This document shows, piece after piece, positions 1 through 64,000 of a stretch of 64,000 nucleotides of DNA (positions are counted from its first letter, which is position 1; every line of letters starts with the position of its first letter). The translations under genes were made by a program, and so were the position numbers. The notes under the pieces were generated by a model. That model was not told the origin of the DNA. It ran no database searches and saw nothing but the letters and a program-made list of their open reading frames with translations. This stretch comes from Flectonema sp. DT1601. Lineage: Eukaryota. The stretch is from the NCBI GenBank assembly GCA_964019425.1, contig OZ025784.1:744001-808000 (forward strand), in the 5' to 3' direction.

Positions 1-398
1 CTTCAGTACAGGAGACTGATATACCACAGGATAAAATACAGAATGAGATGGAAGAAAAAAAAAGAAAAAAAAACGTAACGTTTACAGTACAACAATCCAA
101 TTTTTACACAACGCTGAAATGCTTTCAACTTGTGAGGAAGAAACCTCGGCAATTAGAACTGGATGGTGAACTGTAAGTTTATTATTGTGAAAGACTATCG
201 ACATTTTAAAACATCGAAACTTCTTTTCAGTACAAGAAGAAAGTTGAGAGGGAGAAGTTTTCCATCACATACCCGCAATCAAACGGGTTATGAATAAAGT
301 ACATCTTACACTTCCGAGTAATCCGAAAGCAAGAAAGATACTTTTTTTTTTGTAAAACATAGATTCATGAATCAAAAAGTCAACAACCGATAACTTTA

Positions 399-3300
399 TT
401 AAATCCTGGAAACAGCAGCAGTGACTTTGTCATTGTTATTGTCAGCCTCCATCTCTTGCATAGTAGTTAGGAAGCTATCGCAATTAGTTTCGTTATTTTG
501 TTGCTTTCGGTAGATGGTGAAGGCAACCAGAGCACCACCTAAGCAAAGGGAAGCAACAACACCAACAATAATGTATATAATGTTATTGTTGTTGTCATTG
601 CTGCTATCCTTTACCACGTTGTCTTCTGTTGATGTTTTAGGTGAATTGAGAGATTCCATTCCGTTTCCAACAGGTTCCATTATCAAAGTGCTGCCGTCAC
701 CATTGTCTCTAAGTAGACCAGCACCGTTACCTGACTCAGTTACCGCGGTATTCAATACAGCAGCACTCTCGTCAGTGACTTCGAAATCAACGAACATCCC
801 GGAATCTCCAACAGACTGCTGGTCCTTGGTTGAGCTGACACCGTGTCCGAGAGTCTTCACTTCCCTGTTTTTACTCAACTCCTTTTTAAACAATTCAGTG
901 TTCCACGATGAAGGAATAGAAGTACCCCACTTCTCTCTCACATCCTTAGCAGGAACGATGTTGTCTTTCATCAGACTCCCAACGTACTTGATCATCAGAT
1001 TCGATGACTCCAATTCTTTTGTAACTCGCATGATGGTTCTTCTTAACTTTCTTAGAAACCTCTTCGGGTTTTCCATAATCTTTGAATACGATCCCTTGAA
1101 TGACAGACGGAACGGTTTCCTTTTGTTGCTTGTCTTCTCCGTATGGCTGTCCACTACTTCGTCATCCTCAACCTCTTTGCAGTGAAGGCCCTTGGAATTG
1201 CAGCAACCCATCTTCTCCTCCTCACTGAGAAGGCCCGCATCAGCTCGGCAGTCAACTGAACACGCGATGTTCTCTTCGTTGCAACACCACTCAACCTGAT
1301 CGCTTCCCCAATCAGACATTGCTTTCGAATCGCTGAAGCAGTCGAACTTCTCCGTCGCACAACCGACACCATCACTGAGACAACAATCCATTCTCGTCAG
1401 CTCATCCCACGATGCACGTTCTGCACGCATTACTTGGCACTTCTCGTTCACCTTCACATCCGCTGCCGCAACATCCGGACAACGAACTCCCTTCACAAAG
1501 CAGCACCAATCCGATTGTTCTTCACTCCAAGCAGCAGCAGTCTTCTCACTCCACTCGCAATCGAACGCATCCTCGTCAACAACGCATCCGACTTGAAACT
1601 TCTCACAGCAGTACGCAGCCTTCTTCTCGTCCCACATCGTCACGTCCACAACCGAAGTCTGCAACAATCCCTCAGCGTTCTTCACAATCTCCATCGACGC
1701 ATCATCAACACTGCAGTCATACATTGCTATTGGACATCCTACTTGTTTTTCTTCACAGCACCACTTTCTCTGAGCAAATCTCCATCCCTTTGGGTCTGAT
1801 CTGCAGTCAAACTGATCCTTCTCGTCTTCCTTGCAGTACCTACCAGTCTTCTCACAGCAATACCTCATCTCTTCCAGAGAAGGTGATTTCACAGAATTGT
1901 AGCAACTGAAAGTCTTGCATCCCAACGAGTTCCATTTCGACACCGACTCCGCAAGACACTCCGACTTTACTTCAATTTTTTCACACGATGGTCTGCAATC
2001 TTTGCTGCACACCTTCTTCCCGTTCACATCACACTTGCACGTCTGCTGGCATCCAGTACACGAATACCCCTTCTTGCATGTTCTACCAGCTCCACACAAC
2101 ACTACATTGTTTGTCTTCAGGTCACACTTCTCATCAATTTTAGGAGCAATACACTTCACATTACCTCCTTCAACAGAACAATACTCACCTTCTTTACATG
2201 AATACGGGTTGCATCTAATTGCGTTACTCTTTACACAGAAATATTCCTTGGAATTCACATCTCTCGTACACTTCGTTCCTGCAGGGCAATCAGAACTACG
2301 ATCCATTGAAATAATCCTTCCACTGTCAATACGACAGACTTCATCTTCTGAGAGCATCGATTTCATACAACTACCAGGGAGGTTAATATTGTCTTCCTTT
2401 GTAATACACTTCAATGATGATAAACAAATATCATATTCACATGATGGTTTGAATCCTCCACAAGACTCTCCTTCTTTAGATCTCTTCACACAAACCATTT
2501 CAGTACCACACTTTCCTGAACTGATAGACTCTGAACGACAGAATTCATCTTCTCCGCAGTCTTCATTATTCTTACAATTCATCTTACTAACTACAGCAAC
2601 ACATTCTGGGTAAGCTCCGTTGCTTCCCTTCATCATCTCACAGACGTATCCAGCATTGCACTTCATGCTTGCACAGTCACTAGCTGGAGCCTTGGAGTAA
2701 ACACATTCTGGGTAAGCTCCGTTGCTTCCCTTCATCATCTCACAGACGTATCCAGCATTGCACTTCATGCTTGCACAGTCACTAGCTGGAGCCTTGGAGT
2801 AAACACATTCTGGGTAAGCTCCGTTGCTTCCCTTCATCATCTCACAGACGTATCCAGCATTGCACTTCATGCTTGCACAGTCACTAGCTGGAGCCTTGGA
2901 GTAAACACATTCTGGGTAAGCTCCGTTGCTTCCCTTCATCATCTCACAGACGTATCCAGCATTGCACTTCATGCTAGCACAGTCACTAGCTGGAGCCTTG
3001 GAGTAAACACATTCTGGGTAAGCTCCGTTGCTTCCCTTCATCATCTCACAGACGTATCCAGCATTGCACTTCATGCTTGTACAGTCACTAGCTGGAGCCT
3101 TGGAGTAAACACATTCTGGGTAAGCTCCGTTGCTTCCCTTCATCATCTCACAGACGTATCCAGCATTGCACTTCATGCTAGCACAGTCACTAGCTGGAGC
3201 CTTGGAGTAAACACATTCTGGGTAAGCTCCGTTGCTTCCCTTCATCATCTCACAGACGTATCCAGCATTGCACTTCATGCTTGCACAGTCACTAGCTGGA

Positions 3301-6300
3301 GCCTTGGAGTAAACGCATTCTGGGTAAGCTCCGTTGCTGCCCTTCATCATCTCACAGACGTATCCAGCATTGCACTTCATGCTAGCACAGTCACTAGCTG
3401 GAGCCTTGGAGTAAACACATTCTGGGTAAGCTCCGTTGCTTCCCTTCATCATCTCACAGACGTATCCAGCATTGCACTTCATGCTTGTACAGTCACTAGC
3501 TGGAGACTTGGAGTAAACACATTCTGGGTAAGCTCCGTTGCTTCCCTTCATCATCTCACAGACGTATCCAGCATTGCACTTCATGCTAGCACAGTCACTA
3601 GCTGGAGCCTTGGAGTAAACGCATTCTGGGTAAGCTCCGTTGCTTCCCTTCATCATCTCACAGACGTATCCAGCATTGCACTTCATGCTAGCACAGTCAC
3701 TAGCTGGAGCCTTGGAGTAAACACATTCTGGGTAAGCTCCGTTGCTTCCCTTCATCATCTCACAGACGTATCCAGCATTGCACTTCATGCTAGCACAGTC
3801 ACTAGCTGGAGTCTTGGAGTAAACACATTCTGGGTAAGCTCCGTTGTTGCCCTTCATCATCTCACAGACGTATCCAGCATTGCACTTCATGCTTGCACAG
3901 TCACTAGCTGGAGCCTTGGAGTAAACGCATTCTGGGTAAGCTCCGTTGCTGCCCTTCATCATCTCACAGACGTATCCAGCATTGCACTTCATGCTTGCAC
4001 AGTCACTAGCTGGAGCCTTGGAGTAAACGCATTCTGGGTAAGCTCCGTTGCTTCCCTTCATCATCTCACAGACGTATCCAGCATTGCACTTCTTGCTTGC
4101 ACAGTCACTAGCTGGAGCCTTCGAGTAAACACATTCTGGGTAAGCTCCGTTGTTGCCCTTCATCATCTCACAGACGTATCCAGCATTGCACTTCATGCTT
4201 GCACAGTCACTAGCTGGAGCCTTGGAGTAAACGCATTCTGGGTAAGCTCCGTTGTTGCCCTTCATCATCTCACAGACGTATCCAGCATTGCACTTCATGC
4301 TTGTACAGTCACTAGCTGGAGCCTTGGAGTAAACGCATTCTGGGTAAGCTCCGTTGTTGCCCTTCATCATCTCACAGACGTATCCAGCATTGCACTTCAT
4401 GCTTGTACAGTCACTAGCTGGAGCCTTGGAGTAAACGCATTCTGGGTAAGCTCCGTTGCTTCCCTTCATCATCTCACAGACGTATCCAGCATTGCACTTC
4501 ATGCTTGCACAGTCACTAGCTGGAGCCTTGGAGTAAACACATTCTGGGTAAGCTCCGTTGCTTCCCTTCATCATCTCACAGACGTATCCAGCATTGCACT
4601 TCATGCTTGCACAGTCACTAGCTGGAGCCTTGGAGTAAACACATTCTGGGTAAGCTCCGTTGTTGCCCTTCATCATCTCACAGACGTATCCAGCATTGCA
4701 CTTCATGCTTGCACAGTCACTAGCTGGAGCCTTGGAGTAAACGCATTCTGGGTAAGCTCCGTTGCTTCCCTTCATCATCTCACAGACGTATCCAGCATTG
4801 CACTTCTTGCTTGCACAGTCACTAGCTGGAGCCTTCGAGTAAACACATTCTGGGTAAGCTCCGTTGTTGCCCTTCATCATCTCACAGACGTATCCAGCAT
4901 TGCACTTCATGCTTGCACAGTCACTAGCTGGAGCCTTCGAGTAAACACATTCTGGGTAAGCTCCGTTGTTGCCCTTCATCATCTCACAGACGTATCCAGC
5001 ATTGCACTTCATGCTTGCACAGTCACTAGCTGGAGCCTTGGAGTAAACGCATTCTGGGTAAGCTCCGTTGTTGCCCTTCATCATCTCACAGACGTATCCA
5101 GCATTGCACTTCATGCTTGTACAGTCACTAGCTGGAGCCTTGGAGTAAACACATTCTGGGTAAGCTCCGTTGTTGCCCTTCATCATCTCACAGACGTATC
5201 CAGCATTGCACTTCTTGCTTGCACAGTCACTAGCTGGAGCCTTGGAGTAAACACATTCTGGGTAAGCTCCGTTGCTGCCCTTCATCATCTCACAGACGTA
5301 TCCAGCATTGCACTTCATGCTTGTACAGTCACTAGCTGGAGCCTTGGAGTAAACACATTCTGGGTAAGCTCCGTTGTTGCCCTTCATCATCTCACAGACG
5401 TATCCAGCATTGCACTTCTTGCTTGCACAGTCACTAGCTGGAGCCTTGGAGTAAACACATTCTGGGTAAGCTCCGTTGCTTCCCTTCATCATCTCACAGA
5501 CGTATCCAGCATTGCACTTCATGCTTGCACAGTCACTAGCTGGAGCCTTGGAGTAAACACATTCTGGGTAAGCTCCGTTGCTTCCCTTCATCATCTCACA
5601 GACGTATCCAGCATTGCACTTCTTGCTTGCACAGTCACTAGCTGGAGCCTTGGAGTAAACACATTCTGGGTAAGCTCCGTTGTTGCCCTTCATCATCTCA
5701 CAGACGTATCCAGCATTGCACTTCTTGCTTGCACAGTCACTAGCTGGAGCCTTGGAGTAAACACATTCTGGGTAAGCTCCGTTGCTTCCCTTCATCATCT
5801 CACAGACGTATCCAGCATTGCACTTCATGCTTGCACAGTCACTAGCTGGAGCCTTGGAGTAAACACATTCTGGGTAAGCTCCGTTGCTTCCCTTCATCAT
5901 CTCACAGACGTATCCAGCATTGCACTTCATGCTTGCACAGTCACTAGCTGGAGCCTTGGAGTAAACACATTCTGGGTAAGCTCCGTTGCTTCCCTTCATC
6001 ATCTCACAGACGTATCCAGCATTGCACTTCTTGCTTGCACAGTCACTAGCTGGAGCCTTGGAGTAAACACATTCTGGGTAAGCTCCGTTGCTTCCCTTCA
6101 TCATCTCACAGACGTATCCAGCATTGCACTTCATGCTTGCACAGTCACTAGCTGGAGCCTTGGAGTAAACACATTCTGGGTAAGCTCCGTTGCTTCCCTT
6201 CATCATCTCACAGACGTATCCAGCATTGCACTTCATGCTTGCACAGTCACTAGCTGGAGCCTTGGAGTAAACACATTCTGGGTAAGCTCCGTTGTTGCCC

Positions 6301-7529
6301 TTCATCATCTCACAGACGTATCCAGCATTGCACTTCATGCTTGCACAGTCACTAGCTGGAGCCTTGGAGTAAACACATTCTGGGTAAGCTCCGTTGCTTC
6401 CCTTCATCATCTCACAGACGTATCCAGCATTGCACTTCTTGCTTGCACAGTCACTAGCTGGAGCCTTGGAGTAAACACATTCTGGGTAAGCTCCGTTGTT
6501 GCCCTTCATCATCTCACAGACGTATCCAGCATTGCACTTCTTGCTTGCACAGTCACTAGCTGGAGCCTTGGAGTAAACACATTCTGGGTAAGCTCCGTTG
6601 CTTCCCTTCATCATCTCACAGACGTATCCAGCATTGCACTTCTTGCTTGCACAGTCACTAGCTGGAGCCTTGGAGTAAACACATTCTGGGTAAGCTCCGT
6701 TGTTGCCCTTCATCATCTCACAGACGTATCCAGCATTGCACTTCTTGCTTGCACAGTCACTAGCTGGAGCCTTCGAGTAAACACATTCTGGGTAAGCTCC
6801 GTTGCTGCCCTTCATCATCTCACAGACGTATCCAGCATTGCACTTCATGCTAGCACAGTCACTAGCTGGAGCCTTCGAGTAAACACATTCTGGGTAAGCT
6901 CCGTTGCTTCCCTTCATCATCTCACAGACGTATCCAGCATTGCATTTCATGCTTGCACAGTCACTAGCTGGAGCCTTGGAGTAAACACATTCTGGGTAAG
7001 CTCCGTTGCTGCCCTTCATCATCTCACAGACGTATCCAGCATTGCACTTCATGCTTGCACAGTCACTAGCTGGAGCCTTCGAGTAAACACATTCTGGGTA
7101 AGCTCCGTTGCTTCCCTTCATCATCTCACAGACGTATCCAGCATTGCATTTCATGCTTGCACAGTCACTAGCTGGAGCCTTGGAGTAAACGCATTCTGGG
7201 TAAGCTCCGTTGCTTCCCTTCATCATCTCACAGACGTATCCAGCATTGCACTTCATGCTTGTACAGTCACTAGCTGGAGCCTTGGAGTAAACACATTCTG
7301 GGTAAGCTCCGTTGTTGCCCTTCATCATCTCACAGACGTATCCAGCATTGCATTTCATGCTTGAACAGTCACTAGCTGGAGCCTTGGAGTAAACGCATTC
7401 TGGGTAAGCTCCGTTGCTGCCCTTCATCATCTCACAGACGTATCCAGCATTGCACTTCATGCTCGCACAATCAGCAGTATGCTGGCAGTGAACCATGGAA
7501 GCTACCAGGCATAAGATCAGAATTCTCAT
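399..7529 (-). CDS. Large Cys-rich type-I membrane/surface protein, copy 1 (2376 aa, 48 x 34-aa repeats)
   Basis: Uninterrupted ORF. Hydrophobic N-terminus MRILILCLVASMVHC (signal-like), 34-aa repeats C-x4-C-x5-C-x12-C, 733-aa unique C-terminal part with WCC/YCC modules, TM segment IIYIIVGVVASLCLGGALVAFTIY followed by RKQQ and a short cytoplasmic tail. Confidence 0.9.
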   Translation of the reverse strand: MRILILCLVASMVHCQHTADCASMKCNAGYVCEMMKGSNGAYPECVYSKAPASDCSSMKCNAGYVCEMMKGNNGAYPECVYSKAPASDCTSMKCNAGYVCEMMKGSNGAYPECVYSKAPASDCASMKCNAGYVCEMMKGSNGAYPECVYSKAPASDCASMKCNAGYVCEMMKGSNGAYPECVYSKAPASDCASMKCNAGYVCEMMKGSNGAYPECVYSKAPASDCASMKCNAGYVCEMMKGSNGAYPECVYSKAPASDCASKKCNAGYVCEMMKGNNGAYPECVYSKAPASDCASKKCNAGYVCEMMKGSNGAYPECVYSKAPASDCASKKCNAGYVCEMMKGNNGAYPECVYSKAPASDCASKKCNAGYVCEMMKGSNGAYPECVYSKAPASDCASMKCNAGYVCEMMKGNNGAYPECVYSKAPASDCASMKCNAGYVCEMMKGSNGAYPECVYSKAPASDCASMKCNAGYVCEMMKGSNGAYPECVYSKAPASDCASKKCNAGYVCEMMKGSNGAYPECVYSKAPASDCASMKCNAGYVCEMMKGSNGAYPECVYSKAPASDCASMKCNAGYVCEMMKGSNGAYPECVYSKAPASDCASKKCNAGYVCEMMKGNNGAYPECVYSKAPASDCASKKCNAGYVCEMMKGSNGAYPECVYSKAPASDCASMKCNAGYVCEMMKGSNGAYPECVYSKAPASDCASKKCNAGYVCEMMKGNNGAYPECVYSKAPASDCTSMKCNAGYVCEMMKGSNGAYPECVYSKAPASDCASKKCNAGYVCEMMKGNNGAYPECVYSKAPASDCTSMKCNAGYVCEMMKGNNGAYPECVYSKAPASDCASMKCNAGYVCEMMKGNNGAYPECVYSKAPASDCASMKCNAGYVCEMMKGNNGAYPECVYSKAPASDCASKKCNAGYVCEMMKGSNGAYPECVYSKAPASDCASMKCNAGYVCEMMKGNNGAYPECVYSKAPASDCASMKCNAGYVCEMMKGSNGAYPECVYSKAPASDCASMKCNAGYVCEMMKGSNGAYPECVYSKAPASDCTSMKCNAGYVCEMMKGNNGAYPECVYSKAPASDCTSMKCNAGYVCEMMKGNNGAYPECVYSKAPASDCASMKCNAGYVCEMMKGNNGAYPECVYSKAPASDCASKKCNAGYVCEMMKGSNGAYPECVYSKAPASDCASMKCNAGYVCEMMKGSNGAYPECVYSKAPASDCASMKCNAGYVCEMMKGNNGAYPECVYSKTPASDCASMKCNAGYVCEMMKGSNGAYPECVYSKAPASDCASMKCNAGYVCEMMKGSNGAYPECVYSKAPASDCASMKCNAGYVCEMMKGSNGAYPECVYSKSPASDCTSMKCNAGYVCEMMKGSNGAYPECVYSKAPASDCASMKCNAGYVCEMMKGSNGAYPECVYSKAPASDCASMKCNAGYVCEMMKGSNGAYPECVYSKAPASDCASMKCNAGYVCEMMKGSNGAYPECVYSKAPASDCTSMKCNAGYVCEMMKGSNGAYPECVYSKAPASDCASMKCNAGYVCEMMKGSNGAYPECVYSKAPASDCASMKCNAGYVCEMMKGSNGAYPECVYSKAPASDCASMKCNAGYVCEMMKGSNGAYPECVYSKAPASDCASMKCNAGYVCEMMKGSNGAYPECVAVVSKMNCKNNEDCGEDEFCRSESISSGKCGTEMVCVKRSKEGESCGGFKPSCEYDICLSSLKCITKEDNINLPGSCMKSMLSEDEVCRIDSGRIISMDRSSDCPAGTKCTRDVNSKEYFCVKSNAIRCNPYSCKEGEYCSVEGGNVKCIAPKIDEKCDLKTNNVVLCGAGRTCKKGYSCTGCQQTCKCDVNGKKVCSKDCRPSCEKIEVKSECLAESVSKWNSLGCKTFSCYNSVKSPSLEEMRYCCEKTGRYCKEDEKDQFDCRSDPKGWRFAQRKWCCEEKQVGCPIAMYDCSVDDASMEIVKNAEGLLQTSVVDVTMWDEKKAAYCCEKFQVGCVVDEDAFDCEWSEKTAAAWSEEQSDWCCFVKGVRCPDVAAADVKVNEKCQVMRAERASWDELTRMDCCLSDGVGCATEKFDCFSDSKAMSDWGSDQVEWCCNEENIACSVDCRADAGLLSEEEKMGCCNSKGLHCKEVEDDEVVDSHTEKTSNKRKPFRLSFKGSYSKIMENPKRFLRKLRRTIMRVTKELESSNLMIKYVGSLMKDNIVPAKDVREKWGTSIPSSWNTELFKKELSKNREVKTLGHGVSSTKDQQSVGDSGMFVDFEVTDESAAVLNTAVTESGNGAGLLRDNGDGSTLIMEPVGNGMESLNSPKTSTEDNVVKDSSNDNNNNIIYIIVGVVASLCLGGALVAFTIYRKQQNNETNCDSFLTTMQEMEADNNNDKVTAAVSRI
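2601..7472 (-). repeat. Intragenic 102-bp tandem repeat, 48 units (last lacks the 8-aa linker)
   Basis: Unit encodes DCASMKCNAGYVCEMMKGSNGAYPECVYSKAPAS. Count derived from ORF length: 2376-733-19=1624 aa = 48x34-8. Confidence 0.95.
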
Positions 7530-8525
7530 TGTATATAGGTGTTGTAAACTGAATTAAATGATAATTTGGTGATATTTTGTTCAGAAATAATGTTCACAAA
7601 AGAACAGTCACAGAAGTAATTATTTGCTACCGAAACATGCTGCAGCTATGAATAAGAATATAAAAATTAAAAACTTTGATGGGAATTCTTACTTTGGTAC
7701 AAACATTACAGTCACCCTATAAACTTGTTCATGAAATAAGCTTCTTTGATTATCATTTATTGACCTGAGAAAAAGAAACAAAGAATCAAAACCAAACGAT
7801 AACAGTCCCGACAATAAAATAGATCTCTGAGAATGAATAATATCACAAAAAGAGAGTAGAGTAATGCTACCATGAATTTGAATTGAAATAAACAAATATA
7901 AATATTTAAATATTCGACAGCAGAAGAGGAAAGGGAAATAAAATTACAAAGCCCGTCGGCAATGTTAAGAAATATTATTAAAATTCGAATTTGTTTCCAT
8001 TCAAATGTGATTCACTGAAAGTTATTGAGAACGGAGAGCGCGTCAAACAAAGGGGAAACATTCCCAGAAACACTCTTAATGTTCTCAAAGAAGAAAAGAA
8101 ACGTAATAAATTTACCCGCCAGATGATCTTCAGTACAGGAGACTGATATACCACAGGATAAAATACAGAATGAGATGGAAGAAAAAAAAAGAAAAAAAAA
8201 CGTAACGTTTACAGTACAACAATCCAATTTTTACACAACGCTGAAATGCTTTCAACTTGTGAGGAAGAAACCTCGGCAATTAGAACTGGATGGTGAACTG
8301 TAAGTTTATTATTGTGAAAGACTATCGACATTTTAAAACATCGAAACTTCTTTTCAGTACAAGAAGAAAGTTGAGAGGGAGAAGTTTTCCATCACATACC
8401 CGCAATCAAACGGGTTATGAATAAAGTACATCTTACACTTCCGAGTAATCCGAAAGCAAGAAAGATACTTTTTTTTTTGTAAAACATAGATTCATGAATC
8501 AAAAAGTCAACAACCGATAACTTTA

Positions 8526-11500
8526 TTAAATCCTGGAAACAGCAGCAGTGACTTTGTCATTGTTATTGTCAGCCTCCATCTCTTGCATAGTAGTTAGGAA
8601 GCTATCGCAATTAGTTTCGTTATTTTGTTGCTTTCGGTAGATGGTGAAGGCAACCAGAGCACCACCTAAGCAAAGGGAAGCAACAACACCAACAATAATG
8701 TATATAATGTTATTGTTGTTGTCATTGCTGCTATCCTTTACCACGTTGTCTTCTGTTGATGTTTTAGGTGAATTGAGAGATTCCATTCCGTTTCCAACAG
8801 GTTCCATTATCAAAGTGCTGCCGTCACCATTGTCTCTAAGTAGACCAGCACCGTTACCTGACTCAGTTACCGCGGTATTCAATACAGCAGCACTCTCGTC
8901 AGTGACTTCGAAATCAACGAACATCCCGGAATCTCCAACAGACTGCTGGTCCTTGGTTGAGCTGACACCGTGTCCGAGAGTCTTCACTTCCCTGTTTTTA
9001 CTCAACTCCTTTTTAAACAATTCAGTGTTCCACGATGAAGGAATAGAAGTACCCCACTTCTCTCTCACATCCTTAGCAGGAACGATGTTGTCTTTCATCA
9101 GACTCCCAACGTACTTGATCATCAGATTCGATGACTCCAATTCTTTTGTAACTCGCATGATGGTTCTTCTTAACTTTCTTAGAAACCTCTTCGGGTTTTC
9201 CATAATCTTTGAATACGATCCCTTGAATGACAGACGGAACGGTTTCCTTTTGTTGCTTGTCTTCTCCGTATGGCTGTCCACTACTTCGTCATCCTCAACC
9301 TCTTTGCAGTGAAGGCCCTTGGAATTGCAGCAACCCATCTTCTCCTCCTCACTGAGAAGGCCCGCATCAGCTCGGCAGTCAACTGAACACGCGATGTTCT
9401 CTTCGTTGCAACACCACTCAACCTGATCGCTTCCCCAATCAGACATTGCTTTCGAATCGCTGAAGCAGTCGAACTTCTCCGTCGCACAACCGACACCATC
9501 ACTGAGACAACAATCCATTCTCGTCAGCTCATCCCACGATGCACGTTCTGCACGCATTACTTGGCACTTCTCGTTCACCTTCACATCCGCTGCCGCAACA
9601 TCCGGACAACGAACTCCCTTCACAAAGCAGCACCAATCCGATTGTTCTTCACTCCAAGCAGCAGCAGTCTTCTCACTCCACTCGCAATCGAACGCATCCT
9701 CGTCAACAACGCATCCGACTTGAAACTTCTCACAGCAGTACGCAGCCTTCTTCTCGTCCCACATCGTCACGTCCACAACCGAAGTCTGCAACAATCCCTC
9801 AGCGTTCTTCACAATCTCCATCGACGCATCATCAACACTGCAGTCATACATTGCTATTGGACATCCTACTTGTTTTTCTTCACAGCACCACTTTCTCTGA
9901 GCAAATCTCCATCCCTTTGGGTCTGATCTGCAGTCAAACTGATCCTTCTCGTCTTCCTTGCAGTACCTACCAGTCTTCTCACAGCAATACCTCATCTCTT
10001 CCAGAGAAGGTGATTTCACAGAATTGTAGCAACTGAAAGTCTTGCATCCCAACGAGTTCCATTTCGACACCGACTCCGCAAGACACTCCGACTTTACTTC
10101 AATTTTTTCACACGATGGTCTGCAATCTTTGCTGCACACCTTCTTCCCGTTCACATCACACTTGCACGTCTGCTGGCATCCAGTACACGAATACCCCTTC
10201 TTGCATGTTCTACCAGCTCCACACAACACTACATTGTTTGTCTTCAGGTCACACTTCTCATCAATTTTAGGAGCAATACACTTCACATTACCTCCTTCAA
10301 CAGAACAATACTCACCTTCTTTACATGAATACGGGTTGCATCTAATTGCGTTACTCTTTACACAGAAATATTCCTTGGAATTCACATCTCTCGTACACTT
10401 CGTTCCTGCAGGGCAATCAGAACTACGATCCATTGAAATAATCCTTCCACTGTCAATACGACAGACGTCATCTTCTGAGAGCATCGATTTCATACAACTA
10501 CCAGGGAGGTTAATATTGTCTTCCTTTGTAATACACTTCAATGATGATAAACAAATATCATATTCACATGATGGTTTGAATCCTCCACAAGACTCTCCTT
10601 CTTTAGATCTCTTCACACAAACCATTTCAGTACCACACTTTCCTGAACTGATAGACTCTGAACGACAGAATTCATCTTCTCCGCAGTCTTCATTATTCTT
10701 ACAATTCATCTTACTAACTACAGCAACACATTCTGGGTAAGCTCCGTTGCTTCCCTTCATCATCTCACAGACGTATCCAGCATTGCACTTCATGCTTGCA
10801 CAGTCACTAGCTGGAGCCTTGGAGTAAACACATTCTGGGTAAGCTCCGTTGCTTCCCTTCATCATCTCACAGACGTATCCAGCATTGCACTTCATGCTTG
10901 CACAGTCACTAGCTGGAGCCTTGGAGTAAACACATTCTGGGTAAGCTCCGTTGCTTCCCTTCATCATCTCACAGACGTATCCAGCATTGCACTTCATGCT
11001 TGCACAGTCACTAGCTGGAGCCTTGGAGTAAACACATTCTGGGTAAGCTCCGTTGTTGCCCTTCATCATCTCACAGACGTATCCAGCATTGCACTTCATG
11101 CTTGCACAGTCACTAGCTGGAGCCTTGGAGTAAACACATTCTGGGTAAGCTCCGTTGTTGCCCTTCATCATCTCACAGACGTATCCAGCATTGCACTTCA
11201 TGCTTGCACAGTCACTAGCTGGAGCCTTGGAGTAAACGCATTCTGGGTAAGCTCCGTTGCTGCCCTTCATCATCTCACAGACGTATCCAGCATTGCACTT
11301 CATGCTAGCACAGTCACTAGCTGGAGCCTTGGAGTAAACACATTCTGGGTAAGCTCCGTTGCTTCCCTTCATCATCTCACAGACGTATCCAGCATTGCAC
11401 TTCATGCTAGCACAGTCACTAGCTGGAGCCTTGGAGTAAACACATTCTGGGTAAGCTCCGTTGTTGCCCTTCATCATCTCACAGACGTATCCAGCATTGC

Positions 11501-14500
11501 ACTTCATGCTTGTACAGTCACTAGCTGGAGCCTTGGAGTAAACGCATTCTGGGTAAGCTCCGTTGCTGCCCTTCATCATCTCACAGACGTATCCAGCATT
11601 GCACTTCATGCTAGCACAGTCACTAGCTGGAGCCTTGGAGTAAACACATTCTGGGTAAGCTCCGTTGCTTCCCTTCATCATCTCACAGACGTATCCAGCA
11701 TTGCACTTCATGCTAGCACAGTCACTAGCTGGAGTCTTGGAGTAAACACATTCTGGGTAAGCTCCGTTGTTGCCCTTCATCATCTCACAGACGTATCCAG
11801 CATTGCACTTCATGCTTGCACAGTCACTAGCTGGAGCCTTGGAGTAAACGCATTCTGGGTAAGCTCCGTTGCTGCCCTTCATCATCTCACAGACGTATCC
11901 AGCATTGCACTTCATGCTTGCACAGTCACTAGCTGGAGCCTTGGAGTAAACGCATTCTGGGTAAGCTCCGTTGTTGCCCTTCATCATCTCACAGACGTAT
12001 CCAGCATTGCACTTCATGCTTGTACAGTCACTAGCTGGAGCCTTGGAGTAAACGCATTCTGGGTAAGCTCCGTTGCTTCCCTTCATCATCTCACAGACGT
12101 ATCCAGCATTGCACTTCTTGCTTGCACAGTCACTAGCTGGAGCCTTCGAGTAAACACATTCTGGGTAAGCTCCGTTGTTGCCCTTCATCATCTCACAGAC
12201 GTATCCAGCATTGCACTTCATGCTTGCACAGTCACTAGCTGGAGCCTTGGAGTAAACACATTCTGGGTAAGCTCCGTTGCTTCCCTTCATCATCTCACAG
12301 ACGTATCCAGCATTGCACTTCTTGCTTGCACAGTCACTAGCTGGAGCCTTCGAGTAAACACATTCTGGGTAAGCTCCGTTGTTGCCCTTCATCATCTCAC
12401 AGACGTATCCAGCATTGCACTTCATGCTTGCACAGTCACTAGCTGGAGCCTTGGAGTAAACGCATTCTGGGTAAGCTCCGTTGCTGCCCTTCATCATCTC
12501 ACAGACGTATCCAGCATTGCACTTCATGCTTGCACAGTCACTAGCTGGAGCCTTGGAGTAAACGCATTCTGGGTAAGCTCCGTTGTTGCCCTTCATCATC
12601 TCACAGACGTATCCAGCATTGCACTTCATGCTTGTACAGTCACTAGCTGGAGCCTTGGAGTAAACGCATTCTGGGTAAGCTCCGTTGCTTCCCTTCATCA
12701 TCTCACAGACGTATCCAGCATTGCACTTCTTGCTTGCACAGTCACTAGCTGGAGCCTTCGAGTAAACACATTCTGGGTAAGCTCCGTTGTTGCCCTTCAT
12801 CATCTCACAGACGTATCCAGCATTGCACTTCATGCTTGCACAGTCACTAGCTGGAGCCTTGGAGTAAACGCATTCTGGGTAAGCTCCGTTGTTGCCCTTC
12901 ATCATCTCACAGACGTATCCAGCATTGCACTTCATGCTTGTACAGTCACTAGCTGGAGCCTTGGAGTAAACACATTCTGGGTAAGCTCCGTTGCTTCCCT
13001 TCATCATCTCACAGACGTATCCAGCATTGCACTTCTTGCTTGCACAGTCACTAGCTGGAGCCTTCGAGTAAACACATTCTGGGTAAGCTCCGTTGTTGCC
13101 CTTCATCATCTCACAGACGTATCCAGCATTGCACTTCATGCTTGCACAGTCACTAGCTGGAGCCTTCGAGTAAACACATTCTGGGTAAGCTCCGTTGTTG
13201 CCCTTCATCATCTCACAGACGTATCCAGCATTGCACTTCATGCTTGCACAGTCACTAGCTGGAGCCTTGGAGTAAACGCATTCTGGGTAAGCTCCGTTGT
13301 TGCCCTTCATCATCTCACAGACGTATCCAGCATTGCACTTCATGCTTGTACAGTCACTAGCTGGAGCCTTGGAGTAAACACATTCTGGGTAAGCTCCGTT
13401 GCTTCCCTTCATCATCTCACAGACGTATCCAGCATTGCACTTCTTGCTTGCACAGTCACTAGCTGGAGCCTTCGAGTAAACACATTCTGGGTAAGCTCCG
13501 TTGCTGCCCTTCATCATCTCACAGACGTATCCAGCATTGCACTTCATGCTTGTACAGTCACTAGCTGGAGCCTTGGAGTAAACACATTCTGGGTAAGCTC
13601 CGTTGTTGCCCTTCATCATCTCACAGACGTATCCAGCATTGCACTTCTTGCTTGCACAGTCACTAGCTGGAGCCTTGGAGTAAACACATTCTGGGTAAGC
13701 TCCGTTGCTTCCCTTCATCATCTCACAGACGTATCCAGCATTGCACTTCATGCTTGCACAGTCACTAGCTGGAGCCTTGGAGTAAACACATTCTGGGTAA
13801 GCTCCGTTGTTGCCCTTCATCATCTCACAGACGTATCCAGCATTGCACTTCATGCTTGCACAGTCACTAGCTGGAGCCTTGGAGTAAACACATTCTGGGT
13901 AAGCTCCGTTGCTTCCCTTCATCATCTCACAGACGTATCCAGCATTGCACTTCATGCTTGCACAGTCACTAGCTGGAGCCTTGGAGTAAACACATTCTGG
14001 GTAAGCTCCGTTGCTTCCCTTCATCATCTCACAGACGTATCCAGCATTGCACTTCATGCTTGCACAGTCACTAGCTGGAGCCTTGGAGTAAACACATTCT
14101 GGGTAAGCTCCGTTGCTTCCCTTCATCATCTCACAGACGTATCCAGCATTGCACTTCATGCTTGCACAGTCACTAGCTGGAGCCTTGGAGTAAACACATT
14201 CTGGGTAAGCTCCGTTGCTTCCCTTCATCATCTCACAGACGTATCCAGCATTGCACTTCTTGCTTGCACAGTCACTAGCTGGAGCCTTGGAGTAAACACA
14301 TTCTGGGTAAGCTCCGTTGTTGCCCTTCATCATCTCACAGACGTATCCAGCATTGCATTTCATGCTTGCACAGTCACTAGCTGGAGCCTTGGAGTAAACA
14401 CATTCTGGGTAAGCTCCGTTGTTGCCCTTCATCATCTCACAGACGTATCCAGCATTGCATTGCATGCTTGCACAGTCACTAGCTGGAGCCTTGGAGTAAA

Positions 14501-14636
14501 CGCATTCTGGGTAAGCTCCGTTGCTGCCCTTCATCATCTCACAGACGTATCCAGCATTGCACTTCATGCTCGCACAATCAGCAGTATGCTGGCAGTGAAC
14601 CATGGAAGCTACCAGGCATAAGATCAGAATTCTCAT
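8526..14636 (-). CDS. Large Cys-rich type-I membrane/surface protein, copy 2 (2036 aa, 38 repeats)
   Basis: Same N- and C-terminal regions as copy 1; 340 aa shorter = exactly 10 repeats. Confidence 0.9.
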   Translation of the reverse strand: MRILILCLVASMVHCQHTADCASMKCNAGYVCEMMKGSNGAYPECVYSKAPASDCASMQCNAGYVCEMMKGNNGAYPECVYSKAPASDCASMKCNAGYVCEMMKGNNGAYPECVYSKAPASDCASKKCNAGYVCEMMKGSNGAYPECVYSKAPASDCASMKCNAGYVCEMMKGSNGAYPECVYSKAPASDCASMKCNAGYVCEMMKGSNGAYPECVYSKAPASDCASMKCNAGYVCEMMKGSNGAYPECVYSKAPASDCASMKCNAGYVCEMMKGNNGAYPECVYSKAPASDCASMKCNAGYVCEMMKGSNGAYPECVYSKAPASDCASKKCNAGYVCEMMKGNNGAYPECVYSKAPASDCTSMKCNAGYVCEMMKGSNGAYPECVYSKAPASDCASKKCNAGYVCEMMKGSNGAYPECVYSKAPASDCTSMKCNAGYVCEMMKGNNGAYPECVYSKAPASDCASMKCNAGYVCEMMKGNNGAYPECVYSKAPASDCASMKCNAGYVCEMMKGNNGAYPECVYSKAPASDCASKKCNAGYVCEMMKGSNGAYPECVYSKAPASDCTSMKCNAGYVCEMMKGNNGAYPECVYSKAPASDCASMKCNAGYVCEMMKGNNGAYPECVYSKAPASDCASKKCNAGYVCEMMKGSNGAYPECVYSKAPASDCTSMKCNAGYVCEMMKGNNGAYPECVYSKAPASDCASMKCNAGYVCEMMKGSNGAYPECVYSKAPASDCASMKCNAGYVCEMMKGNNGAYPECVYSKAPASDCASKKCNAGYVCEMMKGSNGAYPECVYSKAPASDCASMKCNAGYVCEMMKGNNGAYPECVYSKAPASDCASKKCNAGYVCEMMKGSNGAYPECVYSKAPASDCTSMKCNAGYVCEMMKGNNGAYPECVYSKAPASDCASMKCNAGYVCEMMKGSNGAYPECVYSKAPASDCASMKCNAGYVCEMMKGNNGAYPECVYSKTPASDCASMKCNAGYVCEMMKGSNGAYPECVYSKAPASDCASMKCNAGYVCEMMKGSNGAYPECVYSKAPASDCTSMKCNAGYVCEMMKGNNGAYPECVYSKAPASDCASMKCNAGYVCEMMKGSNGAYPECVYSKAPASDCASMKCNAGYVCEMMKGSNGAYPECVYSKAPASDCASMKCNAGYVCEMMKGNNGAYPECVYSKAPASDCASMKCNAGYVCEMMKGNNGAYPECVYSKAPASDCASMKCNAGYVCEMMKGSNGAYPECVYSKAPASDCASMKCNAGYVCEMMKGSNGAYPECVYSKAPASDCASMKCNAGYVCEMMKGSNGAYPECVAVVSKMNCKNNEDCGEDEFCRSESISSGKCGTEMVCVKRSKEGESCGGFKPSCEYDICLSSLKCITKEDNINLPGSCMKSMLSEDDVCRIDSGRIISMDRSSDCPAGTKCTRDVNSKEYFCVKSNAIRCNPYSCKEGEYCSVEGGNVKCIAPKIDEKCDLKTNNVVLCGAGRTCKKGYSCTGCQQTCKCDVNGKKVCSKDCRPSCEKIEVKSECLAESVSKWNSLGCKTFSCYNSVKSPSLEEMRYCCEKTGRYCKEDEKDQFDCRSDPKGWRFAQRKWCCEEKQVGCPIAMYDCSVDDASMEIVKNAEGLLQTSVVDVTMWDEKKAAYCCEKFQVGCVVDEDAFDCEWSEKTAAAWSEEQSDWCCFVKGVRCPDVAAADVKVNEKCQVMRAERASWDELTRMDCCLSDGVGCATEKFDCFSDSKAMSDWGSDQVEWCCNEENIACSVDCRADAGLLSEEEKMGCCNSKGLHCKEVEDDEVVDSHTEKTSNKRKPFRLSFKGSYSKIMENPKRFLRKLRRTIMRVTKELESSNLMIKYVGSLMKDNIVPAKDVREKWGTSIPSSWNTELFKKELSKNREVKTLGHGVSSTKDQQSVGDSGMFVDFEVTDESAAVLNTAVTESGNGAGLLRDNGDGSTLIMEPVGNGMESLNSPKTSTEDNVVKDSSNDNNNNIIYIIVGVVASLCLGGALVAFTIYRKQQNNETNCDSFLTTMQEMEADNNNDKVTAAVSRI
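10728..14579 (-). repeat. Intragenic 102-bp tandem repeat, 38 units
   Basis: Same unit as in copy 1. Confidence 0.95.
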
Positions 14637-15632
14637 TGTATATAGGTGTTGTAAACTGAATTAAATGATAATTTGGTGATATTTTGTTCAGAAATAATGT
14701 TCACAAAAGAACAGTCACAGAAGTAATTATTTGCTACCGAAACATGCTGCAGCTATGAATAAGAATATAAAAATTAAAAACTTTGATGGGAATTCTTACT
14801 TTGGTACAAACATTACAGTCACCCTATAAACTTGTTCATGAAATAAGCTTCTTTGATTATCATTTATTGACCTGAGAAAAAGAAACAAAGAATCAAAACC
14901 AAACGATAACAGTCCCGACAATAAAATAGATCTCTGAGAATGAATAATATCACAAAAAGAGAGTAGAGTAATGCTACCATGAATTTGAATTGAAATAAAC
15001 AAATATAAATATTTAAATATTCGACAGCAGAAGAGGAAAGGGAAATAAAATTACAAAGCCTGTCGGCAATGTTAAGAAATATTATTAAAATTCGAATTTG
15101 TTTCCATTCAAATGTGATTCACTGAAAGTTATTGAGAACGGAGAGCGCGTCAAACAAAGGGGAAACATTCCCAGAAACACTCTTAATGTTCTCAAAGAAG
15201 AAAAGAAACGTAATAAATTTACCCGCCAGATGATCTTCAGTACAGGAGACTGATATACCACAGGATAAAATACAGAATGAGATGGAAGAAAAAAAAAGAA
15301 AAAAAAACGTAACGTTTACAGTACAACAATCCAATTTTTACACAACGCTGAAATGCTTTCAACTTGTGAGGAAGAAACCTCGGCAATTAGAACTGGATGG
15401 TGAACTGTAAGTTTATTATTGTGAAAGACTATCGACATTTTAAAACATCGAAACTTCTTTTCAGTACAAGAAGAAAGTTGAGAGGGAGAAGTTTTCCATC
15501 ACATACCCGCAATCAAACGGGTTATGAATAAAGTACATCTTACACTTCCGAGTAATCCGAAAGCAAGAAAGATACTTTTTTTTTTGTAAAACATAGATTC
15601 ATGAATCAAAAAGTCAACAACCGATAACTTTA

Positions 15633-18600
15633 TTAAATCCTGGAAACAGCAGCAGTGACTTTGTCATTGTTATTGTCAGCCTCCATCTCTTGCATAGTAG
15701 TTAGGAAGCTATCGCAATTAGTTTCGTTATTTTGTTGCTTTCGGTAGATGGTGAAGGCAACCAGAGCACCACCTAAGCAAAGGGAAGCAACAACACCAAC
15801 AATAATGTATATAATGTTATTGTTGTTGTCATTGCTGCTATCCTTTACCACGTTGTCTTCTGTTGATGTTTTAGGTGAATTGAGAGATTCCATTCCGTTT
15901 CCAACAGGTTCCATTATCAAAGTGCTGCCGTCACCATTGTCTCTAAGTAGACCAGCACCGTTACCTGACTCAGTTACCGCGGTATTCAATACAGCAGCAC
16001 TCTCGTCAGTGACTTCGAAATCAACGAACATCCCGGAATCTCCAACAGACTGCTGGTCCTTGGTTGAGCTGACACCGTGTCCGAGAGTCTTCACTTCCCT
16101 GTTTTTACTCAACTCCTTTTTAAACAATTCAGTGTTCCACGATGAAGGAATAGAAGTACCCCACTTCTCTCTCACATCCTTAGCAGGAACGATGTTGTCT
16201 TTCATCAGACTCCCAACGTACTTGATCATCAGATTCGATGACTCCAATTCTTTTGTAACTCGCATGATGGTTCTTCTTAACTTTCTTAGAAACCTCTTCG
16301 GGTTTTCCATAATCTTTGAATACGATCCCTTGAATGACAGACGGAACGGTTTCCTTTTGTTGCTTGTCTTCTCCGTATGGCTGTCCACTACTTCGTCATC
16401 CTCAACCTCTTTGCAGTGAAGGCCCTTGGAATTGCAGCAACCCATCTTCTCCTCCTCACTGAGAAGGCCCGCATCAGCTCGGCAGTCAACTGAACACGCG
16501 ATGTTCTCTTCGTTGCAACACCACTCAACCTGATCGCTTCCCCAATCAGACATTGCTTTCGAATCGCTGAAGCAGTCGAACTTCTCCGTCGCACAACCGA
16601 CACCATCACTGAGACAACAATCCATTCTCGTCAGCTCATCCCACGATGCACGTTCTGCACGCATTACTTGGCACTTCTCGTTCACCTTCACATCCGCTGC
16701 CGCAACATCCGGACAACGAACTCCCTTCACAAAGCAGCACCAATCCGATTGTTCTTCACTCCAAGCAGCAGCAGTCTTCTCACTCCACTCGCAATCGAAC
16801 GCATCCTCGTCAACAACGCATCCGACTTGAAACTTCTCACAGCAGTACGCAGCCTTCTTCTCGTCCCACATCGTCACGTCCACAACCGAAGTCTGCAACA
16901 ATCCCTCAGCGTTCTTCACAATCTCCATCGACGCATCATCAACACTGCAGTCATACATTGCTATTGGACATCCTACTTGTTTTTCTTCACAGCACCACTT
17001 TCTCTGAGCAAATCTCCATCCCTTTGGGTCTGATCTGCAGTCAAACTGATCCTTCTCGTCTTCCTTGCAGTACCTACCAGTCTTCTCACAGCAATACCTC
17101 ATCTCTTCCAGAGAAGGTGATTTCACAGAATTGTAGCAACTGAAAGTCTTGCATCCCAACGAGTTCCATTTCGACACCGACTCCGCAAGACACTCCGACT
17201 TTTCTTCAATTTTTTCACACGTTGGTCTGCAATCTTTGCTGCAAACCTTCTTCCCGTTCACATCACACTTGCACGTCTGCTGGCATCCAGTACACGAATA
17301 CCCCTTCTTGCATGTTCTACCAGCTCCACACAACACTACATTGTTTGTCTTCAGGTCACACTTCTCATCAATTTTAGGAGCAATACACTTCACATTACCT
17401 CCTTCAACAGAACAATACTCACCTTCTTTACATGAATACGGGTTGCATCTGATTGCGTTACTCTTTACACAGAAATATTCCTTGGAATTCACATCTCTCG
17501 TACACTTCGTTCCTGCAGGGCAATCAGAACTACGATCCATTGAAATAATCCTTCCACTGTCAATACGACAGACGTCATCTTCTGAGAGCATCGATTTCAT
17601 ACAACTACCAGGGAGGTTAATATTGTCTTCCTTTGTAATACACTTCAATGATGATAAACAAATATCATATTCACATGATGGTTTGAATCCTCCACAAGAC
17701 TCTCCTTCTTTAGATCTCTTCACACAAACCATTTCAGTACCACACTTTCCTGAACTGATAGACTCTGAACGACAGAATTCTTCTTCTCCGCAGTCTTCAT
17801 TATTCTTACAATTCATCTTACTAACTACAGCAACACATTCTGGGTAAGCTCCGTTGCTTCCCTTCATCATCTCACAGACGTATCCAGCATTGCACTTCAT
17901 GCTTGCACAGTCACTAGCTGGAGCCTTGGAGTAAACGCATTCTGGGTAAGCTCCGTTGCTTCCCTTCATCATCTCACAGACGTATCTAGCATTGCATTTC
18001 ATGCTTGCACAGTCACTAGCTGGAGCCTTGGAGTAAACGCATTCTGGGTAAGCTCCGTTGCTTCCCTTCATCATCTCACAGACGTATCCAGCATTGCACT
18101 TCATGCTTGCACAGTCACTAGCTGGAGACTTGGAGTAAACACATTCTGGGTAAGCTCCGTTACTTCCCTTCATCATCTCACAGACGTATCCAGCATTGCA
18201 CTTCATGCTTGCACAGTCACTAGCTGGAGACTTGGAGTAAACACATTCTGGGTAAGCTCCGTTGCTTCCCTTCATCATCTCACAGACGTATCCAGCATTG
18301 CACTTCATGCTTGCACAGTCACTAGCTGGAGACTTGGAGTAAACGCATTCTGGGTAAGCTCCGTTGTTGCCCTTCATCATCTCACAGACGTATCCAGCAT
18401 TGCACTTCATGCTTGCACAGTCACTAGCTGGAGACTTGGAGTAAACACATTCTGGGTAAGCTCCGTTGCTTCCCTTCATCATCTCACAGACGTATCCAGC
18501 ATTGCACTTCATGCTAGCACAGTCACTAGCTGGAGACTTGGAGTAAACACATTCTGGGTAAGCTCCGTTGCTTCCCTTCATCATCTCACAGACGTATCCA

Positions 18601-21600
18601 GCATTGCACTTCATGCTTGTACAGTCACTAGCTGGAGACTTGGAGTAAACGCATTCTGGGTAAGCTCCGTTGTTGCCCTTCATCATCTCACAGACGTATC
18701 CAGCATTGCACTTCATGCTTGCACAGTCACTAGCTGGAGACTTGGAGTAAACACATTCTGGGTAAGCTCCGTTGCTTCCCTTCATCATCTCACAGACGTA
18801 TCCAGCATTGCACTTCATGCTAGCACAGTCACTAGCTGGAGACTTGGAGTAAACACATTCTGGGTAAGCTCCGTTGCTTCCCTTCATCATCTCACAGACG
18901 TATCCAGCATTGCACTTCATGCTTGTACAGTCACTAGCTGGAGACTTGGAGTAAACGCATTCTGGGTAAGCTCCGTTGTTGCCCTTCATCATCTCACAGA
19001 CGTATCCAGCATTGCACTTCATGCTTGCACAGTCACTAGCTGGAGACTTGGAGTAAACACATTCTGGGTAAGCTCCGTTGCTTCCCTTCATCATCTCACA
19101 GACGTATCCAGCATTGCACTTCATGCTAGCACAGTCACTAGCTGGAGACTTGGAGTAAACACATTCTGGGTAAGCTCCGTTGCTTCCCTTCATCATCTCA
19201 CAGACGTATCCAGCATTGCACTTCATGCTTGCACAGTCACTAGCTGGAGACTTGGAGTAAACACATTCTGGGTAAGCTCCGTTGCTTCCCTTCATCATCT
19301 CACAGACGTATCCAGCATTGCACTTCATGCTTGTACAGTCACTAGCTGGAGCCTTGGAGTAAACACATCCTGGGTAAGCTCCGTTGCTTCCCTTCATCAT
19401 CTCACAGACGTATCCAGCATTGCACTTCATGCTTGTACAGTCACTAGCTGGAGCCTTGGAGTAAACGCATTCTGGGTAAGCTCCGTTGCTGCCCTTCATC
19501 ATCTCACAGACGTATCCAGCATTGCACTTCATGCTTGCACAGTCACTAGCTGGAGCCTTGGAGTAAACGCATTCTGGGTAAGCTCCGTTGCTGCCCTTCA
19601 TCATCTCACAGACGTATCCAGCATTGCACTTCATGCTTGCACAGTCACTAGCTGGAGCCTTGGAGTAAACGCATTCCGGGTAAGCTCCGTTGCTTCCCTT
19701 CATCATCTCACAGACGTATCCAGCATTGCACTTCATGCTTGCACAGTCACTAGCTGGAGCCTTGGAGTAAACGCATTCCGGGTAAGCTCCGTTGCTTCCC
19801 TTCATCATCTCACAGACGTATCCAGCATTGCACTTCATGCTTGTACAGTCACTAGCTGGAGCCTTGGAGTAAACGCATTCTGGGTAAGCTCCGTTGCTGC
19901 CCTTCATCATCTCACAGACGTATCCAGCATTGCACTTCATGCTTGCACAGTCACTAGCTGGAGACTTGGAGTAAACACATTCTGGGTAAGCTCCGTTGCT
20001 TCCCTTCATCATCTCACAGACGTATCCAGCATTGCACTTCATGCTTGCACAGTCACTAGCTGGAGCCTTGGAGTAAACGCATTCTGGGTAAGCTCCGTTG
20101 CTTCCCTTCATCATCTCACAGACGTATCCAGCATTGCATTTCATGCTTGCACAGTCACTAGCTGGAGACTTGGAGTAAACACATTCTGGGTAAGCTCCGT
20201 TGCTTCCCTTCATCATCTCACAGACGTATCCAGCATTGCACTTCATGCTTGCACAGTCACTAGCTGGAGACTTGGAGTAAACACATTCTGGGTAAGCTCC
20301 GTTGCTTCCCTTCATCATCTCACAGACGTATCCAGCATTGCACTTCATGCTTGTACAGTCACTAGCTGGAGACTTGGAGTAAACGCATTCTGGGTAAGCT
20401 CCGTTGTTGCCCTTCATCATCTCACAGACGTATCCAGCATTGCACTTCATGCTTGCACAGTCACTAGCTGGAGACTTGGAGTAAACACATTCTGGGTAAG
20501 CTCCGTTGCTTCCCTTCATCATCTCACAGACGTATCCAGCATTGCACTTCATGCTAGCACAGTCACTAGCTGGAGACTTGGAGTAAACACATTCTGGGTA
20601 AGCTCCGTTGCTTCCCTTCATCATCTCACAGACGTATCCAGCATTGCACTTCATGCTTGCACAGTCACTAGCTGGAGACTTGGAGTAAACACATTCTGGG
20701 TAAGCTCCGTTGCTTCCCTTCATCATCTCACAGACGTATCCAGCATTGCACTTCATGCTTGCACAGTCACTAGCTGGAGCCTTGGAGTAAACGCATTCTG
20801 GGTAAGCTCCGTTGCTTCCCTTCATCATCTCACAGACGTATCCAGCATTGCACTTCATGCTTGCACAGTCACTAGCTGGAGCCTTGGAGTAAACGCATTC
20901 TGGGTAAGCTCCGTTGCTTCCCTTCATCATCTCACAGACGTATCCAGCATTGCACTTCTTGCTTGCACAGTCACTAGTTGGAGACTTGGAGTAAACACAT
21001 TCTGGGTAAGCTCCGTTGCTTCCCTTCATCATCTCACAGACGTATCCAGCATTGCACTTCATGCTTGCACAGTCACTAGCTGGAGCCTTGGAGTAAACAC
21101 ATTCTGGGTAAGCTCCGTTGCTTCCCTTCATCATCTCACAGACGTATCCAGCATTGCACTTCTTGCTTGCACAGTCACTAGTTGGAGACTTGGAGTAAAC
21201 ACATTCTGGGTAAGCTCCGTTGCTTCCCTTCATCATCTCACAGACGTATCCAGCATTGCACTTCTTGCTTGCACAGTCACTAGCTGGAGACTTGGAGTAA
21301 ACACATTCTGGGTAAGCTCCGTTGTTGCCCTTCATCATCTCACAGACGTATCCTGCATTGCACTTCATGCTTGTACAGTCACTAGCTGGAGCCTTGGAGT
21401 AAACGCATTCTGGGTAAGCTCCGTTGCTTCCCTTCATCATCTCACAGACGTATCCAGCATTGCACTTCATGCTTGCACAGTCACTAGCTGGAGCCTTGGA
21501 GTAAACACATTCTGGGTAAGCTCCGTTGCTTCCCTTCATCATCTCACAGACGTATCCAGCATTGCACTTCATGCTTGCACAGTCACTAGCTGGAGCCTTG

Positions 21601-22355
21601 GAGTAAACACATTTTGGGTAAGCTCCGTTGTTGCCCTTCATCATCTCACAGACGTATCCAGCATTGCACTTCATGCTTGCACAGTCACTAGCTGGAGCCT
21701 TGGAGTAAACACATTCTGGGTAAGCTCCGTTGCTTCCCTTCATCATCTCACAGACGTATCCAGCATTGCACTTCATGCTTGCACAGTCACTAGCTGGAGC
21801 CTTGGAGTAAACGCATTCTGGGTAAGCTCCGTTGTTGCCCTTCATCATCTCACAGACGTATCCTGCATTGCACTTCATGCTTGTACAGTCACTAGCTGGA
21901 GCCTTGGAGTAAACACATTCTGGGTAAGCTCCGTTGTTGCCCTTCATCATCTCACAGACATATCCAGCATTGCACTTCATGCTTGCACAGTCACTAGCTG
22001 GAGCCTTGGAGTAAACACATTCTGGGTAAGCTCCGTTGTTGCCCTTCATCATCTCACAGACATATCCAGCATTGCACTTCATGCTTGCACAGTCACTAGC
22101 TGGAGCCTTCGAGTAAACACATTCTGGGTAAGCTCCGTTGCTTCCCTTCATCATCTCACAGACGTATCCAGCATTGCACTTCTTGCTTGCACAGTCACTA
22201 GCTGGAGCCTTGGAGTAAACGCATTCTGGGTAAGCTCCGTTGCTTCCCTTCATCATCTCACAGACGTATCCAGCATTGCACTTCATGCTCGCACAATCAG
22301 CAGTAGGCTGGCAGTGAACCATGGAAGCTACCAGGCATAAGATCAGAATTCTCAT
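15633..22355 (-). CDS. Large Cys-rich type-I membrane/surface protein, copy 3 (2240 aa, 44 repeats)
   Basis: Same architecture; 136 aa shorter than copy 1 = 4 repeats; carries its own repeat variants (KSPAS, KSPTS) and a few unique-region substitutions. Confidence 0.9.
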   Translation of the reverse strand: MRILILCLVASMVHCQPTADCASMKCNAGYVCEMMKGSNGAYPECVYSKAPASDCASKKCNAGYVCEMMKGSNGAYPECVYSKAPASDCASMKCNAGYVCEMMKGNNGAYPECVYSKAPASDCASMKCNAGYVCEMMKGNNGAYPECVYSKAPASDCTSMKCNAGYVCEMMKGNNGAYPECVYSKAPASDCASMKCNAGYVCEMMKGSNGAYPECVYSKAPASDCASMKCNAGYVCEMMKGNNGAYPKCVYSKAPASDCASMKCNAGYVCEMMKGSNGAYPECVYSKAPASDCASMKCNAGYVCEMMKGSNGAYPECVYSKAPASDCTSMKCNAGYVCEMMKGNNGAYPECVYSKSPASDCASKKCNAGYVCEMMKGSNGAYPECVYSKSPTSDCASKKCNAGYVCEMMKGSNGAYPECVYSKAPASDCASMKCNAGYVCEMMKGSNGAYPECVYSKSPTSDCASKKCNAGYVCEMMKGSNGAYPECVYSKAPASDCASMKCNAGYVCEMMKGSNGAYPECVYSKAPASDCASMKCNAGYVCEMMKGSNGAYPECVYSKSPASDCASMKCNAGYVCEMMKGSNGAYPECVYSKSPASDCASMKCNAGYVCEMMKGSNGAYPECVYSKSPASDCASMKCNAGYVCEMMKGNNGAYPECVYSKSPASDCTSMKCNAGYVCEMMKGSNGAYPECVYSKSPASDCASMKCNAGYVCEMMKGSNGAYPECVYSKSPASDCASMKCNAGYVCEMMKGSNGAYPECVYSKAPASDCASMKCNAGYVCEMMKGSNGAYPECVYSKSPASDCASMKCNAGYVCEMMKGSNGAYPECVYSKAPASDCTSMKCNAGYVCEMMKGSNGAYPECVYSKAPASDCASMKCNAGYVCEMMKGSNGAYPECVYSKAPASDCASMKCNAGYVCEMMKGSNGAYPECVYSKAPASDCASMKCNAGYVCEMMKGSNGAYPECVYSKAPASDCTSMKCNAGYVCEMMKGSNGAYPGCVYSKAPASDCTSMKCNAGYVCEMMKGSNGAYPECVYSKSPASDCASMKCNAGYVCEMMKGSNGAYPECVYSKSPASDCASMKCNAGYVCEMMKGSNGAYPECVYSKSPASDCASMKCNAGYVCEMMKGNNGAYPECVYSKSPASDCTSMKCNAGYVCEMMKGSNGAYPECVYSKSPASDCASMKCNAGYVCEMMKGSNGAYPECVYSKSPASDCASMKCNAGYVCEMMKGNNGAYPECVYSKSPASDCTSMKCNAGYVCEMMKGSNGAYPECVYSKSPASDCASMKCNAGYVCEMMKGSNGAYPECVYSKSPASDCASMKCNAGYVCEMMKGNNGAYPECVYSKSPASDCASMKCNAGYVCEMMKGSNGAYPECVYSKSPASDCASMKCNAGYVCEMMKGSNGAYPECVYSKSPASDCASMKCNAGYVCEMMKGSNGAYPECVYSKAPASDCASMKCNARYVCEMMKGSNGAYPECVYSKAPASDCASMKCNAGYVCEMMKGSNGAYPECVAVVSKMNCKNNEDCGEEEFCRSESISSGKCGTEMVCVKRSKEGESCGGFKPSCEYDICLSSLKCITKEDNINLPGSCMKSMLSEDDVCRIDSGRIISMDRSSDCPAGTKCTRDVNSKEYFCVKSNAIRCNPYSCKEGEYCSVEGGNVKCIAPKIDEKCDLKTNNVVLCGAGRTCKKGYSCTGCQQTCKCDVNGKKVCSKDCRPTCEKIEEKSECLAESVSKWNSLGCKTFSCYNSVKSPSLEEMRYCCEKTGRYCKEDEKDQFDCRSDPKGWRFAQRKWCCEEKQVGCPIAMYDCSVDDASMEIVKNAEGLLQTSVVDVTMWDEKKAAYCCEKFQVGCVVDEDAFDCEWSEKTAAAWSEEQSDWCCFVKGVRCPDVAAADVKVNEKCQVMRAERASWDELTRMDCCLSDGVGCATEKFDCFSDSKAMSDWGSDQVEWCCNEENIACSVDCRADAGLLSEEEKMGCCNSKGLHCKEVEDDEVVDSHTEKTSNKRKPFRLSFKGSYSKIMENPKRFLRKLRRTIMRVTKELESSNLMIKYVGSLMKDNIVPAKDVREKWGTSIPSSWNTELFKKELSKNREVKTLGHGVSSTKDQQSVGDSGMFVDFEVTDESAAVLNTAVTESGNGAGLLRDNGDGSTLIMEPVGNGMESLNSPKTSTEDNVVKDSSNDNNNNIIYIIVGVVASLCLGGALVAFTIYRKQQNNETNCDSFLTTMQEMEADNNNDKVTAAVSRI
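17835..22298 (-). repeat. Intragenic 102-bp tandem repeat, 44 units
   Basis: Same unit; many GAGACTTGG (Ser) variants. Confidence 0.95.
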
Positions 22356-23750
22356 TGTATATAGGTGTTGTAAACTGAATTAAATGATAATTTGGTGATA
22401 TTTTGTTCTGAAATAATGTACACACAAGAACAGTTACAGAAGTAATTATTTGCTACTGAAACATGCTGCAGATATGAATAAGAATATAAAAAGTAAAAAC
22501 TTTGATGGGGATTCTTACTTTGGTATAAACATTACCTATTTAACACAGAAGTCCTATAAACTTATTACTGTAATCAACTTCTTTGATTATTATTATTAAC
22601 CTGAGAAAAGAAAAAAAGAATAAATACCAAACGATAACACTCTCGACAACAAAATAGATATCTGAAAATCATGTTTGATCTCTCTGACTTCGAAAATATG
22701 AACACTCAATAGATGGCTGTTATCGCTTTAGTTGGGTCAGGCCAACCGACTACGGTAGTGGCACCGCAATGCCCCTGTTTCGTAATATTGCAACCCTCAT
22801 AAGTCATTTGAATCGAGTGCTTTTTATTTTTGTATGACACGAGGCTGGACTTGCACTGGGAGTCACTTTGAGCATACAACCGGATTTTACCAGTTTTATC
22901 TAATTGCTGAACAACTAAACTATTATTGTTGTTGATCTCAAACTATAATTGAAGCTGATGGTGTTAGATAATTTATAATGTCATGTGTGGTAGTTGAATA
23001 AGAGACAAAGAGAGATGTTACAGTAGATTACTTAATTCGAACCAGTACGATACATTCTGTTCTCGTTGTCTTTCATAAACATATGACTACCAACAGTCTG
23101 CATAGTCTGGTGTTTGAATTTGACGAGAGTCTCTACTTAACCCACATGTTGACACCAATCTAGTATATTCTATACAACGGTACCATTTGCGGTTATCTTT
23201 ATACGCTTGAACATCTTGAGAATGTCATTTCCCAATGCCACATGTTCTCCAGCTCTGAGTTGACAAATACCCACAATGTGAATACAAAGCTGTTGTGTTT
23301 ATTCAATGTCTGTGTTAGTGATCGTTGTACCCTTTTGAACCATCGATGATGAAGTAATCATATCCGCTATTCGATGTATCGCATTGAAGCTTCCGACTTA
23401 GATGAATGATTGAATTTACCATCCTTTTTATTACATTCCGTCTAAGCGTTTATGATATTCTTGCAAATGCACCACATCTTACATGTTTCTGACGTAATTC
23501 ATTCACTCTTCATAGCTGTGTTACCAACCTCAATCCTCTGATAGTTATTCATTCCAATTGTTCTCTTCATCTTTTATTGAGGCGATCGGCAGGGTGGAGG
23601 TGTTCACGATTTTTCACTTTGCTACACGAAAATTCATGATTTTTCACGATTTTTCACTTAATTTTTTGCTGCTTTCTGGTAGTGAAATCCACTTACTATT
23701 TTCCGTCCTGGTCAAGACGCTAAACTGATTGTTTTTTTTAAAAATAAATA

Positions 23751-23784
<34 letters not shown>

Positions 23785-24665
23785 ATAAACAATGTTATCA
23801 TTGTTTTTTTATCGATCGACTATGTCGATTACTTTCTATTTTCCGTCCTGGTCAAGACACTAAACTGATTGTTTTTTTTTAAAATAAATAAAAAAGAATA
23901 AAAAAAAATAAAAAAAAAAGAATAAACAATGTTATCATTGTTTTTTTATCGATCGACTATGTCGATTACTTTCTATTTTCCGTCCTGGTCAAGACACTAA
24001 ACTGATTGTTTTTTTTTTCAAAATCAATAAAAAAGAATATAAAAAAAAATTAAAAAAAAGAATAAACAATGTTATCATTGTTTTTTTATCGATCGACTAT
24101 GTCGATTACTTTCTATTTTCCGTCCTGGTCAAGACACTAAACTGATTGTTTTTTTTTAAAATAAATAAAAAAGAATAAAAAAAAATAAAAAAAAAAGAAT
24201 AAACAATGTTATCGTTTTTTTTTATCGATCGACTGTGTCGATTACTTTCTATTTTCCGTCCTGGTCAAGACGCTAAACTGATTGTTTTTTTTTTCAAAAT
24301 CAATAAAAAAGAATATAAAAAAAAATTAAAAAAAAGAATAAACAATGTTATCATTGTTTTTTTTATCGTTCGACTTTGTCGACTAATTTCTATTTTCCGT
24401 TTTTTTCTTTAATTAATAAAAAGAATTTAAAAAAAAAAGAATAAACAATGTTATCATTGTTTTTTTATCGATCGACTATGTCGATTACTTTCTATTTTCC
24501 GTCCTGGTCAAGACGCTAAACTGATTGTTTTTTTTTTTCAAAATTAATAAAAAAGAATATAAAAAAAAAATAAAAAAAAGGAATAAACAATGTTATCATT
24601 GTTTTTTTTTATCGTTCGACTTTGTCGACTAATTTCTATTTTCCGTTTCTTTTCTTTAAAAAATA

Positions 24666-26402
24666 CCGTAATTATAAATATCATGGTGTATAAAAAGTCT
24701 CCAAATCAGCAAAAAATGGCCAAATCCACCATCTTTATTATATCCAAAGTTTTTTTAGTACAATCATTCACAGAAAACACTTAGCAAAATTCGGATTCCA
24801 GAAGAAAAAAAAACTTTTTTTTTTGACCTTTTTCTTTTGACTTTGGTACTAAATTATCGACATTTTGAACTGGTTAAAGTTCTACAGGCTGGTCTTGTGT
24901 ACCAACCTGGTGGATTGATAACTATGCTTCCAGATACATATCAGGACAACATATCCACAAATAACGTTATTGGTAGCTGGTTGCACACCAGTCTTAATGA
25001 ATGATGTCAAAATTCCTAAAAGCAGCAAGTAGTAGTCTAGACGAGGCCAACTACAACTAAGGAGTTCTTCTCCAATCGTTGTAATACACCGAGGTATGAG
25101 GTGCGGTATTAAGAAACATGAACTCATGTTCACAACTACAGACTTCAGGAGCTCGGGTGGATTTGCAGGATTGACAATACCTGCTTTTATAAAACCAGCC
25201 GTGATAGTATTTTTCGTAATACTATCACGGGCTGTCACTATCCACCCAATTTGCGACTTCGTTTTTGTGAGACCATTTTGACATGGGTTCGGATTCAGGA
25301 GATCCCTTTGGACCCTTCCCTTTCGCAGCGCGCTTTAAAGTTTCTATCAGCTTTTTGCTTTGATTTTTTCAACTTTTCCTCCCGCTTGCGCATCTGCTCT
25401 GTCATCCACTCACCAAGAAAGCTTGATGCTTCTTTGAAGTTGGCCATGACAGTTAGATCCAGCGGCCGGAGATGAGAAGTCCATCCGCCTTGCACCAGTA
25501 TAACCGTGATATTGGCTTCTTCAAATCGACGAAGGACTTCTTCAGTTATCTGCCCCCTAAACTGGGCATATACTGCGAGGCCAGGGTGATCCGATTGGAG
25601 TGTTTTTTAGTTAGTTTAGATCCGATTGGAGCGTTTCTTAATAAAGTATGGGATTATTGCTCCAGAAACCTTGACCGAGCTGATAGGAGTTCTGCTTCAG
25701 GCTTTCGCAGCGGTTCCAAGACGGTATCCAACCCTTCCGTTCCAGGAACTTGTAGGTCCATGTTGCTTGTAGGGAACCGGAATCCACGCGTTCCGGCGTA
25801 TCACCTGTGCTTGAAACCAGAGAAGAGAAGCAAACACAGAGCCACCATAGGCACGGATATTCTCAATTAAATCGAGCACCCGCTTCCTCATCAGTGGTTA
25901 AGATGGTTGGTCTCCCAGATTTCACCTGCCCTTCTAGTGGTTCTCCCTTTGTCTTCCTCTTTTGTTCCTCAACCAAGAGCTTCATTGCCCTGCCTGCACT
26001 GTTGATCTCTTCTTATGGTCCGTGTTGAAGTATGCAATCGCCCTTGACACATTGGTGGCAGAGTTCACCATCTCACCAACGTTAAGCAACTCCCCCCTTG
26101 ACCACTTCTCATAGCAGCGAGACGTTTGTGCTCTTTTACCCGCTCCTCTTTCTTTATCAAACCCAGCTCCACCTTGCTTACCGACGTCTTCAGGGGTTCA
26201 AAAGGATCCCGTTTTTTCAAAAAATTCCGCATAGTGTGAAAAATTTCATCCCCAAAAACTACCATTTTACAGTCAAAATGTGTACTTTCATACTTTTTTA
26301 TAAAAATCCACCAAGTTTTTTTTCCGAGAATCCACCATCTTTTTTATATCCAAAGTTGTCATACTCCAAATTTTTTATACACCGTGATATTTATAATTAC
26401 AG
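24666..26402 (-). mobile_element. Pogo/Tigger-like (Tc1-mariner superfamily) DNA transposon relic
   Basis: TIRs CCGTAATTATAAATATCATGGTGTATAAAAA / TTTTTATACACCGTGATATTTATAATTACAG, flanked by TA at 24664-24665 and 26403-26404; the satellite unit resumes in register after it. Confidence 0.85.
25150..26060 (-). pseudogene. Frameshifted pogo-like DDE transposase
   Basis: Minus-strand fragments: GRPTILTTDEE (HTH region), WTSHLRPLDLTVMANFK (matches the pogo DDE_1 T-x-x-LQPLD-x-x-V-x-x-x-FK motif) and ITKNTITAGFIKAGI (pogo C-terminal motif), broken across frames. Confidence 0.75.
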
Positions 26403-26977
26403 TAAATAAAAAGAATTTAAAATAAAAAAAAGAATAAACAATGTTATCATTGTTTTTTTATCGATCGACTATGTCGATCACTTTCTATTTTCCGTCCTGG
26501 TCAAGACGCTAAACTGATTGTTTTTTTTTCAAAATTAATAAAAAAGAATATAAAAAAAATAAAAAAAAAAGAATAAACAATGTTATCATTGTTTTTTTTT
26601 TATCGTTCGACTTTGTTGACTAATTTCTATTTTCCGTTTTTTTTCTTTTTAAAAAATAAATAAAAAGAATTTTAAAAAAAAAAAAAAGAATAAACAATGT
26701 TATCATTGTTTTTTTTTCTATCGATCGACTATGTCGATTAATTTCTATTTTCCGTCCTGATCGAGACGCTAAACTGATTGTTTCCTTTTTTTTAAATAAT
26801 AAATTAAAAAAAAAAAAAAATATAAAAAAAAAAAAAAAAAAAGAGCATCTCCCTGCTATCCCTCATATCCCCACAATAATATTATACCTTTTCATTTTCT
26901 CTTTCCTTTTCTGGTCTTTTTTTTTTTTTTTTTTTTTTTCCTTTTTCATACAACGTTTTTTTTATTTATATATATAT

Positions 26978-28268
26978 CAGTCATTCCTTTTTTTTGCGAA
27001 CGGATTCTGGATACTGAAAATTTTTTTCAAAAAGAAATTGTAAAAATTTCGATCGAAGCGGCATTTTAATGCGCTGCATCGTTCGGTTCATTTCCGTCCG
27101 AAATCGGGAGGTTGGCATCACATACTTGTCTCCCGAATTGAGAAAAGAGATTTTGTGGTTTACTAAATCAGCTCAGCCGTGGACAAGTACCAAAACTAAA
27201 AATTAATCGAAGGGTCTAATTTTATACTGCTGACCCAGCGGGATTCAGAGAAAAAATAATCGAGCAAAAATATATTAAAGAGTACTCAGCATGTGCCGGT
27301 GAGGCAGATTTTACTAACTGTCTTTTTGGACCTACTTTGATACTTAATGAAAACATTTTCTTTATATTACATAATTGCTACTAGGGTTGATTAGTTAGCA
27401 AAAAGGTGCATATCTCCTGAGTTCGGGAGAAGGAAAAAAAAATAGTAAACAAAAAAAATTAGGGGTGTTTTTTACTCAGATTTTCTCGATCTTTCCATTC
27501 CAGGTCTGGGATTAATATTTATCATTGAGTAGTACCAAGGAAATCTTGCAAAGAGACGTTTATCTCTTTTTAGCAGCACTTACCATGTTTAAAAGTATAT
27601 CCCTATGCCTAATTTTACAGATCGCACCCTCCCCGATTCCAAAAAATAAAAAATCGAGCAAAAGTAACATATCGTGTAACCTTGCTCAGGCGGTGAGAAA
27701 ATGGTGTTTTTTGTTCGCAAAAAGGATTTTTTTTTTTTTTTTTCGATAAAGTGGGAAGTAACGGACTGGGAGCTTTTGGCTCCTGCCCTATTCCCGATGT
27801 AAACTTTCTTTTTATTTTTTATTTTTTTTTAACAGGCCCAAAGGGCGACAATGATGGTTGCTGACCAAGGAATAATATTCAAATGAATTTTCGTTTCAAA
27901 GAAACGAACAGAATTGAGAGAGAGGCAGAGAAAAAAAAAAAAAAAAAAAAAAAGAAAGAATAGAAAAAGAAAAATATGAAGAGGAAATAATCAAACATGA
28001 AAAAAAAAAAAAAAAAAAAATATAAATAAAAAACGTTGTATGAAAAAGGAAAAAAAGAAAAAAAAAAGACCAGAAAAGGAAAGAGAAAATGAAAAGGTAT
28101 AATATTATTGTGGGGATATGAGGATAGCAGGGAGATGCTCTTTTTTTTTTTTTTTTTTTATTATTTAAAAAAAGGAAACAATCAGTTTAGCGTCTCGATC
28201 AGGACGGAAAATAGAAATTAATCGACATAGTCGATCGATAGAAAAAAAAAAATGATAACATTGTTTAT

Positions 28269-28301
<33 letters not shown>

Positions 28302-28676
28302 CTTTTAATTATTTTAAAGAAAAAACAATCAGTTTAGCGTCTTGACCAGGACGGAAAATAGAAAGTAATCGACATAGTCGATCGATAAAAAAAAAACAAT
28401 GATAACATTGTTTATTCCTTTTTTTTTTTTTTTTTTTTTAACCTTTTAATTATTTTTTAAAGAAAAAACAATCAGTTTAGCGTCTTGACCAGGACGGAAA
28501 ATAGAAAGTGATCGACATAGTCGATCGATAAAAAAACAATGATAACATTGTTTATTCTTTTTTTTTTTTTTTTTTTTTAAATTCTTTTTATTTATTTTAA
28601 AGAAAAAAAAACGGAAAATAAAAATTAGTCGACAAAGTCGAACGATAAAAAAAAAACAATGATAACATTGATTAAT

Positions 28677-28709
<33 letters not shown>

Positions 28710-29530
28710 TTTTAATTATTTTTTAAAGAAAAAAACAATCAGTTTAGCGTCTTGACCAGGACGGAAAATAGAAAGTGATCGACATAGTCGATCGATAAAA
28801 AAACAATGATAACATTGTTTATTCTTTTTGTTTTTGTTTTTTTTTTTTTATATTCTTTTTTATTAATTTTGAAAAAAAAAACAATCAGTTTAGCGTCTTG
28901 ACCAGGACGGAAAATAGAAAGTGATCGACATAGTCGATCGATAAAAAAACAATGATAACATTGTTTATTCTTTTTGTTTTTGTTTTTTTTTTTTTATATT
29001 CTTTTTTATTAATTTTGAAAAAAAAAACAATCAGTTTAGCGTCTTGACCAGGACGGAAAATAGAAAGTAATCGACATAGTCGATCGATGAAAAAAAAACA
29101 ATGATAACATTGTTTATTCTTTTTTTTTTTTTTTTTTTTTTAAATTCTTTTTATTTATTTTTTAAAAAGAAAAAAAAAAACGGAAAATAGAAATTAGTCA
29201 ACAAAGTCGAACAATAAAAAAAAAAACAATGATAACATTGTTTATTCTTTTTTTTTTATTTTTTTTTTATATTCTTTTTATTAATTTTGAAAAAAAAAAC
29301 AATCAGTTTAGCGTCTTGACCAGGACGGAAAATAGAAAGTGATCGACATAGTCGATCGATAAAAAAAAACAATGATAACATTGTTTATTCTTTTTTTTTT
29401 ATTTTTTTTTGTATTCTTTTTTATTAATTTTGAAAAAAAACAATCAGTTTAACGTCTTGACCAGGACGGAAAATAGAAAGTGATCGACATAGTCGATCGA
29501 AAAAAAAAAACAATGATAACATTGTTTATT

Positions 29531-29564
<34 letters not shown>

Positions 29565-29676
29565 CTTTTTATTATTTTTAAAGAAAAAACAATCAGTTTA
29601 GCGTCTTGACCAGGACGAAAAATAGAAAGTGATCGACATAGTCGATCGATAAAAAAACAATGATAACATTGTTTAT

Positions 29677-29709
<33 letters not shown>

Positions 29710-30552
29710 CTTCTTATTATTTTTTAAAGAAAAAACAATCAGTTTAGCGTCTTGACCAGGACGGAAAATAGAAAGTAATCGACATAGTCGATCGATAAAA
29801 TAAAAACAATGATAACATTGTTTATTCCTTTTTTCTTTTTTTTTTTATTCTTTTTATTAATTTTAAAGAAAAAACAATCAGTTTAGCGTCCTGACCAGGA
29901 CGAAAAATAGAAAGTGATCGACATAGTCGATCGATAAAAAAACAATGATAACATTGTTTATTCTTTTTTTTTTGTTTTTTTTTTTTATTCTTTTTATTTA
30001 TTTTTTAAAGAAAAAACAATCAGTTTAGCGTCTTGACCAGGACGGAAAATAGAAATTAGTCGACAAAGTCAATCGATAACAAAACAATGATAACATTGTT
30101 TATTCTTTTTTTTTTTTTTTTTTTTTTTATTCTTTTTATTTATTTTTTAAAGAAAAAACAATCAGTTTAGCGTCCTGACCAGGACGGAAAATAGAAAGTA
30201 ATCGACATAGTCGATCGATAAAAAAAAACAATGATAACATTGTTTAATCTTTTTTTTTTTTTTTTTTTTTTTATTCTTTTTATTTATTTAGAAAAAACAA
30301 TCAGTTTAGCGTCTTGACCGGGACGGAAAATAGAAATTAGTCGACAAAGTCGATCGATAAAAAAACAATGATAACATTGTTTATTCTTTTTTTTTTTTTT
30401 TTTTTTTTTAAATTCTTTTTATTTATTTTTTAAGAAAAAAAACGGAAAATAGAAATTAGTCGACAAAGTCGAACGATAAAAAAACAATGATAACATTGTT
30501 TATTCTTTTTTTATTTTTTTTTTTTATAATCTTTTTTATTAAGGAATGACTG
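26978..30552. mobile_element. Non-autonomous TIR element (~756 bp without its nested insert) in a (TA)n tract
   Basis: Left end CAGTCATTCCTTTTTTTTGCGAAC. Right end GTTCGCAAAAAGGA[copy B]AAGGAATGACTG. ATAT on both flanks; no ORF. Confidence 0.75.
27727..30540 (-). mobile_element. Retrotransposon 3'-tail copy B (cap plus satellite), with short poly(A)
   Basis: Reverse-complement cap 27743-28140 preceded by a T-run, satellite 28141-30540; AAGGA on both flanks (27722-27726, 30541-30545). Confidence 0.8.
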
Positions 30553-30884
30553 ATATATTTTTTTTTTTTTTTTTTTTTCATGTTTGATTATTTCCTCTTC
30601 ATATTTTTTTTCTTTTTTTCTTTTCTTTCTTTTTTTTCTTTTTTTTCTCTGCCTCTCTCTTAATTCTGTTCGTTTCTTTGAAACGAAAATTCATTTGAAT
30701 ATTATTCCTTGGTCAGCAACCATCATTGTCGCCCTTTGGGCCTGTTAAAAAAAATAAAAAATAAAAAGAAAGTTTACATCGGGAATAGGGCAGGAGCCAA
30801 AAGCTCCCAGTCCGTTACTTCCCACTTTATCGAAATTCTCGTGCATATTATATATTCGGCGTGAGTGGTACTGTTATTAGGACC

Positions 30885-33390
30885 GAGTTGAGTTTACCAG
30901 GTGAGATTTGGACTGTTAGCTTTTGGCTAAGGCCCTCCCTGAAGAGCAAGAACAAAAAAACTACTCACACCTGAAGAAAACATACACAAAGAACACACTG
31001 TAAGCTGTGTGTGTATTTTGTGTTTGTCACAACAGGAGAGAAAAGAAAGAATGTCAAGGTTGGTCACCTTGCCTATCAACGCACAACATTGGTGGTCTCT
31101 ACTAGACCCTGAGTGATCCCACTGGATCTCTCATCGTTCATAGTACCCTGTGTGAAGTTATAAAATCAAAGGTAAACTATGAACTACAAATGACTTAGCC
31201 TGTTATTATAATGCCACAGGCAGGCCCTGCATTCAGCAACTATCCAGCAGTGCTTGGATGTCCTGATCTTCTTCTAAAAAAAAGAAAGAAAAACAAAACT
31301 GTAGCTGGGATCACTCAGGATCAACAGACTACCAATGCTACCTGTTGTACTTGCTCACTATGGGGGGTGATGCCAAACACCCAGAAGTACTTAACTACTT
31401 TCCTTCTTGCTGCCCAGGAGTTTCTGACCAGAACTAATAGAAAATAAAAAGTAGATGGGAAATAATAAAAAGTAAAATGAATATAACTGAAGTTAAACAA
31501 GACAAATGAGGTAACAGACCAGAACAGATAGAGAATAAAAATAAAAGATATAGGCAAGAATGATTGTAGTGAAAGATTACAAATAAAAAAAATGCAAGAT
31601 CAACACATGATCAAGATACACCAGCAGCTAACAAACAACATAAAATTGAAGATCAGTTGCCAGAGTATTTCAACCATGGTAGAATACTCGCCCCTCTGGC
31701 AGGGATTATCCCAGACTTGTCCTTTAATCTAGTTGGACACCATGGCTTACAACCCTTCCAGAGGGAAGCACCATTATGACTTCTATTTTTTTTCTTCAAG
31801 AAAATCATAAGGTGGGAACAAAGAAAAATGCTAAGAGGAACCCCTTATTAACACCTAAGACATCTAAACTGCAGCCCAGCTTATGCCCAATGCACTAACA
31901 GGTCATTCCCTCACACTCAGATCAAAAAATCAAAGTTCAGAGTGCATCTTAGCGTGAATGAGAGAATTTCCTCCCGCTTTTTTTGAACAAAAGGGATAGG
32001 AGAAGGGATAGAAAACGAACATAACAATAAGATTCTAAGTGAGGAACACTTAGCAGAAATACTTAGCAGCTTTTAAGGAGCTGAAAAGCAAAAAAAAAAT
32101 CTAAGTGAGAAACACTTAGTAGAAACACTTTGTAGCTAATTGAGCTGAAAATAAAAAAATAAAAAATTTTCTAAGTGAGAGATACTTAGCAACTTTTAGA
32201 ACAAATATTTCAGTAAATAACCTGTTGAAATGGTAGTTAATGTAACCATTACAGGTTTGATGCCAATACTGACAAAGACTGAGTTGAGTTTACCAGGTGA
32301 GATTTGGACTGTTAGCTTTTGGCTAAGGCCCTCCCTGAAGAGCAAGAACAAAAAAACTACTCACACCTGAAGAAAACATACACAAAGAACACACTGTAAG
32401 CTGTGTGTGTATTTTGTGTTTGTCACAACAGGAGAGAAAAGAAAGAATGTCAAGGTTGGTCACCTTGCCTATCAACGCACAACATTGGTGGTCTCTACTA
32501 GACCCTGAGTGATCCCACTGGATCTCTCATCGTTCATAGTACCCTGTGTGAAGTTATAAAATCAAAGGTAAACTATGAACTACAAATGACTTAGCCTGTT
32601 ATTATAATGCCACAGGCAGGCCCTGCATTCAGCAACTATCCAGCAGTGCTTGGATGTCCTGATCTTCTTCTAAAAAAAAGAAAGAAAAACAAAACTGTAG
32701 CTGGGATCACTCAGGATCAACAGACTACCAATGCTACCTGTTGTACTTGCTCACTATGGGGGGTGATGCCAAACACCCAGAAGTACTTAACTACTTTCCT
32801 TCTTGCTGCCCAGGAGTTTCTGACCAGAACTAATAGAAAATAAAAAGTAGATGGGAAATAATAAAAAGTAAAATGAATATAACTGAAGTTAAACAAGACA
32901 AATGAGGTAACAGACCAGAACAGATAGAGAATAAAAATAAAAGATATAGGCAAGAATGATTGTAGTGAAAGATTACAAATAAAAAAAATGCAAGATCAAC
33001 ACATGATCAAGATACACCAGCAGCTAACAAACAACATAAAATTGAAGATCAGTTGCCAGAGTATTTCAACCATGGTAGAATACTCGCCCCTCTGGCAGGG
33101 ATTATCCCAGACTTGTCCTTTAATCTAGTTGGACACCATGGCTTACAACCCTTCCAGAGGGAAGCACCATTATGACTTCTATTTTTTTTCTTCAAGAAAA
33201 TCATAAGGTGGGAACAAAGAAAAATGCTAAGAGGAACCCCTTATTAACACCTAAGACATCTAAACTGCAGCCCAGCTTATGCCCAATGCACTAACAGGTC
33301 ATTCCCTCACACTCAGATCAAAAAATCAAAGTTCAGAGTGCATCTTAGCGTGAATGAGAGAATTTCCTCCCGCTTTTTTTGAACAAAAGG
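30885..33390. repeat. 1396-bp tandem repeat, unit 1 and first 1110 bp of unit 2
   Basis: GAGTTGAGTTTACCAGGTGAG at 30885 and 32281; identical small ORFs offset by 1396. Confidence 0.9.
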
Positions 33391-33788
33391 CTGAATTTCG
33401 AAAAGGTGGGAAGTAACGGACTGGGAGCTTTTGGCTCCTGCCCTATTCCCGATGTAAACTTTCTTTTTATTTTTTTTTTTTTTTAACAGGCCCAAAGGGC
33501 GACAATGATGGTTGCTGACCAAGGAATAATATTCAAATGAATTTTCGTTTCAAAGAAACGAACAGAATTAAGAGAGAGGTAGAGAAAAAAAAAAAAAAAA
33601 AAAAAAAGAAAGAATAGAAAAAAAATATGAAGAGGAAATAATCAAACATGAAAAAAAAAAAAAAAAATAAAATATAAATAAAAAACGTTGTATGAAAAAG
33701 GAAAAAAAGAAAAAAAAAAGACCAGAAAAGGAAAGAGAAAATGAAAAGGTATAATATTATTGTGGGGATATGAGGATAGCAGGGAGAT

Positions 33789-33827
<39 letters not shown>

Positions 33828-34651
33828 TTATTATTTAAAAAAGGGAAACAATCAGTTTAGCGTCTCGATCAGGACGGAAAATAGAAATTAATCGACATAG
33901 TCGATCGATAGAAAAAAAACAATGATAACATTGTTTATTCTTTTTTTTTTTTTTTTTTTTTTATTTATTATTTAAAAAAGGGAAACAATCAGTTTAGCGT
34001 CTCGATCAGGACGGAAAATAGAAATTAATCGACATAGTCGATCGATAGAAAAAAAACAATGATAACATTGTTTATTCTTTTTTTTTTTTTTTTTTTTTTT
34101 ATTCTTTTTATTTATTTTTAAAGAAAAAACAATCAGTTTAGCGTCCTGACCAGGACGGAAAATTGAAAGTGATCGACATAGTCGATCGATAGAAAAAAAA
34201 CAATGATAACATTGTTTATTCCTTTTTTTTTTTTTTTTTTTTTTTATTCTTTTTATTTATTTTTAAAGAAGAAACAATCAGTTTAGCGACCTGACCAGGA
34301 CGGAAAATTGAAAGTGATCGACATAGTCGATCGATAGAAAAAAAACAATGATAACATTGTTTATTCTTTTTTTTTTTTTTTTTTTTTTTTAAATCCTTTT
34401 AATTATTTTAAAGAAAAAACAATCAGTTTAGCGTCTTGACCAGGGCGGAAAATAGAAAGTAATCGACATAGTCGATCGATAAAAAAAAAACAATGATAAC
34501 ATTGTTTATTCCTTTTTTTTTTTTTTTTTTTTTTTATTCTTTTTATTTATTTTTAAAGAAAAAACAATCAGTTTAGCGTCCTGACCAGGACGGAAAATTG
34601 GAAGTGATCGACATAGTCGATCGATAAAAAAACAATGATAACATTGTTTAT

Positions 34652-34686
<35 letters not shown>

Positions 34687-34798
34687 CTTTTAATTATTTT
34701 TTAAAGAAAAAACAATCAGTTTAGCGTCTTGACCAGGACGGAAAATAGAAAGTGATCGACATAGTCGATCGATAAAAAACAATGATAACATTGTTTAT

Positions 34799-34837
<39 letters not shown>

Positions 34838-35475
34838 CCTTTTTATTATTTTAAAGAAAAAACAATCAGTTTAGCGTCTTGACCAGGACGGAAAATAGAA
34901 AGTGATCGACATAGTCGATCGATAAAAAAAAAACAATGATAACATTGTTTATTCTTTTATTTTTTTTTTTTTTTAAATTCTTTTTATTTATTTTTAAAGA
35001 AAAAAAAACGGAAAATAAAAATTAGTCGACAAAGTCGAACGATAAAAAAAAAACAATGATAACATTGTTTATTCTTTTTTTTTTTTGTTTTTTTTTATTC
35101 TTTTTTATTAATTTTGAAAAAAAAACAATCAGTTTAGCGTCTTGACTAGGACGGAAAATAGAAAGTAATCGACATAGTCGATCGATAAAAAAAAACAATG
35201 ATAACATTGTTTACTCTTTTTTTTTTTTTTTTTAAATTCTTTTTATTTTAAAAAGAAAAAAAACGGAAAATAGAAATTAGTCGACAAAGTCGAACGATAA
35301 AAAAAAAACAATGATAACATTGTTTATTCTTTTTTTTTTATTTTTTTTTTTTTAATATTCTTTTTTATTAATTTTGAAAAAAAAACAATCAGTTTAGCGT
35401 CTTGACCAGGACGGAAAATAGAAAGTGATCGACATAGTCGATCGATAAAAAAAAAACAATGATAACATTGTTTAT

Positions 35476-35512
<37 letters not shown>

Positions 35513-35884
35513 CTTTTTTTTTTTTTAAAGAAAAAACAATCAGTTTAGCGTCTTGACCAGGACGGAAAATAGAAAGTAATCGACATAGTCGATCGATAAA
35601 AAAAACAATGATAACATTGTTTATTCTTTTTTTTTTTTTTTTAAATCTTTTTATTTATTTTTTAAAAAGAAAAAAAAAAAAACGGAAAATAGAAATTAGT
35701 CAACAACGTCGAACGATAAAAAAAAAACAATGATAACATTGTTTATTCTTTTTTTTTATTTTTTTTTGTATTCTTTTTTATTAATTTTGAAAAAAAACAA
35801 TCAGTTTTGCGTCTTGACCAGGACGGAAAATAGAAAGTGATCGACATAGTCGATCGATAAAAAAACAATGATAACATTGTTTAT

Positions 35885-35921
<37 letters not shown>

Positions 35922-36317
35922 CTTTTTATTATTTTTAAAGAAAAAACAATCAGTTTAGCGTCTTGACCAGGACGAAAAATAGAAAGTGATCGACATAGTC
36001 GATCGATAAAATAAAACAATGATAACATTGTTTATTCTTTTTTTTTTTTTTTTTTTTTTTTTAAATCCTTCTTTTTATTTTTTAGAGAAAAAACAATCAG
36101 TTTAGCGTCTTGACCAGGACGGAAAATAGAAAGTAATCGACATAGTCGATCGATAAAATAAAAACAATGATAACATTGTTTATTCCTTTTTTTTTTTTTT
36201 TTATTCTTTTTATTTATTTTTAAAGAAAAAACAATCAGTTTAGCGTCCTGACCAGGACGGGAAATAGAAAGTGATCGACATAGTCGATCGATAAAAAAAC
36301 AATGATAACATTGTTTA

Positions 36318-36348
<31 letters not shown>

Positions 36349-36462
36349 TTCTTTTTATTTATTTTTTAAAGAAAAAACATCAGTTTAGCGTCTTGACCAG
36401 GACGGAAAATAGAAATTAGTCGACAAAGTCGATCGATAACAAAACAATGATAACATTGTTTA

Positions 36463-36493
<31 letters not shown>

Positions 36494-36771
36494 TTCTTTT
36501 TATTTATTTTTTAAACATACTTGTACCCCTTTAAAGGGGGCAAAATAAAGGGGAAATTAAAGGGCTTTTAATGCCCTTTAATTTCCGTAATTCCAAAATA
36601 AAGGGGAAATAAAGGGCTTTTAATCCAAATAAAGGGCTTTTTTTCCTTTTTTTCCAAAATAAAGGGGAAATAAAGGGGAAATAAGCGGAATAAAGGGGGG
36701 TGGGAAAGCCCCTTTATTTCCGCTTTATTTATTAAATCCCAAGGCACCCACCACGCTGCGTCATCCTAAGT

Positions 36772-37797
36772 CGGAAAGGAAATTACTCGAAAGTCGGGGC
36801 AGTTCGAACGTCAGCATTCACATCAGCAAGCAACCAGTCCTGAGTACTTAAAGAACCCAACCATTACGTGGATCAGTCACAGTCACACTTAGTATAGCGT
36901 TAGTACAGAGGACACGGATCTGCTATGCAGGGAAGTGACTTGAACTCGTTCAACTAATTAATGTGTGTAGATATAAGCGCCGCGAATTGACGGGTCTGAA
37001 GTTATGCTTTCCGAAGAGAGCAACCACCCACGCGAGTGTTATTTTGACGCTATAACCTGTGACTTTCAACACGTAACAACCAGGGATAATTCTCAGTAAG
37101 GCCGCCGTCACCGTGAAGCTGCTACGAATATAACCCAACAAACTAGCAATTCCTCCAACCTTTTTCGTCAGTCGGGATTGTTACACGCCGGAAAAGGAAA
37201 CTACTCGAAAGTCGGGGCAGTTCGAACGTCAGCATTCACATTAGCAAACAACCAGTCTTGAGAACCCAATCATTACGTAACATGTAACAACCAGGGATAA
37301 TTCTCAATAAGGCCGCCGTCACCGTGAAGCTGCTACGAATAACAGTTCGAACGTCAGCATTCACATTAGCAAGCAACCAGTCTTGAGAACCCAACCATTA
37401 CGTGCATCAGCCACAGTTAACCTGCAACTTTCAACATGTAACAACCAGGGATAATTCTCAATAAGGCCGCCGTCACCGTGAAGCTGCTACGAATAACAGT
37501 TCGAACGTCAGCATTCACATTAGCAAGCAACCAGTCTTGAGAACCCAACCATTACGTGCATCAGCCACAGTTAACCTGCAACTTTCAACATGTAACAACC
37601 AGGGATAATTCTCAATAAGGCCGCCGTCACCGTGAAGCTGCTACGAATAACAGTTCGAACGTCAGCATTCACATTAGCAAGCAACCAGTCTTGAGAACCC
37701 AATCATTACGTAACATGTAACAACCAGGGATAATTCTCAATAAGGCCGCCGTCACCGTGAAGCTGCTACGAACATAACCCAACAAACTAGCAATTCC
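36772..37797. repeat. Internal tandem repeats (154-bp period and length variants) in the TIR element
   Basis: CAGTTCGAACGTCAGCATTCAC at about 36799, 37218, 37343, 37497 and 37651; AAGGCCGCCGTCACCGTGAAGCTGCTACGAA repeated 5 times. Confidence 0.85.
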
Positions 37798-39182
37798 ACT
37801 CACTTCGAACGCACTCAGCCAGAGAGCTTGCCAACAGAACAGAACGCAAGGTTACTTTCGGGTCCAATCTTCGCCGTGAGCCTGGTGTCTTGTGCTGGGC
37901 TGGGTTTCCAGAGGGCCTCACCATGCACACAAACTCCTGGATGGGACGATCGAGGGAATCAACCAAGCCGAGAACTGAACCGGAAGGATAGGCTTACAAG
38001 ACTAACCTGAAGTAAACTTCAGAGCTTCGCTTTCCAGCATGCCGAAACAGAGCCATGGAAGGGGATTACACAACAACCTCATTAAACCCACTGGCCACCC
38101 CGTGCATAGTCGCCGCCAATGGTTATTACTATCCAAAGCGCTAACACGAGGCACCACACATTCGTAAGAAGGGAGTCCTACCGGAACGGACCACGCATCT
38201 GATTCTACTGGTTAAAGCAACTCCGAAAGAATGTATTCTCCATGATTTCAGACATGTAACTTTTGGATATCATGCTCCTGTCTAATTGTTCCCACATAAG
38301 CTTTTGTCTTGAGAGATTGAAAATAAAGTTTGTAGTAATAGCCTAAAGAGAGGAGAAAGTTTTTATTTTAAAATTGCGAGAAAAAATGATGTCAAGTCAA
38401 ATTGACCAGGTATTTCTCTGACAATCTTGACTGTCAGCGGCAGCGTAGTAAATGACTGCAGATAAATAAATACCACGTGAACATAGTTGAGCACCACTTG
38501 CTTGATGTAACCGCAACAGTTTTTTATAAAACCCATGAGTATTTAATTAATAATTATATTGTCTTGAAAACTTGAAGGGGGTTAACTGTTGGATTTTATA
38601 CGATTCCTCTCAGCTGCATACACATCTCTTTTTTCCGTGTTGTCATTCAGTGCAGTACGGAATCGAGTTATTCAACTGTGAATTAATCACCAAGACGAAC
38701 ACCAGGAAGGGGGGCGTTTGAGTTTGATTTGTAAAATACAACTATATCATCATAACGATATTTAACATCATAAGGAAACCGCTAGCTACCATGCTGGTAA
38801 CTGACCAACTCAGTCAACTCACTAATCTTTGGCCACCGTTCCGACTTTCTTTCCTTTCACACCGACAGTCCTCTAACGGACTAATCACGTATCGAAAAAA
38901 ACAGCGAAGGTCGAGCAACTTAATACCTCGTGCCGAAATTCTTGTGAGGAACTCAAGAATTTTTGCTGAAAAAAAAATTTCCAAAAAAAAAATTCCTCAC
39001 AATAATAATTCCTTACCAGATCACCAAAGGAAACCCCCAGTAAAAATTTTTCCTTGATCAGGAATTATTTTTGTGGGAGAAGAATCTTGTGAAATAACGA
39101 TTTTTGAGGAGAAATTCCTTGCAAGGATAATTCCCGCAATAAGAATATAGGAAAGAAAATTAAAAAAAAACTTTTTTAAGTG

Positions 39183-39262
39183 ACGCTGGTTGTCCACTGG
39201 TATGATTGTGGATTTGCATTCGCTAGGCTGCAGGTTCGAGTCCTGGTGGAGGATTTTTTTTT
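39183..39262 (+). pseudogene. Degenerate tRNA-like sequence followed by oligo-T
   Basis: T-arm CAGG-TTCGAGT-CCTG (B box GGTTCGAGTCC), D-arm-like CACTGGTATGATT, imperfect anticodon stem with 6-nt loop, no good acceptor stem. Confidence 0.45.
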
Positions 39263-40931
39263 TAATTAAAAACCATTAAAAGCCCTTTATTTTTATTTTT
39301 CCAAATTAAAGGGGAATTAAATCCCCTTTAATTTTAAAATAAAGGGCCCTTTAATTCATTAAATCCCCTTTAATTCCCCTTTATTTCATTAAATTGGAAA
39401 ATAAAGGGGAATTAATTAAAAGCCCTTTAATATTAAAAGCCCTTTATTTCCGCTTTAATTTTTAATTCCCCTTTAAAGGGGTACAAGTATGTTTAAAGAA
39501 AAAACAATCAGTTTAGCGTCCTGACCAGGACGGAAAATAGAAAGTAATCGACATAGTCGATCGATAAAAAAAAACAATGATAACATTGTTTAATCTTTTT
39601 TTTTTTTTTTTTTTTTTTATTCTTTTTATTTATTTAGAAAAAACAATCAGTTTAGCGTCTTGACCAGGACGGAAAATAGAAATTAGTCGACAAAGTCGAT
39701 CGATAAAAAAACAATGATAACATTGTTTATTCTTTTTTTTTTTTTTTTTTTTTAAATTCTTTTTATTTATTTTTTAAGAAAAAAAAAACGGAAAATAGAA
39801 ATTAGTCGACAAAGTCGAACGATAAAAAAACAATGATAACATTGTTTATTCTTTTTTTTATTTTTTTTTTTTTTATTCTTTTTTATTAATTTTGAAAAAA
39901 AAAAAAACAATCAGTTTAGCGTCTTGACCAGGACGGAAAATAGAAAGTAATCGACATAGTCGATCGATAAAAAACAATGATAACATTGTTTATTCTTTTT
40001 TTTTTTTTTTTTTTTTTAAATTCTTTTTATTTATTTTTTAAGAAGAAAAACGGAAAATAGAAATTAGTCGACAAAGTCGAACGATAAAAAAACAATGATA
40101 ACATTGTTTATTCTTTTTTTTATTTTTTTTTTTTTATATTCTTTTTTATTAATTTTGAAAAAAAAAAAAAAAAAAAACAATCAGTTTAGCGTCTTGACCA
40201 GGACGGAAAATAGAAAGTAATCGACATAGTCGATCGATAAAAATACAATGATAACATTGTTTAATCTTTTATAATTTTTTATTTTTTTTTTTTGTTTTAA
40301 AAAAAAAAAAAAAAACAAGCGGAATTGATCATAATGGGTGGTAGGGGTTGTTATAACTTCGTTTGAAAATTCTTCTTTTTTGATTTCTTTTTTTTTTTCT
40401 TTTTATAGGAGTTAAGATCACTTTCAGGAGACAACACATGAACAAGAGCAGCAAGCAGAGTTGACACTATCAATTCAAATTTGAAATACCGGGAATTAAT
40501 TTACAAGGAGGTATCTCAAGTGACTTGGTATCTCTAGCGTGTCGGTATCTCTGGAGTGCTGGTATCTCGTATGTGCGTTGGTATCTCATGAGTGATGGTA
40601 TCTCTTGTGCATTAGAAAAACGAAAAAGAATGTCATGACCATGACGGAAGAATTGAGGAATTGAGTTAACATGTTCAATTTAACTTATTTAAACTTTTTT
40701 TTTTTTAAACAGACCGTAACTATTTGAAAATAAAATGTAGATGGGAAACAGTGAAAAGTAAATTGGATGATAAAATTAAATGAGAAATATGACATAACAG
40801 ACCAGATAGCGAGTATTAAAAGGAAATTGAAAAGGAAAAGAGAAACTAGGTTAACACTTATTTAAAATTAAGACCGGTTAGTCAGTTTAAGGTCTTGACT
40901 AGGACCAACAAAAAAGAAAGAAAAAAAAAAA

Positions 40932-41565
40932 TTAACGATCAAGCTGAGCTGATCTTGTTTTTATTACAAATAGGGGAGCGGGAGGGATGGAAGGAATAGA
41001 GGAAAAAAAAAGAAAAGGTTGATCAATTGGATCTGATCGTCGAGAAGAAGAAATTATTTTAAAGGTTGATCGGTATAGCCGATCGTTGAGAAAAATAAAC
41101 AGATATAAATACAATCAGTTTAAATTAAAAAAAGAAAAAAAGATTAACGATCAAGCTGAGCTGATCTTGTTTTTATTACAAATAGGGGAGCGGGAGGGAT
41201 GGAAGGAATAGAGGAAAAAAAAAGAAAAGGTTGATCAATTGGATCTGATCGTCGAGAAGAAGAAATTATTTTAAAGGTTGATCGGTATAGCCGATCGTCG
41301 AGAAAAATAAACAGATATAAATACAATCAGTTTAAATTAAAAAAAGAAAAAAAGATTAACGATCAAGCTGAGCTGATCCTGTTTTTATTTAAAATTAGGG
41401 GAGCGGGAGGGATGGAAGGAATAAAGGAAAAAAAAAAAAAAAAAAAAAAAGGTCGATCAATTGGATCTGATCGTCGAGAAGAAGAAAACAATTATTTATA
41501 AAAAAAAAAAATGGTCGGTATAGCCGATCGTTGAGAAAAGAACAGATATAAATACAATCGGTTTT
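40932..41565 (-). repeat. 212-bp tandem repeat (about 3 units) in the 3' tail of copy C
   Basis: TTAACGATCAAGCTGAGCTGATC at 40932, 41144 and about 41355. Confidence 0.9.
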
Positions 41566-41700
41566 GGTGATCGACGAGTGGAGCGATCACTTGACAAGAA
41601 GGAAAAAGAAAGGACCGATTAATTGGGGCTTTGATTGTATTCCCAAGGCATGTTTTTTTTTTTTTTTTTTTATTATTCAATACAATTTTTTTATTATTCA

Positions 41701-44700
41701 AAGAAAAAAAACAAATGTGCCCCTGGTCCCAATTGCATACCTTATGTTGTATGGAAAAAGGTCCCAACTTTTATGGAAGCACTTTACAAGGTATTAAAGA
41801 GAATTTTCGAACTCAAGGCCTATCCGGATAGTTGGGGCTTAGCATTTGTAACAATGCTCCCAAAGCCCAACTCCGATGGGAAAGACATCTCGAAAACGAG
41901 ACCGATAGCTGTGGGCAACTGCGACGGGAAAATTTTTAATACGGTTATTCAGGAAGCCGTCGCAAACCACACTCTTTCTAAATTTAATTTTCAAAAAGGC
42001 TTTAGGAAAGGTGTCTCTGGATGTATCGAACATGCCACGATCACCTCAGAGATTTTTAAAGAAGTGAAAGCTCTCCGGAAAAACCTAACAATTGTCTGGG
42101 TGGATTTGGCAGATGCTTTCGGCTCAGTCAAACATCAATTAATTTTCTTTGCTTTAAAATATTTCGGAATTCACGAAAGAATAATCGGTTTCTATAAAAG
42201 GTATTATTCCTCCATGCGCGTCCAAATCAGAGTTGGAGAAGGCCTGACGCCCACTATCCCTTTTGAAGTTGGTGTCTTTCAAGGCTGCGTTTCCTCCCCA
42301 ACCCTTTTTAATTTGGTATTCCAACTACTGCTCTTTTCCTTAGCAGTTCATCAACAGGAAGCCTACGAGTTTAACAATAAATCCCTCCAACTATTAGTTG
42401 CAGCTTTTGCTGATGATTTACAACTTACCACGTCATCAAAGGCGGGGGCAAAATTGCTAATCAAGTCGCTCGAACAGTTTCTTTCCTGGTCTCGTGGTAT
42501 GAAAGCGAAACCCCAGAAATGCATTGCCCACAGCTTTGTACAAGGGAAACCAGCTAACCCGGACCTGAAGATTAACAATGTTCCGATTACGAATCTCCAG
42601 GAAGCTGGAGAGTTCAAATACCTCGGGCGTTGGTTTGAGCCGAACGCCAAAGAACAGAAATTGCGAGAGCGCCTGACCACTTTTACCAGGAATTTTTTAA
42701 AAAAAGTCGACGCCATGCCACTATATGGGTCTCAGAAGGCTTGGTCTGTCCAACACTTGTTATTGTCAAGGTTAACATGGAGTTTAATGATCCATGACTT
42801 ATCTCTCCCTTTTGCCAAAAAAATGGACAAAATTATTAAACCTTTTTTGAAGAAATGGTGGGGATTTGTCCGCTCTGCGAACACAGTCATCCTTTTTACC
42901 GGTTCAAAGAACACTGTTGGTCTCAGACACAAAAGAGTTGAGACGCTATATAAACAAGCGCAATCAATTAAACTAGACATCCTCAGATCCTCACAGGACT
43001 CTGACATGCACGGTGTCTACAATGTTATTATGGAGAAATCGTCCAACTGGTCGAAAAAGTTTTCAGCTTCTGCTGAGTGGGAGCGCCTTATTAAGTTTTT
43101 TTCTTACCGTTCTCTTGCGAAGCAATCAGCTGGTCTTGGTCACCGATTGCGCGATCTACGTACTACTCGCCCCGATCTCCTTAAGCGTTTTGAAGTGGAA
43201 GCCACAGATGAACTACTGAACTCTTTGAATAAATTACAAGTCCAAGGTCAGTGGAAGGAGTGGTCTAAATGTATGATAAACGATTTCACCTGGAATAAGG
43301 TACTTAGGGAGGGAAATCCTGCCTATATCTCATTTCAACTGAAAGCGGTTACAAACACCCTCCCCTCACAAGATAATTTAAAGAGGTGGAACATCACCAA
43401 TGTGGACCAAAATTGTGTTTTGTGTGGCAAAGTGAATCCTACCCTCAGGCATGTCTTAACAGGCTGTCCTGTCTCTTTAACACAAGGGAGGTTCACGTGG
43501 CGTCACGACAGCGTTCTAAAACGCATTGTTATCTTCTTGGAAGAGTTGATAATAAAAGCCAACAAAAGAAAAGAAAACCTCCCGCCTCCCTCTCAAACTT
43601 TTTTAAAAACAGGGGAAAATAAACCCCTAGAAAGAATTTCTAAAGAGACAGGCGAACTTTCACTAGCGAATGATTGGGTCATCCTCGACGATGTCGGTGA
43701 TAACCGCCTAATTGTTCCTCTTGAAGTGTGCCATGTCTCGTCCTCTCTAAGACCAGACATTTTTATTTATTCTTTTTTTGCGAAAAGAGCACTGATTCTG
43801 GAGCTGACGTGTCCAAATGAAGATCGTTTCGAAACCTCTCATGTCTTAAAGGAAAAGAAATACCTAAAGCTAAGAGACTCGATCATCGCTAATGGCTTCG
43901 ACTGTAACATTTTTACTATTGAAGTTGGCGTACGAGGAAACATCTGCATGGACCAGCTGAACATCTGGACACGTCACATCGGTTCACCTTTAGCACCAAC
44001 AAAAGCTTTATTTTGTGAATGCACCAGAATCGCCAGACAGTGCTCATATGTTCTGTTCCAGACGAGGAACCTCCCCACGTGGCATTCAAGACCACTAATG
44101 CGCAGCATTAAAGAAGAACCTGCCACTGCAAGTTTTATAAAAGATGGTAAAGAAATCTTCCCTGTGGAAGAAGTCAAAATCCACAAAGTAACAAAACTGA
44201 AAACGATCGAAAAGCTCACCATTGAAAGATCGTGGCTTGAGAAATGTTTTATCTGGCAAACTTGTTACGCATCGGCTCTTTCTATTCTACTTATTGCCAA
44301 TGGTTCTTCCTCCCCGGCCCCTTCTGTTTTGTTAGATGAGGATGAGCTCACTGGACTCTCCTTGTCATTCTCTTCTATTTCTTCCATCTCTTTCCAGACT
44401 CCCCCACCTGAACTCATGTCAACGGGATCGCAAACACTTCCTGCTGATTTCGCTATAGTGATAAGAACTCAATCTGACATGGGTTCTCAAACCCCCTTGT
44501 ACAAAAAAAAAGAAGGAAAATTAAGGCTGAAACTTTCCTTGAAATGCCAGATTTTAGAAAACGAATTAGAGCAAATGAAAGAACGAATTTTTTATGTTCT
44601 ATTTTTATTTTACTTTAATGCGATGTCAGCCTCCCTCGAGAAAGACAAGCAGTTACTAAATGGATTACCTGTTGAGATCAAAGCTACCAACCAGGATCCA

Positions 44701-45777
44701 TCCTCACTTCCTCCTGCGCCCCCTGTTTTAATTATTGAAAAAGATAGAAAAGAATATGAACTTCTGGAAGGAGTAATTCAACGGTTAACAGCAGAACGCG
44801 ATGAATCGAAGACTTCTCTTTCTGCACTAGTTCGACAATATGACTTAGTGGAAGATTACAGGAAACGTGAGCTCGCAAATCTGACTCAGAGAGCAGACCT
44901 ATCGGAAATGGCGCTCTTTAATTACCATCAAAGGTTTGTTCTTCTGTCGAACGAATTGGAGACCAAATGTAATGAGGAAAGAGAAAGTAAAATAAGACTT
45001 TTCTATACTCAACAGGAGGTCGAGAGTTTGCGTGCCGCGCGTCCCCGTATGACCCACTTTAGTCAACAAGTTTCCCCCCGAACCCCCGTTCTGTATGAAT
45101 CTGTTGCTATGATGAAGATAGCAAAGAACTACCTCTCGCTCTTTACAACTACGAGTAGTCTTTTTACTCCTCTTATTAAACCCCTTATCCCTACCCTTAA
45201 TTATATCACCCCTCTTTGTCCTCTAGCCTCAATTCCTCCGACAATGCCGCAGAGTGAAGCTCTCGACCGCACGCCGACCAAGATTTTACGACAAGAGAGT
45301 CACGTTATCTCCGTTAAAGAGAATACACCTATTGCGAGACAATGGTCCGAGGGTAGGATTGACTTACTCGAGAACTACTGTCGAGCAGTAGATGACTCTC
45401 TCGAAACAAACGAGAAAGCGGCAGAGCTCTCAGAACAACTTCTGGATGCCCAACTTCGCCTCTCGGAGCTGAATCACCAACGGTGTACAACTCACGCAGA
45501 GCAGCTTGAGCAATCCATGATGTTAACGGGACTGGCGAGCGATTTAAATGCTCAACTCGCCTTGGCACGGTCTCAAATTGCGGCCCTGAAGTTCCAATTA
45601 GCTTCATGGGCAGAAGGTTTGAGTCCGCCAGACACAGAAGAACATGAGGAAAATGAAACTCCGCCGAGAAAGTCTGAGCGTTCAACTCTGAAAAAACGAA
45701 CCCCTCCATCAAGATATCGTTACAATCGAAGGAGATGTTCTGCTGATGACGTTCACGGTGACTCCACCCCCTTGTAA
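41701..45777 (+). CDS. Reverse transcriptase - CCHC knuckle - restriction-like endonuclease polyprotein with long C-terminal coiled-coil extension (5'-truncated, no native start)
   Basis: RT motifs APGPNCIP, RPIAV, QKGF, WVDLADAFGSV, GVFQGCVSSPTLF, FADD, FKYLG. C-x2-C-x8-H-x4-C knuckle (CVLC...H...C), then GRFTWRHDSVL, RPDI...ILELTCP and KEKKY. The ORF-track start at 41635 lies in the flanking copy C. Confidence 0.92.
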   Translation, partial: KKKNKCAPGPNCIPYVVWKKVPTFMEALYKVLKRIFELKAYPDSWGLAFVTMLPKPNSDGKDISKTRPIAVGNCDGKIFNTVIQEAVANHTLSKFNFQKGFRKGVSGCIEHATITSEIFKEVKALRKNLTIVWVDLADAFGSVKHQLIFFALKYFGIHERIIGFYKRYYSSMRVQIRVGEGLTPTIPFEVGVFQGCVSSPTLFNLVFQLLLFSLAVHQQEAYEFNNKSLQLLVAAFADDLQLTTSSKAGAKLLIKSLEQFLSWSRGMKAKPQKCIAHSFVQGKPANPDLKINNVPITNLQEAGEFKYLGRWFEPNAKEQKLRERLTTFTRNFLKKVDAMPLYGSQKAWSVQHLLLSRLTWSLMIHDLSLPFAKKMDKIIKPFLKKWWGFVRSANTVILFTGSKNTVGLRHKRVETLYKQAQSIKLDILRSSQDSDMHGVYNVIMEKSSNWSKKFSASAEWERLIKFFSYRSLAKQSAGLGHRLRDLRTTRPDLLKRFEVEATDELLNSLNKLQVQGQWKEWSKCMINDFTWNKVLREGNPAYISFQLKAVTNTLPSQDNLKRWNITNVDQNCVLCGKVNPTLRHVLTGCPVSLTQGRFTWRHDSVLKRIVIFLEELIIKANKRKENLPPPSQTFLKTGENKPLERISKETGELSLANDWVILDDVGDNRLIVPLEVCHVSSSLRPDIFIYSFFAKRALILELTCPNEDRFETSHVLKEKKYLKLRDSIIANGFDCNIFTIEVGVRGNICMDQLNIWTRHIGSPLAPTKALFCECTRIARQCSYVLFQTRNLPTWHSRPLMRSIKEEPATASFIKDGKEIFPVEEVKIHKVTKLKTIEKLTIERSWLEKCFIWQTCYASALSILLIANGSSSPAPSVLLDEDELTGLSLSFSSISSISFQTPPPELMSTGSQTLPADFAIVIRTQSDMGSQTPLYKKKEGKLRLKLSLKCQILENELEQMKERIFYVLFLFYFNAMSASLEKDKQLLNGLPVEIKATNQDPSSLPPAPPVLIIEKDRKEYELLEGVIQRLTAERDESKTSLSALVRQYDLVEDYRKRELANLTQRADLSEMALFNYHQRFVLLSNELETKCNEERESKIRLFYTQQEVESLRAARPRMTHFSQQVSPRTPVLYESVAMMKIAKNYLSLFTTTSSLFTPLIKPLIPTLNYITPLCPLASIPPTMPQSEALDRTPTKILRQESHVISVKENTPIARQWSEGRIDLLENYCRAVDDSLETNEKAAELSEQLLDAQLRLSELNHQRCTTHAEQLEQSMMLTGLASDLNAQLALARSQIAALKFQLASWAEGLSPPDTEEHEENETPPRKSERSTLKKRTPPSRYRYNRRRCSADDVHGDSTPL

Positions 45778-46261
45778 TTCTCTTTTTCCTTACTTTCACA
45801 TCACTTTGTTTAGTTAGTTTTTTAGCTTATTTATTATTTATTGTTCGTTTTTGTTTGTATTATTTTATCGATATGTTTATGTCCGTCAGATCATAACGTT
45901 AATCAGGTTAATTGTTAATTGTTAATTATAAATGGTCTAAACCCCAATCCAAGTTCCCAAGGCTTGGCATAGATTTGAGTGACGCCTTACTGGCCTCCTC
46001 ATCCTCTATGAGTGGTGAGGGGGCCAGCAATGGTTTTTTTTTTTTTTTTTTTTCTCTTATTTCTTTTTTTCTTTTTCTTTTACTCTAATATGAAATATTT
46101 TTGAACAAAATGTGATTATTAATTTAAAAAAAAAAAAAAAAAATAATAATGTAAATGAATAATAAAAAAAAAAAAAAAAAAAACATGCCTTGGGAATACA
46201 ATCAAAGCCCCAATTAATCGGTCCTTTCTTTTTCCTTCTTGTCAAGTGATCGCTCCACTCG

Positions 46262-46900
46262 TCGATCACCAAAACCGATTGTATTTATATCTGTTCTTTT
46301 CTCAACGATCGGCTATACCGACCATTTTTTTTTTATAAATAATTGTTTTCTTCTTCTCGACGATCAGATCCAATTGATCGACCTTTTTTTTTTTTTTTTT
46401 TCCTTTATTCCTTCCATCCCTCCCGCTCCCCTAATTTTAAATAAAAACAAGATCAGCTCAGCTTGATCGTTAATCTTTTTTTCTTTTTTTAATTTAAACT
46501 GATTGTATTTATATCTGTTTATTTTTCTCGACGATCGGCTATACCGATCAACCTTTAAAATAATTTCTTCTTCTCGACGATCAGATCCAATTGATCAACC
46601 TTTTCTTTTTTTTTCCTCTATTCCTTCCATCCCTCCCGCTCCCCTATTTGTAATAAAAACAAGATCAGCTCAGCTTGATCGTTAATCTTTTTTTCTTTTT
46701 TTAATTTAAACTGATTGTATTTATATCTGTTTATTTTTCTCAACGATCGGCTATACCGATCAACCTTTAAAAAAATTTCCTCTTCTCGACGATCAGATCC
46801 AATTGATCAACCTTTTCTTTTTTTTTTCCTCTATTCCTTCCATCCCTCCCGCTCCCCTATTTGTAATAAAAACAAGATCAGCTCAGCTTGATCGTTAAAT
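46262..46900 (+). repeat. 212-bp tandem repeat (about 3 units) in the 3' tail of copy D
   Basis: Reverse complement of 40932-41565; contains GATCGGCTATACCGATC hairpins. Confidence 0.9.
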
Positions 46901-47559
46901 TTTTTTTTCTTTCTTTTTTGTTGGTCCTAGTCAAGACCTTAAACTGACTAACCGGTCTTAATTTTAAATAAGTGTTAACCTAGTTTCTCTTTTCCTTTTC
47001 AATTTCCTTTTAATACTCTCTATCTGGTCTGTTATGTCATATTTCTCATTTAATTTTATCATCCATTTTACTTTTCACTGTTTCCCATCTACATTTTATT
47101 TTCAAATAGTTACGGTCTGTTAAAAAAAAAAAAAAAGTTTAAATAAGTTAAATTGAACATGTTAACTCAATTCCTCAATTCTTCCGTCATGGTCATGACA
47201 TTCTTTTTCGTTTCTCTAATGCACAAGAGATACCATCACTCATGAGATACCAACGCACATACGAGATACCAGCACTCCAGAGATACCGACACGCTAGAGA
47301 TACCAAGTCACTTGAGATACCTCCTTGTAAATTAATTCCCGGTATTTCAAATTTGAATTGATAGTGTCAACTCTGCTTGCTGCTCTTGTTAATGTGTTGT
47401 CTCCTGAAAGTGATCTTAACTCCTGTAAAAAGAAAAAAAAAAAGAAATCAAAAAAGAAGAATTTTCAAACGAAGTTATAACAACCCCTACCACCCATTAT
47501 GATCAATTCCGCTTGTTTTTTTTTTTTTTTTTTAAAACAAAAAAAAAAATAAAAAATTA

Positions 47560-48606
47560 TAAAAGATTAAACAATGTTATCATTGTATTTTTATCGATCG
47601 ACTATGTCGATTACTTTCTATTTTCCGTCCTGGTCAAGACGCTAAACTGATTGTTTTTTTTTTTTTTTCAAAATTAATAAAAAAGAATATAAAAAAAAAA
47701 ATAAAAAAAAGAATAAACAATGTTATCATTGTTTTTTTATCGTTCGACTTTGTCGACTAATTTCTATTCTCCGTTTTTTTCTTAAAAAATAAATAAAAAG
47801 AATTTAAAAAAAAAAAAAAAAAAAAAAGAATAAACAATGTTATCATTGTTTTTTTATCGATCGACTATGTCGATTACTTTCTATTTTCCGTTTTTTTCTT
47901 TAAAAATAAATAAAAAGAATAAAAAAAAAAAAAAAAGGAATAAACAATGTTATCATTGTTTTTATTTTATCGATCGACTATGTCGATTACTTTCTATTTT
48001 CCGTCCTGGTCAAGACGCTAAACTGATTGTTTTTTCTTTAAAAAATAAAAAGAAGGATTTAAAAAAAAGAAGAAAAAAAAAAAAAAGAATAAACAATGTT
48101 ATCATTGTTTTTTTATCGATCGACTATGTCGATCACTTTCTATTTTTCGTCCTGGTCAAGACGCTAAACTGATTGTTTTTTCTTTAAAAATAATAAAAAG
48201 GATTTAAAAAAAAAAAAAAAAAAAAAAAGAATAAACAATGTTATCATTGTTTTTTTATCGATCGACTATGTCGATCACTTTCTATTTTCCGTCCTGGTCA
48301 AGACGCAAAACTGATTGTTTTTTTTTCAAAATTAATAAAAAAGAATACAAAAAAAAATAAAAAAAAAAAGAATAAACAATGTTATCATTGTTTTTTTTTT
48401 TATCGTTCGACGTTGTTGACTAATTTCTATTTTCCGTTTTTTTTTTTTCTTTTTAAAAAATAAATAAAAAGATTTAAAAAAAAAAAAAAAAAGAATAAAC
48501 AATGTTATCATTGTTTTTTTTATCGATCGACTATGTCGATTACTTTCTATTTTCCGTCCTGGTCAAGACGCTAAACTGATTGTTTTTTCTTTAAAAAAAA
48601 AAAAAG

Positions 48607-48643
<37 letters not shown>

Positions 48644-49417
48644 ATAAACAATGTTATCATTGTTTTTTTTTTATCGATCGACTATGTCGATCACTTTCTA
48701 TTTTCCGTCCTGGTCAAGACGCTAAACTGATTGTTTTTTTTTTCAAAATTAATAAAAAAGAATATAAAAAAAAAAATAAAAAAAAAAGAATAAACAATGT
48801 TATCATTGTTTTTTTTTTTATCGTTCGACTTTGTTGACTAATTTCTATTTTCCGTTTTTTTTCTTTTTAAAATAAAAAGAATTTAAAAAAAAAAAAAAAA
48901 AAGAGTAAACAATGTTATCATTGTTTTTTTTATCGATCGACTATGTCGATTACTTTCTATTTTCCGTCCTGGTCAAGACGCTAAACTGATTGTTTTTTTT
49001 TCAAAATTAATAAAAAAGAATATAAAAAAAAACAAAAAAAAAAAGAATAAACAATGTTATCATTGTTTTTTTTTATCGTTCGACTTTGTCGACTAATTTT
49101 TATTTTCCGTTTTTTTTCTTTAAAAATAAATAAAAAGAATTTAAAAAAAAAAAAAAAAAAAGAATAAACAATGTTATCATTGTTTTTTTATCGATCGACT
49201 ATGTCGATCACTTTCTATTTTCCGTCCTGGTCAAGACGCTAAACTGATTGTTTTTTCTTTAAAATAATAAAAAGGATTAAAAAAAAAAAAAAAAAAAAAA
49301 AAGAATAAACAATGTTATCATTGTTTTTTATCGATCGACTATGTCGATCACTTTCTATTTTCCGTCCTGGTCAAGACGCTAAACTGATTGTTTTTTCTTT
49401 AAAAAATAATTAAAAGG

Positions 49418-49448
<31 letters not shown>

Positions 49449-49840
49449 ATAAACAATGTTATCATTGTTTTTTTATCGATCGACTATGTCGATCACTTTC
49501 AATTTTCCGTCCTGGTCAGGACGCTAAACTGATTGTTTTTTCTTTAAAAATAAATAAAAAGAATAAAAAAAAAGAAAAAAAAAAGGAATAAACAATGTTA
49601 TCATTGTTTTTTTTTTATCGATCGACTATGTCGATTACTTTCTATTTTCCGTCCTGGTCAGGACGCTAAACTGATTGTTTTTTCTTTAAAAATAAATAAA
49701 AAGAATAAAAAAAAAAGAAAAAAAAAAGGAATAAACAATGTTATCATTGTTTTTTATCGATCGACTATGTCGATCACTTTCTATTTTCCGTCCTGGTCAA
49801 GACGCTAAACTGATTGTTTTTTCTTTAAAATAATTAAAAG

Positions 49841-49873
<33 letters not shown>

Positions 49874-50126
49874 ATAAACAATGTTATCATTGTCTTTTTT
49901 CTATCGATCGACTATGTGGATCACTTTCAATTTTCCGTCCTGGTCAGGACGCTAAACTGATTGTTTTTTCTTTAAAAATAAATAAAAAGAATAAAAAAAA
50001 AAAAAAAAAAAAGGAATAAACAATGTTATCATTGTTTTTTTTCTATCGATCGACTATGTCGATTAATTTCTATTTTCCGTCCTGATCGAGACGCTAAACT
50101 GATTGTTTCCTTTTTTTAAATAATAA

Positions 50127-50160
<34 letters not shown>
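47560..50160 (+). repeat. ~120-bp palindromic satellite array of copy D
   Basis: Long and short unit types; ends with the variant CCTGATCGAGACGCTAAACTGATTGTTTCC before the cap. Confidence 0.9.
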
Positions 50161-50164
<4 letters not shown>

Positions 50165-50936
50165 ATCTCCCTGCTATCCTCATATCCCCACAATAATATT
50201 ATACCTTTTCATTTTCTCTTTCCTTTTCTGGTCTTTTTTTTTTCTTTTTTTCCTTTTTCATACAACGTTTTTTATTTATATTTTATTTTTTTTTTTTTTT
50301 TCATGTTTGATTATTTCCTCTTCATATTTTTTTTCTATTCTTTCTTTTTTTTTTTTTTTTTTTTTTTCTCTACCTCTCTCTTAATTCTGTTCGTTTCTTT
50401 GAAACGAAAATTCATTTGAATATTATTCCTTGGTCAGCAACCATCATTGTCGCCCTTTGGGCCTGTTAAAAAAAAAAAAAAAATAAAAAGAAAGTTTACG
50501 TCGGGAATAGGGCAGGAGCCAAAAGCTCCCAGTCCGTTACTTCCCACTTATCGAAATTCTTACATTATTATTTTTTTTTTTTTTTTTTAAATTAATAATC
50601 ACATTTTGTTCAAAAATATTTCATATTAGAGTAAAAGAAAAAGAAAAAAAGAATAAGAGAAAAAAAAAAAAAAAAAAAACCATTGCTGGCCCCCTCACCA
50701 CTCATAGAGGATGAGGAGGCCAGTAAGGCGTCACTCAAATCTATGCCAAGCCTTGGGAACTTGGATTGGGGTTTAGACCATTTATAATTAACAATTAACA
50801 ATTAACCTGATTAACGTTATGATCTGACGGACATAAACATATCGATAAAATAATACAAACAAAAACGAACAATAAATAATAAATAAGCTAAAAAAACTAA
50901 ATAAACAAAATGATGTGAAAGTAAGGAAAAAGAGAA

Positions 50937-51872
50937 TTACAAGGGGGTGGAGTCACCGTGAACGTCATCAGCAGAACATCTCCTTCGATTGTAACGATAT
51001 CTTGATGGAGGGGTCCGTTTTTTCAGAGTTGAACGCTCAGACTTTCTCGGCGGAGTTTCATTTTCCTCATGTTCTTCTGTGTCTGGCGGACTCAAACCTT
51101 CTGCCCATGAAGCTAATTGGAACTTCAGGGCCGCAATTTGAGACCGTGCCAAGGCGAGTTGAGCATTTAAATCGCTCGCCAGTCCCGTTAACATCATGGA
51201 TTGCTCAAGCTGCTCTGCGTGAGTTGTACACCGTTGGTGATTCAGCTCCGAGAGGCGAAGTTGGGCATCCAAAAGTTGTTCTGAGAGCTCTGCCGCTTTC
51301 TCGTTTGTTTCGAGAGAGTCATCTACTGCTCGACAGTAATTCTCGAGTAAGTCAATCCTACCCTCGGACCATTGTCTCGCAATAGGTGTATTCTCTTTAA
51401 CGGAGATAACGTGACTCTCTTGTCGTAAAATCTTGGTCGGCGTGCGGTCGAGAGCTTCACTCTGCGGCATTGTCGGAGGAATTGAGGCTAGAGGACAAAG
51501 AGGGGTGATATAATTAAGGGTAGGGATAAGGGGTTTAATAAGAGGAGTAAAAAGACTACTCGTAGTTGTAAAGAGCGAGAGGTAGTTCTTTGCTATCTTC
51601 ATCATAGCAACAGATTCATACAGAACGGGGGTTCGGGGGGAAACTTGTTGACTAAAGTGGGTCATACGGGGACGCGCGGCACGCAAACTCTCGACCTCCT
51701 GTTGAGTATAGAAAAGTCTTATTTTACTTTCTCTTTCCTCATTACATTTGGTCTCCAATTCGTTCGACAGAAGAACAAACCTTTGATGGTAATTAAAGAG
51801 CGCCATTTCCGATAGGTCTGCTCTCTGAGTCAGATTTGCGAGCTCACGTTTCCTGTAATCTTCCACTAAGTC
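50937..51872 (-). pseudogene. C-terminal ORF fragment of copy C
   Basis: Translation essentially identical to the last ~309 aa of the copy D ORF. Confidence 0.9.
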
Positions 51873-51873
51873 T

Positions 51874-52890
51874 GTCTTTAACGTAGAAACGGAACAGAAA
51901 AAACGTGAACTATTGGAAAAAGAGAATCAACACCTGATCGCTGAATGTGATTTAGTGAAAAGTTCTCTTCTCTCATTAGTTCAAAGAACTAACTCTCTGG
52001 AGGAAAAAAGGACGAGCGAGCTGGCGCGACAATCACAAAGAGCGGACCACGCTGAAATGTTTTATTTCAACTTACAACAAAGGTTCATTCTATTAAACAA
52101 TGAATTAGAATCTAAGTGTAGGGACGAAACTGGAACAAAAATTCAACTCTATTTGTCTCAACAAGAGGTCGCAACATTGCGTGCTGGCCCTCAACTGTCC
52201 CATTTTTCCCAACAATTTTCCCCAACACCCCCTTTTTTATTCGAATCAACGTCCACGGTAAAGAATTATCGACTCCCTCTCATCGCAACAACCTATTACT
52301 CCTGGACTCCCAAACCCCGTCTTTCCTTTTTTTTTAAACCTCATTCTCCATTGATCACGTTCCCTTCTGAACTGTCTCAAAGTAGACTACTGGTATCGTC
52401 TTCTGCTCAAACGGAACAAGAAAAAGACAGTGCGGCGACCTCATCGACGGAAGATTCACCTATTGCGAGGCAATGGTCCGAAGGTAGACTCGATTTACTG
52501 GACAACTACTGTCAAGCGGTAAGTGACTCTCTCCAGACAAATGAGAAAGTGGCGCTGCTCTCGGAAAAACTAGTGGAAGAGCAACGTCGATGCTCCGAGT
52601 TGAGCTATCAACAGAAGACTATCCATAAAGAACAACTGGATCATTCCATGTTGTTGATGGAGATGGCCAGTGAGCTCTCTGAGCAACTCTATTTGGCAAA
52701 AGACCAAAACAGAGCTCTCAAATTTCAGTTACAAACATGGGCAAATGGTTTTAACCCACCCGAAAAGGAAGCGCAAGAAGAAAATGAGACCCCAAAGCGT
52801 CCGAGGGAGCGCCTATCACAAAAAAAGCGAACTCCACCCTCAACGAATCCTCATGATCGCAGAAGAATCTTTTTAGATGACGATTGCTAA
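51874..52890 (+). pseudogene. 5'-truncated ORF end of copy E: diverged paralogue of the coiled-coil extension
   Basis: Open frame from the junction; PIARQWSEGRLDLLDNYCQAVSDSLQTNEK vs PIARQWSEGRIDLLENYCRAVDDSLETNEK in copy D. Confidence 0.85.
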
Positions 52891-53370
52891 GTTCTAGTTT
52901 CTATTAGTATTAAATTATTTGTATTATTTTGTCGATATGTTTATGTCTGTCCGATCATAACGTCAATCAGATTAATTGTTAATTGTAATTGGTTTGAGCG
53001 CTTATCAAAAAAAAAAAAAAGCGAACTCCAACCTCAACGAACTTTCATGATCGCAGAAGAATCTTTTTAGATGACGATTGCTAAGTTCTAGTTTCTATTA
53101 GTATTTATTTATTTGTATTATTTTGTCGATATGTTTATGTCCGTCAGATCATAACGTTAATCAGATTAATTGTCAATTGTTAATTGTAAATGGTCTAAAC
53201 CCCAATCCAAGTTCCCAAGGCTTGGCATAGATTTGAGTGACGCCTTACTGGCCTCCTCATCCTCTATGAGTGGTGAGGGGGCCAGCAATGGTTTTTTTTT
53301 TTTTTCTCTTATTTCTTTTTTTCTTTTTCTTTTACTCTAATAGGAAATATTTTTGAACAAAATGTGATTA

Positions 53371-53405
<35 letters not shown>

Positions 53406-54167
53406 AATGAATAATAAAAAAAAAAAAAAAAAAAAAAACATGCCTTGGGAATACAACCAAAGCCCCAATTAATCGGTCCTTTCTTTTTTCCTTCTTGTCA
53501 AGTGATCGCTCCACTCGTCGATCACCAAAACCGATTGTATTTATATCTGTTCTTTTCTCAACGATCGGCTATACCGATCTTTTTTTTAAAAATAATTGTT
53601 TTCTTCTTCTCGACGATCAGATCCAATTGATCGACCTTTTCTTTTTTTTTCCTTTATTCCTTCCATCCCTCCCGCTCCCCTTATTTTAATAAAAACAAGA
53701 TCAGCACAGCTTGATCGTTAAACTTTTTTTATTTATTTATTTTTTTTTTTTTTTTATTTAAACTGATTGTATTTATATCTGGTTATTTTTCTCAACGATC
53801 GGCTATGCCGATCGACCATTAAAATAATTGTCTTCTTCTTCTCGACGACCAGATCCAATTGATCGACCTTTTCTTTTTTTTTCCTTTATTCCTTCCATCC
53901 CTCCCGCTCCCCTTATTTTAATAAAAACAAGATCAGCTCAGCTTGATCGTTATTTATTTATTTATTTATTTTTTTTTTTTTTTTGTTGGTCCTAGTCAAG
54001 ACCTTAAACTGACTAATCGGTCTTAACTTTAACTAAGTGAATGAACCCTTTCCGTTTTCCTTTTCCCTTTATTACTCTCTATCTGGTCTGTTATGTCATA
54101 AATCTCATTTAATTTTATCATTCATTTTAATTTTCACTGTTTCCCATCTACATTTTATTTTCAAATA

Positions 54168-54469
54168 CTGCAACTGGAAATATTACTGCGCTGAATAATT
54201 ACTGCGGGGAAATATTACTGCGCGGAAAAATTAGTGCGGTTTTTTTGAGAAAAGATTAGTGCGGTTTTTTCCACTTGGTGGTAGAAAAAAAATTGGTTGC
54301 TTTTTTGCTGTGTAAGGCACCAGCAGAAAAATGCATCTGGAGAAAAAATCACTTCTGAGCAGAAATATTAGTGCGGTGGAAATATTACTGCGTGGAAAAA
54401 TTAGTGCGGTTTTTTGCAGATTTGGAAATTAGTGCGGTTTTTTCCGCGCAGTAATATTTCCAGTTGCAG
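54168..54469. mobile_element. 302-bp MITE with TA target duplication
   Basis: TIR CTGCAACTGGAAATATTACTGCGC / GCGCAGTAATATTTCCAGTTGCAG; TA on both sides; empty site TTCAAATAGTTACGG at 47101-47115; internal ATTA(C/G)TGCG repeats. Confidence 0.9.
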
Positions 54470-54944
54470 TAGTTCCGGTCTGTCTCTGATGTTAAATAAA
54501 ACTGATCATGTTAACTCAATATTTTTTTTTATTATGTGCAAGAGATACCAACACGCAAGAGATACCAACGCACATACGAGATACCAGCACTTCCGAGATA
54601 CCGACACACAAGAGATACCAAGACACTTAAGATACCAGCAAGGACAGTGAGAGGTAGAATGAACTCTCCTCCTTGTGTCCGATCCTGATTATTTTTTGTT
54701 GAATTGGTAGTGTTACCTCAGTTTGCTACTCTCGTATCTGTGTTGTGTTAACTCATGTAAGTGATCTTAACTCCTGTTAAATAAAAAAAAAATTTCAAAA
54801 AAAAAGAAATTAAAAAAGAAGAATTTTCAAATGAAGTTATATCAACCCCTGCCACCCATTATGATCAATTCCGCTTGTTTTTTTTTTTTTTTTTTTTTTT
54901 TCTTCTTTCTTTTCTTCAAATATAAAAAAAAATTAAAAATATAA

Positions 54945-55463
54945 AAGATGAAACAATGTTATCATTGTTTTTTTTATCGATCGACTATGTCGATTACTTC
55001 CAGTTTTCCGTCCTGGTCAAGACGCTAAACTGATTGTTTTTTTTTTTTTTTTAAAAAATTAATAAAAAGAATATAAAAAAAAAAAAAAAAGAATAAACAA
55101 TGTTATCATTGTTTTTTTTTATCGTTCGACTTTGTCGACTAATTTCTATTTTCCGTTTCTTTTCTTTAAATAATAAATAAAAAGAATTTAAAATAAAAAA
55201 AAAGAATAAACAATGTTATCATTGTTTTTTTATCGATCGACTATGTCGATTACTTTCTATTTTCCGTCCTGGTCAAGACGCTAAACTGATTGTTTTTTTT
55301 TCAAAATTAATAAAAAAGAATATAAAAAAAAAAAAAAAAAAAAAAGAATAAACAATGTTATCATTGTTTTTTTATCGATCGACTATGTCGATCACTTTCT
55401 ATTTTCCGTCCTGGTCAAGACGCTAAACTGATTGTTTTTTTTTTCAAAATTAATAAAAAAGAA

Positions 55464-55494
<31 letters not shown>

Positions 55495-58122
55495 GAATAA
55501 ACAATGTTATCATTGTTTTTTTTATCGTTCGACTTTGTTGACTAATTTCTATTTTCCGTTTTTTTTCTTTAAAAAATAAATAAAAAGAATTTAAAATAAA
55601 AAAAAAGAATAAACAATGTTATCATTGTTTTTTTATCGATCGACTATGTCGATCACTTTCTATTTTCCGTCCTGGTCAAGACGCTAAACTGATTGTTTTT
55701 TTTCAAAATTAATAAAAAAGAATATAAAAAAAAAAAAAAAAAAGAATAAACAATGTTATCATTGTTTTTTTTTTTATCGTTCGACTTTGTCGACTAATTT
55801 CTATTTTCCGTTTCTTTTCTTTAAAGAATAAATAAAAAGAATTTAAAATAAAAAAAAAGAATAAACAATGCTATCATTGTTTTTTTTATCGATCGACTAT
55901 GTCGATCACTTTCTATTTTCCGTCCTGGTCAAGACGCTAAACTGATTGTTTTTTTTTTTCAAAATTAATAAAAAAGAATATAAAAAAATACAAAAAAAAA
56001 GAATAAACAATGTTATCATTGTTTTTTTTTATCGTTCGACTTTGTCGACTAATTTCTATTTTCCGTTTTTTTTCTTTTAAAAATAAATAAAAAGAATTTA
56101 AAATAAAAAAAAAGAATAAACAATGTTATCATTGTTTTTTTATCGATCGACTATGTCGATCACTTTCTATTTTCCGTCCTGGTCAAGACGCTAAACTGAT
56201 TGTTTTTTTTTTTTCAAAATAAAAAAAAAATATTAAAAAAAAAAAAATAAAAAAAAAAAAGAATAAACAATGTTATCATTGTTTTTCTTTATCGTTCGAC
56301 TTTGTTGACTAATTTCTATTTTCCGTTTTTTTTTCTTTAAAAAATAAATAAAAAGAATTTAAAAAAAAAAAAAAAAAAAAAAGAATAAACAATGTTATCA
56401 TTGTTTTTTTTATCGATCGACTATGTCGATTACTTTCTATTTTCCGTCCTGGTCAAGACGCTAAACTGATTGTTTTTTTTTCAAAATTAATAAAAAAGAA
56501 TATAAAAAAATACAAAAAAAAGAATAAACAATGTTATCATTGTTTTCTTTATCGATCGACTATGTCGATTACTTTCTATTTTCCGTCCTGGTCAAGACGC
56601 TAAACTGATTGTTTTTTTTTCAAAATTAATAAAAAAGAATATAAAAAAATACAAAAAAAAGAATAAACAATGTTATCATTGTTTTTTTTATCGATCGACT
56701 ATGTCGATTACTTTCTATTTTCCGTCCTGGTCAAGACGCTAAACTGATTGTTTTTTTTTCAAAATTAATAAAAAAGAATATAAAAAAATACAAAAAAAAG
56801 AATAAACAATGTTATCATTGTTTTTTTTATCGATCGACTATGTCGATTACTTTCTATTTTCCGTCCTGGTCAAGACGCTAAACTGATTGTTTTTTTTTTC
56901 AAAATTAATAAAAAAGAATATAAAAAAATACAAAAAAAAGAATAAACAATGTTATCATTGTTTTTTTTATCGATCGACTATGTCGATTACTTTCTATTTT
57001 CCGTCCTGGTCAAGACGCTAAACTGATTGTTTTTTTTTTCAAAATAAAAAAAAAATATTAAAAAAAAAAAAATAAAAAAAAAGAATAAACAATGTTATCA
57101 TTGTTTTTTTTTATCGTTCGACTTTGTTGACTAATTTCTATTTTCCGTTTTTTTTCTTTAAAAAATAAAAAAAAAGAATTTAAAAAAAAAAAAAAAAAAA
57201 GAATAAACAATGTTATCATTGTTTTTTTTATCGATCGACTATGTCGATTACTTTCTATTTTCCGTCCTGGTCAAGACGCTAAACTGATTGTTTTTTTTTC
57301 AAAATTAATAAAAAAAAAGAATATAAAAAAATACAAAAAAAAGAATAAACAATGTTATCATTGTTTTTTTTTATCGTTCGACTTTGTCGACTAATTTCTA
57401 TTTTCCGTTTTTTTTCTTTAAAAAATTAATAAAAAGAATTTAAAATAAAAAAAAAAAAGAATAAACAATGTTATCATTGTTTTTTTTATCGATCGACTAT
57501 GTCGATTACTTTCTATTTTCCGTCCTGGTCAAGACGCTAAACTGATTGTTTTTTTTTTCAAAATTAATAAAAAAGAATATAAAAAAAATAAAAAAAAAAA
57601 AGAATAAACAATGTTATCATTGTTTTTTTTTATCGTTCGACTTTGTTGACTAATTTCTATTTTCCATTTTTTTTCTTTTTAAAAATAAATAAAAAGAATT
57701 AAAATAAAAAAAAAAAAAAAAGAATAAACAATGTTATCATTGTTTTTTTTATCGATCGACTATGTCGATTACTTTCTATTTTCCGTCCTGGTCAGGACGC
57801 TAAACTGATTGTTTTTTCTTTAAAAATAAATAAAAAGAATAAAAAAAAAAAAAAAAGGAATAAACAATGTTATCATTGTTTTTTTTTTATCGATCGACTA
57901 TGTCGATTACTTACTATTTTCCGTCCTGGTCAAGACGCTAAACTGATTGTTTTTTCTTTAAAATAATTAAAAAGATTTAAAAAAAAAAAAAAAAAAAAAA
58001 AATGAATAAACAATGTTATCATTGTTTTTTTTTCTATCGATCAACTATGTCGATTAATTTCTATTTTCCGTCCTGATCGAGACGCTAAACTGATTGTTTC
58101 CTTTTTTTAAATAATAAATAAG

Positions 58123-58150
<28 letters not shown>
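54945..58150 (+). repeat. ~120-bp palindromic satellite array of copy E
   Basis: Largely alternating long/short units; terminal variant then cap at 58151-58553. Confidence 0.9.
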
Positions 58151-58154
<4 letters not shown>

Positions 58155-58554
58155 ATCTCCCTGCTATCCCTCATATCCCCACAATAATATTATACCTTTT
58201 CATTTTCTCTTTCCTTTTCTGGTCTTTTTTTTTTTCTTTTTTTCCTTTTTCATACAACGTTTTTTATTTATATATATATATTTTTTTTTTTTTTTTTCAT
58301 GTTTGATTATTTCCTCTTCATTTTTTTTTTTCTTTTCTTTTCTTTCTTTTTTTTTTTTTTTCCTCTGCCTCTCTCTTAATTCTGTTCGTTTCTTTGAAAC
58401 GAAAATTCATTTGAATATTATTCCTTGGTCAGCAACCATCATTGTCGCCCTTTGGGCCTGTTAAAAAAAAATAAAATAAAAAGAAAGTTTACATCGGGAA
58501 TAGGGCAGGAGCCAAAAGCTCCCAGTCCGTTACTTCCCACTTTATCGAAATTCC

Positions 58555-59063
58555 CATATTGTCGAGCTAGTGCAGAAAGAGAAGTCTTCGATTCATCGCG
58601 TTCTGCTGTTAACCGTTGAATTACTCCTTCCAGAAGTTCATATTCTTTTCTATCTTTTTCAATAATTAAAACAGGGGGCGCAGGAGGAAGTGAGGATGGA
58701 TCCTGGTTGGTAGCTTTGATCTCAACAGGTAATCCATTTAGAAACTGCTTGTCTTTCTCGAGGGAGGCTGACATCGCATTAAAGTAAAATAAAAATAGAA
58801 CATAAAAAATTCGTTCTTTCATTTGCTCTAATTCGTTTTCTAAAATCTGGCATTTCAAGGAAAGTTTCAGCCTTAATTTTCCTTCTTTTTTTTTGTACAA
58901 GGGGGTTTGAGAACCCATGTCAGATTGAGTTCTTATCACTATAGCGAAATCAGCAGGAAGTGTTTGCGATCCCGTTGACATGAGTTCAGGTGGGGGAGTC
59001 TGGAAAGAGATGGAAGAAATAGAAGAGAATGACAAGGAGAGTCCAGTGAGCTCATCCTCATCT
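58555..59063 (-). pseudogene. 5'-most ORF fragment of copy C
   Basis: Translation DEDELTGLSL...KTSLSALARQY matches copy D 44333-44842. Confidence 0.9.
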
Positions 59064-59534
59064 ATAGGAGAAGGGATAGAAAACGAACATAACAATAAGA
59101 TTCTAAGTGAGGAACACTTAGCAGAAATACTTAGCAGCTTTTAAGGAGCTGAAAAGCAAAAAAAAAATCTAAGTGAGAAACACTTAGTAGAAACACTTTG
59201 TAGCTAATTGAGCTGAAAATAAAAAAATAAAAAATTTTCTAAGTGAGAGATACTTAGCAACTTTTAGAACAAATATTTCAGTAAATAACCTGTTGAAATG
59301 GTAGTTAATGTAACCATTACAGGTTTGATGCCAATACTGACAAAGACTGAGTTGAGTTTACCAGGTGAGATTTGGACTGTTAGCTTTTGGCTAAGGCCCT
59401 CCCTGAAGAGCAAGAACAAAAAAACTACTCACACCTGAAGAAAACATACACAAAGAACACACTGTAAGCTGTGTGTGTATTTTGTGTTTGTCACAACAGG
59501 AGAGAAAAGAAAGAATGTCAAGGTTGGTCACCTT
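59064..59534. repeat. 1396-bp repeat resumed: last 285 bp of unit 2 and start of unit 3
   Basis: Matches 31996-32280, then the unit start GAGTTGAGTTTACC at 59349. Confidence 0.9.
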
Positions 59535-60061
59535 ATGTTATCATTGTTTTTTTATCGATCGACTATGTCGATCACTTTCTATTTTCCGTCCTGGTCAGGA
59601 CGCTAAACTGATTGTTTTTTCTTTAAAAATAAATAAAAAGAATAAAAAAAAAAAAAAAGGAATAAACAATGTTATCATTGTTTTTTTTTTTTATCGATCG
59701 ACTATGTCGATTACTTTCTATTTTCCGTCCTGGTCAAGACGCTAAACTGATTGTTTTTTCTTTAAAAATAAATAAAAAGAATAAAAAAAAAAAAAAAAGG
59801 AATAAACAATGTTATCATTGTTTTTTTTTATCGATCGACTATGTCGATTACTTTCTATTTTCCGTCCTAGTCAAGACGCTAAACTGATTGTTTTTTCTTT
59901 AAAATAATTAAAAGGATTTTAAAAAAAAAAAAAAAAAAAAAAAAAGAATAAACAATGTTATCATTGTTTTTTTATCGATCGACTATGTCGATTAATTTCT
60001 ATTTTCCGTCCTGATCGAGACACTAAACTGATTGTTTCCTTTTTTTAAATAATAAATAAAA
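59535..60061 (+). mobile_element. Retrotransposon tail copy F (satellite units incl. terminal variant; cap not adjacent)
   Basis: Four satellite units ending in CCTGATCGAGACAC...AATAATAAATAAA, then unrelated GC-rich DNA. Confidence 0.65.
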
Positions 60062-60241
60062 CGCAGGCAGAATCCACCTCTGCCAAAAAACCGAAAGCTG
60101 AGGCAGACCGTCCACCGCTTACCGCAGCCGACCCTGATGGAAGCCCGAGGTCAACGGCCAGCCCGAAGAATAAGAAGCAATGGTCCCCTGGCTCAGACTC
60201 ACAAGACGAGCCCGTACCATTGAAGAAGCCGAAGACATCTG

Positions 60242-60761
60242 TTTCCGTCCTGATCGAGACGCTAAACTGATTGTTTCCTTTTTTTTTTTAAATAATAAAT
60301 AAAAAAATAAAAAAATAAAAAAATAAAAAAATAAAAAAAAGAGCATCTCCCTGCTATCCCTCATATCCCCACAATAATATTATACCTTTTCATTTTCTCT
60401 TTCCTTTTCTGGTCTTTTTTTTTTTTTTTTTTTTTTTCTTTTTTTCCTTTTTCATACAACGTTTTTTTTACTTATATATATATATTTTTTTTTTTTTTTT
60501 TCATGTTTGATTATTTCCTCTTCATTTTTTTTTTTTCTTTTTTCTTTTCTTTCTTTTTTTTCTTTTTTTCTCTGCCTCTCTCTTAATTCTGTTCGTTTCT
60601 TTGAAACGAAAATTCATTTGAATATTATTCCTTGGTCAGCAACCATCATTGTCGCCCTTTGGGCCTGTTAAAAAAAATAAAAAATAAAAAGAAAGTTTAC
60701 ATCGGGAATAGGGCAGGAGCCAAAAGCTCCCAGTCCGTTACTTCCCACTTTATCGAAATTC
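60242..60761 (+). mobile_element. Retrotransposon tail copy G (short: partial terminal unit plus cap)
   Basis: Cap 60341-60761 ending TTTATCGAAATTC; GC-rich ORF relic on both sides. Confidence 0.75.
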
Positions 60762-60977
60762 GAGGTGGCCCAGGAAGCTACAGACCCTCCGGAGAAAGTA
60801 GGACTCGATGCCTCCGAAGAACCAGCTAACACCCACACGGAAGGGGAGCATGCCTAGCAGACACCTTCACCAAGGAAGTGCGTGATACCTCCGATGAACC
60901 AGCAGACAGCCTCACCAACGAAGAACATGATGCCGCCGTAGAACCAGCAGGCACCCTCACGGAAGGAGAATATGCCT

Positions 60978-61553
60978 TCCCCATTTACTTTTTATTTTCT
61001 ATTAGTTCTGGTCAGAAACTCCTGGGCAGCAAGAAGGAAAGTAGTTAAGTACTTCTGGGTGTTTGGCATCACCCCCCATAGTGAGCAAGTACAACAGGTA
61101 GCATTGGTAGTCTGTTGATCCTGAGTGATCCCAGCTACAGTTTTGTTTTTCTTTCTTTTTTTTAGAAGAAGATCAGGACATCCAAGCACTGCTGGATAGT
61201 TGCTGAATGCAGGGCCTGCCTGTGGCATTATAATAACAGGCTAAGTCATTTGTAGTTCATAGTTTACCTTTGATTTTATAACTTCACACAGGGTACTATG
61301 AACGATGAGAGATCCAGTGGGATCACTCAGGGTCTAGTAGAGACCACCAATGTTGTGCGTTGATAGGCAAGGTGACCAACCTTGACATTCTTTCTTTTCT
61401 CTCCTGTTGTGACAAACACAAAATACACACACAGCTTACAGTGTGTTCTTTGTGTATGTTTTCTTCAGGTGTGAGTAGTTTTTTTGTTCTTGCTCTTCAG
61501 GGAGGGCCTTAGCCAAAAGCTAACAGTCCAAATCTCACCTGGTAACTTAACTC
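60978..61553 (-). repeat. Inverted ~575-bp fragment of the 1396-bp unit
   Basis: Reverse complement of about 30885-31460 (same 78-aa ORF), inserted in the GC-rich repeat at ATGCC|TCCGGAGAA. Confidence 0.85.
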
Positions 61554-61673
61554 CGGAGAACTGACAGACACCCCCACCAATGAAGTGCGTGGAACCTCCG
61601 AAGAATCAGTAGACATCCTCACCAAAGAAGAACATGATGCCTCCGTAGAAACAGAGGATGCCCTCACGGAAGG

Positions 61674-62091
61674 CTGAATTCGATAGAGTGGGAAGTAACG
61701 GACTGGGAGCTTTTGGCTCCTGCCCTATTCCCGATGTAAACTTTCTTTTTATTTTTTTTTTTTTTTTTTAACAGGCCCAGAGGGCGACAATGACTGTTGC
61801 TGACCAAGGAATAATATTCAAATGAATTTTCGTTTCAAAGAAACGAACAGAATTAAGAGAGAGGCAGAGAAAAAAAAAAAAAAAAGAAAGAAAAGAAAAG
61901 AAAAAAAAAATATGAAGAGGAAATAATCAAACATGAAAAAAATAAAAAAAAAAAAATAAAATATAAATAAAAAACGTTGTATGAAAAAGGAAAAAAAAGA
62001 AAAAAAAAAAAAAAAAAAAAAAGACCAGAAAAGGAAAGAGAAAATGAAAAGGTATAATATTATTGTGGGGATATGAGGATAGCAGGGAGAT

Positions 62092-62126
<35 letters not shown>

Positions 62127-63192
62127 TTATTATTTAAAAAAAGGAAACAATCAGTTTAGCGTCTCGATCGGGACGGAAAATAGAAATTAATCGACATAGT
62201 CGATCGATAGAAAAAAAAACAATGATAACATTGTTTATTCTTTTTTTTTTTTTTTTTTTTTTTTAAATCCTTTTAATTATTTTAAAGAAAAAACAATCAG
62301 TTTAGCGTCTTGACCAGGACGGAAAATAGAAAGTGATCGACATAGTCGATCGATAAAAAAACAATGATAACATTGTTTATTCATTTTTTTTATTTTTTTT
62401 TAAATTCTTATTATTTATTTTTTAAAGAAAAAAAAACGGAAAATAAAAATTAGTCGACAAAGTCGAACGATAAAAAAAAAACAATGATAACATTGTTTAT
62501 TCTTTTTTTTTTTGTTTTTTTTTTATATTCTTTTTTATTAATTTTGAAAAAAAAAACAATCAGTTTAGCGTCTTGACCAGGACGGAAAATAGAAAGTAAT
62601 CGACATAGTCGATCGATAAAAAAACAATGATAACATTGTTTAATCTTTTTTTTTAAATTCTTTTTATTTATTTTTTAAAGCAAAAAAACGGAAAATAGAA
62701 ATTAGTCGACAAAGTCGAACGATAAAAAAACAATGATAACATTGTTTATTCTTTTTTTTATTTTTTTTATATTTTTTTTTAATTAATTTTGAAAAAAAAA
62801 CAATCAGTTTAGCGTCTTGACCAGGACGGAAAATAGAAAGCGATCGACATAGTCGATCGATAAGAAAACAATGATAACATTGTTTATTCTTTTTTTTTAT
62901 TTTAAATTCTTTTTATTTATTTTTTAAAGAAAAAAAACGGAAAATAGAAATTAGTCGACAAGGACGAACGATAAAAAAAAACAATGATAACATTGTTTAT
63001 TCTTTTTTTTGTATTTTTTTTATATTCTTTTTTATTAATTTTGAAAAAAAAAAAAAAAAACAGTCAGTTTAGCGTCTTGACCAGGACGGAAAATAGAAAG
63101 TGATCGACATAGTCGATCGATAAAAAAACAATGATAACATTGTTTATTCTTTTTTTTTATTTTAAATTCTTTTTATTTATTTTTTAAAGAAA
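61674..63192 (-). mobile_element. Retrotransposon tail copy H (cap plus satellite)
   Basis: Reverse-complement cap 61674-62096, satellite to 63192. The flanks CACGGAAGG|AGAACATGCC rejoin as in the intact repeat at 60958-60976. Confidence 0.8.
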
Positions 63193-64000
63193 AGAACATG
63201 CCTCCGGAGAACCGACAGACACCCCCGCCAAGGAAGACCGCGATACCTTCGAAGAACCAGTAGGCATCCTCACCAAAGGCGAGCGTGAACTGTCCAGCCC
63301 TTCATCGCAGCCGGAAGAACACAACACGGAGATCCACACACCCCCTATAGCCAGAACACTAATTCTCGATAGCCCTAACAACTCTACAGAAGAACCGACG
63401 CCGAAGACCAGAAGAGCTAGGAGCAGCCCACCCCGGACAGGGACAAGCGGTTCCGATGCCTCCACAAACGACGCCGAAGACATCAAACCGACCTGTGACC
63501 ACGCACCACCGATGCAAAAGGGACCAAGGGTCAAATGTGACTTCTGCCGTAGATTGCTACAACGGAAATGGCTCAGGAGCAGATGCACGAAGTGCCAGAT
63601 AACCACCTGCCGCAGGTGCTGGACCGCCGGAGAGAAGAATGCCACCAGAGCCTTGGCTCACCCAGACGGTACGCCAAGACACGGGAGGACGAGGTCGTGC
63701 CCGTCCCCAGCCGAGAAGACAAAGAAAAAGTTATCACCATACAGTTCCGCGGACTCAGAGAAGACCAACCTGAGTCCGGGGAAGAGACTTAAAGACGACT
63801 GCTGAGATCTGTGGGTGTACTCACACGTCCCCTCCCCCCTCCTCCCCCCACCCCCCCCCTTTATACCCACCGGAATAGATAATTTCTTTTAAAAGTGTCA
63901 CTGTGAGACCTCAAAGAAAGCCGCACGTCCTCGGCAAAAAGAAGCCTGAGATGCTGACAAAAAGTCGATCTGTTAGTGAAACCTTGCCACTTAGCTTAGC

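What the first reader, a model, noticed from the sequence alone, without database searches (positions are those of the whole stretch)
41680..50559. Non-LTR retrotransposon whose 3' tail is a multi-kb palindromic satellite array with a fixed terminal cap
Seen: after the ORF stop, copies C, D and E share the same order: short UTR, 212-bp repeats, unique spacer, ~120-bp satellite array, then a ~400-bp cap ending TATCGAAATTC (about 4.8 kb in D, 5.7 kb in E). Seven caps occur in the window with unrelated downstream sequence, while 5' ends are variable (inside the ORF or the satellite). Rare satellite variants appear in the same order in C and D (GACGCAAAACTG at ~48302 vs ~35802; CGACGTTGTTGAC at ~48408 vs ~35699). 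Established: a fixed 3' end with variable 5' truncation is the signature of target-primed reverse transcription, and RLE-clade 3' UTRs are usually far shorter. Inference: the satellite is transcribed and retrotransposed as part of the element, so this is a satellite-seeding retrotransposon. It is the best candidate here for an undescribed system.
Basis: partly seen in the sequence, partly recalled or inferred. Interest (0 to 1): 0.9.

Follow-up and report, generated by a model that had tools for sequence, protein, structure and literature searches.

The report
Self-nesting retrotransposon with five-kilobase satellite tail
A young jumping gene in what is likely a marine diplonemid protist carries about 5 kb of repeat-filled sequence behind its protein gene and likely copies it along via RNA, scattering short hairpin-repeat arrays, but nothing here shows that these arrays grow into free satellite DNA.

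Summary
41680-50559 (copy D) is a 5'-truncated non-LTR retrotransposon: RT, CCHC and restriction-like endonuclease, then a 4,782-bp tail of UTR, three ~212-bp repeats, spacer, 19 hairpin units and a 399-bp cap.

The window holds 8 copies. They are nested: 'C' plus two ORF pieces form one minus-strand copy, split by D and E. All 7 caps end within about 5 nt of one point. The 5' ends fall at 8 different places. Five reconstructed targets lose or gain 0-1 bp.

Cluster proteins on other contigs (282 members, 30 read) are 3'-biased, and several are fused to the element's own satellite or cap. A neighbouring gene's only other homologues come from the diplonemid Flectonema.

Corrections: units are 103-154 bp; only 4 of 7 caps end TATCGAAATTC; one of 8 arrays has no cap in the window.

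'Satellite-seeding' is unproven: no free arrays were found, and no RNA data or genome were available. Long or repeat-bearing tails have precedents (GilM, HeT-A/TART, Ogre). Verdict: a new variant of a known kind.

The parts
41680..41697 (+). Filler at the 5' junction of copy D; partly a short copy of the flanking target
   Evidence: Junction compared with the intact site
41698..45777 (+). Copy D, 5'-truncated ORF: RT (FADD), CCHC zinc knuckle, RHD and PD-(D/E)XK-type endonuclease, then a 560-aa orphan extension predicted to be long helices
   Evidence: Pfam RVT_1 E 4e-26 and zf-RVT; translation; profile match ends at aa 793 of 1353; model with mean pLDDT 44
45778..46270 (+). Proximal 3' UTR of D; 45900-46040 folds at z -2.6
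46271..46917 (+). Three ~212-bp tandem repeats
   Evidence: TRF
46918..47555 (+). Spacer; begins with a variant of the satellite's third hairpin and holds 17/36-bp minisatellites
47556..50160 (+). Satellite array of D: 19 units of 110-149 bp with hairpins and A-runs; the last unit is a fixed terminal variant
50161..50559 (+). Cap of D, 399 bp, pyrimidine-rich, with a predicted terminal stem-loop and no poly(A)
33391..41679 (-). Tail of copy CF ('C'): cap 33393-33792 plus extra AG, 25-26 satellite units interrupted by a foreign 2,976-bp TIR element (36516-39491), spacer, three repeats
50560..51872 (-). Copy CF, middle piece: UTR and ORF end, 99.7% identical to D's ORF; separated from C by the insertion of D
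58555..59064 (-). Copy CF, 5' piece of ORF, 99.6% identical to D; the host 1396-bp unit resumes at 59064
51873..58553 (+). Copy E: second subfamily with a ~50%-identical C-terminal extension, two 232-bp repeats, 24 satellite units and cap; inserted in the ORF of CF
23691..30838 (+). Copy A: 5'-truncated in the satellite (10 units), interrupted by two foreign insertions with inverted ends (about 24660-26404 and 26970-30556); cap split
27741..30540 (-). Copy B: 17 satellite units plus cap ending in an A-run, inside the second foreign insertion
59534..60061 (+). Copy G1: 4 satellite units ending in the terminal unit; cap absent from the window
60240..60761 (+). Copy G2: half a terminal unit plus cap
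61677..63198 (-). Copy H: 8 satellite units plus cap with extra AG

Best explanation
This is a young, multi-copy non-LTR retrotransposon with a restriction-like endonuclease, and its ~5-kb repeat-filled tail is likely part of the element's RNA and likely copied with it by target-primed reverse transcription.

Shown: RT and endonuclease motifs, a shared 3' end, variable 5' ends, nested insertions with 0-1 bp target change, inherited unit order in C and D, and two ORF subfamilies with their own tails.

Inferred steps:
(1) A ~10-11-kb RNA is made, likely by read-through in a host with polycistronic transcription, where the 48 AATAAA hexamers in the array would not act as cleavage signals.
(2) The protein likely binds the stem-loop in the last ~70 nt of the cap, nicks a target with little sequence preference and starts cDNA at the cap end.
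(3) Because 5 kb must be copied before the ORF is reached, most events would stop early. This would explain why 5 of 8 copies here are array-plus-cap or array-only pieces.
(4) Unit number drifts (19-26) by slippage or unequal exchange.
(5) Copies pile up in repeat-rich nests and insert into one another.

The element therefore disperses short arrays; growth into free satellite is not shown.
For: Protein. RT by Pfam. The CCHC-RHD-RPD-E spacing fits the published REL consensus, except RHD spacing 11 vs 9-10 (vs PMC12857005 passage). A family profile hits R2 structures best, E 1e-92, against L1 at 1e-48.

3' ends. 7 of 7 caps end within about 5 nt of one point. Five chimeric proteins that match no junction in this window show the same end, read back from their translation (P0071, P0161, P0162, P0164, P0166).

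5' ends. Three are in the ORF and five in the satellite. Of 30 listed cluster members (of 282), 19 reach the natural stop and 1 holds the N-terminal zinc fingers; coverage rises from 1 at the N-terminus to 20 near the C-terminus.

Targets. Removing D, E and CF restores the intact sites to within 1 bp; H and G2 fit likewise against inferred targets.

Co-inheritance. C and D share the D-type ORF end, 98.4% identity over the proximal tail and 8 ordered units. E has the other ORF end, other repeats and another unit order.

Nesting elsewhere. N-termini read from the satellite (P0074, P0082), the cap (P0071) or the 1396-bp unit (P0084, P0089, P0166).

Host. A neighbouring gene's only non-self homologues are Flectonema neradi proteins at 54-57%. 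Diplonema papillatum likely co-transcribes genes, trans-splices its mRNAs and has 3' UTRs up to several kb (PMC10161547). Trypanosomes do not use AAUAAA-type signals (PMC8311971).
Against: - No RNA evidence and no genome were available, so neither transcripts through the tail nor genome-wide array-cap linkage was tested.
- One of 8 arrays (G1) has no cap in the window.
- D's array has 48 sense AATAAA against 2 antisense. This would be a problem if the host does use that signal; its disuse is extrapolated from trypanosomes.
- The cap end folds no better than shuffles (z -1.0), and no compensatory change is seen among 7 caps.
- The unit-order signal is strong in only 1 of 21 pairs. That pair (C, D) is adjacent, so local gene conversion could contribute.
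- The protein-cluster evidence is indirect: gene calls only, 30 of 282 members read, biased to junctions that stay in frame.
Confidence: 0.83

Rival explanations
1. The element copies only a short tail. The multi-kb arrays grow or are homogenised afterwards at the DNA level, by unequal exchange or gene conversion among neighbouring copies.
For: Unit counts differ (19, 24, 25-26). Adjacent near-identical units occur within arrays (E12-15, C24-25). The order match is strong only for the neighbours C and D.
Against: All three complete arrays are of similar size and have the same first-unit position and terminal unit. Truncated copies break inside the array, as expected if the template already held it.
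Confidence: 0.08
2. Satellite plus cap is a separate non-autonomous DNA element of the Helitron/Helentron kind (fixed 3' end, rolling-circle copying) that captured pieces of a retrotransposon.
For: Fixed 3' end, a hairpin near the end, no target duplication and internal tandem repeats. Satellite-carrying Helitron/DINE elements are listed in PMC9659126.
Against: The ends are TTC or TTCAG rather than CTRR. Only D of five reconstructed targets is between A and T (CTRR and A|T rules recalled, not from a call). ORF pieces are always collinear and joined at the natural stop, in two subfamilies. ORF coverage is graded 3' to 5'.
Confidence: 0.04
3. 33393-50559 is a foldback DNA transposon whose long inverted terminal repeats are the C and D tails, with the ORF as cargo.
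For: The C and D tails form a multi-kb inverted repeat around the ORF.
Against: C continues beyond D's cap as UTR and ORF on the minus strand. Removing D restores the UTR to within 1 bp, so D inserted into C. Other copies have one tail only.
Confidence: 0.02
4. The nested structure is an assembly artefact of repeat-rich reads.
For: Long homopolymers and 99-100% identical repeats; reads could not be inspected.
Against: Three nested junction pairs restore intact targets to within 1 bp, copies carry private variants, and similar chimeras occur on other contigs.
Confidence: 0.03

Closest known systems
HERO-like, non-site-specific RLE non-LTR retrotransposons (label recalled from motif resemblance; clade described in PMC4640811, passages)
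   Same: Single ORF with N-terminal zinc fingers, RT, CCHC and RLE; many unrelated targets. It sits in a clade of 32 RLE proteins that includes Sycon ciliatum proteins at 35% identity (SH-aLRT 98, quick tree).
   Different: It has a 560-aa extension after the RLE, whereas 60 related loci with a closed frame stop after a median of 10 aa (maximum 137). Only 1 of those loci showed a tandem array of period 30 bp or more downstream (65 bp x 4), though most contigs end within 1 kb of the stop. No named HERO sequence was available to test membership.
GilM/GilT/GilD of Giardia; HeT-A/TART/TAHRE of Drosophila (PMC5537684, passages)
   Same: Non-LTR elements with unusually long 3' UTRs. An earlier scan note reports 775-bp tandem repeats in the GilM tail (primary paper not held).
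   Different: Those lie head-to-tail in one orientation at telomeres. Here 5 copies are plus and 3 minus, nested inside each other, and there are two array types with up to 26 hairpin units.
CRE/SLACS/CZAR of trypanosomatids (PMC12278014); MoTeR/FoTeR of fungi (PMC12857005)
   Same: RT plus RLE with internal repeat regions or VNTRs; CRE occurs in the likely host's sister group.
   Different: CRE targets SL RNA genes and has poly(A) and target duplications. FoTeR repeats are mostly 5', with 3' UTRs of 336-409 bp. Here the targets vary, there is no poly(A) in 6 of 7 ends, and the tail is 4.8-5.7 kb.
Ogre LTR retrotransposons (PisTR-A), HeT-A-derived 18HT, cetacean L1-derived satellite (PMC9659126, passages)
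   Same: Tandem repeats in or from a retroelement 3' region.
   Different: In those cases free satellite arrays are documented; here none was found outside copies.
Zepp/ZeppL clusters of green algae (PMC9940879, passages)
   Same: A LINE forming dense local clusters; here the family covers 29,860 of 40,310 bp of the window's right part.
   Different: ZeppL is described as an L1-type element at putative centromeres; no centromere evidence exists here.

Membership tests
RLE-type (R2-group) non-LTR retrotransposon | Single ORF with non-LTR reverse transcriptase | tested here: met
   Pfam RVT_1 E 4e-26; profile best hits are R2 structures
RLE-type (R2-group) non-LTR retrotransposon | CCHC knuckle, RHD and PD-(D/E)XK endonuclease after the RT | tested here: met
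   C-X2-C-X8-H-X4-C-X11-RHD and RPD-X-E motifs, compared with the consensus in PMC12857005
RLE-type (R2-group) non-LTR retrotransposon | N-terminal zinc fingers | tested here: met
   Two zinc-finger-like motifs, read by eye, in family member P0079; truncated away in all window copies
RLE-type (R2-group) non-LTR retrotransposon | Fixed 3' end with variable 5' truncation | tested here: met
RLE-type (R2-group) non-LTR retrotransposon | RNA intermediate that includes the tail | not testable with these tools
   No RNA runs could be examined
HERO clade | RT groups with named HERO elements | not testable with these tools
   No named HERO protein among the listed hits; Repbase and Dfam not available
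HERO clade | Mostly no sequence-specific target | tested here: met
   Seven different downstream flanks; CCTT within 1 nt in 3 of 7
NeSL clade (nematode, Ulp1-bearing) | RT monophyly with Caenorhabditis elements | tested here: not met
   AU test rejects the grouping, p 8.6e-7, on a 25-row quick tree; the group was named after a first tree had been seen. NeSL label inferred from PF02902 and PMC4640811.
CRE/SLACS | Insertion in SL RNA genes, poly(A) tail, target duplication | tested here: not met
   Targets are the element itself, a 1396-bp unit and other repeats; 0-1 bp change; A-run in 1 of 7 ends
CRE/SLACS | RT groups with CRE elements | not tested
   No named CRE protein was in the trees
Telomeric elements (GilM, HeT-A/TART) | Head-to-tail arrays in one orientation at chromosome ends | tested here: not met
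   5 plus and 3 minus copies, nested; distance to the chromosome end unknown
Helitron/Helentron | 3' CTRR end and insertion between A and T (recalled) | tested here: not met
Satellite-seeding retroelement (Ogre-like) | Free arrays of the unit outside element copies | tested here: inconclusive
   None in the 64-kb window; genome not held

The most novel reading that the evidence does not exclude
The element uses the host's trans-splicing to cut its own RNA to a precise, poly(A)-free 3' end. Two independent copies end in ...TTCAG with AG not derived from the target, behind pyrimidine tracts, and the neighbouring host gene has AATTCAG 21 nt before its start codon. Meanwhile the hairpin array and the lineage-specific helical extension steer copies into self-nesting heterochromatic clusters, making this a retrotransposon that builds satellite-rich (possibly centromeric) domains in diplonemids.
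Probability: 0.12. Interest if true: 0.82.

Novelty: new variant of a known kind. Interest (0 to 1): 0.5.

Why it matters
If the tail is in the RNA, a restriction-like-endonuclease retrotransposon copies more than 5 kb of homopolymer- and hairpin-rich sequence before it reaches its own gene. That is far beyond the 130-600-bp 3' UTRs reported for R2, BLAG and FoTeR elements. It is a natural test of RT processivity and of how tandem arrays spread by retrotransposition. It also gives a curated retroelement in a likely diplonemid, a group whose first genome paper deferred rigorous transposon identification. The orphan 560-aa extension, present in two versions on a 99%-identical enzyme core, is a candidate targeting or RNA-binding module.

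Tried and rejected
- No whole genome is held and no sequencing runs could be examined, so genome-wide polarity and transcripts stay open.
- Rfam on the tail: 4 matches at E 0.14-0.81, all far below gathering scores; no ribozyme.
- The cap motif had no exact match in metagenome contigs. The tail has no BLASTN match in the 79 related loci.
- Viral contigs gave only 4 distant relatives at 22-24%.
- The C-terminal extension hit only 18 proteins among 1.84 billion, all pieces of this family. ESM Atlas gave generic coiled-coil look-alikes at low recognition. The single-sequence model (pLDDT 44) was too weak for a fold search.
- The careful 54-row tree did not finish; quick trees were used.
- Foldback/TIR and twin-priming readings of the C-D inverted repeat were rejected by target reconstruction.
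- Telomere-elongating role rejected on mixed orientation.
- Splicing-out of the tail was considered for four ORF-to-cap fusion proteins (P0002, P0082, P0151, P0160). It was rejected because they enter the cap at four different positions; short cap-only insertions or deletions fit better.
- Ten literature searches listed no paper describing this family. Repbase, Dfam and most subscription journals were not searchable.
- The supplement search of PMC10161547 found no 'HERO', 'restriction-like' or 'non-LTR' in the 7 files held as text. Files or pages not readable as text may bear on this.
Full report
1. What is in the sequence. The window is eukaryotic (37% GC) and no genome is held. The frame 41635-45777 (+) encodes a non-LTR reverse transcriptase (Pfam RVT_1, E 4e-26) and a zinc knuckle. 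After the stop come a UTR, three ~212-bp repeats (46271-46917), a spacer, 19 satellite units (47556-50160) and a 399-bp cap ending at 50559. Units are 103-154 bp across the window; 27 of 107 are a short type lacking the third hairpin. The last unit before each cap is a fixed variant. C and D share 8 near-identical units in order, which 0 of 1000 shuffles reach. B-D is marginal (10 of 1000) and the other 19 of 21 pairs show nothing.

2. The copies are nested. C and D look like long inverted repeats around the ORF, but they are not. C (minus, 33391-41679) continues after D's cap as UTR and ORF on the minus strand (50560-51872) and again after E's cap (58555-59064). Both ORF pieces are 99.6-99.7% identical to D. 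Taking D out restores the UTR with one T lost and an 18-nt filler at the 5' junction. Taking E out restores the ORF with a 1-bp overlap. Taking the whole copy out restores a 1396-bp host unit with one base lost. H and G2 fit inferred targets to within 1 bp. So there are 8 copies: A, D, E, G1 and G2 on plus; B, CF and H on minus. They cover 29,860 of the 40,310 bp right of 23,690. All 7 caps end within about 5 nt of one point: four at ...GAAATTC, two with an added AG not present in the target, one in an A-run. The 5' ends lie at 8 different places, three in the ORF and five in the satellite. G1 has the terminal unit but no cap; a GC-rich reading frame begins in its final A-run. No satellite core lies outside a copy, apart from related hairpins in the spacer and the 232-bp repeat.

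3. The protein. Motifs match the published REL consensus except for one spacing (PMC12857005 passages). A profile of 24 relatives scores R2 structures at E 1e-92 and L1 at 1e-48. In quick RT trees the family lies in a clade of mostly unnamed RLE proteins that includes Sycon ciliatum proteins (SH-aLRT 98 in 54 rows, 97 in 25 rows). Grouping with Ulp1-bearing Caenorhabditis elements is rejected (p-AU 8.6e-7). My label 'HERO-like' is recalled from motifs; no named HERO was available. Member P0079 supplies two N-terminal zinc-finger-like motifs, so the full ORF is about 1,740 aa. Of 79 related loci, 63 reach the RLE end and 60 have a closed frame; these stop after a median of 10 aa (maximum 137). 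The extension has no relatives outside this family among 1.84 billion representatives (18 hits, all self) and is predicted at low confidence to form three long helices. It exists in a D-type and an E-type, about 50% identical, on a 99% identical RT-RLE core (P0003, P0083, P0084). P0167 suggests a third type.

4. Evidence from other contigs. The two main clusters hold 235 and 47 proteins, and all 30 listed come from ENA contigs of 14 kb to 1.39 Mb. Of the 30 listed, 19 reach the natural stop and 1 has the N-terminus; coverage climbs from 1 to 20 toward the 3' end. Foreign N-termini translate the satellite (P0074, P0082), the cap (P0071) or the 1396-bp unit (P0084, P0089, P0166). Five proteins run into or out of the cap's end within a few bases of the same point (P0071, P0161, P0162, P0164, P0166). 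This supports fixed 3' ends and self-nesting elsewhere. It is indirect, biased to in-frame junctions, and says nothing about free arrays.

5. Host. The left 22 kb is a 7.1-kb tandem gene array encoding a cysteine-rich repeat protein. Its only non-self homologues are three Flectonema neradi clusters at 54-57%, so the host is likely a diplonemid (inference from one gene). D. papillatum likely co-transcribes gene clusters, trans-splices essentially all mRNAs, and has 3' UTRs with a median of about 800 bp reaching several kb (PMC10161547: passages and section 7). Trypanosomes place poly(A) by distance from a pyrimidine tract rather than by a hexamer (PMC8311971 passages). This weakens the main objection to a tail-spanning RNA, namely 48 sense AATAAA in D's array, but only by extrapolation.

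6. Mechanism. Most likely (0.83): target-primed reverse transcription starts at the cap end of a 10-11-kb RNA; frequent early stops leave array-plus-cap pieces; unit number drifts; insertions accumulate in repeat nests. The RNA step, protein binding to the terminal stem-loop (predicted, z only -1.0) and the cause of nesting are inferred. Rivals are post-insertion array growth (0.08), a Helitron-like carrier (0.04), misassembly (0.03) and a foldback transposon (0.02).

7. Comparison and novelty. What I saw of the papers: passages of PMC4640811, PMC9659126, PMC9004415, PMC7650587, PMC9940879, PMC10088271, PMC12621601, PMC8311971, PMC12857005, PMC12278014 and PMC5537684; passages, section 7 and a supplement word search of PMC10161547; only search listings for the rest. 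Long 3' UTRs are reported for GilM/GilT/GilD and the Drosophila telomeric elements, internal repeat regions for CRE, VNTRs for FoTeR/MoTeR, and satellites derived from the 3' regions of Ogre, HeT-A and L1. An earlier scan note reports 775-bp repeats in the GilM tail, which I could confirm only as far as the long UTR. Ten searches listed no paper on this family, but Repbase and Dfam were not searchable. What appears new is the combination: a non-telomeric, self-nesting RLE element with a 4.8-5.7-kb tail holding two array types and up to 26 hairpin units, plus an orphan extension in two versions, in a likely diplonemid. It works like a known kind of element; it is a new variant, not a new system. 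The claim that it seeds satellites remains untested. Interest 0.5.

Noticed in passing
window 1-22379: Three near-identical ~7.1-kb tandem gene copies (minus strand, no stop in 2044-2384 codons) encoding a protein with a signal-peptide-like start, 38-48 repeats of 34 aa rich in cysteine, and a C-terminal hydrophobic segment; homologues in Flectonema neradi.
   Followed up: partly
window 30887-33390, 59064-59534, 60977-61551: A 1396-bp unit in 100%-identical tandem copies shares 99 bp (79%) with the element's spacer. It has an inverted 576-bp piece inserted at 60977-61551 and is a repeated target of this element (two copies here, three chimeric proteins elsewhere). It may be a second retroposon-like family.
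   Followed up: partly
window 36516-39491: A 2,976-bp insertion with long imperfect terminal inverted repeats and internal 154-bp tandem repeats sits in C's satellite; no long ORF.
   Followed up: partly
window 24660-26404 and 26970-30556: Two non-autonomous insertions with inverted ends split copy A. The first has broken reading frames; the second contains copy B.
   Followed up: partly
window 54163-54474: A ~300-bp MITE with 36-nt inverted ends and 16-bp internal repeats in E's spacer; the same element interrupts protein P0073 elsewhere.
   Followed up: partly
window 60062-63805: A GC-rich, repeat-rich reading frame ending in a cysteine cluster (weak B-box/ZZ hits, E 0.005-0.02) hosts copies G2 and H; likely another mobile element, starting inside G1's last A-run.
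   Followed up: partly
window 46918-46950 and 46271-46917 vs 47556-50160: The spacer start and the 212-bp unit share short motifs with the satellite (24 nt at 87.5%; TAAACTGATTGT). The spacer hairpin has GGTC...GACC where the satellite has CGTC...GACG, a two-sided change. This hints at a common origin of the tail modules.
   Followed up: partly
window 47556-50160: Every satellite unit ends in a sense-strand A-run, as if each were a former polyadenylated 3' end; similar repeats were proposed to derive from transposon arrays in Drosophila virilis (PMC10088271 passage).
   Followed up: no
window 23577-23690: The sequence just upstream of copy A also appears fused to the ORF in protein P0152, so it is itself a repeat.
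   Followed up: no
L057, first 260 bp after the stop: A related RLE element has a 65-bp x 4 tandem repeat directly after its stop codon.
   Followed up: no

Follow-up and report, generated by a model that had tools for sequence, protein, structure and literature searches.

An exchangeable predicted coiled-coil tail under purifying selection behind the endonuclease of an RLE-group retrotransposon

What does a retrotransposon protein gain from more than five hundred residues placed behind its endonuclease? Elements with a restriction-like endonuclease (RLE) are the simplest LINEs, and R2-derived gene-insertion tools are built on them; the usual, not strictly defining, arrangement of the group has the RLE at or near the C-terminus of the protein. 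To our knowledge, the accessory domains described for RLE elements lie upstream of the reverse transcriptase (RT). In the stretch of DNA analyzed here (the window, 64,000 nucleotides of Flectonema sp. DT1601, contig OZ025784.1), 564 residues follow the RLE instead.

An ORF scan of the window finds 1380 open codons on the + strand at 41635-45777. Given that the element copy is 5'-truncated at 41698, the initial 21 codons of this stop-to-stop frame are flank. The last residue of the RLE, W816 in the sequence LFQTRNLPTW, ends at 44082, which leaves exactly the 564 codons counted in the initial annotation. At the local base composition this run of open codons has a chance probability of about 2e-14, and the other five frames have 23-38 stops apiece across 44083-45774. 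The catalytic core comprises the following features.

41860..42627, + strand: reverse transcriptase, ORF aa 76-331, with FADD at aa 258-261 (Pfam PF00078, E 4e-26)
43414..43467, + strand: CCHC zinc knuckle, C594, C597, H606 and C611, all four invariant (PF13966)
43501..44082, + strand: RLE, with RH 623-624, PD 707-708, E723, K739 and Y743, ending at W816 (invariant columns; fold match)

Judged from 94 aligned sequences, this copy included, the catalytic residues of RT, knuckle and RLE are intact, with both catalytic Asp of the RT, the knuckle and the RLE motifs RH, PD..E and KxxKY all invariant. The order of these motifs (CCHC knuckle, then RH, PD..E, KxxKY) is that defined in passages of PMC5678591. 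The best PDB matches of the RT are R2 (E 2e-32), and the model of the RLE region (pLDDT 85.7) matches the R2 fold with E 2e-35. The full-length protein is estimated at ~1740 aa, the copy in the window being without its N-terminus; the family protein P0129 shows N-terminal zinc fingers by eye, and Pfam at E 0.01 assigns it no family, the N-terminal Myb domain typical of the R2 clade included. By its sequence, the element is an RLE-group non-LTR retrotransposon with a single ORF, recently multiplied and present in high copy number.

The tail is part of the element. In each of the 28 family proteins with an RLE end the frame runs on into the tail, with no stop right after the RLE, and six of them hold the whole tail. 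The junction of RLE and tail is bridged by contigs from the public runs X1 and X3; runs X2 and X5 were not counted because X2 covers the RT only and X5 overlaps the junction by 30 letters. An assembly chimera was considered and is excluded by other contigs together with runs X1 and X3. Outside the element's own family, no homologue of the tail was found among 1.84 billion representatives, and none of the 19 matches in one search for a host paralogue, nor the 4 in another, was anything other than a copy of the element. Searches with the tail gave nothing above threshold in Pfam (PPP1R21_C below threshold, E 0.059), 0 matches in NCBIfam, keratin as best PDB profile (E 0.18) and, with a low-confidence model as query, vimentin as best Foldseek match (E 4.4); neither an RRM nor another recognizable RNA-binding domain was found by these four. 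Its look-alikes in the Atlas are generic eukaryotic coiled-coil clusters at 0.94-0.95, a weak resemblance with a recognition of 1572, under the 2300 mark, and a JGI metagenome scan with RLE plus tail returned 145 pattern matches and 0 relatives. The initial annotation had proposed an accessory module, and its presence in frame in family copies, the purifying selection described below and the lack of a match to another gene support this; a recently captured host gene free of constraint, which it had named as a contrary outcome, finds neither a host match nor a lack of selection.

The tail in this frame (tail A, 44083..45777) can be divided as follows; identities refer to a second version, tail B.

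44083..44280, + strand: segment 1, aa 817-882, predicted helix with the first, weakly hydrophobic stretch
44281..44514, + strand: acidic linker rich in Ser/Thr, aa 883-960; contains two GSQT motifs; copies vary most here
44506..44661, + strand: predicted helix CC0, aa 958-1009, heptad-like, with the second hydrophobic stretch (structure model)
44734..45039, + strand: predicted helix CC1, 102 residues, aa 1034-1135 (structure model, pLDDT 45-78)
45070..45324, + strand: Pro/Ser/Thr-rich linker, aa 1146-1230, where A/B identity is lowest (34%)
45328..45612, + strand: predicted helix CC2, 95 residues, aa 1232-1326, the best-conserved part of the tail (60%; model, pLDDT 52-80)
45640..45777, + strand: disordered C-terminus, acidic and then basic, whose TP sites (ETP-x-R, KKRTPP, RRR) are conserved in A and B; includes the stop codon

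The hydrophobic stretches, E/L/Q-rich helices, Pro/Ser/Thr linker and basic tail noted initially are thus all present as quoted. The model predicts long helices, with 52, 102 and 95 residues, and nothing globular, at low confidence (mean pLDDT 41.5, pTM 0.19, 10 shallow alignment rows), and heptad patterns occur at corresponding places in tails A and B. CC1 and CC2 have net charges of -2 and -9, which makes them neutral to acidic. The basic end with its TP sites is presumably a nuclear localization signal with CDK sites; five of the ten Ser/Thr-Pro sites in A align with one in B, but at 51% identity this number does not clearly exceed chance. The two GSQT motifs, and TETQS/TETQT in the older variant P0161, are candidate LC8/DYNLL anchors of the TQT type, and the second GSQT is flanked by the favored Asp at -4 and Pro at +2. 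The EFL1 peptide containing MCTGSQTF, much like the first GSQT, is a non-binder (PMC6607443).

Tails A and B (51874-52890) follow a near-identical RT-RLE. The RLE and the first 77 residues of the tail are common to both, save for one Ser inserted in B near aa 882, and the crossover lies just after CC0. The DNA junction is present in run X1, where a contig links the shared part to tail B; B was found in this one of four runs, stretches without coverage being uninformative. Over 336 codons the two tails share 51% amino acid identity, with codon-position identities of 0.68/0.70/0.45 and a dN/dS of ~0.19 (bootstrap pN/pS 0.36-0.51), obtained from a codon alignment guided by the protein alignment and with dS near saturation (1.95). 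The ratio is 0.21 over aa 1045-1150, 0.17 over aa 1226-1340 and ~0.2 in each of four tail segments, with no positive selection seen. In the DNA alignment two of eight gaps are multiples of three, at a divergence too high to inform. These ratios indicate that the tail is under purifying selection, and together with the 51% identity they suggest that it is an old constrained cassette swapped by recombination. Compared with the window, copies differ at 0.16-0.20% of residues in aa 331-816 versus 5.1% in aa 883-1010, figures that leave out aa 1231-1335 because B-type stretches leaked into that row.

The window also reveals how the element inserts, through several copies nested in one another.

41698..50559, + strand: 5'-truncated tail-A copy, 8.86 kb (ORF and 4.78 kb of 3' UTR), inside an older antisense copy
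45778..50559, + strand: 3' UTR of this copy, with fixed terminal base 50559
near 45984-46034, + strand: 3' UTR hairpin (z -3.1)
46126-46183, + strand: A-rich tract of the 3' UTR
46272-46917, + strand: 212-bp repeats of the 3' UTR
47539-50160, + strand: 140-bp repeats of the 3' UTR
to 50559, + strand: terminal 400-bp module of the 3' UTR, stopping at the fixed base (seven aligned ends)
51874..58553, + strand: another 5'-truncated copy inside the same older one, shorter and with tail B (coding up to 52890), its 3' UTR 5.66 kb long
58555..59064, - strand: older tail-A copy, 5' piece, matching 44333-44842 (99.6% over 510 bp)
50560..51872, - strand: older tail-A copy, middle piece, matching 44842-46154 (99.5% over 1314 bp)
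33393..41679, - strand: older tail-A copy, part of the 3' UTR reaching as far as the fixed 3' end, split by ~3 kb of other DNA at 36515-39490

All seven 3' ends coincide to within a few bases, the three 5' truncation points are all different, and terminal repeats are absent. The copies therefore carry the signature of TPRT. Insertions are blunt and into older copies of the element, and the older host copy itself sits in a 1396-bp tandem repeat. No shared motif is evident in the flanks past the seven ends, a small sample, which suggests that the choice of region is not set by a fixed target sequence. Rfam at its gathering score gave no match in 22000-64000, and neither Rfam nor ARAGORN found an RNA-gene insertion target in the region; the targets are the element itself and local repeats, not rDNA. 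Four common telomere motifs are absent as doublets. Apparent terminal inverted repeats of a DNA transposon (39500-41698 versus 46134-48300) proved to be the 3' UTR of the older antisense copy.

About 75 relatives were found at 30-36% identity. That the RLE normally lies near the C-terminus, as first assumed, holds for the 98 relatives whose RLE end is reached: the median tail is 23 aa, with exceptions longer than 100 aa in 16 and longer than 500 aa in one. The nearest relative, P0003, has a 78-aa tail, and since it and most other relatives are without such a tail, the tail is not required for TPRT as such. A DarT domain follows the RLE in five relatives and a ubiquitin protease in one, indicating that this position accepts accessory modules; the element's tail has no similarity to 22 relatives' tails (best E 0.16). 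In a tree that holds no labelled HERO sequence, the element groups with other relatives, apart from oomycete RNase-H-bearing and Nephila 'R2'-named proteins, and by its motif pattern we tentatively take it to be of the HERO-like branch. The tail B of the same window, the long 3' UTR and the relatives' DarT and ubiquitin-protease domains at the same position had been missed by the initial annotation.

With the HERO-like branch the element shares a single ORF, N-terminal zinc fingers, RT, CCHC knuckle and RLE; it differs in its 564-aa constrained tail, its repeat-bearing 3' UTR of 4.8-5.7 kb and its estimated full length of ~1740 aa. HERO elements are marked by a lax choice of target or by insertion into microsatellites. 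A further likeness is that no fixed target sequence is evident in its seven flanks, as is described for many HERO families in part of PMC4640811. The RT-thumb-linker-knuckle-RLE fold is that of R2 (PDB 9DOU, 9NL2, 9NL3 and 8GH6; Foldseek E 2e-35 to 2e-28, TM 0.62-0.66), as are the catalytic motifs, the 5'-truncated copies and the blunt junctions, whereas identity to R2 is only 17-21% and the element is not in the 28S rDNA site. The R2 protein terminates with the RLE region, according to passages of PMC13580325 and PMC12503042. Utopia and NeSL are likewise RLE elements with added domains (Ulp1 protease and RNase H, in sections of PMC4640811), but theirs lie upstream of the RT and the RLE stays C-terminal. 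Unusually long 3' UTRs and clusters of own copies are also known from Drosophila TART/HeT-A (excerpts of PMC1636488), which form head-to-tail arrays at chromosome ends, while the copies described here nest internally and in both orientations. LINE-1 ORF1p resembles the predicted structure of the tail in having a coiled coil encoded by the retrotransposon itself, one that differs between families existing side by side and passes between them through recombination; in mouse L1 the ORF1 coiled coil mediates trimers and has moved between families by recombination (as described in part of PMC3600994). ORF1p is, in contrast, a separate upstream protein with RRM and CTD, whereas the helices here are fused C-terminal to the endonuclease, and neither Pfam, PDB profiles nor Foldseek match the tail to ORF1p.

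The reading that we favor, tentatively and at somewhat less than even confidence, is that the constrained, exchangeable 564-residue predicted coiled-coil tail assembles the protein into oligomers on the RNA that encodes it and carries it to the nucleus, like ORF1p but fused behind the endonuclease. Of the functions offered in the initial annotation, multimerization would agree with the predicted structure. By analogy with the R2 mechanism, the RLE would nick DNA and the RT would copy the RNA from its fixed 3' end, often stopping early. CC1 and CC2 would pair between protein molecules, giving a scaffold that may hold RT-RLE on the RNA, which would span ~10 kb or more and have its 3' end 5 kb away from the stop codon. 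Nuclear import could be regulated through the basic end and its conserved TP sites. As for tail B, the present RT-RLE likely acquired it from an older family, through gene conversion or a template switch. The nucleic-acid chaperone properties of ORF1p would be missing from the tail, since it has no recognizable RNA-binding domain and its main helices are neutral to acidic. Alternatively, the helices may partner with a protein of the host or fold onto one another, without pairing between molecules.

Binding of a host protein leads to other explanations. As a tether to a chromosomal or nuclear scaffold protein of the host, the coiled coils may direct insertion to repeat-rich islands, which would be why copies pile up inside one another and in neighboring repeats. 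Self or chromatin targeting, also offered in the initial annotation, would agree with the nested insertions. Two copies lying inside an older copy that is itself inside the 1396-bp tandem repeat agree with this, as do predicted proteins on other contigs that join the element's own 3' end (in both orientations), the 140-bp repeat and the 1396-bp repeat, and the independence of region choice from a fixed target sequence at the seven ends. Nonetheless, the nesting comes from one window, the junction proteins are a biased sample, and selection against genic insertions also yields clustering, so we consider such steering possible but rather unlikely. A broader version, in our view doubtful, sees the post-RLE position in this branch of RLE elements as a plug-in slot filled independently with host-interaction modules (a DarT DNA ADP-ribosyltransferase, a ubiquitin-specific protease, a coiled coil), with the exchangeable cassette, in two alleles, linking the integration complex to repeat islands made by the element itself out of its 3' UTR satellite arrays. 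The same relatives' domains, which act on host molecules, also speak for counter-defense: the tail would bind a silencing or restriction factor of the host or act as a decoy for it, and both versions would be retained because each escapes a different host state. The existence of two tails only 51% identical on a single nearly invariant core, the excess of differences among copies in aa 883-1010 and the arms-race reading of the primate L1 coiled coil in parts of the literature are in line with it; dN/dS is ~0.2 in all four segments with no positive selection seen, and the A/B mosaic is also expected neutrally, since recombination can draw on the plentiful 3' halves left by old 5'-truncated copies. 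We regard counter-defense as unlikely.

The remaining explanations deny the tail any present use or place it in a membrane. The tail could be a coiled-coil gene of the host, or a once independent downstream ORF, that was joined on when a stop codon was lost; it would be useless to the element now, its constraint dating from an earlier life. Constraint is not measurable in aa 817-882, which are the same in A and B, an in-frame Met lies six codons past W816, P0161 is called as a separate short protein, and host lineages are poorly sampled. This reading is already weakened, and is very unlikely in our estimation: the paralogue searches returned element copies only, both tails are in frame with the RT across multiple near-identical copies, and the Met aligns with the relatives' conserved 'W..x-R-x-L-L' ending. 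Membrane association, suggested in the initial annotation, would mean that the two apolar stretches cross a membrane and so anchor the protein to the ER or the nuclear envelope. Their Kyte-Doolittle maxima in a 19-residue window are 1.40 for the first and 1.14 for the second (1.03 in B), under the usual transmembrane cut-off of at least 1.6, both sit within long continuous predicted helices with a heptad pattern, and the second is encoded by T-rich DNA and is missing from P0161; a membrane anchor is therefore the least credible proposal.

An element with a module of 560 residues behind its RLE has thus still multiplied, and the module is exchangeable on an unchanged catalytic core, at the same spot where relatives place enzymes. 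This suggests the C-terminus as a natural place to fuse targeting or effector domains. With tails A and B at hand, a comparison of A, B and a deletion would address what a coiled coil does for a LINE without ORF1. The kilobases of satellite DNA within the 3' UTR of this LINE also show one route by which satellites spread.

The + frame 41635-45777 contains 1380 open codons, in which Pfam assigns aa 76-331 to the RT and aa 549-614 to zf-RVT. The RLE ends at W816 and is followed by 564 further codons, confirming the long open extension that the initial annotation had described. Over this tail each of the other five frames contains 23-38 stops, and the chance probability of an open run of this length is approximately 2e-14. 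The RT Asp pair, the CCHC knuckle and the RLE residues RH, PD, E, K, and Y (motif definitions as in PMC5678591) are invariant in a 94-sequence alignment and are all present in the window copy. The predicted structure of aa 26-919 has a mean pLDDT of 85.7, falling below 50 from about 10 residues past W816, and its best structural matches are R2 structures (E 2e-35, TM 0.65). The presence of the invariant residues, together with the fall in pLDDT soon after W816, indicates that the core is intact and that the tail is appended to it, outside its fold.

The protein search recovered the element as two clusters, of 235 and 47 near-identical copies (15 listed for each, those listed all from ENA). The 64 family proteins collected are a biased set, given that part of them was retrieved with the tail as query. 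The RLE end is present in 28 and all 28 continue in frame, so that the stop right after the RLE, envisaged by the initial annotation as speaking against the tail, is found in none of them. The tail reaches at least 50 residues in 25 and is whole in 6, while the three short-tailed proteins switch to other DNA after 5, 27, and 31 residues, which in two of the three is recognisable element repeats or the element 3' end. The database protein P0001 departs just upstream of the RLE end, into the terminal module of the element. In the cluster with a tail-less representative, all 8 RLE-end proteins among the 15 members listed extend by at least 125 residues. In public sequencing runs, an X1 contig spans 41720-44467, differing once, and one from X3 reaches 45 bases across the RLE-tail junction; X2 contigs contain the RT only and the X5 overlap at the junction is 30 bases. 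Junction support was counted in two of these four runs (X1 and X3), one of which may be the source sample. Element DNA is found in runs X1-X10, from ten studies of ten differently labelled organisms, with over half of its words in five and a low read depth where aligned. This spread could reflect a host that commonly accompanies or contaminates other organisms, or movement of the element from one host to another.

The arrangement of the window is as follows.

399-22379 (-): tandem array of three genes, the product being a Cys-rich type I membrane protein that has a signal peptide, a 34-aa repeat (x38-48) and W-C-C motifs
23691-24660, 26400-26995, 27741-30838, 59535-63196 (both orientations): further truncated 3' UTR pieces, with 140-bp arrays and the terminal module
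24700-26400: degraded DDE-transposase-like stretch (by eye)
30881-33390, 59064-59534, 60977-61553: 1396-bp tandem repeat, a repeated target of element insertion
33393-59064: nest of element copies, resolved by module mapping and junctions
36515-39490: about 3 kb of other DNA within the 140-bp array of the older copy, with a 154-bp tandem repeat at 37279-37711
39185-39255: degenerate tRNA-like stretch, no ARAGORN call
41698-50559 (+): tail-A copy
51874-58553: tail-B copy, with its tail at 51874-52890
52820-53186: stop region of the tail-B copy duplicated (194 bp), the units parted by an A-run
63188-63805 (+): ORF with a weak B-box/ZZ zinc-finger match (E 0.005)

The Cys-rich protein has paralogues on other contigs and homologues in EukProt transcriptomes at 45-57%, which points to a protist as the host, possibly a diplonemid-like one. 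The 63188-63805 ORF and the 24700-26400 stretch are probably other mobile elements, and much of the 140-bp satellite of the window appears to be element-borne.

The nest is built on an older tail-A copy in antisense orientation, whose truncation point corresponds to 44333; this copy was inserted into the 1396-bp repeat with one base lost. Both younger copies lie inside it in opposite orientation, the tail-A copy with one base lost and about 20 bases of 5'-side filler, and the tail-B copy with about one base duplicated. The fact that every inserted unit starts within the ORF and ends at the same terminal base means that the 4.78 and 5.66 kb past the stops are 3' UTR; these carry 212-bp and 140-bp repeats. 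Seven element 3' ends in the window agree in position to within a few bases when aligned, with unrelated sequence beyond and an A-run after one. A constant 3' end, differing 5' truncation points and blunt insertion junctions are the expected products of target-primed reverse transcription by RLE elements, and the nested copies show this pattern. Adding P0129 and P0001, which supply N-terminal pieces, gives a full protein of approximately 1740 aa, and the element RNA would therefore be approximately 10 kb or more. Two proteins from other contigs, P0134 and P0160, have their junction with the 1396-bp repeat at one shared codon and differ in 5' truncation, a hint of a preferred site.

The two tails share one core. 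In the whole protein P0134, no difference from the window copy is seen in the RLE and the first 77 residues of the tail; whole proteins of this type differ slightly over aa 883-1010 and drop to half identity from about aa 1010, and a 762-base X1 contig links the shared part to tail B. Tails A and B are 51% identical over 336 aligned codons (0.68, 0.70, and 0.45 by codon position), with dN 0.38, dS 1.95 and dN/dS 0.19 (0.17-0.22 in each of four segments); dS is near saturation, and the uncorrected pN/pS is nevertheless well under 1 (0.36-0.51). The tail search gave 19 matches among 1.84 billion representatives and a second search with tail B gave 4, all of them element pieces by sequence, and neither search returned a homologue outside the family. 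These matches and the A/B ratio do not fit a captured host gene without constraint, the other objection foreseen at the outset. The 3' UTRs of the two copies are 77-96% alike in five blocks, much more than the silent sites of the tails, and the tail thus behaves like an old cassette within homogenised flanks. The database protein P0161, with 43% identity across tail residues 85-198, looks like an older B-type form of aa 883-1020. Residue differences between copies and the window amount to 0.16-0.20% over aa 331-816, 5.1% over aa 883-1010 and approximately 1.6% over aa 1011-1230. We infer that the catalytic core spread recently and acquired older tails by recombination, after which both versions multiplied. 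The second unit of the 194-bp duplication corresponds to an older variant of type B, represented by P0142 and P0159; this suggests that the 3' end was once short and carried poly(A), and that a template switch took place.

Among the relatives, the protein search gave 115 matches, 98 of which reach the RLE end (two family representatives excluded). Their median tail of 23 aa bears out the expectation that the RLE usually lies near the C-terminus; 16 tails exceed 100 aa, one having 601 aa. A domain scan of these 16 found DarT after the RLE in five (E 2e-12 to 4e-23), a ubiquitin-specific protease in one (E 3e-35) and nothing named there in 10, and none of 22 relatives' tails compared resembles the window tail. 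In the RT tree (FastTree, 106 sequences, rooted on APE-bearing matches, matches covering <60% of the profile omitted), the nearest relative is P0003 (support 0.97), with a tail of 78 aa, and the relatives bearing DarT or the protease fall on other branches. This distribution would imply at least three independent gains of modules after the RLE. DarT, an ssDNA ADP-ribosyltransferase (Pfam PF14487, E down to 4e-23), is carried by P0006, P0037, P0078, P0079, and P0081; the Q-[AG]-E-V-L motif is reached in four, P0081 ending too early. The DNA locus L001:2273-3859 holds a sixth DarT-linked RLE copy, whose reading frame is shifted within the final helix of the RLE. In P0078 the last 390 aa, past DarT, form another unnamed region, partly globular-looking, and P0059 (cluster of 6) has a complete protease domain (PF00443) at aa 1060-1343.

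The low-confidence model of the tail (pLDDT 41.5) places helices at tail residues 29-72, 142-193, 218-319, 339-357, and 416-510 and shows no globular domain. Heptad-like patterns occur at corresponding places of tails A and B, and the C-terminal end is acidic and then basic, with ETP-x-R, KKRTPP, and RRR common to both; this end is a putative nuclear-import signal beside CDK-type sites. Two GSQT motifs N-terminal of the first predicted coiled coil resemble LC8-binding sites. In PMC6607443 a peptide much like this motif did not bind LC8, and LC8 binding by the tail is only a lead.

The reading we favour, tentatively and at somewhat under even chances, is that the tail would play a fused ORF1p-like role: the long predicted helices CC1 (aa 1034-1135) and CC2 (aa 1232-1326) would oligomerise the element protein on its own RNA, which would be helpful with an RNA 3' end 5 kb past the stop, and the basic end would carry the protein into the nucleus. 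Mouse L1 offers a parallel, since the accessible parts of PMC3600994 and PMC7449397 describe an ORF1 coiled coil that forms trimers and has been passed between families. Three points speak against this role: the tail shows no RNA-binding domain, its helices lack a basic character, and most relatives do not have it.

A tether to host chromosomal scaffolds is a distinctly weaker candidate and a counter-defence module is less likely again; both are compatible with the other readings rather than exclusive of them. That the tail is a mere passenger is improbable. Least probable of all is a membrane anchor, as the initial annotation had suggested from two hydrophobic stretches: they reach a hydropathy of 1.40 and 1.14, and P0161 lacks the second stretch, which makes membrane association unlikely.

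The element has all tested features of the RLE group except the usual C-terminal position of the RLE, and it falls outside R2, the rDNA target being absent. In the published RLE elements covered by the available text of PMC4640811, PMC13580325, and PMC12503042, the RLE is C-terminal and accessory domains lie upstream of the RT. No published report of a coiled coil or DarT behind the RLE was found, and such elements may be present in Repbase Reports or in the inventory of Fell et al. 2025 with its supplements. An RLE followed by a constrained tail is a real and apparently undescribed architecture within a known class, and the DarT-RLE fusions are possibly more striking than the coiled-coil tail itself.
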